Sequence record: SRR22947725_3569
Strand: one strand, 5' to 3'
Length of the DNA: 39,173 nt
Of the stretch, positions 1 through 39,173 are shown piece by piece. A program made the position numbers and the translations under genes. Position 1 is the first letter of the stretch, and each line of letters begins with the position of its first letter. The notes under the pieces were generated by a model that was not told where the DNA came from, did no database searches, and saw only the letters and a list, made by a program, of their open reading frames with translations.

Positions 1-1
1 T

Positions 2-430
2 AAATTTTCTATAGGTATTTTATTAGTTATTTATGCTGTATTAATGCTTAAGATTAGCTCTTTTTCAATCAATGTAAATAATAAGTCAATTAATAATCTT
101 GTTGGCTTTATAAGTGGAGTTATTGGTGGTTTAACAGCATTGCTTGGAATTATTCCAGTCGCCTGGTTTAGCGTTCAAAGACTCCCAAAAAATACTAAAC
201 GGGGGACTTATGAACCATTTATATTTATTACAAGCATTGCTGCAATAATAAGTTTCGCGTTTGCGGGCCTATATAAAATTGAAATGATATTTGATCTTCT
301 CAAGATTATTCCTGCATTATTAGTTGGCTCTTGGCTTGGAATCAAAATTTACAATAAAATTAATGATAATTTATTTAGAAAAGTAGTTTTAGGCTTAATA
401 TTGCTATCAGGTTTGTTTTTAGTAATTTAA
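2..430 (+). CDS. TauE/SafE (TSUP) family membrane permease, 5'-truncated by window edge
   Basis: Frame is open from position 2 (KFSIGILLVIYAVLML...) so the ATG at 44 is internal; hydrophobic helices, GFISGVIGGLT and C-terminal GSWLGIKIYNKINDNLFRKVVLGLILLSG typical of the second TSUP repeat. Confidence 0.75.
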   Translation, partial: KFSIGILLVIYAVLMLKISSFSINVNNKSINNLVGFISGVIGGLTALLGIIPVAWFSVQRLPKNTKRGTYEPFIFITSIAAIISFAFAGLYKIEMIFDLLKIIPALLVGSWLGIKIYNKINDNLFRKVVLGLILLSGLFLVI

Positions 431-516
431 TAAATCACCCTTTTAACAACTTAAAAGTTTAGCTTTTTTAATCAAATAGTATTTCAATCACTCATGAATT
501 AAGTTAAACTTGATTT

Positions 517-539
517 AATCCACTTTTTTTCAGTGGATT
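517..539. promoter_or_regulatory. 8-bp inverted repeat upstream of the ABC binding-protein gene (5'-UTR hairpin, operator or terminator)
   Basis: AATCCACT-ttttttc-AGTGGATT followed by TATTTTT; candidate TTTCAA(482-487)-17 bp-TAAACT(505-510) promoter just upstream; AAGGAG RBS downstream. Confidence 0.4.
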
Positions 540-563
540 TATTTTTAAAATTAAGGAGAGAAA

Positions 564-1580
564 ATGAAACTAATAAATAAATTATTAGCTGTAACAGCTA
601 TTTCTGTTGCTCTAGTGCCAGGAGTTGTGAGCGCTGACTGTGGAAAAGCAAGACTAGCTGATTTTGACTGGAGTAGTGCCAACATTCATACGGCAATTGC
701 TGGCTTTATCTTAGAGCACGGCTATGGTTGCGATGTTTCTATAACAAAAGGAAGTACAACACCTATTATGGCTGCACACTATGATGGACAGCTTGATGTT
801 GTGACTGAGCTTTGGTATGACAACATTAAAGATACTTATGATAGTCACGAAGCAGCAGGAACAGTAAGAAACCTAGGAATTAATACTCCTGACTCTCAGC
901 AAGCATTCTATGTTGATAGAGCGACTGCTGACAAGTACAACCTTACAAATGTTTTAGATATGAATAACCCTGAAGTTGCTGCGTTATTCAGTGATCCAGA
1001 AAACCCTTCAATGGGAAGAATGACAAGTTGTATTGGTGGCTGGACTTGCTACACGATTAACCTTGTTAAACAAAAAGCTTACGGATTAGATAAATACTAC
1101 ACTAACTTTGATCCAGGTTCAGGTGGTGCACTTGATGCAGCAATCGCAGGTGCGTTTGCTAAAAAGCAGCCAATCTTTACTTACTATTGGGCGCCAACAG
1201 GTCTGATGGGCAAAGTTGATTTAGTAAGACTAGCTGAGCCACCATTTAACGCCGAGTGCTGGGCATCAATGCAAGTTGTTGTTGAAGACATCAAGGCTAA
1301 TGGAACAGATGCATGGAAGCCGACTTGTGGAGTGGAGTACAGAGACATGTCATTAGACAAGTCAGTTCTTGCTGCATGGGCTGATTCTCATCCTGATGAG
1401 ACTGCATTCATCGAAGCATATAGCATACCAACTGCACAAGTTAATAGACTGCTTGCATTCTATGAAGACGAGTCAGATGGTGATATGGAGCTAACTGCAA
1501 TGGAGTACTTAGCGAACGATGACACATGGAAAGCTTGGGTACCAGCAGACGTAGCTGCTAAAGTATCTGCAGCTCTATAA
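564..1580 (+). CDS. proX: Glycine betaine/proline/choline-family ABC transporter periplasmic binding protein (ProX/HisX-like)
   Basis: Signal peptide, DWSSA..H..IA.FILEHGYGC, ELW, YYWAP motifs of OpuAC/ProX-family proteins; strong AAGGAG RBS; followed by permease and ATPase. Ligand not determinable from sequence. Confidence 0.85.
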   Translation: MKLINKLLAVTAISVALVPGVVSADCGKARLADFDWSSANIHTAIAGFILEHGYGCDVSITKGSTTPIMAAHYDGQLDVVTELWYDNIKDTYDSHEAAGTVRNLGINTPDSQQAFYVDRATADKYNLTNVLDMNNPEVAALFSDPENPSMGRMTSCIGGWTCYTINLVKQKAYGLDKYYTNFDPGSGGALDAAIAGAFAKKQPIFTYYWAPTGLMGKVDLVRLAEPPFNAECWASMQVVVEDIKANGTDAWKPTCGVEYRDMSLDKSVLAAWADSHPDETAFIEAYSIPTAQVNRLLAFYEDESDGDMELTAMEYLANDDTWKAWVPADVAAKVSAAL

Positions 1581-1594
1581 GTTAGATAAAATCT

Positions 1595-1625
1595 AAAAAA
1601 GAGCCCACTTGTGGGCTCTTTTTTT
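1595..1625 (+). terminator. Intrinsic terminator-like hairpin between binding protein and permease genes
   Basis: AAAAAA-GAGCCCA-cttg-TGGGCTC-TTTTTTT, 14 nt after the proX stop. Confidence 0.85.
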
Positions 1626-1641
1626 AAATAGAATAAGCATC

Positions 1642-2643
1642 ATGATAAGAAAATTTCTCACTTACTTTACTTTCCCCATAATCTTTGTTTGGCTTTTAGT
1701 TGTAAGCTACAACTCATCTAAAAGGAAGCCCGACAGCGTAATGGAGCTCTTAACTGATCCCAGTTGGCTTTATGATTGGCCAAAATGGCTAGATATTCCA
1801 TTAATGAAATGGATTAATGATGGCTTCAAGGTCTTCAACGAAAAGTATGGAATTTACTTTGAAGTAATCAATGACTTTCTTCTTGGTGCGATTCTATCAC
1901 TCAAAAAATTCTTAATTGTTTTGCCTTGGCCAGTGGTCATCGCACTCGTTGTTGCAATTGTGTTCTTTTCTAGTGGAAGAAAAGTTGGAACAACCGTTTT
2001 CGTAGGAATCTGTACATTTTTTATAGGCTTCCTTCATCCCAAGTTTTGGGATAAAGCCATAGAAACAACCTCAATCATGATTATTGGAATTCTCATATGT
2101 ATTGTTATTGGTATTCCTCTAGGTATTGCAATGGCAAGAAACAACAAACTTCGTAATGCAATACTACCCGTTCTAGATTTAATGCAAACCATTCCTAGCT
2201 TTTGTTACCTCATTCCTGGCATTATGCTTTTTGGATTAGGTGCAGTTCCAGCAATTATTGCAACCGTTATTTATGCTGTACCACCTCTAGTTCGCTTAAC
2301 TGACCTAGGGATTACCTTAGTTGACACGGAAGTCATTGAGGCTGCTGAAGCCTTTGGTGCAAGCAAAAGACAGAAACTACTGGGCGTCCAGCTACCACTT
2401 GCCCTTCCAAATATTATGCAGGGCATTAATCAGTGCACGATGATGGCATTAGCCATGGTTGTAATTGCATCCATGATTGGAACGAGGGGACTTGGTGACG
2501 AAGTTCTTCTTGGACTCCAACAGTTAAACGTTGGTAAAGCAACTGAAGCCGGACTTGCAATTGTTCTCCTAGCGATCGTGCTAGATAGAATTACCCAGGC
2601 TTATGGTAAAAAAATTCAAGACAGAAACCAACCACCAAAATAG
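1642..2643 (+). CDS. proW: Betaine/proline ABC transporter permease (ProW-like)
   Basis: PVLDLMQTIPSFCYLIP, EAA loop (EAAEAFGASKRQKL), VVIASMIG. Start moved to ATG 1642 because the TTG at 1609 lies inside the hairpin. Confidence 0.9.
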   Translation: MIRKFLTYFTFPIIFVWLLVVSYNSSKRKPDSVMELLTDPSWLYDWPKWLDIPLMKWINDGFKVFNEKYGIYFEVINDFLLGAILSLKKFLIVLPWPVVIALVVAIVFFSSGRKVGTTVFVGICTFFIGFLHPKFWDKAIETTSIMIIGILICIVIGIPLGIAMARNNKLRNAILPVLDLMQTIPSFCYLIPGIMLFGLGAVPAIIATVIYAVPPLVRLTDLGITLVDTEVIEAAEAFGASKRQKLLGVQLPLALPNIMQGINQCTMMALAMVVIASMIGTRGLGDEVLLGLQQLNVGKATEAGLAIVLLAIVLDRITQAYGKKIQDRNQPPK

Positions 2644-2652
2644 ACCCCTATT

Positions 2653-3687
2653 ATGTCAAAAATCGAAATAAATAATATTTATAAAATATTTGGTCCTAAC
2701 CCTCAGCAAGTAATGCCAATGGTTAAAGATGGCGCCTCTAAAGAGCAAGTGATGGAGGATACGGGTCATACTGTTGGCCTTGATAATGTCTCTCTGTCTA
2801 TTGAGGAGGGTGAAATATTTGTATGCATGGGGCTTTCTGGCTCAGGAAAATCAACCCTCATTAGGCATATTAATAGGCTTATTGATCCTACCGCGGGTGA
2901 AGTTTTAGTCAATAATGTTGATGTATGCACTTTGGATGAAAAAGAAATCCTGGAGTTCAGAAAAAAAACCATGAGTATGGTTTTTCAGCGCTTTGGGCTT
3001 TTCCCTCACAAAACCATTATTGAGAATGTGGCCTATGGCCTCGAGATTCAAGAGGTGCCAGAGGACCAGAGACGCGAAATTGCACAAGGTCAAATCAGTG
3101 CTGTTGGACTTGATGGATTTGAACATCAATATCCTGCGCAACTCTCCGGAGGCATGCAGCAGAGGGTGGGACTTGCAAGAGCCCTTGCAACTGACCCAGA
3201 AATTCTTTTAATGGATGAGGCTTTTAGTGCATTAGACCCTCTCATCAGAAGCGAAATGCAAAACCAATTGGTTGACCTTCAAGCTAAACTCAAAAAAACA
3301 ATTGTATTCATCACTCATGATCTGGACGAATCCCTGAAGCTGGGTGATCACATTGGAATACTGAACGGTGGAAGGCTAGTTCAGGTGGGCAGGCCAGAGG
3401 ACATTATCTTAAATCCTGCAGACGACTATGTGAAAGCATTCGTCAAAGATGTCAATCGCTCAAAAGTTCTCAGAGCTAAAACAATCATGACAAAGCTTGA
3501 TAAATTTGACAAATCCTCAACAAAACCATCTTCAACTTACAAATATGATGAGGATACTTTTATTGAAGATCTAGTCCCTAAGGTATTAAAGGACAGGTCA
3601 ACAATCGAGGTCGTTGATAAAAAAGGAACAACGAAAGGCTATATCACCTCAGATGAGCTCTCTATAGCACTCACAAAAACACATTAG
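2653..3687 (+). CDS. proV: Betaine/proline ABC transporter ATP-binding subunit (ProV-like)
   Basis: Walker A GLSGSGKST, LSGGMQQRVGLARAL, LLMDEAFSALDPLIR, FITHDLDE. Confidence 0.92.
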   Translation: MSKIEINNIYKIFGPNPQQVMPMVKDGASKEQVMEDTGHTVGLDNVSLSIEEGEIFVCMGLSGSGKSTLIRHINRLIDPTAGEVLVNNVDVCTLDEKEILEFRKKTMSMVFQRFGLFPHKTIIENVAYGLEIQEVPEDQRREIAQGQISAVGLDGFEHQYPAQLSGGMQQRVGLARALATDPEILLMDEAFSALDPLIRSEMQNQLVDLQAKLKKTIVFITHDLDESLKLGDHIGILNGGRLVQVGRPEDIILNPADDYVKAFVKDVNRSKVLRAKTIMTKLDKFDKSSTKPSSTYKYDEDTFIEDLVPKVLKDRSTIEVVDKKGTTKGYITSDELSIALTKTH

Positions 3688-3698
3688 ACTGTGGCGCT

Positions 3699-4466
3699 GT
3701 GAGCAAAAATGTAGTTATATCAGCAGCGGCAGATGGGATTGGCTGGTGCATTGCGAACACATTGCTAGAGAAAGGATATACGGTCTATGCCTCTGACATC
3801 AATCAAAAGAAAATTGACGAGCTCAACAAGCACCCACTCATCAATAAAAGATTATTCATAGAACATATCAATGCGAGTGACCCTGAATCAGTTGCCCAAT
3901 ACTTTGAATCTCTTTCCAATAAAGTATCAAGTATTAGTGCTTTGATTAATAATGTTGGTATTGCTGGGCCAACTGGAATGATGGAAGATGTCTCAGTTGA
4001 TGACTGGAAAAACACAATCGATACCAATTTAAATAGTCATTTCTATTTTACAAAAGATGCAATCCCTCTCCTAAAGAGGAGTGGCGGCTCAATTGTCAAC
4101 CTGTCTTCTACAGCAGGAATTTTTGGATTCCCTTTAAGGACCCCTTATGCGGCCTCTAAGTGGGCCATTATTGGAGTGACAAAATCCTTGGCCATGGAGC
4201 TTGGCGAGTTCAACATAAGAGTCAATGCGATTTGCCCTGGATCAGTTTCAGGGGATCGAATTGACCGAGTCATAAAAGCAAAGTCAGAATCTCTCAGCGT
4301 TGATGAAAAGGAGCTCAGAGAGGATTTTGAGAGTATGGTCTCACTTAAAACATTCGTTGACAAGGAGGATATTGCCAATATGGTTGTCTTTCTTCTGTCC
4401 GAAGAAGCCAAGAGAGTTTCAGGTCAAATATTGACGGTGGATGGAAATACAGAGAGGATGGACTAA
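3699..4466 (+). CDS. Classical short-chain dehydrogenase/reductase, probably NAD-dependent
   Basis: Variant Gly motif ISAAADGIG, NNVG, catalytic S (NLSS) and YAASK, VNAICPG; Asp after beta-2 (ASDIN); GTG start 11 bp after proV. Confidence 0.85.
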   Translation: MSKNVVISAAADGIGWCIANTLLEKGYTVYASDINQKKIDELNKHPLINKRLFIEHINASDPESVAQYFESLSNKVSSISALINNVGIAGPTGMMEDVSVDDWKNTIDTNLNSHFYFTKDAIPLLKRSGGSIVNLSSTAGIFGFPLRTPYAASKWAIIGVTKSLAMELGEFNIRVNAICPGSVSGDRIDRVIKAKSESLSVDEKELREDFESMVSLKTFVDKEDIANMVVFLLSEEAKRVSGQILTVDGNTERMD

Positions 4467-4495
4467 ATAAAATTTAGCCCAACAACTCTCAAGTG

Positions 4496-5134
4496 TTAAT
4501 GGAGTCCCGCGATATACTGAGACAATGCGTCAATCTCTTCGTTTGTTAAGCCCATCGCAACATTGTTCATCATCGCATTGACTCTTTCAACGCCCTCAGA
4601 ACCAGTCTGCTCGTTAATAGAATACTGACGGAAAGCCTTTAGCTGAGAGGATGTATAGTCTGCATGCTGAGCCGCTACAGCCGGGAAACCAGCTGTTGGA
4701 ATTCCTTTTCCTTTGGCTCCATGGCAAGCGATACATGCTGTCGTTTGAGTGTCCATCTTGCCACCCACATAAATTTTTCTACCAAGCTCAATCATTTCCT
4801 CTGAGCCCTTAGCAGAATTTTCGCTAATCGTTTGGATTGAGTAGTAGGCTGCAATATCTTCCATGTCTTGATCAGAAAGCATTGAAGCGACACCCGCCAT
4901 CATTGCATTCTCTCTTTCACCTGACTTGAAATATTGTAGCTGCTTTAAAATATAAGCTTCACCCTGGCCAGCTAATTTAGGAAAGTTTGGAATCGTACTG
5001 TTTCCTGCAAGGCCATGACAACCCATACAAGTAGCAGTTTTTGCTTGGCCTGCTTCAGCATCTCCTGCCGCTATGATCGGGTTACTCAAAGAGGTGATAA
5101 GTAAAGAAGCTAAAATAATAATGATTTTTTTCAT
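4496..5134 (-). CDS. Di-heme cytochrome c4
   Basis: Signal peptide MKKIIIIL..., two CxxCH motifs (CMGCH, CIACH), P.LAGQ and Met ligands; GGAG RBS favours ATG at 5134. Confidence 0.92.
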   Translation of the reverse strand: MKKIIIILASLLITSLSNPIIAAGDAEAGQAKTATCMGCHGLAGNSTIPNFPKLAGQGEAYILKQLQYFKSGERENAMMAGVASMLSDQDMEDIAAYYSIQTISENSAKGSEEMIELGRKIYVGGKMDTQTTACIACHGAKGKGIPTAGFPAVAAQHADYTSSQLKAFRQYSINEQTGSEGVERVNAMMNNVAMGLTNEEIDALSQYIAGLH

Positions 5135-5222
5135 TCTCAATCTCCAAAAAATTCAGTGAAATTATACGTTATAAGTTGAGGATAAGAAACCCTCTAATGA
5201 TGCAAAATTTAAAAGAAAAGAT

Positions 5223-5534
5223 TTATTTTTGAGGGTCTTGAATTGAGAGGTATTCTGCTATCGATCTCTCAAAGCCTTCAGCCATTGGAGCCATCGCATT
5301 CATGTACGCATTTTGTCTTTCGCCAGATTGAAAATACTCAAGCTGTTGAACAATCCAATCAACATCTTTGCCTGCTAGAGAAGGGATAGAGTCGTCACTA
5401 GAGCGGCCATTTGCACCATGGCAACTGGCACATCCCAATGCACTATACATTGCCTCTCCTTCACTATTAGCGATTGAGCTCAAAGAGAAAGTAGCAAAAA
5501 TAAAAGTGATTAATATATATAAAATCTTCTTCAT
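5223..5534 (-). CDS. Mono-heme class I cytochrome c (c553/c554, half-c4-like)
   Basis: Signal peptide, CASCH, PSLAG, QL.YFQSGERQNAYM. Confidence 0.88.
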   Translation of the reverse strand: MKKILYILITFIFATFSLSSIANSEGEAMYSALGCASCHGANGRSSDDSIPSLAGKDVDWIVQQLEYFQSGERQNAYMNAMAPMAEGFERSIAEYLSIQDPQK

Positions 5535-5567
5535 TTAATAAACACCCTATCAAAAACAGACCAATTG

Positions 5568-5576
5568 ATTATACCA
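5568..5576 (-). promoter_or_regulatory. Extended -10 promoter element (TGnTATAAT) for the cytochrome c genes
   Basis: Minus strand reads TGGTATAAT, 33 nt upstream of the ATG at 5534, in the 54-bp gap after the hydratase stop. Confidence 0.6.
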
Positions 5577-5588
5577 ATTTCTAATTTG

Positions 5589-6374
5589 TTATTTTCCTTT
5601 CCATTTTGGGGAGCGTTTTTCTGAAAAAGCGAGAGTCCCCTCTTTGGCATCTTCTGAACGAAGCATCTTCTGGTAAGCTTCAATCTCTCCAGATCGCATA
5701 CATTCATATGCACTTTCTAAATCCATAGTCTCTGTCTTTCGAATAACTGACTTTATTGCAGCCAATGAAAGTGGGGCAGACTGAGCAATCTGATGAGCCC
5801 AATCAAGTGCCTCATTTATTAAATGCTCCGGGTCGCAACTTTGATTAACAAGACCAAAATGTTTGGCTTCATCAACATTCATTCTTCGCCCTGTCATTAA
5901 CATGTCCATAGCCACCGCCCTTGGAAGTCTGCGAGGTAGCCTTAAGACGCCGCCACTATCTGGAATGATCCCCAAGGTAGCCTCAGGAACAAAAAACTCT
6001 GCATGACTGGATGCAATAATCAGGTCTGCTGCAAGCGCTAACTCAAAGCCACCGCCAACCGCCAGTCCATTGACAGCGGCAATGACTGGCTTATCTAAAT
6101 CCCATAGTTCAGTAAGTCCTGCAAAGCCTCCAGGCCCAAAATCTGCATCAACGGCCTCTCCCTCTGATGCCGCTTTTAAGTCCCAACCTCCACAAAAAAA
6201 ACGATCTCCAGCGCCAGTAATGATAGCAACTCGTAGGTTGTCATCAGACCTAAAACGAATGAAAACCTCCCCAAGCATATGGCTCGTTTCGGCGTCAATC
6301 GCATTCGCTTTTGGACGGTCCAAAGTGATGAGCATCACTTCATCATACAACTCAAAATTTACAGCATTATTCAT
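5589..6374 (-). CDS. caiD: Carnitinyl-/crotonobetainyl-CoA hydratase (CaiD-like crotonase)
   Basis: TLDRPKANAIDAETS, FFCGGWDLKAA, DADFGPGGFAGLTE, GIIPDSGGVLRLP..LP are characteristic of the CaiD subfamily. Confidence 0.85.
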   Translation of the reverse strand: MNNAVNFELYDEVMLITLDRPKANAIDAETSHMLGEVFIRFRSDDNLRVAIITGAGDRFFCGGWDLKAASEGEAVDADFGPGGFAGLTELWDLDKPVIAAVNGLAVGGGFELALAADLIIASSHAEFFVPEATLGIIPDSGGVLRLPRRLPRAVAMDMLMTGRRMNVDEAKHFGLVNQSCDPEHLINEALDWAHQIAQSAPLSLAAIKSVIRKTETMDLESAYECMRSGEIEAYQKMLRSEDAKEGTLAFSEKRSPKWKGK

Positions 6375-6395
6375 AATTCTCTCAATATAAAGTTC

Positions 6396-8453
6396 CTAGT
6401 CTGAATTTAACCTGATAAGTACATCCGCTGCAACAGCACCTTTTTTTTCTTCCAAAACAATCAGTGGATTAATGTCCAACTCTAAAACATCATTTTTTTG
6501 AATTAACGCAATGATTGAGATAACCGCATCGACAACCGATTCTATGTCCCCCTTTGGACTCCCTCTGTAACCCTCAAGTAAGGCGTACACTTTGAGTTTT
6601 GAGAGTGCCAATAGAACATCATCCCTTGATGCAGGTAATAGTAATACTGAGCTATCTTTTAGTATTTCAACAAAAATACCGCCACCGCCAATAATGACGT
6701 ACTTTCCAAATGTAGGGTCATAGTCAACACCAATGATTAGTTCGCACACAGAATCTGTAATCATTCTTTCAATTAATAAAGAAGAGCCCATTTTGAATAA
6801 ATCATGGCAAGCTTTCTCCAGCATTCCAGAGTCTTGAATATTTAGCCTGACAGCTCCAAGCTCAGTCTTATGAGACACGTCAGTATCAGAAATTTTAAGT
6901 GTAACTGGATAGGTGATTTCTTCAGCAGCCTTTAAAGCCTCAGATACATTAGTTATGATCCCTCCCTTAGGAATTGAAACACCATAATCCTGAATCAGTT
7001 GCTTACCCTCATATTCAGTTAGTTGCTTAGTGTTTTTATTTTCTATTTGAGTTTGAAGTATGTTTATTTCTGGGACTTCATTTTTCTTAAAAGCGCAGCC
7101 AATTTTGTAAGAATGATTGAGCGCCTCAAGACAAGTATCTAAGCCAACCATTGGTGTAATTCCAAAGTTTAGGCATTCTTCTATAATTCGTTTCGGCATG
7201 CAGTCTGCCATCGATGCAAGCACAATTACTTTTTCACTTGTTCCAGTGATTGCATCAGAGAGAGCCAAAAGCGTTGTGTCCCAATCTTTCTGTTCAGATT
7301 CTGGCGTTTTTGGCCAATCTAAAAGCAACATAGTGGCAGCAAAACTTCCATTCATCATTTGTTTAAAACACTCTGATGTTTTTTTTCGATCACCCCAAAC
7401 AAATGTATGATAATCCAGTGGGTTATCTACCTCAACATATTCATTCAGTGTTTGTTTGACTTTATTTTTGTGAGAATCAGTGAGGCTTGGAAATGTAATC
7501 TCCATGCCATCAATTAGATCGGCCATCATCCCCGCCTCACCCCCTGAGCAGCTCATCGAGGCAACTCCATGATGGTCAATCACTCCTAAAACACTGAGCA
7601 GCTTCAGAGTTTCAAGAAACTCAGGAACTGAATTGACTCGGGCGATACCGAGTCTTTCAAAAAAGAAACTAAACAATTCATCTGACCCTGTCAATGAGCT
7701 TGTATGACTGAGCGCAATCTTTGCAGAAGCTAAAGTTTTTCCTGATTTAATTGCAATGATTGGCACCTTCATTTTAATTGCTCTTCTGGCAGCATTATCA
7801 AATGATGCTATATCATTAATGCCCTCAATATGAAGCCCAATGGCATTAACTCTTGAGTCATCTAACATTGCATGAATAATATCTGCAATATTTGTGTTTG
7901 ATTGATTACCTAGCGTAAACATGTAGGCGATTGGAAGTCCAGAAGACTGCATAGTCATATTTAGGCCAATATTGCCGCTTTGAGTAATAATTGCAACACC
8001 CTCTTTGACAGGTTCACATCCATGAACATCAGGCCAAAGTGCAAATCTATCCAAGCTATTAATGAATCCGTAACAGTTTGGGCCAATGAGCGGCATTCCA
8101 TCTGCCGCCTCGACTAATCTCTGATTTCGTTTAACGCCCTCATCACCAACCTCTGCAAATCCAGAGGCATATAAAACCGCTCCACCGCCGCCCATTGACT
8201 TGAGATCAGAAACGATTTCGATAGCTGACTCTGCATTAACAGCGATAAACGTTGCATCAGGAGCCTCTGGCAAATCTTTAATGTCACGATAACATTGAAT
8301 ACCTTCAAGACTATCCAATGTTGGATGTACAGACCATATTTGATGATTAAAACCTAACTTCTTAGACTCTTTAATAGCAAAATCAGCACCTCGATTTCCA
8401 ACTACAGCAATTGATTTTGGAGATATTAATCGATGCAAGTCACTTCTGCTCAT
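6396..8453 (-). CDS. ADP-forming acyl-CoA synthetase (acetate-CoA ligase family, fused CoA-binding/ligase/ATP-grasp); candidate gamma-butyrobetaine-CoA ligase
   Basis: PKSIAVVG, GPNCYG, phospho-His segment SHTSSLTG, SCSGGEAG, NPLDY, C-terminal ATP-grasp (EYEGKQL, HKTELGAV, ELDINPL); substrate from context only. Confidence 0.8.
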   Translation of the reverse strand: MSRSDLHRLISPKSIAVVGNRGADFAIKESKKLGFNHQIWSVHPTLDSLEGIQCYRDIKDLPEAPDATFIAVNAESAIEIVSDLKSMGGGGAVLYASGFAEVGDEGVKRNQRLVEAADGMPLIGPNCYGFINSLDRFALWPDVHGCEPVKEGVAIITQSGNIGLNMTMQSSGLPIAYMFTLGNQSNTNIADIIHAMLDDSRVNAIGLHIEGINDIASFDNAARRAIKMKVPIIAIKSGKTLASAKIALSHTSSLTGSDELFSFFFERLGIARVNSVPEFLETLKLLSVLGVIDHHGVASMSCSGGEAGMMADLIDGMEITFPSLTDSHKNKVKQTLNEYVEVDNPLDYHTFVWGDRKKTSECFKQMMNGSFAATMLLLDWPKTPESEQKDWDTTLLALSDAITGTSEKVIVLASMADCMPKRIIEECLNFGITPMVGLDTCLEALNHSYKIGCAFKKNEVPEINILQTQIENKNTKQLTEYEGKQLIQDYGVSIPKGGIITNVSEALKAAEEITYPVTLKISDTDVSHKTELGAVRLNIQDSGMLEKACHDLFKMGSSLLIERMITDSVCELIIGVDYDPTFGKYVIIGGGGIFVEILKDSSVLLLPASRDDVLLALSKLKVYALLEGYRGSPKGDIESVVDAVISIIALIQKNDVLELDINPLIVLEEKKGAVAADVLIRLNSD

Positions 8454-8459
8454 AACAAA

Positions 8460-9617
8460 CTACTCAAATGGCCTTAGAAGTGATCTAGAAATAATGTGTC
8501 TTTGAATTTCGCTAGTACCATCCCAGATTCTTTCAACTCTATGATCGCGCCATATCCTCTCTAAAGGTAGTTCATCCATCAAGCCCATCCCACCTAATAT
8601 TTGAATGGCCTCATCTGAAATCATTGCGAGTGTTTCAGTAGCCTTCAGTTTTGCCATAGCAGCATCACTATTAGTCATTTCTCCTTGAGTATCTTTCCAA
8701 GCAGCCTTAAGCGTTAAGAGTTCAGCAGCCTGAAGTTCCATTGACATATCGGCAAGCTTAAAAGAGACACCTTGAAATTTCCCAATACGTTGACCAAATT
8801 GTTCTCGTGTCGCAGCCCACTCTGTGGCAATCTGTAAAGCTCTTTCAGCTCTACCAAGACACATAGCAGCAACAGATAACCGAGTAGCACCTAACCACTC
8901 ATTAGCTACATCAAAACCATGATCAACATCTCCCAGGACTTGAGATTCGTGGACGCGGCAGTTATCAAAATTCAATATAAAATTATGATAGCCTCTATGA
9001 GAGACACTGTTATATCCAGGCTCAACAGAAAAACCAGGAGTACCCATATCAACTAAAAAACTAGTAATCTTTTTTTTCTCACCCCTAGAAGTTTGTTCAA
9101 CCCCTGAAGCTGCAAATAAGATTACGAAGTCAGCCATATCAGCATGACTTATAAAATGCTTAGACCCATTAATTACAAAATCCTCACCATCTCGCTCAGC
9201 TTTACACTTCATAGAACGGACATCTGAACCAGCATTAGGCTCTGTCATTGCAAGACAGTCAACCTTTTCTCCTCGAATAGTGGGTAGAAGGTAATTATCT
9301 ACTTGAGACCCTTTACAAGCCAATAAAATATTACTTGGCCTTGCGACAATGTACTGAAGTCCAAAATTAGCTTTTCCCAATTCTTTCTCTAAAAGACATA
9401 ATGTTAATGTATCAAGTCCACCTCCACCATGAATTTCAGGCATATTGCATGCATAAATACCACTTTCAATAGCTTTTTGCTTTATTTTCTCTACAACTGA
9501 ATCTTCGATCTTATTGCTCTTTTCAACTTCATCTTCATGGGGATAGAGCTCCTTTTCAACAAAACTTTTGACAGAATCAATAATCATTTGTTGCTCATTT
9601 GACAGTCCAAAATCCAT
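8460..9617 (-). CDS. Acyl-CoA dehydrogenase; candidate gamma-butyrobetainyl-CoA dehydrogenase
   Basis: AMTEPNAGSD, NGSKHFIS, REQFG..IG.FQ, QILGGMG, RIWDGTSEIQR; substrate from context. Confidence 0.85.
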   Translation of the reverse strand: MDFGLSNEQQMIIDSVKSFVEKELYPHEDEVEKSNKIEDSVVEKIKQKAIESGIYACNMPEIHGGGGLDTLTLCLLEKELGKANFGLQYIVARPSNILLACKGSQVDNYLLPTIRGEKVDCLAMTEPNAGSDVRSMKCKAERDGEDFVINGSKHFISHADMADFVILFAASGVEQTSRGEKKKITSFLVDMGTPGFSVEPGYNSVSHRGYHNFILNFDNCRVHESQVLGDVDHGFDVANEWLGATRLSVAAMCLGRAERALQIATEWAATREQFGQRIGKFQGVSFKLADMSMELQAAELLTLKAAWKDTQGEMTNSDAAMAKLKATETLAMISDEAIQILGGMGLMDELPLERIWRDHRVERIWDGTSEIQRHIISRSLLRPFE

Positions 9618-9641
9618 TTTTTATCCTTAGATTAAATTAAT

Positions 9642-10169
9642 TTATTTATTAACGCTCATTACACGCCCCTTTTGCTTGGGTAACGTTAATTTTTGGTGAG
9701 ATTCCCATATTTTTTCAAGAATTGCAAACACAGAAGGGCTAATCTCGCTTGCTTTTGCTTTCTTCATATCTACATGGATTAACATTTGTTCTGTGGTAGC
9801 TAATAGGCTTCCAGTGACTTCATGGAACATCTGATGAAAAATGTGAAGCCTTTTCGAATCTAGTCCTAATATTTGTGTTGCAAAGGTTAAGGGTTCTTCC
9901 TCAGAAGCCTCCAAATAGTAATTAATGTGAGTTTCAACTGTATAGAAGGATTGTCCAGCCAGCCTATAGTTATTATCAATCCCTATATATTGAAATAAAG
10001 CATCAGACGCATCACCAAATGCATAGAGGTAAAAGGATTCACTCATATGACCATTGTAATCAATCCAGTCTCGATGCACTTTAGCATTGTATATAGCTAA
10101 AGGTTCATTTAAATTATCGTCTTCAGAAAAATGCTTATATTTTCTTTTTAGATATATTTCGTTATCCAT
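9642..10169 (-). CDS. Hot-dog-fold acyl-CoA thioesterase (4HBT-like; CdhB/betainyl- or carnitinyl-CoA thioesterase type)
   Basis: WIDYNGHM.E..Y, SFYTVETHINY, KRLHIFH, LLATTEQMLIHVD resemble the thioesterase associated with carnitine dehydrogenases. Confidence 0.75.
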   Translation of the reverse strand: MDNEIYLKRKYKHFSEDDNLNEPLAIYNAKVHRDWIDYNGHMSESFYLYAFGDASDALFQYIGIDNNYRLAGQSFYTVETHINYYLEASEEEPLTFATQILGLDSKRLHIFHQMFHEVTGSLLATTEQMLIHVDMKKAKASEISPSVFAILEKIWESHQKLTLPKQKGRVMSVNK

Positions 10170-10224
10170 ATGTCGTCAAAATTACTTATAAGATTAGAAT
10201 GTAATGAGAACTCAATAAATAAAG

Positions 10225-10234
10225 ATTATATAAT
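10225..10234. promoter_or_regulatory. Palindromic double -10 element between divergent genes
   Basis: ATTATATAAT gives TATAAT on both strands, between thioesterase (-) and yihA (+). Confidence 0.5.
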
Positions 10235-10262
10235 GGATTAAAAGCCTCGCAATACTTGAATT

Positions 10263-10868
10263 ATGCATAATTCCTACCGTCAAGCTAAATTTCTCTTATC
10301 GTGTCCTTCTCTTAAAGGCTGTCCTAATGATAGTGGCTATGAGGTGATTTTTGCAGGCCGCTCTAATGCAGGAAAATCCAGTGCAATCAACACACTCACT
10401 GAACAAAAGAAATTGGCTAAAGTCAGCAGGACACCGGGCAGAACTCAGCACCTTGTTTTCTTTGAGCTTGATAATGAACGAAGACTTGTTGACCTGCCAG
10501 GTTATGGCTACGCCAAAGTTCCGGATTCAGTTAAGCGGGATTGGCATCAGAATATGAGTCAATACTTTGATAATCGCAAATGTATCAAGGCCGCTATACT
10601 GGTAATGGATTGCCGCCATCCTCTTAAACCTTTCGACCAAATGATGTTGGAGTGGTGTATCAACAGTAAAGTCTCAGTAAATATCTTATTAACTAAATCT
10701 GATAAATTAAAAAAGGGTGCTGCAAGTTCCGCTAGACTCTCAGTTATGAAAGCGGTCAAAGATTTTCCTTCAGTCAATGTCCAGCTCTTCTCATCTTTAA
10801 AAAAGGAAGGTGTTCCTGAACTCTGTATGTATTTAGACAAGGTATTTGAAATGAATAATGAGAGTTAA
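10263..10868 (+). CDS. yihA: Ribosome biogenesis GTPase YihA/YsxC (EngB)
   Basis: G1 [35 protein letters not shown]. Confidence 0.96.
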
Positions 10869-13362
10869 TATAGATCTCTCAGCTATTCAGTCAAAAGATA
10901 CGATTATTGCTGCGAATAATCGTCAAGCTCTTGCTATTAAGCAATCAATGGCGCTTATAAGTGGCACTTCCAAAATGCCAAAAATATTCTCTTATCAATC
11001 TTGGGTTGAAAAGTTCTGGAGATCTAATCATCCAACAAAAGAATATCGCCTACTAAGCCAACTTGAGTTAAGGTTCATGTTAAAAAAATTTTGCAAAGAT
11101 AGTTCTGTTAAAAATCCTGACACTTTTATTGATGAATTAATTAAATGCTACAGACTCTCTAAGAGCTATGGCATTTCAGTTACTGAAATAAAAACTTTTC
11201 CATCCATTACATCTAAGCTTTACGTTGAATTAATCGATAGATATGAAAAATTTAAACACAACAATCTTTGCATAGATCAAACTGATATTTTTAACTTGTC
11301 TTTGGGCAATTTTAAGAGCACACTAGACAGTGAAGGACAATATTATCAATATGGTTTCAATGAGCCAACACCCGAGCAAAGACTGCTCTTCAAAGCTCTT
11401 AATTGCTTACCAATATCAAGTCGTAAAATAATGAATCTTTCACAGAATTATTCATTCACTGATCAAGAGTCTGAATTAAAAACAATAGCAAAATGGGCCA
11501 GAGAAATCAATCTCAATAATCCAGAAAAAAAAATTGGTATTGTCATCCCTAATTTAAATGACTTGCAGCATCTAGTGAGATCATCCTTTGATCTTGAGTT
11601 CTCATCTCACCTCATTGAAACTCATCAAAAGCCCTACAACATATCTTTGGGAATTCCGCTTGGCACTTATCCTCTGATTAAAAATCTTTTTTCCATAACG
11701 AAGTTATCTTCTCAACTTATTAATGGTCTTGTCGAACATGAATTGTTAATTCAGGTAATTACATCACCATATATCAAAGGCGCAAGAAGTGAGCAAAATA
11801 ATCGCGCACTGCTTGTGAATAAAATTCTAAAAATTGACTCTAAAAAAAGTAAATCAAAAAAAGTTATTGAGTTGTGTACTGACTCTTCATTGCTCAAAGA
11901 GATTTTTATTTCAATCAGCACACTTGAATTTGCGAATAAATTAGCTTTAGAGGATTCATTAGAGGCAATCAACTCAATACTACTTCTTTGCGGCTTTGTT
12001 TCAGATCGAACACTTTCAAGTAGTGAGTATCAAATTTTTGAAAAGTATCAAGTGGAAAGCTTGATCCTTAATAAGATGTCAACATTTTACAAAAAATCAT
12101 CTCTTGAAGATGTGATAGAAATTTTAACTGCCCATATGAATGCAGTTATATTCCAGCCTCAAAGTGGTCCTGCTAATATTTACATATTAGGTTCATTGGA
12201 AGCTGAAGGATTATTCTTTGATTATGCTTGGATCTCCAGTATGACTAGCGACTTCCTTCCAGGAAAAATACAAATGCCCCTATTCATTCCTCCTAAAACT
12301 TCTATTGAATATTGTTTGCCAAAGACAAGCTTCACACTCATCAGTAAAGAAAGTGAGGTAACTCTTGATAACTTATTAAACCTTAGTAGCAGTCTAATAA
12401 TTAGCTATTCCAAAACCTCTAATAATCGCGATGAGCTCCCATCACCTTATATAGATTTTGAGGATTATCCTAATGTTATAGTTCATGAAACGCTACCAAA
12501 AGAAATGGAATTAGTGGATGATTTTATTGCGCCAGAAATAGATAATTTTGAAATTAAAAGAGGTGTCAGCACCCTCCAAGATCAAATAAGTTGTAGCTTC
12601 AAAGGGTTTGTTAGTAGACTAAATATTCAAGAATTTAATGAACCTCAGATTGGTCTCAGTAGAATAGAGCAGGGCAGCCTTGTTCATAAAATATTAGAGA
12701 ATTTTTTCAATGCAATACCATCTAGTTCCGATTTAAAAAACTTACCTGAAGACAAACTACAGGAAGAAATTAACAAACATATTAATTCAGCCATTCATTT
12801 AATTTCTCAATCAAACTTTAAATCAATTGAAAAGGAAAGGCTTACAAAAATTATTAATGAATATATTAAGCTTGAGAAAAATCGAGAATACTTTAAAGTC
12901 ATCAAGACAGAGTCAGAGTCCAAAGTTGATGTTAATGGTCTTCAATTTTCTACTCGAATAGATCGAATGGATAAAATGAAAGATGGTACAAATCTCATCA
13001 TTGATTATAAAACAGGTCAGAACGTCAGTTTAAGTCAGCTAACTGGCGATCCTTTAGATCAGGCTCAACTTCCAATCTACGCCATTACTAATCCAGTAGC
13101 TGGGATCGCCTTTGCAACTGTTAACTCCAAAGATTGTCAATTTAAGGCAATAACAAAAAATAAATTTGATTTACCATTAAGTCAACAAGCGATTAAAAGA
13201 ATGCCGGTATGGAATGAACAGGTTTCTGAGTGGGAGCTAGAACTCAATTCAGCAAGTCAAAAATTTCAGGAAGGAGTCGCAGAAGTTTTACCCACATCCA
13301 ATGCCTGTGATTACTGTGATTATGATCTACTTTGCAGATTTCAGAAATCTAGTAATAACTGA
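10858..13362 (+). CDS. AddB/RexB-like DNA repair protein with C-terminal PD-(D/E)XK nuclease and Fe-S cysteines
   Basis: Degenerate helicase-like N-terminus (ANNRQA, GIVIPNL, YNISLG.PL, LEAEGL.FD), nuclease motifs RIDRMD / IIDYKTG / QLPIY, Cys in QISCSF and [11 protein letters not shown]; overlaps yihA by 11 bp. Confidence 0.8.
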
Positions 13363-14406
13363 CAACCTTTCTTCTAATAGCTCTTGAGCAATATTCAAAT
13401 TTTTTAAATCTGAAATCTTTATCGAGTTAAGTAGAACTTGTAATTGAACAATTTGGGCTGTATTTAACCCAAGATTATCAAAAACGGTAAGAATAATTTC
13501 AAACCTCTTTTTTCGCCTTAACCCATCACTTTTAAGAAAGAAATTTAATACGTCTTGAGGACTATGCTTTAGGAATTCAGATGCAAATTGATGCCATGTA
13601 GATACAAGCTCAGCAATTTGCTGAAAATCTTTTGGGCACTTAAGGTGCTCGCAGAGCAAATCAATATTAGTACTGCTTTGATTAGATAGCCAGAGAGCGA
13701 ACTTTACTTCAGGGTCCAAATCTGGCACATCTAGCATCTGAAAATTTTGATTTTGAACAACCTCCAGCATTGGAAACAATCTTTGGTAGGCGCCTGACTC
13801 CATTAAAAGTTCAAAGAAAACTGAAGGTGACTTTGACTCCATCGAAAGAGATATCTCCTTAAAAACTCGCTCTGGAGTAAGCGCATCTACCTCACCTGAA
13901 GTGACCATCTTTCTCATTAAGTCAAGAGTTTTAGGATCTACTGTAAAACCAAGATAATCAAATCGTGATGCAAATCTTGCCGTCCTAAGAACCCTAACTG
14001 GATCCTCGGTAAATGCATCAGATACATGGCGAAGTTTCTTCTGCTTTAAATCCTCGATTCCATCAAAGGGATCGATATATTCTCCAGTTCCATCCTTATT
14101 TTGAGCTATGGCGTTAATGGTAAGATCTCTTCTAGAGAGATCCTGCTCTAAAGTCACAGAGTTTGCTGTATCAAAAGCAAAACCCTTATAACCCCTACCA
14201 ATCTTTCGTTCTATACGAGCCAGAGCATACTCATCCTTCGTTTCAGGATGAAGGAATACTGGAAACTCTTTCCCAACCTGACGAAATCCTAATGAACTCA
14301 TCTCTTCTGGAGACGAGCCAACTACAACAAAGTCTTTTTCTGTTGACTCGTTAGCGATACCAAGAATTCTATCCCGTATTGCACCACCGACTAAAAATTC
14401 TTTCAT
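13327..14406 (-). CDS. cca: CCA tRNA nucleotidyltransferase (class II), short form
   Basis: VGGAIRD, VGKEFPVFLHP, EYALAR.ERK.G.GY.GF, DLSRRDLTINA, EDPVRVLR.ARF. Confidence 0.93.
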   Translation of the reverse strand: MKEFLVGGAIRDRILGIANESTEKDFVVVGSSPEEMSSLGFRQVGKEFPVFLHPETKDEYALARIERKIGRGYKGFAFDTANSVTLEQDLSRRDLTINAIAQNKDGTGEYIDPFDGIEDLKQKKLRHVSDAFTEDPVRVLRTARFASRFDYLGFTVDPKTLDLMRKMVTSGEVDALTPERVFKEISLSMESKSPSVFFELLMESGAYQRLFPMLEVVQNQNFQMLDVPDLDPEVKFALWLSNQSSTNIDLLCEHLKCPKDFQQIAELVSTWHQFASEFLKHSPQDVLNFFLKSDGLRRKKRFEIILTVFDNLGLNTAQIVQLQVLLNSIKISDLKNLNIAQELLEERLSVITRFLKSAK

Positions 14407-14424
14407 AAATATTAACTTTAGATA

Positions 14425-14454
14425 TTGATGTTCATCTTAAATTTCTCTTATAAT
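14425..14454 (+). promoter_or_regulatory. Sigma70-like promoter of msrB
   Basis: TTGATG(14425-14430)-18 bp-TATAAT(14449-14454), ending 6 nt before the ATG at 14461. Confidence 0.5.
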
Positions 14455-14460
14455 ACACGA

Positions 14461-14835
14461 ATGGACAAAAAGAATAATTTATCACCCGAAGCCTATCATA
14501 TCACTCAAGAATGTGGAACAGAGCCACCGTTCTCTGGTGAGTACTATAACCATAGTGAAACTGGTCACTATCACTGCATCTGTTGCGACGCACTTTTATT
14601 CGAATCTAGCACTAAATTTGACTCAGGAAGTGGCTGGCCAAGCTTTTATGAACTCGCCAATAGTGAATGTGTAAAGCAGCTAGAAGATGATTCACTAGGT
14701 CATATGAGAATTGAAGTAAGATGCTCCTCATGTGATGCTCATTTAGGCCATGTTTTTCCCGATGGACCTCAGCCCACTGGAAAGCGTTACTGTATAAACT
14801 CAGTTGCTTTAAATTTTGCTGGTGATGAGTCATAA
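14461..14835 (+). CDS. msrB: Peptide-methionine (R)-S-oxide reductase MsrB, Zn-binding type
   Basis: GTEPPFSG, CICC and CSSC Zn ligands, KFDSGSGWPSF, HLGHVFPDGP, RYCINS; ATG 14461 preferred over TTG 14425. Confidence 0.95.
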   Translation: MDKKNNLSPEAYHITQECGTEPPFSGEYYNHSETGHYHCICCDALLFESSTKFDSGSGWPSFYELANSECVKQLEDDSLGHMRIEVRCSSCDAHLGHVFPDGPQPTGKRYCINSVALNFAGDES

Positions 14836-14859
14836 CTCATTTCAAAAGAAAATCTTTAT

Positions 14860-15645
14860 TTAAAATAAAATAACCATTGCTGCAAGAAAGGCCAAGAAAA
14901 TTGAGAACCATTTTTTGAGTTTATTGCTATCTATAAGGTGCGTCACTTTTGCTCCTAATGGAGCAAAAAAAACACTTGAAGCAGCGATTGTAATTAACGC
15001 TTCAAAGTTTACAAAACCAATACCGCCAGTTTGAAGAACTTGAGATGAACCAGCTACCATAAAGCCAATGCTTCCAGCAATAGCAATAGGCATTCCTACC
15101 GCTGCAGAAGTAGCAATTGCATTTTTTATTTGAATATTGTTATACACCAAGAATGGGGTAGTCATTGTTCCTCCACCAATCCCAACCATGGCTGAAATCA
15201 AACCTATAACGTACCCCGCGAATGACCAAACCCACCTTGACAACTTGTCAGCATGGCCTGATGCGCTAATGCCGAACCACATAATTAAAGCAACACAAAT
15301 TTCAAATAAGGCAAAGAACACCCTTAGAAAATCAAAGCTTAAATATTTAGCCAAAATAGCACCACTATAAGAGCCCACTAAAATTGTTGGAGTAAGCTTA
15401 ACAAAGTTTCTCCAAAGAATAGCCCCATGACGATGGTGCGCATAAAGACTTGAGATAGATGTAAAGACAATGACCGCTAGTGCAGTACCAATTGAAGTAT
15501 GCATTAAGATTGATTGATCAATTGATGGTGCTAATAAATACAGGAGTATTGGCACAATTATTAGACCACCACCAATACCAAGCAGGCCTGCTACAAAACC
15601 TGAAAAAGAGCCTAGCAATAAAAAGAGGATAGTTAGCTCACTCAT
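14860..15645 (-). CDS. TauE/SafE (TSUP) family permease
   Basis: Two repeats AGLLGIGGGLIIVP and SAMVGIGGGTMTTP, ~8 TM helices, APLGAK. Confidence 0.88.
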   Translation of the reverse strand: MSELTILFLLLGSFSGFVAGLLGIGGGLIIVPILLYLLAPSIDQSILMHTSIGTALAVIVFTSISSLYAHHRHGAILWRNFVKLTPTILVGSYSGAILAKYLSFDFLRVFFALFEICVALIMWFGISASGHADKLSRWVWSFAGYVIGLISAMVGIGGGTMTTPFLVYNNIQIKNAIATSAAVGMPIAIAGSIGFMVAGSSQVLQTGGIGFVNFEALITIAASSVFFAPLGAKVTHLIDSNKLKKWFSIFLAFLAAMVILF

Positions 15646-15669
15646 AGCATATAGTCTGTTTACTAGCGA

Positions 15670-16251
15670 TCAGCTTTTCCAAATATGTTCGGCAAAGTGC
15701 TTTCTGCACATCGACTGGTATCGATCATTACCACCAATAACCACCTGATCTCCATCCTCAATAACGTTTCCATTTTCATCAATACGAACCACCATCGTTG
15801 CTTTACTTCCACAGTGACAAATGGTCTTCAATTCAATGAGATTATCGGCCCATGCAAGGAGATGTTGACTGCCAGGAAAAAGCTCTCCACGAAAGTCTGT
15901 GCGAATTCCATAACACAAAACTGGAACATCAAAGCTATCAACAGCTTTTGCCAATTGCATGACTTGCTCTCTACTAAGGAATTGACTCTCATCAATCAAA
16001 ACACAATCAATAGGCTCTTTAAGATTTTGTTCAGAAAGAATTTTGAACAAGTCATCATCTTTATGAAAGAGATGCGCCTCTGCTTCAAGACCAATTCTTG
16101 AAGTAACTTTTCCTACACTATAACGATTGTCAATTGCTGCAGAAAGAATAAGAGGAGTCATGCCCCTCTCTTTATAGTTGTATGCTGACTGAAGAAGGGA
16201 AGTTGATTTACCAGCATTCATTGCAGAATAATAAAAGTATAGCTTAGCCAA
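15670..16251 (-). CDS. tdk: Thymidine kinase
   Basis: [44 protein letters not shown] start with AGAGG RBS. Confidence 0.96.
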
Positions 16252-16285
16252 AATATTGCCTCTAATTATTGAAAATAACTCTTAC

Positions 16286-16315
16286 TGTATTTATTCCAAA
16301 CTAAGAATAAATACA
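16286..16315. repeat. Perfect 11-bp inverted repeat between aspA and tdk
   Basis: TGTATTTATTC-caaactaa-GAATAAATACA; minus-strand TATAAT at 16322-16327. Confidence 0.7.
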
Positions 16316-16350
16316 TTTGAAATTATAATACTCGTTATACGATAGCGAAA

Positions 16351-17748
16351 TTATTGAATATTGGGTTTTGTGAGGTTGTCAACATGCAAAACTTCATTCA
16401 CCTGTTCTTCAGTCATCAAGCCTTCTTTAATGATGATTTCTCTCACAGTAACTCCATCTGCAAGTGATTTCTTAGCGATACGTGCTGACTCTTTGTAACC
16501 TAAATGCGGTGTAAAGAAGGTCGCTATACCTGGACTTTGTTCAACATATTTTGCGCAGACTTCTACATTCGCAGTAATTCCATTGACACATTTTGTTCTT
16601 AGCATGACCATTGCATTAGTCATGTAGCGCAATGAACGAAGAATATTAACAGCTAAGACAGGTTCAAATGCATTGAGCTGCATTTGGCCAGCTTCTGCTG
16701 CTAATGTAATGACCAAATCATTTCCAATAACCTGAAAAGCGGTTTGATTGACTGCCTCTGGAATTACCGGATTAACTTTTCCAGGCATAATTGAAGATCC
16801 TGCTTGAACTGCTGGAAGATTGATCTCATTAAAACCAGCAATTGGACCGGAAGAGAGTAATCTTAAATCATTAGAGATTTTTGAAAGCTTTATAGCCACT
16901 CGCTTAAGAACAGAAGAGAATGACACAAAAGCACTGGTATCAGATGTTGCAGCAATTGGATTTGGAGCAAGAACCAAAGGGAGTCCAGATAAATCTGCCA
17001 AGGCTTCTACTGCTATTTTTGGATAATCTAGATGACTATTAATACCTGTTCCAATAGCTGTGGCACCTAAATTGACCTCCAAAAATAGTTGAGACATCTC
17101 ATTAAGCCTTTTAATATCATCTAGCAATGTATTACCGAAAGCAGTAAATTCCTGTCCAAGACTCATTGGAACAGCATCTTGGAGTTGTGTTCGTCCCATT
17201 TTAATGACGTCGGCAAATTCGACGCCTTTTGCATGAAAAGACTCAGAGAGAGATTTGATTGCCTCTAATAGAGGGTCATACTCTTTCAAAAATCCAACCA
17301 ATAAAGCTGTCGGATAGGTGTCATTCGTTGACTGTGACATATTGACATGATTAAGCGGTGATATTGTTTCATAGTCACCCTTTTCTTTGCCAATTAATTC
17401 GAGTGCAACATTAGCAATAACTTCATTAGCATTCATATTGGTTGAGGTTCCAGCACCACCCTGGATTATTTCAACAATAAACTGATCATGGAACTCACCA
17501 TTGATAATCCTCTCACAAGCAGCGACTATTGGATGATAAATATCGTTATCTAATAATCCTAGCTGGTTATTGGCGCGAGCACAAGCCAGTTTAACCATGG
17601 CATAAGCTATTACAATATTTGGGTAAACTGAAATTGCAACGTCAGCTATTGGAAAATTATCTACTGCTCGCATGGTATGAATACCGTAATAAGCATCACT
17701 AGATATTTTCATTTCACCCAAGAAATCTGATTCAATTCTGTATTTCAT
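16351..17748 (-). CDS. aspA: Aspartate ammonia-lyase
   Basis: YYGIHT.RA..NF, QGGAGTSTNMNANEVIAN, SQSTND.YPT, KMGRTQLQDAVP, GSSIMPGKVNP, AEAGQMQLNAFEP. Confidence 0.92.
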   Translation of the reverse strand: MKYRIESDFLGEMKISSDAYYGIHTMRAVDNFPIADVAISVYPNIVIAYAMVKLACARANNQLGLLDNDIYHPIVAACERIINGEFHDQFIVEIIQGGAGTSTNMNANEVIANVALELIGKEKGDYETISPLNHVNMSQSTNDTYPTALLVGFLKEYDPLLEAIKSLSESFHAKGVEFADVIKMGRTQLQDAVPMSLGQEFTAFGNTLLDDIKRLNEMSQLFLEVNLGATAIGTGINSHLDYPKIAVEALADLSGLPLVLAPNPIAATSDTSAFVSFSSVLKRVAIKLSKISNDLRLLSSGPIAGFNEINLPAVQAGSSIMPGKVNPVIPEAVNQTAFQVIGNDLVITLAAEAGQMQLNAFEPVLAVNILRSLRYMTNAMVMLRTKCVNGITANVEVCAKYVEQSPGIATFFTPHLGYKESARIAKKSLADGVTVREIIIKEGLMTEEQVNEVLHVDNLTKPNIQ

Positions 17749-17784
17749 AGATTGAAATAACTATTAATTAAATATTGATAATTT

Positions 17785-19029
17785 TTATTGATTTTGAACC
17801 CACTCTTTAAGAACCAAAACACCTTTAACAATTTGTGGACAAATTATATCTAATAAATTATTCGAAGAAAAATCATCGTCTTTAATAATTTTGAGTGCTG
17901 CTAAGCCATCAAAATCAACAAAGGCAATGCGTGTTAAAAATTTGTCAGCTTTCAAGCCAAAATCTGAACCAGGTAGCATTGCAAAGCCAACCTCATTGAG
18001 TATTTTTTGACACAAAATTTTGTCATCATTAATTTTAGAAGCAATATTTGAAATATTCGAAAAATCGCAGATCATGTAAAAACCACCTTGAGGTTTTTGA
18101 CATTTTATTCCAACAGAAGATAACTCTTTATGAATATATTCTGCAATCGTTTTTAGGATTAATCTAGAGTGCTCTAGAAACTCTGAATGATCCTCTGAGT
18201 AGGCTTTAATTGCGGCATACTGAATAGGCGCACTAACTGAGGTAAAAGTTTCACTCGCAATAGTTCTTATGCTGTCTTTGATATAGCTTAACTCTTTTGG
18301 AAAAGTTAGCGTTCCTAGTCTCCAGCCTCCTGCACCACACCACTTGCTTAGCCCACTACTAATAATTGTATTCTCAGGATAGAAATGAGTGAGTGATTTA
18401 TACTCCCCAGTAAAATCTAGTTCGGCATATATTTCATCCGCAATAATGATGATGTTATGTTTCCTTGCAATCCTTGCAAAATCTTCAAGATTTCCATGTA
18501 TTGTCCCAGAAGGGTTATTTGGAGAATTTAAAATTAAAAGTTTATTAACTGACTTGAGATTCTCGCATACCTTGTCAAGATCCTCAGGATTAAGATGCCA
18601 ATTGCTCTCTGCTGTTGCATTAATCCAATGAATTTTTTTGTTGATTATTTGTGCTTGAGGCTCATACGAAACCCAACTTGGACTTGGAAGTAACAAATCA
18701 CAATCTAAAGCCATTTGAATTTGAAAAATTAATTCTTTTGATCCAGGCCCAATAATGACATTTTCAGAATCATAATTGTATTGATTTTTGTTTGAATGAT
18801 ATCTAGCAACTTCTTCTCTAAGGCCTAATAAGCCAGACACGTTAAGATAATCTTTTTGGTGAGAATTTTTTTTTAACTCATCAACAATTACTTTGGGCAC
18901 AGGGAATGGTGATTGACCAAGCCCAAACTTAAAAACCTCTTTGCCCTCTTCAATAAGCTCTTTAGATAACTCATTGATAGCCAAAGTGGCTGAAATTTTT
19001 AAACTTTCAATATTATTATGTATTTTCAT
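17785..19029 (-). CDS. PLP-dependent aminotransferase class I/II (aspartate aminotransferase-like)
   Basis: SATLAINE, GLGQSPF, GSKE, NSPNNPSG, DEIY, SGLSKW.GAGGWRLG (PLP Lys), GGFY. Confidence 0.88.
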   Translation of the reverse strand: MKIHNNIESLKISATLAINELSKELIEEGKEVFKFGLGQSPFPVPKVIVDELKKNSHQKDYLNVSGLLGLREEVARYHSNKNQYNYDSENVIIGPGSKELIFQIQMALDCDLLLPSPSWVSYEPQAQIINKKIHWINATAESNWHLNPEDLDKVCENLKSVNKLLILNSPNNPSGTIHGNLEDFARIARKHNIIIIADEIYAELDFTGEYKSLTHFYPENTIISSGLSKWCGAGGWRLGTLTFPKELSYIKDSIRTIASETFTSVSAPIQYAAIKAYSEDHSEFLEHSRLILKTIAEYIHKELSSVGIKCQKPQGGFYMICDFSNISNIASKINDDKILCQKILNEVGFAMLPGSDFGLKADKFLTRIAFVDFDGLAALKIIKDDDFSSNNLLDIICPQIVKGVLVLKEWVQNQ

Positions 19030-19045
19030 ATTAATCTATCACACG

Positions 19046-21595
19046 TTAGTTAACAATTTTTCGCCTTCTTCTTAATTGCACAATTCCGACAAATCCTATC
19101 AATAATACTGCTGGAATATATACAATCTGTTTTGGCGAAGTCTCCCTCTCTTGAAGAACAGATGTGATGACCCATCCACTATCAACACCAGCAACTTTTA
19201 TTGACTCAACCTGTTTATTAATTGCTCGATTTCCTGAAATTCCTGGAAGAACCATTGCAACCTCCATGTCTCCAAACAAATCATCTATTTGCAGCCCTGT
19301 ATTATTTATTCTTTCTCTACCTGATTCACCTTCAGCTAAAGGCAATAAAAATGTATAACTTCTCTCGACTCCTTCAAGTGTCTCACCCTCAACTACAAAA
19401 CGTATAGGCTCCCCCTCCGTCATATTATCAGCCACTGTAAATAAGTCCTTGCCTGGCATATTCTCAAAAGGAGGGTCTACCTTATCCCAAAAATAACCTG
19501 GCCTAAAGAACATAAATGCCACAATTAACATTAAAACGGTTTCCCATAATCGATTTTTAACAATCCAGTAACCCTGGGTTGCTGCAGCAAAAAGCAAGAT
19601 TGCAATAACAGATGAGACAACAACTGATATAAAGCTAATTGCGCTGTCTATTCCAATCATAAGTAGCTGAGTATTAAATATAAAAATGAAAGGAAGGACA
19701 GCTGTTCTCATATCATAAATAAAGCCCTGAATACCAGTTCTTATTGGATCTCCTTTAGAAATTGCTGCTGCTGCATAGGCGGCTAACCCTACTGGGGGAG
19801 TATCATCTGCAAGAATGCCAAAATAAAATACAAACATATGAGCCGCGATAAGAGGAATAGCAACATTATTAGCTGCCCCTAAACTCATAATAACGGGAGC
19901 CATTAAACTTGAGACTACTATGTAATTAGCCGTTGTCGGTAAACCCATTCCTAAAATAAGGCTTATCATAGCTGTAAAAAGAAGTATTAAAAATAAGTTG
20001 CCTGCAGCAATGAATTCAACCCAGCCTATAATCAACTGACCAACACCAGTCAATGTAACCGTACCAACAATAATGCCTGCAGCAGTAGTCGCAACACCAA
20101 CACCAATCATGTTTCTAGCGCCATTTACAAAACCTAATTTTAAGTCTGTTAAGCTAGTGAATAGGTGTTGAGTGATATCAGATTCTCCTCTAAAAATTCC
20201 TAAAAAAAACTTTTGAGTAAGTACTATAAACATCATAAACATGGTCGCCCAGTAGACTGAAGTTTCAGGCGAAAATCGTTCGACAGTTAATAACCAGATT
20301 AATAAAATAACTGGCAACAAAAAATGTAGCCCTGCTTTGACGGTCTTACCAACTTCAGGAATTTCAATAATATCTCCAGAGGGTAAATTTGGCATTTTTG
20401 AAACTGAATATAAGAGTGCAAGATAACTAGTTATCATAATTAATGCAATAATTAATGTGCTTGCTTCCCCACCTATTACTTTGATGAATTCAAAGAAGGG
20501 AGGAAGCACCCATACAAGCACACCTAAAACAATTAGAACACTGCATATACCAATTAATCTATCAACTTTATTGAGTTTATTCGTTCTAGTAAGACCCTCC
20601 ATTCCAGACTTTAGCGCTTCCAGATGAACTATATATATAAGTGCAATATATGAAATGACTGCTGGCAAGAAAGCATGCTTAATGACCTCAATGTAAGAAA
20701 CTCCCACATACTCAACCATTAGAAATGCAGCAGTTCCCATAATTGGAGGAGTTAGTTGACCATTCGTTGAAGATGCAACTTCAATTGCCCCAGCTTTTTC
20801 AGAGGGAAAACCAACCCTTTTCATTAATGGAATTGTAAAAGTCCCAGTAGTTACAACATTAGCAATAGAGGATCCAGAAATCATGCCCGTCATTGCTGAC
20901 GAAACCACCGCAGCCTTTGCAGGACCTCCTCGATAATGCCCAGTTAGGGCATATGCCACCCTTATGAAGTAATTACCAGCACCTGCCCTTTCCAATAATG
21001 CACCAAAAAGAACAAACAAGAAAACCATACTTGCTGAGACTCCAACCGCTATGCCAAATGCTCCTTCTGTCGTAATCCACATATGGGAAACAATTTTATT
21101 TAGAGAAGCTCCCCCATAACCACCTGCTCCAATAAACGCATAAGTCAATGCGATTATTGCTACAATCATTAGTGGAGGCCCTAGGGATCTTCTTGTAGCC
21201 TCTAAAAGAAGCAGAAGTCCTATAATACTCAAAAATAAGTCAGATGAGTTTGGAACTCCTAGACGCATCTCAAAAGCCCTGGAATCCCATACCTGATTAT
21301 AAATCAAATAAAAACAAGACAACGCTATGAGAAGTCCCATTAACCAGTCGGACCATGGAATTCTTGCTCTTGACGATCCTTTAAATGCAGGATAACTTAC
21401 AAATGCCAAAAAGCCTGCAAATGATACATGGACCCTTTTAACAACATCGGCATTCATCCAAGGGGTAAATTCCAAAACTAGAGGCGAAGAAACGTATAGC
21501 TGGAATATTGACCATGCCATAGCAACGTAGATTAATACGTCTCTAATTAATTTATTTTCTGGACTTCTAATTCCAGTTTCTAGGCTAACTTCCAT
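19046..21595 (-). CDS. TRAP transporter fused 4TM/12TM permease (TAXI type) with DUF3394-like C-terminus
   Basis: GGPAKAAV.SS, SGSSIANVVTTGTFTIPLMK, GQLTPPIMG, LGMGLPTTANY, ADDTPPVGLA. Confidence 0.92.
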   Translation of the reverse strand: MEVSLETGIRSPENKLIRDVLIYVAMAWSIFQLYVSSPLVLEFTPWMNADVVKRVHVSFAGFLAFVSYPAFKGSSRARIPWSDWLMGLLIALSCFYLIYNQVWDSRAFEMRLGVPNSSDLFLSIIGLLLLLEATRRSLGPPLMIVAIIALTYAFIGAGGYGGASLNKIVSHMWITTEGAFGIAVGVSASMVFLFVLFGALLERAGAGNYFIRVAYALTGHYRGGPAKAAVVSSAMTGMISGSSIANVVTTGTFTIPLMKRVGFPSEKAGAIEVASSTNGQLTPPIMGTAAFLMVEYVGVSYIEVIKHAFLPAVISYIALIYIVHLEALKSGMEGLTRTNKLNKVDRLIGICSVLIVLGVLVWVLPPFFEFIKVIGGEASTLIIALIMITSYLALLYSVSKMPNLPSGDIIEIPEVGKTVKAGLHFLLPVILLIWLLTVERFSPETSVYWATMFMMFIVLTQKFFLGIFRGESDITQHLFTSLTDLKLGFVNGARNMIGVGVATTAAGIIVGTVTLTGVGQLIIGWVEFIAAGNLFLILLFTAMISLILGMGLPTTANYIVVSSLMAPVIMSLGAANNVAIPLIAAHMFVFYFGILADDTPPVGLAAYAAAAISKGDPIRTGIQGFIYDMRTAVLPFIFIFNTQLLMIGIDSAISFISVVVSSVIAILLFAAATQGYWIVKNRLWETVLMLIVAFMFFRPGYFWDKVDPPFENMPGKDLFTVADNMTEGEPIRFVVEGETLEGVERSYTFLLPLAEGESGRERINNTGLQIDDLFGDMEVAMVLPGISGNRAINKQVESIKVAGVDSGWVITSVLQERETSPKQIVYIPAVLLIGFVGIVQLRRRRKIVN

Positions 21596-21609
21596 AAGTA
21601 ATATTCTAT

Positions 21610-21640
21610 AAAAAAAAAGGATGGCTTTGCCATCCTTTTT
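21610..21640 (-). terminator. Intrinsic terminator-like hairpin after the TAXI binding protein gene
   Basis: Minus strand AAAAA-GGATGGC-aaa-GCCATCC-TTTTTTTTT, 15 nt after the stop at 21656. Confidence 0.85.
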
Positions 21641-21655
21641 ATTATTACTTTTATC

Positions 21656-22639
21656 TTACCAGTTCATCAATCCGGCTTCTTTATAATATCTAGCTGCTCC
21701 ATCATGGAGTGGCGCAGATAAACCATCAGAAATCATTTCTGCTTTCTTTAAATTAGCAAATGCAGGGTGAAGCTTTTTGAAAGCATCAAAATTTTCAAAA
21801 ACACCTTTAACAATACTATGAATCACATGCTCAGATACAGCAGCTGAAGATACAACTGTAGCACCTACACCAAATGTTACTGTGTCGTCAGGATTTCCAT
21901 TGTACATTCCACCTGGAATAGTAGCAGTTCGATAGAAATCATTATTAGCAACTAGTCCATCTACTGCAGATCCAGTGACATTTACTAAGACACTATCACA
22001 TGATGTTGTAGCCTCTTTAATTGAACCTGATGGGTGGCCAACAGTAAAGACCATTGCATCAATTTTATTATCGCAAAGTGCTTTTGATTGCTCTGAAGAC
22101 TTCAGTTCAGAAGCAAGAGCAAATGTTGATTTATCCCAACCAAGAGCTTCCATAAGTACTTCCATAGTTCCTCTTTGTCCAGATCCTGGATTACCAATGT
22201 TTACTCGCTTACCCTTTAAATCCATAAGGTCACGGATTCCTGAATCAGCCCTAGCTACTACAGTAAAAGGTTCAGGATGAACAGAAAATACAGCCCTTAA
22301 GTCTGTAAATGCTCCGGCATCAGCAAACTTACTGGTTCCGTTATAGGCATGGTACTGCCAATCTGACTGTGCAACACCTAAATCTAACTCTCCAGCACGA
22401 ATTGTATTGATGTTGTATACCGAGCCACCAGTTGATTCAACCGTACAACGAACACCATGACTTGCTCTATCTTTGTTGACTAGGCGACAAATAGATCCGC
22501 CAGTTGGGTAGTAAACACCTGTTACTCCTCCAGTTCCAATAGTAACATATTGATCTGCAGCAATTACCGGTGCTGAAACCGTCATACTGCTAAATACAGC
22601 TGCGGCAATTGCACCACTCAAAAAATTAATTTTTTTCAT
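21656..22639 (-). CDS. TAXI-family TRAP solute-binding protein (glutamate-binding-protein-like)
   Basis: Signal peptide, [51 protein letters not shown]. Confidence 0.92.
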
Positions 22640-22699
22640 TTTATCTCCTTTGTTTTATTAGACAAAAATTTAAGTCCAAAATAGTTATACCATATTTAG

Positions 22700-22742
22700 T
22701 ACAAATGTTTTAATATTATTTTTTATATAATACAAGTGTTTT
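22700..22742. promoter_or_regulatory. Two candidate operator boxes (TACAArTGTTTT) between TAXI gene and RpiR regulator
   Basis: TACAAATGTTTT (22700-22711) and TACAAGTGTTTT (22731-22742), each with an ACA-N2-TGT dyad, starts 31 bp apart. Confidence 0.5.
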
Positions 22743-22790
22743 TATCTTGTTCAAGTTTACAAAGTCATATTTATAGTAGAATATTCTTGT

Positions 22791-23672
22791 ATGAATTCAA
22801 ATAACTTTTCTACCGCTGAAATCAATCAAAAACTGTCTAATGGATACGTTGGTTTTTCAAAAGAGGTAAAAAAAGCAGCTAAATATGTAATGGATAATCC
22901 TGCAGAGATTCCTTTGCATTCAATACGAACTGTTGCTTCAAACGCAGGAGTTAACCCCTCAACAATGGTACGTCTTATAACCATACTAGGGTTCAAACGT
23001 TATGATGAATTCAAGGCGATATACAAAAAAGCCGCATCCCAAATGCCAGTCTCCAACTTTACATCTCACGCCAAAGATCTACTGAATGAAAATCATAATA
23101 ATCCATTTACTGACGCAGAAGCAAATGTATATAAGTCTCTTTCTGGTGCCTTCAATGAAAAAACTTACAAAGCCATTGATTCATCTGTTGAAAAATTAAT
23201 GGAAGCAGAAACTGTATATATTCTAGGAATGAGAAGCAGCTTCTCAATGGCATTTTATTTGCACTATCTTTTGCATTTTATTCTTCCAAAAACAAAATTG
23301 ATTCGTGGTCAAGAAGGAATGCTTCTTAGTGAAATTTCTCAAATAAATTCAAATGATGTTGTGATTGTATTTGGAGCATCACCTTTGTCACTTGAAACAA
23401 CTAAAGCACTCGACAAAATCAAGAAAAGAGAGGCCTTCATCATTGTAGCAACCGATATGTATACCTCTCAAGCAGCATCAAATGCAGATATCATTGTTGC
23501 ACTTGGTAATGAAACTCTTAATTTCCTTCCTAGTATTTTGCCTTATGCTGCATTTTCAGAGATCCTCGTATCCCAAATAGTAACCAAAGGTGGTAAAAAC
23601 ATGCTGGTTCGAATCAAAAAATTTGAAGACGAGCTTTCTGAAATGGGTGCATATATAAGGCCAAATCAATAG
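22791..23672 (+). CDS. MurR/RpiR family transcriptional regulator
   Basis: N-terminal HTH (SIRTVASNAGVNPSTMVRL..LGF..Y.EFK), C-terminal SIS domain (YILGMRSS, DVVIVF, ATD...S.AA); divergent from TAXI operon. Confidence 0.88.
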   Translation: MNSNNFSTAEINQKLSNGYVGFSKEVKKAAKYVMDNPAEIPLHSIRTVASNAGVNPSTMVRLITILGFKRYDEFKAIYKKAASQMPVSNFTSHAKDLLNENHNNPFTDAEANVYKSLSGAFNEKTYKAIDSSVEKLMEAETVYILGMRSSFSMAFYLHYLLHFILPKTKLIRGQEGMLLSEISQINSNDVVIVFGASPLSLETTKALDKIKKREAFIIVATDMYTSQAASNADIIVALGNETLNFLPSILPYAAFSEILVSQIVTKGGKNMLVRIKKFEDELSEMGAYIRPNQ

Positions 23673-23681
23673 CTAGGTCTA

Positions 23682-25328
23682 TTAATTTTCTTTCAGCTCT
23701 CTTCTTAGAACTTTACCAACATTTGTTTTTGGGATCTCTTTAATGAATTCAATATGCTTTGGAACCTTGTAAGCAGTTAACTTTTCCCTACAAAAACTGA
23801 TAATTTCATCCTCAGTTGCAGTTTGTTCATCATGAAGAACAATAAAAACTTTCACGAGTTCTTGAGAATTCTCGCCTTCTACTCCAACACAGCCGCATTC
23901 AAGAACAGCAGGGTGTTCATTAACCACTGCCTCAACTTCATTTGGAAAGACGTTAAAGCCTGAGACAATAATCATGTCTTTCTTTCTATCGACAATAAAA
24001 ATATTGCCAGTTTCATCAATTCGAGCAATATCACCGGTCATAAACCAGCTATTCTCGTCAAGACCTGAGACTTCGGACTTCCAATATCCGCTCATAACCT
24101 GTGGGCCTCTGACGCAGAGCTCTCCAACAGCATTCGTTTCTGAAAGAGCATTACCACTCTCATCCCTAATCTCAATTTCAGTATAGGCAGCAGGCAAACC
24201 CACAGAGCCTGTAAATTCAGTCTGCTTGTAGTCATTAACACTTACTAAAGGAGAGGTTTCAGTTAAACCATACGCCTGCCAGATTACAGATTTTGTGACC
24301 TCAGCCCATCTCTTTGCGGTTGTGTCTAATGCAGCCATACCGCCACTCAAAGACATTAGCAAATTACTAAAATCTAGCTCCTTAAAGGCATCGTAATTTA
24401 ATAGCGCCTCATAAAGCGTATTCACACCTGAAATCATGTGAAATTTATGTTTTTTCATTATTGAGACGAAAGTTTTTAGATCCCTAGGATTAGTAATCAG
24501 GACACTTCTTCCACCAATATGGAACAACATGAAGTTATGCACAGTTAATGCAAAAATATGATACAAAGGTAGTGGGCAAATAGCGATTCTTTGCTCGTTT
24601 CTTGAATCATCATACATTTTAGGATCAATTGTAAAAAAGGCTTGGATAATATTTGCAAGAATATTTCTGTGCGTCAGAACAGCGCCTTTCGAAACACCTG
24701 TTGTTCCTCCAGTATATTGAAGAAAAGCTGTACTTTCAATTGAAATATCTAATGATCCAGGACTAGAGCCTTCATTACTATTCAAAACATCAAGAAACAT
24801 TGTTGCTCCATCAATGTGATATTTGGGGACTAACTTTTTTACTTTTCTAGTGACTAAATTAATAATCTTGCCCTTGAAACCAAGAAGATCTCCAACAGTT
24901 GTTACCAATACTTTTTCTACATTAGCAAGATCTGATTTTGCTGCTACGTTGGCAACGCCCTCCCATACCAACAATAATTTAGCCTCACTATCTCTTAGTA
25001 CGTGTTCAAGTTCCCTTTGGGTATAAAGAGGATTAATATTTACAACAACAATACCTGCCTTTAAGGCAGCATAAACTATAAGAGGATAAACCAGCATATT
25101 AGGCATCATGACTGCAACTCTATCACCCACTTGAAAGTTACCACTAAGCCATGAGGCAAAAGCGTCAACCTTTTCTGACAGGTCTTCATAGGTCAATTCA
25201 ACACCGAAACTCTCAAAAGCTGTTTTACCTTTGTGCTCTCTACAACAGCTATCAAAGAACTCTACTAAATTTCCATGCTCTTTAAAAAACTCTGTTTCTT
25301 CAAGTTTATTTGGTATCTTTGTCTCCAT
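23682..25328 (-). CDS. fadD: Long-chain-fatty-acid--CoA ligase
   Basis: NPLYT.REL, LQYTGGTTGVSKGA, PLPLYHIFAL, YGLTETSP, TGDIA, VDRKKDMI.VSGFNVFPNEVE, PKTNVGKVLRR. Confidence 0.9.
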   Translation of the reverse strand: METKIPNKLEETEFFKEHGNLVEFFDSCCREHKGKTAFESFGVELTYEDLSEKVDAFASWLSGNFQVGDRVAVMMPNMLVYPLIVYAALKAGIVVVNINPLYTQRELEHVLRDSEAKLLLVWEGVANVAAKSDLANVEKVLVTTVGDLLGFKGKIINLVTRKVKKLVPKYHIDGATMFLDVLNSNEGSSPGSLDISIESTAFLQYTGGTTGVSKGAVLTHRNILANIIQAFFTIDPKMYDDSRNEQRIAICPLPLYHIFALTVHNFMLFHIGGRSVLITNPRDLKTFVSIMKKHKFHMISGVNTLYEALLNYDAFKELDFSNLLMSLSGGMAALDTTAKRWAEVTKSVIWQAYGLTETSPLVSVNDYKQTEFTGSVGLPAAYTEIEIRDESGNALSETNAVGELCVRGPQVMSGYWKSEVSGLDENSWFMTGDIARIDETGNIFIVDRKKDMIIVSGFNVFPNEVEAVVNEHPAVLECGCVGVEGENSQELVKVFIVLHDEQTATEDEIISFCREKLTAYKVPKHIEFIKEIPKTNVGKVLRRELKEN

Positions 25329-25347
25329 TTTTTCTCCTTAATCAGTA

Positions 25348-25917
25348 TTAACTGTTTTCAAGTTTGCCTATTAATATTTCCTTGTATTGATTATAAACCT
25401 CTCCATCCTTTTTGAATGCAAAACATGAGTTTGCAAACTTCTTTTCAATTGATTTAGCTTCTTCTTCAGTAATAGTCTTTGCTTCACCGCCAGTTTTTTC
25501 TTTCCAAAGCGTTTGGTAAGCAATTGTTCCTGCATAAGCTAAAAGATCGGTAATGTGCCTACAGCCCTTCTCTCCACCCATTGTTTTTATAACTTTTCGA
25601 TTGAATCCAGCAATTAAGTACTCCCCTTTCAATTTTTGACAGTTTTCAACCGCTTGTGGACAAATATTATAAGGAGAGGCATTAATTACTGCCTCAATAT
25701 CAATAATTTTTCTTTCATCATCGAGAGTCAATCTAACCGCCATATCATGAAGAGGCTCTCCTGAACTGATATAGCCTCGATGCATATTGTTAAAGGAGTA
25801 GGTTTTACTGTCAATCAGAAAGACCTCTATATCCCACAGACCATCCTCTCTTTTATAGCCTTTGCCTTTAATTGTTCTATTATGTTTTAGATCTCTCTTG
25901 GCCGGCTTAGATAGCAT
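25348..25917 (-). CDS. DUF2889-like protein, Cys/His-containing, function unknown
   Basis: H.R.I...GY.REDGLWDIE..L.D.K, PLHDM..RLT.D, PY..CP, GG.KGC.H..DL, NSC.AF pattern of DUF2889. Confidence 0.75.
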   Translation of the reverse strand: MLSKPAKRDLKHNRTIKGKGYKREDGLWDIEVFLIDSKTYSFNNMHRGYISSGEPLHDMAVRLTLDDERKIIDIEAVINASPYNICPQAVENCQKLKGEYLIAGFNRKVIKTMGGEKGCRHITDLLAYAGTIAYQTLWKEKTGGEAKTITEEEAKSIEKKFANSCFAFKKDGEVYNQYKEILIGKLENS

Positions 25918-25927
25918 CTATTTATCC

Positions 25928-26908
25928 CTATATGATTCGACTTTTTGATTTAGTATACTGCTGTTCTAATTCTATCACTAAATCCTCAACACTTGGTACA
26001 TTGGAAATAGAGCCGACACCTTGACCAGCTGAAAAAATGTCCTTCCATCTCTTAGCAGTGGCTTTGCTGACATCAAAGTCCACCTTTAGTTTCTGCTTTA
26101 TAAGAGGCATAAGCATTTTCTTAAAATCAGCAATTGTTGATTTAATTCCGCCAGCATTTGGAGAGATTCCAGCATTTTGAAGGGATTGCTCAAGCCAGTT
26201 TCCGTTAACGCCTGTAATTTTGTTAGACTTGATAATATCACTCGCTGAAGCATTTAAAATCATTTGCTTGTAGTCTTCTGTCGCATCACTCTCTTCGGTA
26301 GCAATAAAGCGCGTTCCCATGTAAGCTAAATCTGCACCTAATGCCTGAATCGCTAGAATTGAATCGCCAGAGCTTATACTTCCACCAACTATAATGGTTC
26401 CATCAAATATATTTCTTACCTCGGATACAAAAGCAAATGGAGACAAGTCTCCGGTATGACCACCAGCGCCATTACAAACTAAAATTAGTCCATCTACACC
26501 AGCACTGATTGCTTTTTTTGAGTGATACAAATTGATCACATCGGAATAGACTAAACCGCCATAATCATGCACCTTTTGAACGACCTCTTTGGGATTACCA
26601 AGAGAGGTAATAACGATTGGGGGTTTATGCTTAAGAATTAAATCTATATCATCATTACTCCTGGCATACATTTTACTGACAATGATATTTACTGCCCATG
26701 GTAATGCATCCTTGTCAGAGCCTAAAGCTTGATTTATATTAGTAAATTCTTGATCTAAAGCCTTTAAAGTTCGGCAATTTGCGGTCGGAAAAGAGCCAAC
26801 AATGCCTGCCTTTGATGAGGCGATTACAAGCCTTGCGTTTGAGACAATAAACATGGGTGACTGAATAATTGGCAGTCTAAGTCGGTCAATGTAGTTTTGA
26901 TTTGTCAT
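25928..26908 (-). CDS. Nitronate monooxygenase / FabK-like FMN TIM-barrel flavoprotein (COG2070)
   Basis: LPIIQSPMF.VS, AVNII, ITSLG.P, GAGGHTG, GADLAYMGTRFIAT.ES, WKDIFSAGQG. Confidence 0.85.
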   Translation of the reverse strand: MTNQNYIDRLRLPIIQSPMFIVSNARLVIASSKAGIVGSFPTANCRTLKALDQEFTNINQALGSDKDALPWAVNIIVSKMYARSNDDIDLILKHKPPIVITSLGNPKEVVQKVHDYGGLVYSDVINLYHSKKAISAGVDGLILVCNGAGGHTGDLSPFAFVSEVRNIFDGTIIVGGSISSGDSILAIQALGADLAYMGTRFIATEESDATEDYKQMILNASASDIIKSNKITGVNGNWLEQSLQNAGISPNAGGIKSTIADFKKMLMPLIKQKLKVDFDVSKATAKRWKDIFSAGQGVGSISNVPSVEDLVIELEQQYTKSKSRII

Positions 26909-26915
26909 AAACTAT

Positions 26916-28103
26916 TTAGCATCTTTTAATAATTCCTGCTGCCCCCATTCCGGTTCCAATACACATAGTCACCATACCATAATCAATCTTTTCTCTTTGC
27001 ATAGCTGAGATCAGTGTCGCAACTCTGATTGCTCCAGTAGCACCCAGGGGGTGCCCAAGTGCTATTGCTCCACCAAGCGGATTCACTTTTTCAGGGTCAA
27101 GATTCAATTCCTTAATGACAGCCAAGGATTGGGCAGCAAAAGCCTCATTAAGCTCTATCCAACCAATGTCATCAAGACTAAGATTCAAAGAATTAAGAAC
27201 CTTTGGAACTGCCTTGACTGGACCAATACCCATAATTTCTGCCGGAACACCTGCTACAGAAAAGCCCATAAATTCAGCCTTAGGCGTTAGATTATACTTT
27301 TCAACAGCCTCTTCACTGGCAACAAGAACAGCTGCGGCTGCATCTGACATTTGCGAACTGTTTCCTGCCGTAACTGAACCATCTTGTGCAAATACGGTTC
27401 TAAGCTTTGCTAGAATTTCTAGACTTGTATCTTTTCTGGGCCCTTCATCTTTAGAAACAAGATTGGTATTTTTTATATACTCATTAGATTTAACTGAATA
27501 GCTATCCTCGACAGTTGATATTGGAGCAATTTCATTCTCAAATAAGCCGTTATTATTTGCATGAATAGCTTTTTGGTGACTCTCATAAGCAAATTGGTCT
27601 TGGGCTTCTCTAGTGATACCATATTTCTGAACTACCTTCTCCGCTGTCAGCCCCATACCATAAGCAATAGAAATATTCTCATCAGACAAAATTTTAGGGT
27701 TCATTGAAGGCTTAAAGCCTGTCATCGGAACACTACTCATGCTTTCGACGCCAGCAGCAATGACCAGATCAGATGATCCAGATTTTACTAGGTCAGCAGC
27801 ATTAGATACGGATTGAAGCCCGGACGAGCAAAATCTATTTAATGTATAAGCAGGAGTCGAATCTGGCAGACCAGCAAGTAGTGTAGCAATTCGAGCAATA
27901 TTTAGTCCTTGGGGTCCCTCTGGCATGGCACAGCCAACAATAATATCGTCAATACTCTTGTTGATTTCTTCACTTGAATCTGATGCTTTAAGCACACTTT
28001 GTATGGCATGAACCAATAAGTCATCTGCTCTAGTTTTGGATAGTAATCCTCTGGCTTTTCCTACTGGAGTTCTTTTTGCATCAATAATATAAGCTTTTCT
28101 CAT
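26916..28103 (-). CDS. fadA: Acetyl-CoA C-acyltransferase (3-ketoacyl-CoA thiolase)
   Basis: NRFCSSGLQ, NEAFA, GGAIALGHPLGATG, MCIGTGMGAA; GGAG spacing favours second ATG (28103) over 28106. Confidence 0.92.
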   Translation of the reverse strand: MRKAYIIDAKRTPVGKARGLLSKTRADDLLVHAIQSVLKASDSSEEINKSIDDIIVGCAMPEGPQGLNIARIATLLAGLPDSTPAYTLNRFCSSGLQSVSNAADLVKSGSSDLVIAAGVESMSSVPMTGFKPSMNPKILSDENISIAYGMGLTAEKVVQKYGITREAQDQFAYESHQKAIHANNNGLFENEIAPISTVEDSYSVKSNEYIKNTNLVSKDEGPRKDTSLEILAKLRTVFAQDGSVTAGNSSQMSDAAAAVLVASEEAVEKYNLTPKAEFMGFSVAGVPAEIMGIGPVKAVPKVLNSLNLSLDDIGWIELNEAFAAQSLAVIKELNLDPEKVNPLGGAIALGHPLGATGAIRVATLISAMQREKIDYGMVTMCIGTGMGAAGIIKRC

Positions 28104-28115
28104 CATATTCTCCAG

Positions 28116-30554
28116 TTAATTGCGAAGGGGTTTACTATTTCGAAGCATAAACTCAATTCTGTCTTGAGTTTTCTGAGTACCCAAAAGCTCAACGAAGTAT
28201 TTTCTTTCAAGATCTAATATCATTTTTGAATTCACTACAGTGTTCTCCTCAACCAGAGAGCCTGTCATCACTTTGGCTAATGAAGAGATGCAATATTTAT
28301 CATGTTCGGACATAAAGTTTCCCTCAAAGAGGTTGGCAACTTGAGCCATGATGTTTGCATAACCAGCCTTACCAACTACTTTGAATGTGTCATCCAATGG
28401 AGATCTGAAGCCTGACTCTAGCATTGCTAAAGCTTGATTTTTTGCAACGTAAAGTAATTCATTTGGATTAGCAATAATGACATCTTCAGTCTTCAGGTAT
28501 CCCATTTCCTTTGCTTCCAGAGCGCTAGCAGAGACTTTTGCCATTGCAATCTGCTCAAAATGTTTAGATAACAGAGGAAATATATCATCAGACTCTTTAT
28601 TTAAATATGCCCTTAGCGCCATCTCCTTGCTACCACAACCAGCAGGAATTCCTCCAATACCAACTTCCACTAGACCGATATAAGAGTTCATTGAGGCAAC
28701 TACTCTATTGCAGTGAAGTAAAAGCTCACAGCCCCCTCCGAGAGCTAGCCCATCTACCGCAGCTATGGTTAATATTTTGCCATGTTTAAGACGCATCAAC
28801 AAATCTTGCAACATGCGGACCGTTTTTTTAATTGAGTATAGTTTTCCAAGTTTTGGGAGCTCAGGATGCATGACCTCAAAAGCCTTCTTTTTTGCCTTAG
28901 ATGACAGTCCAGGGTCCTTTTCAAGCAGACCAAGCTTAATTGCCGAAATAACCTCATAGAGGTTAGCGCCAGCACAAAAATGTTCTTGTTCCTGTTTAAA
29001 AATAAGGGCGTGAAAGCCATTGTTTTCCAGATAATCAAGGCATTCAGGTAATTCAGTTAATACACTGGAACTTAAAACATTCATTTTTGTCTTAAAAGAA
29101 ACGCTAGCAACACCGTCTCCTATGTCAATTAATTTAGTCGATTCACCATCTATCAAGATATCTAGATGGCCTTTCTTTTCTCCATTAAGGAGTGCTTTAT
29201 TTAATTGCCTTTCATAGACCGGATGAGAAGACCTCGGAATAAACTTATTCTTATTTGGATTAAATGCACCCTCGTCAGAATAGACAAAAGCTTGATCCAT
29301 GACCCATGCTGGCAAGGTTTGATTTGAAAGCGTTTTTCCATCCTGAATGTCTTGATTCAGTAACTCTCTTACCTCAGACCAACCAGTCACCTGAACTTGT
29401 TCAAAGATTCCTTTTTGCCAGGCAAATCCTGACTTCAATGCTAAATCAACACATCTTGCAGTTTCAGCAACATGCTCAAGATGATAGGCAGTGTAATGAA
29501 ATACATCTCGATGAACTGACCACAAGAATTGAGCTTGTGGATCATCACATTTAGAGAGCTCCAGAAGAGCATTTTCTATGGTTCTACTATCTTTTATTAT
29601 TTTCTTAACTTTGGGACTAATCGTTTTGTCAGAGAGCCTATATTCTCCGTCCTTAGGGTCAAAGACAAATATATCTTTACCAACTTTTTCATAGATTCCC
29701 TTTCGGGTTTTACTTCCTAACGAGCCCTTCTCAATTAAAGCCTCGATCCAATCTGGAAGTTGAAATAACTCAATCCAGGGATCATCTTTCGCATTTTCAT
29801 ATATATTTTTGACTACGTTAGCCATGACATCAAGGCCAACAACATCCAGGGTCCTAAAGGTAGCACTAGCAGGCCTTCCAATTCTCTTTCCAGTCAACGC
29901 ATCTACTGTGTCAGCAGAAAGGTTAAAGTTTTCTGCGTGCCTCAGAACTGCCATAAATGAGAAAACACCAATCCTATTGGCAACAAACGCAGGACTATCT
30001 TTTGCATAAACAACCTCCTTACCAAGTGCTGAAGTAATAAAACCCTCAGCCTTTATTAAAAGACTCTCGTCGCTATATGAGGTTCTAATGAGTTCAACCA
30101 GCGGCAAATATCTAGGAGGATTAAAGAAATGCACGCCAAAAATTCGACTCCTTAAACTATCGGGTGCTGCCTCAGCTATTTTTTGAATTGACAAACCAGA
30201 TGTATTCGTTACTAGAATGGCATTCTCATTAACATGTGGTGAAATTTGTTTAAAAAGCTTTTTTTTGATATCTAGATTTTCTACAATAGACTCTATGATG
30301 AAGTCACAACTTGATAATGCATCTAAATTTTCATAGGTTGATGTCTTAAGTAAGCCTGGAACTGAGGGACTTGCAAATGGCGTAGGCTTTAATTTCTTCA
30401 TCATTGCTATAGATTTTGATAGAGCTTCCTCACTGGTATCAAACATCAGAGTTTCAAAACCTAAATTGGCAAAGTGGACAGCAATTTGTCCACCCATTGT
30501 TCCAGAGCCTAATACAGCAATCTTAGTAAAGGCTTTATCAAAAAATTCTTTCAT
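28116..30554 (-). CDS. fadB: 3-hydroxyacyl-CoA dehydrogenase/enoyl-CoA hydratase, HAD-first (FadN-type) multifunctional enzyme
   Basis: GSGTMG, E..VENLDIK, NTSGL, HFFNPPRY, FVANRIG; C-terminal crotonase (FCAGANL, ALGGGCE, GLVEVG); ends KPLRN. Confidence 0.9.
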   Translation of the reverse strand: MKEFFDKAFTKIAVLGSGTMGGQIAVHFANLGFETLMFDTSEEALSKSIAMMKKLKPTPFASPSVPGLLKTSTYENLDALSSCDFIIESIVENLDIKKKLFKQISPHVNENAILVTNTSGLSIQKIAEAAPDSLRSRIFGVHFFNPPRYLPLVELIRTSYSDESLLIKAEGFITSALGKEVVYAKDSPAFVANRIGVFSFMAVLRHAENFNLSADTVDALTGKRIGRPASATFRTLDVVGLDVMANVVKNIYENAKDDPWIELFQLPDWIEALIEKGSLGSKTRKGIYEKVGKDIFVFDPKDGEYRLSDKTISPKVKKIIKDSRTIENALLELSKCDDPQAQFLWSVHRDVFHYTAYHLEHVAETARCVDLALKSGFAWQKGIFEQVQVTGWSEVRELLNQDIQDGKTLSNQTLPAWVMDQAFVYSDEGAFNPNKNKFIPRSSHPVYERQLNKALLNGEKKGHLDILIDGESTKLIDIGDGVASVSFKTKMNVLSSSVLTELPECLDYLENNGFHALIFKQEQEHFCAGANLYEVISAIKLGLLEKDPGLSSKAKKKAFEVMHPELPKLGKLYSIKKTVRMLQDLLMRLKHGKILTIAAVDGLALGGGCELLLHCNRVVASMNSYIGLVEVGIGGIPAGCGSKEMALRAYLNKESDDIFPLLSKHFEQIAMAKVSASALEAKEMGYLKTEDVIIANPNELLYVAKNQALAMLESGFRSPLDDTFKVVGKAGYANIMAQVANLFEGNFMSEHDKYCISSLAKVMTGSLVEENTVVNSKMILDLERKYFVELLGTQKTQDRIEFMLRNSKPLRN

Positions 30555-30569
30555 AGTTACCCCAAATCT

Positions 30570-33026
30570 TTATTTATCCAAACTCTCATAGTCATCAACT
30601 TTTAATGCCTCGAGAACTAAATCATTTAACCTTAACCAATTCTCTCGATCTTCTATTGTTAGGGTTTTATTATCAACAAGTCCTTGAAGCCAAAACTCCA
30701 ATGTAATGCTGGGCTGGTATTTGTACCCTGCTTTTTTTGACTTATCTCTTAAAATTTTTAATTCTTTTCCAGCTTCAAAGCCTTTGAAAAGAATGTTAAA
30801 AGGGTGATCAGGCTTGTCTTTAAGGTTAGCGCAAATGCATGTTGATAGGTTTTTTTCTATCCACTCAGTATCAAGAACAGCTCTTGAAGTATTAATAATC
30901 AGCTTGTCGTCGATTTTAGAAGCGGTAACTGAAAATGGAAAAAACAAAAGCCTTAACAACCATTTAGCCACTCTGTTGATTGGCATGCTTTCAATATTTA
31001 GAAGCATTGAAGTGTCTGCCTCTTGAATGAGTCTAAGAATTGAAAGCTTAAGTATGGTCTTTGCGTAATCATCATTCAGAAACTTCTCTTCATAAAGTTT
31101 TAAGCAAGAACTAATTTCGTACATTGCTGAAATCGAATCTGCAAACCTTCCCGATATCATTTCTTTTCTTTTAAGTGAGCCACCTAAGAGCAGAGAGGCA
31201 ATATCAGTTAAACAGGCAAACTTGGCTGACAATACAGAAAGATTACGATAATAGACTTTGGTAGTGTGGTCCCCATATGGTTTAGCTAGTCGTCCACGAG
31301 ACCATGAAAACAAAATTGCTCTGGCAATATTATTAATAAAACTGCCGACATGAATGACTAGTGCTTTGTCAAACCTTTTGATAGAGTCTTTGCTTTCATC
31401 ATGAAGTGCTCTCAACTCATCAAGCATTGTTTTATGACATCTAATTAGGCCTTGGCCAAAAATCATCAAGCTTCTTGTTAGAATGTTTGCCCCCTCAACT
31501 GTAATGGCAACGGGTGCACCTGAATAAACATTCGATACATAATTTCTCTTGCCCTCCATGACCGCTCTTCCGCCATGGACATCCATTGCATCGATTGAAG
31601 AGCTTTGAAGTAGCTGTGTATTTCTATATTTAACAATCGCAGAAATAATGGAAGGTCTGTGGCCTGCATCAAGAGCCCAAGTAGAGAGGTTTATATTTGC
31701 AGTTGCCCTAAATGCATTTGTTGCAAGATTTGAAAGCTTCTCCTGGATTCCCTCCATTTTTGCAATCGGTATTCCAAATTGTTCGCGCGTTTGTGAATAT
31801 GTGCTTGTTGTCAAAAGCATTGCTTGCGTAGCAGATGCACCTGTTACTGGAAGAGAAATTCCTCTGCCAACGCTGAGACACTCCATGAGCATTCTCCAAC
31901 CATGGCCAATCATCTTGTCACCACCAATGACCCAGTCCATTGGAATAAAGACATCCTTACCGAAGATGGGGCCATTTTGAAATGGCTCTCCTATTGGTTT
32001 ATGTCGGGTTCCTATACTTAGACCGTCCGTATTTCGTGGGATCAATGCGCAAGTAATCCCTAAGTCATTTTTTTTGTAAAGAGGGTGGTCATCTGCAAGC
32101 AAGTTATCAGGGTCATAGGCCTTAAAGGCCAAACCAATGACAGTAGCAATTGGGGCAAGAGTGATGTAGCGTTTTTCCCAATTCAGCCTTAATCCTAGTA
32201 CTTTTTTTCCATCAAACTGGCCATAGCAAACGATTCCATTATCAACTAAAGATCCAGCATCAGAACCTGCCACTGTTGATGTTAATCCAAAGCATGGGAT
32301 CTCTTTGCCTTTTGCAAGGCGGGGCAAGTAGTGTTGTTTTTGCTCCTCAGTGCCATATTTTAAAAGCAGTTCACCCGGTCCAAGAGAATTTGGAACCATG
32401 GCTGCAATTCCTAAAAATTGTGAGGCCGAAGAGAGCTTACCAACAATAATAGCATGGGCAAAGTGAGAGAAGCCTTTTCCATTAAACTCTTGAGGAATAA
32501 TTAAACCTAAAAATCCTTTGTCAAAAATGAACTTCCAGACTTCCTTAGGGAGATCGTTTGTTGATTGAATTTCATGAGAGTCGACCATCGCGCACAATGT
32601 CTCAACCTCATTATCAACAAAGCTTTGCTCCTCATCTGTCAACTGCGTAGCCTCTAGATCAGTTAATTCTTTCCAATTTGGATCACCTTGAAAGAGTTCT
32701 GCATCCCACCAAACGCTACCAGCCTCGAGGGCAATACTTTCTGTGACACCGATTGGCGGTAAAGATTTACGCATTACTTTGAAGAGGGGTTTGGAAAATA
32801 ATATCATCCTAATGTTTGGTACGATAAGTAGACCAATGACAAAAAGAATAAGGAGGAGGAATTGTGCTCCAAAGTGATTTGCAATGACAGCGCCTGGGTA
32901 GGTTAATCCTAAGGCCAGAAGCCATAGCTGCCACATCTTTATATTTGTCTTAACAAGAACCAACAGCATTAAGACTACAGATAAAAGAAAAGAGAGTAGT
33001 GAGTATTCAAATATTGTTTCAAGCAT
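30570..33026 (-). CDS. fadE: Membrane-anchored acyl-CoA dehydrogenase FadE
   Basis: N-terminal TM helices, ALEAG.VWW, MVPNSLGPGELL..YGT, AGSDAG, KRYITLAPIAT, ITVEGANILTR, GG.LKR.E..S.R. Confidence 0.93.
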   Translation of the reverse strand: MLETIFEYSLLSFLLSVVLMLLVLVKTNIKMWQLWLLALGLTYPGAVIANHFGAQFLLLILFVIGLLIVPNIRMILFSKPLFKVMRKSLPPIGVTESIALEAGSVWWDAELFQGDPNWKELTDLEATQLTDEEQSFVDNEVETLCAMVDSHEIQSTNDLPKEVWKFIFDKGFLGLIIPQEFNGKGFSHFAHAIIVGKLSSASQFLGIAAMVPNSLGPGELLLKYGTEEQKQHYLPRLAKGKEIPCFGLTSTVAGSDAGSLVDNGIVCYGQFDGKKVLGLRLNWEKRYITLAPIATVIGLAFKAYDPDNLLADDHPLYKKNDLGITCALIPRNTDGLSIGTRHKPIGEPFQNGPIFGKDVFIPMDWVIGGDKMIGHGWRMLMECLSVGRGISLPVTGASATQAMLLTTSTYSQTREQFGIPIAKMEGIQEKLSNLATNAFRATANINLSTWALDAGHRPSIISAIVKYRNTQLLQSSSIDAMDVHGGRAVMEGKRNYVSNVYSGAPVAITVEGANILTRSLMIFGQGLIRCHKTMLDELRALHDESKDSIKRFDKALVIHVGSFINNIARAILFSWSRGRLAKPYGDHTTKVYYRNLSVLSAKFACLTDIASLLLGGSLKRKEMISGRFADSISAMYEISSCLKLYEEKFLNDDYAKTILKLSILRLIQEADTSMLLNIESMPINRVAKWLLRLLFFPFSVTASKIDDKLIINTSRAVLDTEWIEKNLSTCICANLKDKPDHPFNILFKGFEAGKELKILRDKSKKAGYKYQPSITLEFWLQGLVDNKTLTIEDRENWLRLNDLVLEALKVDDYESLDK

Positions 33027-33122
33027 AAAAATTCCTGGTCAGCATGGATTAACTAACAACGCTACTAAGCATTTAGTGAGTTTATTAGTATAGATATAAA
33101 TATCAAATTATAGTTATCATAT

Positions 33123-33134
33123 TATTATATAATA
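33123..33134. promoter_or_regulatory. Palindromic double -10 element between fadE and AraC regulator
   Basis: TATTATATAATA perfect 12-bp palindrome containing TATAAT on both strands. Confidence 0.5.
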
Positions 33135-33191
33135 TTAACACTTTATTATAATTGATGCGTATTACTGTAACTTTATGTATTATCTACAATA

Positions 33192-34223
33192 ATGAATACT
33201 TTCAGCGGAGTCTGGAGGTGTATCCAAAGACTTCATCAAATTCACCCTTATGAGGTGGAGACAATATTCCAAAGGGTTGGAATAGAAAAGCGTTTATTAA
33301 CCAATCAAAATGTCTCAATACCTGTCGAAATACTCCTAAACTTTGTCATTGATGCCCAGACCGTTTTTAAAGACGAGCTAGTGTCAATTAATTTTGGACG
33401 GATGGCGCAAGTAAGGCCTAACTATGGAGAAGCATTTGGGTTAGTATTTGTGTACTCAAAAAATCTCCAACAAGGTTTAAAGCTTTTGCAATCCTTCATT
33501 AATACAGAATTAGAGGGTCTAAACTTTCTAATCATTGAAGAGAAAAACCACATTAAAATTCAATCTGTTGTTGACCCAAAAATAAAAAATCCGTCAATTT
33601 ATGAAAACCTTGGACTATCTATTCTTGCATCATTTATTAGGTCAAAACGATTTCAGATCAAACAAATTAATACTAAAACAGTCACTCAGATAGACGATAT
33701 TAAAGAAAAATCTGTATTTAACTGTCCGGTTTTTACATCCTGTGAAGAAACATCACTTTTAATTAGTAAAAAAAATTATCTTAAAAAAAATAGCCTCTCT
33801 AATCCTAATCTGGTTAATTATCTGAGCACTATTCTGGAGGCAAAAGCAAATAACATGACTTCAAAGATTAGTCTAACTGAGAAGGTTGAGAGACTCATGA
33901 ATAATTATGAAAATCATTTCAACTTAATCAATATTCAGGATGTATCAATCCATCTTGGATTAAGTACAAATTCTCTTCGCAATCAATTACTAAAGGAAAA
34001 TACAACTTTTCGAAAGGTGCTTAATAACTTTAAGCTTAGTAAATCAAAAAATCTATTAAATGGAGGATTCTCTGTAAAAGTGATTTCATATCAGCTAGGA
34101 TATGCTGATCCTTCATCGTTTGTCAGATGGTTTATCGGTCAAACGGATTTAACTCCATCTGCTTATAAGTTGTTATTTAAGGTTAAAGTGCTAGCAGATT
34201 TGCATTACCGCCAGAAGCAGTAG
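33192..34223 (+). CDS. AraC-family transcriptional regulator (long N-terminal ligand domain)
   Basis: C-terminal double HTH (DVSIHLGLS..SLR.QL.KENTTF; ISYQLGYADPSSFVRWF....TPSAYK), F.CPV segment; divergent from fad operon. Confidence 0.85.
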   Translation: MNTFSGVWRCIQRLHQIHPYEVETIFQRVGIEKRLLTNQNVSIPVEILLNFVIDAQTVFKDELVSINFGRMAQVRPNYGEAFGLVFVYSKNLQQGLKLLQSFINTELEGLNFLIIEEKNHIKIQSVVDPKIKNPSIYENLGLSILASFIRSKRFQIKQINTKTVTQIDDIKEKSVFNCPVFTSCEETSLLISKKNYLKKNSLSNPNLVNYLSTILEAKANNMTSKISLTEKVERLMNNYENHFNLINIQDVSIHLGLSTNSLRNQLLKENTTFRKVLNNFKLSKSKNLLNGGFSVKVISYQLGYADPSSFVRWFIGQTDLTPSAYKLLFKVKVLADLHYRQKQ

Positions 34224-37200
34224 TGTCTATTGTAATAACCTTCTCCTTGATTAACTCCCATGCCTCATAGATCGAACTTACCACTGGAATGAGTTCATTT
34301 CGAGAAGTAACAATCAGCTTATTGACTGAATTGTCATCACCAAAGTAAAGCACCGCGTTATAAGCATTACTTTCTATTAGACTTAAGCTGAGAGAATCAT
34401 TCAGTAGGGATATATTTTCTGTTTTGAAGCCTATTTCGACTAGGGACTCATATTCCTGCTTACTAATTTGGCTTATGACACAGTTGCCTAGGAAAAGTGA
34501 TAAAAGTGTCTGCATTAATGTGTCCTTGTGTTTAGGGCCTATACATAAAACGGTTCCTTTTGGTTTATAGATGAGTTGGTTTGATTCTCCTGAAGGTCCT
34601 GGTAGTTTGATGTCATGGCTATATCTAGAAACCTCTTGATCTAAAAATTCAAGGGCTTCAGCCGTTAGACTTGGGAACTTAGCTCTTAACAGTGAAAGAA
34701 TATCTTTACTTAACTGAAGAGTCGGATTGATAAGATTCTGAACCTCAAAGTGTTCTCGAGTAAAAGTCACTTTATGTTTAGATTGTTCACTACGCAACAT
34801 GTTGCTGCTATAACCATGCAAAGAGTTTGGCCCTCCTGCTTTTGGACCAGTCCCAGATAAACCTTCGCCTCCAAAGGGTTGAGAGCCAACTACAGCTCCA
34901 ATTTGATTTCGATTGATGTAGACATTACCTACATTTACTCTGGATGAAATCTCTTTGACCTTCTTATCTATTCTTGAGTGAATGCCAAAAGTTAGCCCAT
35001 ATCCTTTAGCATTGAGTTGGTCAATGATTGTTTCTAAGTCATCATTCTTATAAGAAATCACGTGCAGAATTGGACCAAAGAGCTCTTCATGAATATCCTC
35101 AATTGAATTAAGGCGAATCAAGGTAGGTGCAACAAAATGGCCGTTTTGAGGTTCAAAAACAAGCTCTTCAATAACCTGATTGTTTTGTCTTGCTTTTGTG
35201 ATGTATTTTTTGAGTTTAATTTGAGCAGCTGAATTGATGATTGGTCCGCAGTCTACATCAAGGTTTTTAGGGTTTCCAATACTAAGCTCCTTCATCGCTC
35301 CTACGATCATATTGATAGTATTTTCATAGCAGTCATCTTGAAGCAGTAGAATTCTCAGCGCTGAGCAGCGCTGACCAGCGCTCTTGAATGCGCCATCAAT
35401 AACGTCTCTTGTGACCTGTTCACATAATGCAGTAGAGTCAACCACCATGGCATTTAAACCTCCCGTTTCAGCAATGACTCTTGCCTCTGAGTTTCCATTT
35501 TCAATTAAGCTAATTTTGATTTCTTTCGCTACTTCGGTTGAGCCTGTGAAAGCAACTCCATCAATTAAATTGCTGCTTGATAGATAAGCGCCAGTCTGAG
35601 AACCTTTACCTAAACATAGCTGAAATCGTCCAATCGGAATGCCAGCCTCAATCAATAACTCACTTGCCCTATAGGCAATAAGGGACGTACTCTCTGCTGG
35701 CTTAGCAATGACAGAGTTTCCTGCAGAGAGTGCTGCAGCTATTTGTCCAGTAAAAATTGCTAATGGAAAATTCCATGGGCTAATGCAAACAAAAACTCCC
35801 CTGGCTTGTCTTTGCCTAGGCATCACTATTCTTGATAAATTTGCATAGTAACGTAAAAAATCAACTGCTTCTCTCACTTCATCTGTTGCATCTTGATAAG
35901 TTTTTCCAGCTTCTCGCATTGCAAGAGTCATTAATTCGTATTGATTTTCCTCATAGAGGTTAGCTGCTCTCTCTAAGCCCTGAAGGATCATTTCATGCTC
36001 GATCATATTTGAATCGAATGCATTTCTTGCAGATTCGAGTGATTGAGTAAGTTGGCCCTCATTCGCAAAAAGAACATGTCCAACAACGTCATCCTTTTCA
36101 GCTGGATTAGTTACCTCTTGATTCAAACCATCATTAATCTTCATTCCAGCAATGATTGATTTGGCTTGCCATTGTTTGCCAAGCCAAGGGCTTTGATTTT
36201 GGTACAGCTGATTAACCTCATCCTGTTCAGTTAGAATAACGCTACGTGAATTTTGACGATTATTTTTAAAGATGTCCTTTGGGAGTTGAATCTTGGAATG
36301 AGATTTCTCGGAATCCTCTTCTACAATTGTAAAGACATCACTGGCTAAAGTCTCAGGACTAATACTCTCATCAAACAAGTGATTAATGAACGAACTATTA
36401 GCTCCATTTTCCAGCAAGCGTCTCATTAAATAAGCCAGCAACTCTTTATGACTCCCTATAGGAGCATATACTCTTGAAGGAACTCCATATTTATTTGAAA
36501 TGGAATGATGCAAAGACTCACCCATTCCATGAAGCCTCTGAACCTCAAAGCCTTCATTATTACCTGCCATTTCGCATACACTGACCAGTGAGTGTGCATT
36601 ATGACTGGCAAATTGAGGGAAAAAATTCGCTCTCATTGCTAATAGTTTTTGAGAGCAGACCAAGAAAGAATAATCAGTATTTGTTTTTTTAGTGAATACA
36701 GGAAAGTCAACCTCGCCCAGAATTTGAGACTTCTTAATTTCACTATCCCAGTATGCCCCTTTCACCAGCCTTACCATTATTTTTAAGTTATGCTTATCAC
36801 AATTATCATTAAGCCAATCAATTACGAATGAAGCCCTTTTTTGGTATGACTGAACAACAACTCCAAACCCTTCCCAAGAGGAATTTGCAATTATTTTCAT
36901 GATGCTCTCAATCACATCTAATGAAATATCTAGACGATCAGCCTCTTCTGCATCAATATTGATTCCTATATTGTAATGTTTAGCAATTTCAACCAACTCA
37001 AGGACCTTGGGTAGTAATTCTGATATGACTCGCTGTTGGTGCATAAAGTCATACTTTGGGTGGAGTGCAGAGAGTTTGACTGAAATACCATTTGCATCAG
37101 TCACAGTTTTTGATGTGTTGCGCTTCCCAATTTCAATCAATGCATTTCTGTAGGCTTGAAAGTACTTATCAGCATCCTTCATTGTCCAAGCAGCTTCACC

Positions 37201-37815
37201 AAGCATATCAAATGAATACAAAGTATTTTTTACATTACGACTTTTAACAGCACTATGAATAGACTCTGCAAATACAAATTGCTTAGCAAAAAACTGCATG
37301 ACATTATTTGCACTGAATCTAATACCAGGCCTTGAGAGAATCTCCAAAGCTTTTCTGATTCTGTTTTTTATTTCTTTATTGCTTCCATGTGCAATCATTT
37401 TGTCAGCAATATTTAATGCCAGGGTTGCAATATTGACCATAGAAGATTTACTAGTTCCAATATGCTGAGACCAACCCTTCATTGCAACTTTATCAATAAA
37501 TAATTTATCTCTTGTCTTATTATCGGGAACTCTTAAAAAAGCTTCAACAAGAGTCATTAAAGAGAGGCCTTCGTCACTTGTCAAATTATACTCAGATACA
37601 AATAATGACAAGAGGTCAGGCTGGCTTGAGGAGCGCAGTTGCTGAATTAAGTGGGATGTATTTTTTTGGAATTCAATCCGTTGATCTGTATTGGTGTAAT
37701 CAAACAAATGGAGATGATCTAATGAATCCTCTTCACTCATAACTCTTGCTTCGCGGAGTTTGCTCCTGATATTAGAGCTGTCTACTTCAAATTTGAAGTC
37801 TGCTAAAGATTTCAT
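34183..37815 (-). CDS. putA: Bifunctional proline dehydrogenase / glutamate-semialdehyde dehydrogenase PutA
   Basis: SFDMLGE, ISVKLSALHP, IDAEE, RLVKGAYWD, QRLHGMG, RRLLENGANSSF; CISPWNFPLAIF, AETGG, SAGQRCSALR, GTGPKAGGP; C-terminal LPGPSGESN and TTASGGNA.L. Confidence 0.96.
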   Translation of the reverse strand: MKSLADFKFEVDSSNIRSKLREARVMSEEDSLDHLHLFDYTNTDQRIEFQKNTSHLIQQLRSSSQPDLLSLFVSEYNLTSDEGLSLMTLVEAFLRVPDNKTRDKLFIDKVAMKGWSQHIGTSKSSMVNIATLALNIADKMIAHGSNKEIKNRIRKALEILSRPGIRFSANNVMQFFAKQFVFAESIHSAVKSRNVKNTLYSFDMLGEAAWTMKDADKYFQAYRNALIEIGKRNTSKTVTDANGISVKLSALHPKYDFMHQQRVISELLPKVLELVEIAKHYNIGINIDAEEADRLDISLDVIESIMKIIANSSWEGFGVVVQSYQKRASFVIDWLNDNCDKHNLKIMVRLVKGAYWDSEIKKSQILGEVDFPVFTKKTNTDYSFLVCSQKLLAMRANFFPQFASHNAHSLVSVCEMAGNNEGFEVQRLHGMGESLHHSISNKYGVPSRVYAPIGSHKELLAYLMRRLLENGANSSFINHLFDESISPETLASDVFTIVEEDSEKSHSKIQLPKDIFKNNRQNSRSVILTEQDEVNQLYQNQSPWLGKQWQAKSIIAGMKINDGLNQEVTNPAEKDDVVGHVLFANEGQLTQSLESARNAFDSNMIEHEMILQGLERAANLYEENQYELMTLAMREAGKTYQDATDEVREAVDFLRYYANLSRIVMPRQRQARGVFVCISPWNFPLAIFTGQIAAALSAGNSVIAKPAESTSLIAYRASELLIEAGIPIGRFQLCLGKGSQTGAYLSSSNLIDGVAFTGSTEVAKEIKISLIENGNSEARVIAETGGLNAMVVDSTALCEQVTRDVIDGAFKSAGQRCSALRILLLQDDCYENTINMIVGAMKELSIGNPKNLDVDCGPIINSAAQIKLKKYITKARQNNQVIEELVFEPQNGHFVAPTLIRLNSIEDIHEELFGPILHVISYKNDDLETIIDQLNAKGYGLTFGIHSRIDKKVKEISSRVNVGNVYINRNQIGAVVGSQPFGGEGLSGTGPKAGGPNSLHGYSSNMLRSEQSKHKVTFTREHFEVQNLINPTLQLSKDILSLLRAKFPSLTAEALEFLDQEVSRYSHDIKLPGPSGESNQLIYKPKGTVLCIGPKHKDTLMQTLLSLFLGNCVISQISKQEYESLVEIGFKTENISLLNDSLSLSLIESNAYNAVLYFGDDNSVNKLIVTSRNELIPVVSSIYEAWELIKEKVITIDTTASGGNANLLAL

Positions 37816-37861
37816 TGCCCAAAAAATTTCTTAATATTTTTAAAATTTTAATTTATAAGTA

Positions 37862-37878
37862 ATAGTTATAATGACTAT
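37862..37878. promoter_or_regulatory. Candidate Lrp/PutR binding site in putA-putR intergenic region
   Basis: ATAGTtATaATgACTAT dyad; core TAG-N9-CTA has the YAG-N9-CTR shape of Lrp boxes. Confidence 0.4.
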
Positions 37879-37902
37879 AAAATAAATTATTTAAAGTTAT
37901 TT

Positions 37903-37912
37903 ATTATATAAT
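37903..37912. promoter_or_regulatory. Palindromic double -10 element between putA and putR
   Basis: ATTATATAAT in a very AT-rich spacer. Confidence 0.4.
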
Positions 37913-37963
37913 TTATGTAATATAATTTATATATTAACTAATATATTATAAATAATAGGACTT

Positions 37964-38419
37964 ATGACTACTTTAGATAATTTTGACCATAGAATACTTG
38001 AGCTTTTACAGAGCGATGGACGAATGACTATTACTGATCTATCTGATCAAATTGGACTATCCAAAACGCCCTGCTTGAAACGTGTTCAAAAGTTAGAGAC
38101 TGCTGGATATATTAAGGGATATCAAGCAATCATTAACCATGACTTGATCGATAATAATCATATTGCCTTTGTTCAAATTAAACTTAATGATACGAAGACA
38201 ATGGCACTCAATGCTTTCAATAAAGCCATTAAAGAAGTTCCTGAAGTTGAGCAATGTCATATGATTGCCTCAAATTTTGATTATTTATTAAAGGTGCGAA
38301 CTGAAAATATGGAGAGCTATAGACAAGTGCTTGGTGAGAAAATTTCAGCACTTCCCCACGTTCAAAACAGTTCTACTTTTGTTGTGATGGAGGAGGTCGT
38401 TACCAGTCGATACGCTTAA
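37964..38419 (+). CDS. putR: Lrp/AsnC-family regulator, proline utilisation activator PutR
   Basis: LD.FD.RIL..LQ.DGR, GLSKTPCL.RV..LE..GYI.GY, EQCHMIASNFDYLLKVR, STFVVME; divergent from putA. Confidence 0.85.
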   Translation: MTTLDNFDHRILELLQSDGRMTITDLSDQIGLSKTPCLKRVQKLETAGYIKGYQAIINHDLIDNNHIAFVQIKLNDTKTMALNAFNKAIKEVPEVEQCHMIASNFDYLLKVRTENMESYRQVLGEKISALPHVQNSSTFVVMEEVVTSRYA

Positions 38420-38866
38420 TTAAGAGAGTTTTGACTTAATGAGTTGAGAGACTTGACCCATATCAGCCTTTCCATCTAGCTGACCTTTTAGAATGCCCAT
38501 GAGTTTTCCCATATCTTTCATAGAGTCAGCTCCTGTGTCAGAAATTGCCTTGACCACTGCTGCCTCAATTTCATCTTGGCTTAGCTGCTTAGGCATATAA
38601 TTATTAATGATTAATAACTCTGCTTCTTCAACTTCTACTAAGTCGGTTCTGCCTGCTTCTGAGAATTGAGAGATTGAATCTTTGCGCTGCTTAACCATTT
38701 TCTGGATTACTGCCATGACTTGATTGTCATCCAATTCAATACGTTCGTCTATCTCTTTTTGTTTGATTGCCCCTAGGATCATTCGAATCGCTTTGAGAGC
38801 AGGTTTGTCTTGGGCCTTCATAGCCAACTTCATGTCATCAGTAATGAGTTGTTTGAGCTTAGACAT
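38420..38866 (-). CDS. yqeY: GatB/YqeY domain protein
   Basis: LK..ITDDMK.AMKA.DK, KQRKDSI.QF..AGR.DL, YMPKQLS, KDMGKLM, GKADM; downstream of rpsU. Confidence 0.93.
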   Translation of the reverse strand: MSKLKQLITDDMKLAMKAQDKPALKAIRMILGAIKQKEIDERIELDDNQVMAVIQKMVKQRKDSISQFSEAGRTDLVEVEEAELLIINNYMPKQLSQDEIEAAVVKAISDTGADSMKDMGKLMGILKGQLDGKADMGQVSQLIKSKLS

Positions 38867-38900
38867 ATTGTTTTGCTTGCTTTAGTCGTAAAAACAAGTT

Positions 38901-39116
38901 TTAGTACATGCGTTTACGATGAATTCTATTCTTTGACATTTCCTTGTGAGTTCTTTTAACTGCAGCGGCTTTTTTGCGCTTGTTAACCCACGTAGGCTTT
39001 TCGAAAAACTCTTTCTTTCTTACATCTGTTATAACGCCCGCTCTATCACATAGACGCCTAAAACGACGAAGTGCAATATCAAATGGTTCGTTCTCTCTTA
39101 CTTTTATTGCTGGCAT
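38901..39116 (-). CDS. rpsU: 30S ribosomal protein S21
   Basis: [40 protein letters not shown]. Confidence 0.97.
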
Positions 39117-39128
39117 ATAATAATTCCT

Positions 39129-39173
39129 TTAAGATTCTTTTTTTGCTGCTTTAGCTTCTTTCTTTGGCGCTGC
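39129..39173 (-). CDS. 3' end of an unidentified upstream gene with Ala/Lys-rich tail
   Basis: Minus strand reads AAPKKEAKAAKKES-stop, TAA overlapping the rpsU RBS; only 14 codons visible. Confidence 0.55.
   Translation of the reverse strand, partial: AAPKKEAKAAKKES

Follow-up and report, generated by a model that had tools for sequence, protein, structure and literature searches.

The window analyzed here (the whole 39,173-nucleotide stretch of record SRR22947725_3569) carries a six-gene beta-oxidation operon in which two accessory genes probably act independently of one another, one encoding a putative FMN-dependent enoyl/acyl-CoA oxidoreductase of the nitronate monooxygenase (NMO) family and the other a putative metal-site protein of acyl-CoA catabolism, DUF2889. 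We draw on gene order, conservation, selection, distribution, neighborhoods and fusions, and from these infer cofactor, substrate and any physical partner. Beta-oxidation is usually regarded as fully described; here, a small, strongly conserved Cys/His protein is tied to acyl-CoA catabolism by gene order in several lineages and by a conserved fusion, providing a specific and inexpensive hypothesis about what DUF2889 does. The flavoprotein, in turn, would add a marine case of FabK-like flavoenzymes drawn into the breakdown of fatty acids. The host is a marine gammaproteobacterium with a small genome; the nearest genome measures 1.7 Mb, and the closest public relative is labeled uncultured Piscirickettsiaceae bacterium.

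The operon brings together an acyl-CoA dehydrogenase, a hydratase/dehydrogenase, a thiolase and a ligase (Table 1), and its genes, in the order fadE-fadB-fadA-NMO-DUF2889-fadD, are separated by 15, 9, 7, 10 and 19 bp. A preliminary description of this DNA had placed two odd genes inside a complete beta-oxidation operon of six co-directional genes with gaps of 7-19 bp, and both the measured spacing and the domain and family matches agree with it. FadE (Pfam matches to ACDH_C and to the N, M and 1 models of Acyl-CoA_dh) and FadA exceeded curated cut-offs, while FadB and FadD were named from domain content, their best NCBIfam models falling below cut-off (for the fadD-like ligase PRK07059, at 653 bits against 869). 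All four core activities of the canonical fadE/fadBA/fadD system are present, co-directional and closely spaced; unlike in that system, they are gathered in one operon, the 3-hydroxyacyl-CoA dehydrogenase domain of FadB is N-terminal and its enoyl-CoA hydratase domain C-terminal, two accessory genes are inserted, and the adjoining regulator is AraC-type. Its position makes this AraC-type protein a candidate for regulating the operon.

Table 1. Genes of the beta-oxidation operon and the adjoining regulator, with positions in the window
Feature	Length (aa)	Position	Strand	Best matches	Operon status
fadE, large FadE-type acyl-CoA dehydrogenase	818	30570-33026	minus	NCBIfam PRK13026 896 bits (cut-off 608)	
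fadB-like bifunctional enzyme	812	28116-30554	minus	Pfam 3HCDH_N 11-186, 3HCDH 190-289, ECH_1 581-643	
fadA, acetyl-CoA C-acyltransferase (thiolase)	396	26916-28106	minus	NCBIfam PRK09052 602 bits (cut-off 567)	
NMO-family, FabK-like FMN oxidoreductase	326	25928-26908	minus	PF03060 8.2e-30	optional member
DUF2889 protein	189	25348-25917	minus	PF11136 1.4e-35	fixed member
fadD-like long-chain fatty-acid-CoA ligase	548	23682-25328	minus	Pfam AMP-binding 9.7e-86 and AMP-binding_C	
AraC-type regulator, divergent from fadE		33192-34223	plus	Pfam HTH_18 4.6e-12; Arabinose_bd 2e-4, under cut-off	

In all operon forms seen in the family, down to 60% identity, DUF2889 followed fadA or, where present, the NMO gene, and preceded fadD. 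Catabolic acyl-CoA genes were present within 5 kb at 13 of 38 gammaproteobacterial DUF2889 loci, a raw count to be read against the abundance of such genes in large genomes of Proteobacteria. Specifically, HMG-CoA lyase was directly upstream of DUF2889 in eight gammaproteobacterial loci, and further neighbors included methylcrotonyl-CoA carboxylase, a hydratase, ETF alpha/beta, FadB, a thiolase, a CoA ligase and an acyl-CoA dehydrogenase of ~600 aa. The Pfam scan behind these assignments covered the first 150 of 206 ORFs near DUF2889, the remaining loci being assigned through cluster representatives and 15 hand-picked ORFs. Several families show independent links of DUF2889 to fad, liu (HMG-CoA lyase, methylcrotonyl-CoA carboxylase) and ETF/ACAD clusters. 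DUF2889 fusions were rare, only five being recovered among 8000 scored candidates, none of them to PF03060. Two (P0076 and P0077) join DUF2889 to 3HCDH and share 63% identity across 607 residues that include the linker, and others pair it with ATP-grasp_2 (P0079) or with a preceding acyltransferase (P0080). The connection to acyl-CoA metabolism that had been suggested for DUF2889 is supported by the catabolic neighbors and the 3HCDH fusion.

This connection is recurrent rather than general, since DUF2889 also occurs in other contexts. Among the best 80 public DUF2889 loci, about half (34-44 per conserved neighbor family), mostly Alphaproteobacteria-titled, share one block, aroK-aroB-...-CNNM/CorC-DUF2889-(RHH)-J-domain-cobS-cobT, that contains no acyl-CoA gene, and neighbors were unrelated at 25 of the 38 gammaproteobacterial loci. 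(A J-domain/BolA-type Fe-S link in this block was considered and dropped, as the small neighbor is a ribbon-helix-helix protein, not BolA.) Within the family itself, one genome (G421, 86% complete) encodes a DUF2889 of 87% identity whose surroundings lack fad genes. The conserved housekeeping synteny, the unrelated neighbors and this near-identical copy outside any fad cluster are what would be expected if DUF2889 were a metal-binding or Fe-S-related protein of general housekeeping whose place in the operon is an accident of gene order, with no specific acyl-CoA role. We think this unlikely, given the constant position between fadA and fadD in the different forms of the operon, the independent fad, liu and ETF/ACAD links, and the conservation of the 3-hydroxyacyl-CoA dehydrogenase fusion.

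The DUF2889 protein matched PF11136 at 122.6 bits (cut-off 25) over the entire profile (1-123 of 123), and a Pfam scan at E<=0.001 returned nothing else. In an alignment of 123 sequences, His57, Cys86, Cys119 and His121 were present in every one, Cys165 and His12 in 121, and the cysteine of the NCQ motif (Cys93) in only three. All of the motifs initially highlighted (PLHDM, ICPQ, NCQ, GCRH, NSCF) are in the translation; because Cys93 is so rarely kept, three of the four cysteines named, not all four, are conserved. The invariant His2Cys2 site, with its additional Cys and His, is most likely where a metal ion or an Fe-S cluster binds, judging from residue conservation. The proposal that DUF2889 is a metal/Fe-S partner is supported in its first half, the site being metal/Fe-S-like in appearance, but not in its second, that the partner is the flavoprotein.

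The AF2 model of DUF2889 (pLDDT 86.8) is alpha+beta. It aligned with ISCU2 at Z 7.6-7.8, below the caution line of 8 for this fold comparison, and an rmsd of 2.5-2.8 Å over ~95 of ~125 residues; an unrelated xanthine-oxidase subdomain, at Z 8.0, tied with this match. IscU or SufU accounted for 19 of the 30 best entries in a second fold comparison. The predicted fold resembles IscU, although the match is not decisive. With IscU, ISCU2 and SufU (NifU_N), DUF2889 would share Cys3+His-type ligands at helix N-termini following a beta sheet, as suggested by sequence and secondary structure; it differs from them in an extra invariant His, in many invariant charged residues and in having no profile similarity, with hhalign assigning 1.7% probability against an 11-sequence IscU/SufU alignment. 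Foldseek searches of the PDB gave no match at E<=0.001, the alignment profile found nothing among solved structures at E<=10, NCBIfam holds no DUF2889 model, and a protein atlas returned a single feature match (DUF3870, 0.77, under the lead threshold). A full-text literature search for "DUF2889" recovered no statement on its function. A published remote-homology assignment (PMC4520260) gives the domain an Ig-like clathrin-adaptor appendage fold; we set this aside because it came from one method at the lowest confidence level and is a misfit with the alpha+beta AF2 model.

We propose that DUF2889, a small cytoplasmic alpha+beta protein and a fixed component of the operon in this family, serves the acyl-CoA oxidation machinery rather than the flavoprotein, probably at the hydroxyacyl-CoA dehydrogenase step or close to it. 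This proposal draws on its repeated placement, in other proteobacteria, beside acyl-CoA enzymes and, in one lineage, its fusion to them, above all to NAD-dependent 3-hydroxyacyl-CoA dehydrogenase. A more specific version takes the fusion in one lineage and the FadB adjacency in others to mean that DUF2889 is a metal/Fe-S subunit of bacterial acyl-CoA oxidation, with an IscU-like fold and a His2Cys2(+Cys) center, that docks on the NAD-dependent 3-hydroxyacyl-CoA dehydrogenase and either tunes that step or passes on its reducing equivalents. This version is speculative and we would not expect it to hold in full; if true, DUF2889 would be a component of beta-oxidation and leucine catabolism that is widespread among Proteobacteria and has so far been missed. 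The predicted complex of FadB residues 1-300 with DUF2889 gave an ipSAE of 0.00 in both runs, which, run without controls, speaks neither for nor against binding.

The flavoprotein matched PF03060 at 104.8 bits (cut-off 28), its residues 11-315 aligning with positions 11-329 of the 331-position profile. Among solved structures, FabK chains were its best matches (1.6e-23 to 1.6e-20), with 7l00 at the top, while chains titled nitronate monooxygenase matched at 2.4e-10 to 1.3e-5, two of which (4q4k and 6bka) were at 2e-6 or weaker. As the preliminary description had stated, the protein keeps the catalytic His of a GGH motif: its AGGHTG lines up with the GGGHIG of 7l00 and the AGGHIG of 2z6i. With FabK (7l00, 2z6i, 5gvh) it has in common the Pfam family and the TIM-barrel FMN fold, the best alignment spanning residues 9-253; it differs in scoring far below the cut-off of the FabK equivalog TIGR03151 (106.8 against 453.1 bits) and in being encoded in an operon for degradation, not synthesis. 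Given this operon, its substrate is probably a CoA thioester, not an ACP thioester.

Described enzymes offer parallels to such a role. IpdC (the Rv3553-type 5-OH HIC-CoA reductase) is a flavin-containing enzyme, 30% identical to FabK, that acts on a CoA thioester (PMC5380842), and ArkA, a PF03060 acrylate-resistance protein of Bacillus, rescues an acrylate-sensitive Escherichia coli acuI mutant, confers no triclosan resistance and has a reaction that is only predicted there (PMC4029986). Both are FabK-like PF03060 flavoproteins tied to CoA thioesters in catabolic contexts; the IpdC substrate is a steroid-ring CoA ester and that of ArkA presumably acrylyl-CoA, and the likeness to our flavoprotein is one of published description only. 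FabX of Helicobacter pylori, an FMN plus [4Fe-4S] dehydrogenase/isomerase (PMC8626469), belongs to the same broad family and was the model for the flavin and Fe-S system first envisaged here. In contrast to FabX, which holds its cluster within one polypeptide, the flavoprotein has two Cys residues (positions 45 and 145 of the 326-aa translation), too few for a cluster of its own, and does not co-occur with its supposed partner in trans.

The neighborhoods of the flavoprotein clade point in the same direction as its operon. By Pfam, an acyl-CoA dehydrogenase, FadB/3HCDH, hydratase, thiolase or CoA-transferase was encoded within 300 bp at 9 of 29 loci, and at 12 of 29 when three more loci recognized by BLAST and clustering were included, acyl-CoA dehydrogenases and hydratases being the most frequent immediate neighbors. 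These counts support the acyl-CoA link drawn earlier for the flavoprotein. At one locus (L193), the gene formed a fadA-fadB-NMO-ACAD operon without DUF2889. The NMO-family gene would encode an FMN enzyme of the FabK-like branch. By analogy with IpdC and ArkA, this enzyme most likely acts at the alpha,beta position of some enoyl- or acyl-CoA, where it would either reduce a double bond or introduce one.

The flavoprotein might instead be no acyl-CoA enzyme at all, but a nitronate monooxygenase in the strict sense, or else an NADH:quinone reductase re-oxidizing the NADH produced by FadB. Its Pfam family bears the former name, chains named nitronate monooxygenase as well as PA1024, which we take to be an NADH:quinone reductase, are detectable at 2.4e-10 to 4e-8, and an NADH sink would be sensible beside a dehydrogenase. 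Yet FabK chains match far more strongly (1e-23 to 1e-20), the commonest immediate neighbors of the clade are the acyl-CoA enzymes named above, and two FabK-like enzymes are tied to CoA thioesters in the literature (PMC5380842, PMC4029986), so that we judge both alternatives improbable.

The preliminary description had further treated the flavoprotein and DUF2889 as a two-gene unit, and their distributions do not bear this out. Of 61 family genomes, 7 carry the NMO gene, all in one genus (7/8 genomes of g1), while 10 carry DUF2889, comprising all eight members of that genus and both members of a second (g328). Seven of the eight genomes of the genus, with identities down to 62-64%, have the NMO gene and DUF2889 side by side with 10 bp between them. 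Two sister operons (L246, identical to L003, in genome G462, and L248 in G435) read fadE-fadB-fadA-DUF2889-fadD without the NMO gene, leaving a fadA-DUF2889 gap of 17-19 bp, and another (L249 in G413) carries the NMO gene at similar divergence (62-64% identity). The flavoprotein gene is an optional insertion between fadA and DUF2889. Outside the genus, no NMO gene was found beside DUF2889 in two sets of DUF2889 loci (0/79 and 0/40), and no DUF2889 was found near NMO-clade genes (0/35 flavoprotein loci), so the absence of co-occurrence elsewhere that had been named in advance as evidence against the unit is what was observed. DUF2889 was present in 37 of 401 sampled genomes of the Gammaproteobacteria (~9%), in addition to many Alphaproteobacteria-titled loci, and close NMO-clade homologues (E<=1e-60) in 26; both were carried by six genomes against ~2.4 expected by chance, and in the five outside the genus the pair was split between contigs or separated by no less than 14 kb. 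Because the two genes are adjacent in most genomes of the genus, a lineage-specific partnership may exist there. Close adjacency in a streamlined genome is insufficient for calling two genes a module.

The unit had been pictured as a "non-FadH" route, an argument that is weakened by the presence in the nearest genome of a gene for a 691-aa FadH/OYE-family Fe-S flavoenzyme. A heteromeric module, in which DUF2889 would supply in trans the metal or Fe-S center that FabX has in cis and the pair would replace FadH in handling cis or conjugated double bonds, fits the close spacing within the genus, the conserved Cys/His site and the cluster-less flavoprotein, but is the least probable reading, given sister operons that retain DUF2889 alone, the absence of adjacency outside the genus, NMO-clade genes in fad-like clusters without DUF2889 (e.g., L193), DUF2889 fusions to NAD-dependent dehydrogenase and ligase-type domains and never to PF03060, and that FadH/OYE-family gene.

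Finally, both accessory genes evolve like the rest of the operon. Their dN/dS values (0.051 for the flavoprotein gene and 0.033 for DUF2889) are comparable to those of the fad genes (0.030-0.067), showing purifying selection of equal strength, and the GC3 of both is the same as that of their operon neighbors; the earlier argument that retention implies function is strengthened by this constraint. Terminator-like sites inside the operon were not in excess (7 found, 7.5 expected). Metatranscriptome contigs from four runs in four studies span the operon and run across the junctions fadD/DUF2889/NMO and NMO/fadA, which documents presence in RNA libraries and does not prove a single transcript. Some contig ends lie near both operon borders and may weakly hint, if at all, at where transcripts end.

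Six co-directional ORFs on the minus strand, separated in the order fadE-fadB-fadA-NMO-DUF2889-fadD by 15, 9, 7, 10, and 19 bp, bore out the tightly spaced operon of the preliminary description, as did their Pfam and NCBIfam identities. The translations contained every motif quoted there, and the flavoprotein's GGH aligned with that of FabK. A pattern scan exposed seven terminator-like sites within the operon vs. 7.5 expected, that is, no excess, and the whole stretch was covered by contigs of four marine metatranscriptome runs from four studies. Such contigs bridged the fadD/DUF2889/NMO junctions (e.g., window positions 24958-26023, 24808-26512, and 23497-26452) and the NMO/fadA junction (26055-27275), which shows that operon DNA or RNA was present in RNA libraries and falls short of proving a single transcript. 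Relative to the 90%-identical locus L002, dN/dS of the flavoprotein (0.051) and of DUF2889 (0.033) fell between the extremes of the fad genes (0.030-0.067), and GC3 was similar across all six genes; by these sequence measures, both additional genes are evidently functional. The same operon was present in the genome nearest to the window (G001; 1.7 Mb, one contig).

Features of the window discussed here, with coordinates, strand, size, and profile matches
Feature	Coordinates	Strand	Description	Size	Profile match
Operon	23682-33026	-	six co-directional ORFs		
fadE		-	FadE-type acyl-CoA dehydrogenase		NCBIfam PRK13026, above cut-off
fadB-like		-	dehydrogenase part N-terminal, hydratase part C-terminal	812 aa	Pfam/NCBIfam
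fadA		-	thiolase		NCBIfam PRK09052, above cut-off
Flavoprotein	25928-26908	-	PF03060 "NMO"	326 aa	Pfam 8.2e-30
DUF2889 protein	25348-25917	-	PF11136	189 aa	Pfam 1.4e-35, full profile
fadD		-	FadD-like ligase		Pfam/NCBIfam
AraC-type regulator	33192-34223	+	divergent from fadE, ~165 bp upstream of it		
RpiR/SIS regulator	22791-23672	+	convergent with fadD		
TRAP-type transporter	19046-22639	-	fused permease (DctM + DUF3394) and NMT1_3 (TAXI-like) binding protein, just downstream of the operon	849 aa (permease)	
Second acyl-CoA cluster	5589-10169	-	four members, as follows		
Cluster member		-	4HBT_2 thioesterase-like protein	175 aa	
Cluster member		-	acyl-CoA dehydrogenase	385 aa	
Cluster member		-	ADP-forming acyl-CoA synthetase	685 aa	ATP-grasp_5 / Succ_CoA_lig / CoA_binding_2
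Cluster member		-	enoyl-CoA hydratase	261 aa	

The operon occurs both with and without the flavoprotein gene, and DUF2889 is its constant member. A survey of 61 genomes from the same family detected the flavoprotein gene in seven, all belonging to the window's genus (7/8), and DUF2889 in ten, comprising all eight members of this genus and both members of a second. Genomes G462 (identical to public locus L003) and G435 had the arrangement fadE-fadB-fadA-DUF2889-fadD without the flavoprotein gene, with fadA and DUF2889 17-19 bp apart, whereas the similarly distant G413 (62-64% identity) carried it.

Beyond the family, DUF2889 was located in a conserved housekeeping block in loci titled as Alphaproteobacteria (L004-L081 are mostly such records), with the order aroK-aroB-(180 aa)-CNNM/CorC-DUF2889-(RHH_4, opposite strand)-J-domain protein-cobS-cobT. 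In the best 80 public loci encoding a DUF2889 relative, these families were represented by aroK in 41, aroB in 44, the CNNM/CorC transporter in 40, the J-domain protein in 44, cobS in 39, and cobT in 34, while the small ribbon-helix-helix gene adjoined DUF2889 in 25; no acyl-CoA genes were present in the aroK-to-cobT block of these loci. This arrangement, alongside unrelated neighbors at 25 of 38 gammaproteobacterial loci, would fit a housekeeping protein unrelated to acyl-CoA oxidation, a reading that we consider unlikely given the remaining neighborhoods and the fusions. In the gammaproteobacterial sample no neighbor was general, and an acyl-CoA theme recurred: acyl-CoA catabolic genes lay within 5 kb of DUF2889 in 13/38 loci (a raw count), including enoyl-CoA hydratase (seven loci), ETF beta (six) and ETF alpha (five), an acyl-CoA dehydrogenase of ~600 aa (five), a FadB-like gene 8 bp away (two), as well as thiolase and CoA ligase. 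HMG-CoA lyase was directly upstream of DUF2889 at eight loci from four families, with methylcrotonyl-CoA carboxylase subunits also present at four of these loci, and three additional public loci (Marinobacterium L070, Motiliproteus L037, and L120) had fadD-DUF2889 or fadD-DUF2889-fadB-fadA. Separately, a DUF2889 gene 87% identical to that of the window was outside any fad cluster in L247 (G421:C33, 8001-8570), flanked by genes for a CN-hydrolase and an NAD-binding protein; G421 is placed in another genus and is 86% complete, and this placement could reflect translocation, transfer, or a binning error.

When longer proteins were searched, five DUF2889 fusions were recovered among 8000 scored candidates. 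Two joined DUF2889 to a 3-hydroxyacyl-CoA dehydrogenase (P0076, 638 aa; P0077, 619 aa; one of them named by NCBI as Acidocella sp.), and the others comprised a fusion to an ATP-grasp_2 (SucC-like) domain, an acyltransferase followed by DUF2889, and a DUF2889 with an extra N-terminal part. P0076 and P0077 contain the full DUF2889 domain and share 63% identity over 607 residues, linker included, so the dehydrogenase fusion is conserved and no one-off miscall. Together, neighborhoods and fusions point to the NAD-dependent hydroxyacyl-CoA dehydrogenase and ligase steps as the most specific partner signal of DUF2889, not to a flavoprotein.

Alignments of 27 diverse homologues, and then of 123 sequences (the window protein, 117 locus ORFs, and five long fusion proteins), were used to examine DUF2889 itself. 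His57, Cys86, Cys119, His121, Pro82, Gly98, and Gly104 were conserved in 123/123, Cys165 and His12 in 121/123, and the DGLWDIE block with several Arg and Asp in at least 90%. Thus, of the proposed site of four cysteines and two histidines, Cys86, Cys119, Cys165, and two histidines stood, and the fourth cysteine, Cys93 of the "NCQ" motif, was kept in just three sequences. From conservation alone we infer a putative metal or Fe-S site. An AlphaFold2 model from the 27-sequence alignment was confident (pLDDT 86.8). Its four long beta strands precede helices, the N-termini of which carry Cys86 and Cys119/His121. Foldseek returned no match to this model at E <= 0.001. A wide structural search placed Zn-bound IscU on top (Z 7.6, 104 residues), and in a second comparison human ISCU2 was at Z 7.6-7.8 (rmsd 2.5-2.8 Å, ~95 residues), with IscU or SufU making up 19 of the 30 best entries by our count. 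Because the C-terminal subdomain of the xanthine/aldehyde oxidase FAD domain tied with IscU (Z up to 8.0), because the tool warns that Z below 8 may reflect merely a common arrangement, and because profile comparison with IscU/SufU gave a probability of 1.7%, the modeled fold may be called IscU-like, not decisively so. A full-text literature search, covering few subscription journals, found no function for DUF2889; the supplement of a remote-homology survey lists an Ig-like fold, assigned by a single method at the lowest level of confidence (PMC4520260), and another paper includes a DUF2889 gene in its list of core genes under positive selection in the Burkholderia cepacia complex. The recurrent tie of DUF2889 to acyl-CoA catabolism, fusion included, appears to be undescribed and is associative only.

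Turning to the flavoprotein, its best solved-structure matches were FabK enoyl-ACP reductases (1.6e-23 to 1.6e-20), followed by much weaker matches to PA1024 and to chains whose titles name a nitronate monooxygenase or 2-nitropropane dioxygenase (1.8e-10 to 1e-5). Identity with FabK itself was rejected (equivalog model 106.8 bits vs. a cut-off of 453), and, unlike the cluster-bearing FabX, the protein has only two cysteines and so cannot hold a FabX-like cluster. An acyl-CoA dehydrogenase, FadB/3HCDH, enoyl-CoA hydratase, thiolase-like, or CoA-transferase ORF was within 300 bp in 9/29 loci of its clade, and in 12/29 when three with an acyl-CoA dehydrogenase just past 300 bp or masked by an over-long ORF call were included; L193 had a fadA-fadB-NMO-ACAD cluster without DUF2889. 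FabK-like flavoproteins acting on CoA thioesters have precedents in two published accounts. IpdC of a steroid pathway is described as flavin-containing and 30% identical to FabK, and is proposed to catalyze the reverse FabK reaction on 5-OH HIC-CoA (PMC5380842), and ArkA, a PF03060 member, rescued an acrylate-sensitive E. coli acuI mutant, conferred no triclosan resistance, and was predicted by its authors to be an acrylyl-CoA reductase (PMC4029986). The literature searched, with few subscription journals, yielded these precedents and no description of a beta-oxidation operon of this type, with an NMO/FabK-like gene. From structural matches, neighbors, and precedents, we read the flavoprotein as a putative FMN enoyl/acyl-CoA oxidoreductase that joined the operon in one lineage. 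That it is no acyl-CoA enzyme, as the nitronate monooxygenase matches might suggest, seems quite improbable beside its FabK-like matches and acyl-CoA neighbors; this and the housekeeping reading of DUF2889 concern one gene each and overlap with other readings. At two loci (L205, 6945-7952; L195, 6820-7836), the clade's gene adjoined one for a medium-chain (zinc-type) dehydrogenase/reductase, a superfamily reported to include the AcuI-type acrylyl-CoA reductases (PMC4029986).

The preliminary description had proposed a two-gene auxiliary module, for example one acting in place of FadH. Its accessory genes and Cys/His site are real; the module is unsupported. The FadH replacement is weakened, since G001 encodes a 691-aa Fe-S flavoenzyme of the FadH/OYE family, putatively FadH (its top NCBIfam match, the mycofactocin-system FadH/OYE family model, was far under cut-off). 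Across the best 80 public loci plus G001, some only 3-5 kb long, an NMO homologue was beside DUF2889 in the two loci from the window's genus and in 0/79 of the rest. PF11136 was present in 37 of 401 genomes evenly sampled from the class and close flavoprotein homologues (40-52% identity) in 26, with no NMO homologue in 40 DUF2889 loci of ~±8 kb from this sample and no DUF2889 in 35 fetched flavoprotein-homologue loci (29 with homologues at >=40% identity). Both genes occurred in six of the 401 vs. ~2.4 by chance, an excess that means little as kin are not independent, and in the five such genomes outside the window's genus they either shared no contig or were separated by 14 kb or more. A lack of co-occurrence between DUF2889 and this clade in other lineages, named in the preliminary description as a refuting result, is what these neighborhoods show. 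The two are thus probably independent accessory genes. A single heteromeric module, suggested by their adjacency in the window, is very unlikely given the sister operons that keep DUF2889 alone and the missing adjacency in the loci sampled outside the genus.

Regarding the flanking DNA, the AraC-type protein is a candidate for controlling the operon, instead of a FadR/TetR-type regulator. L002 differed from the window downstream of fadD (12428-19004): at the position of the window's RpiR gene it had six co-directional ORFs, including a second ligase-like gene of 608 aa, 28% identical to fadD.
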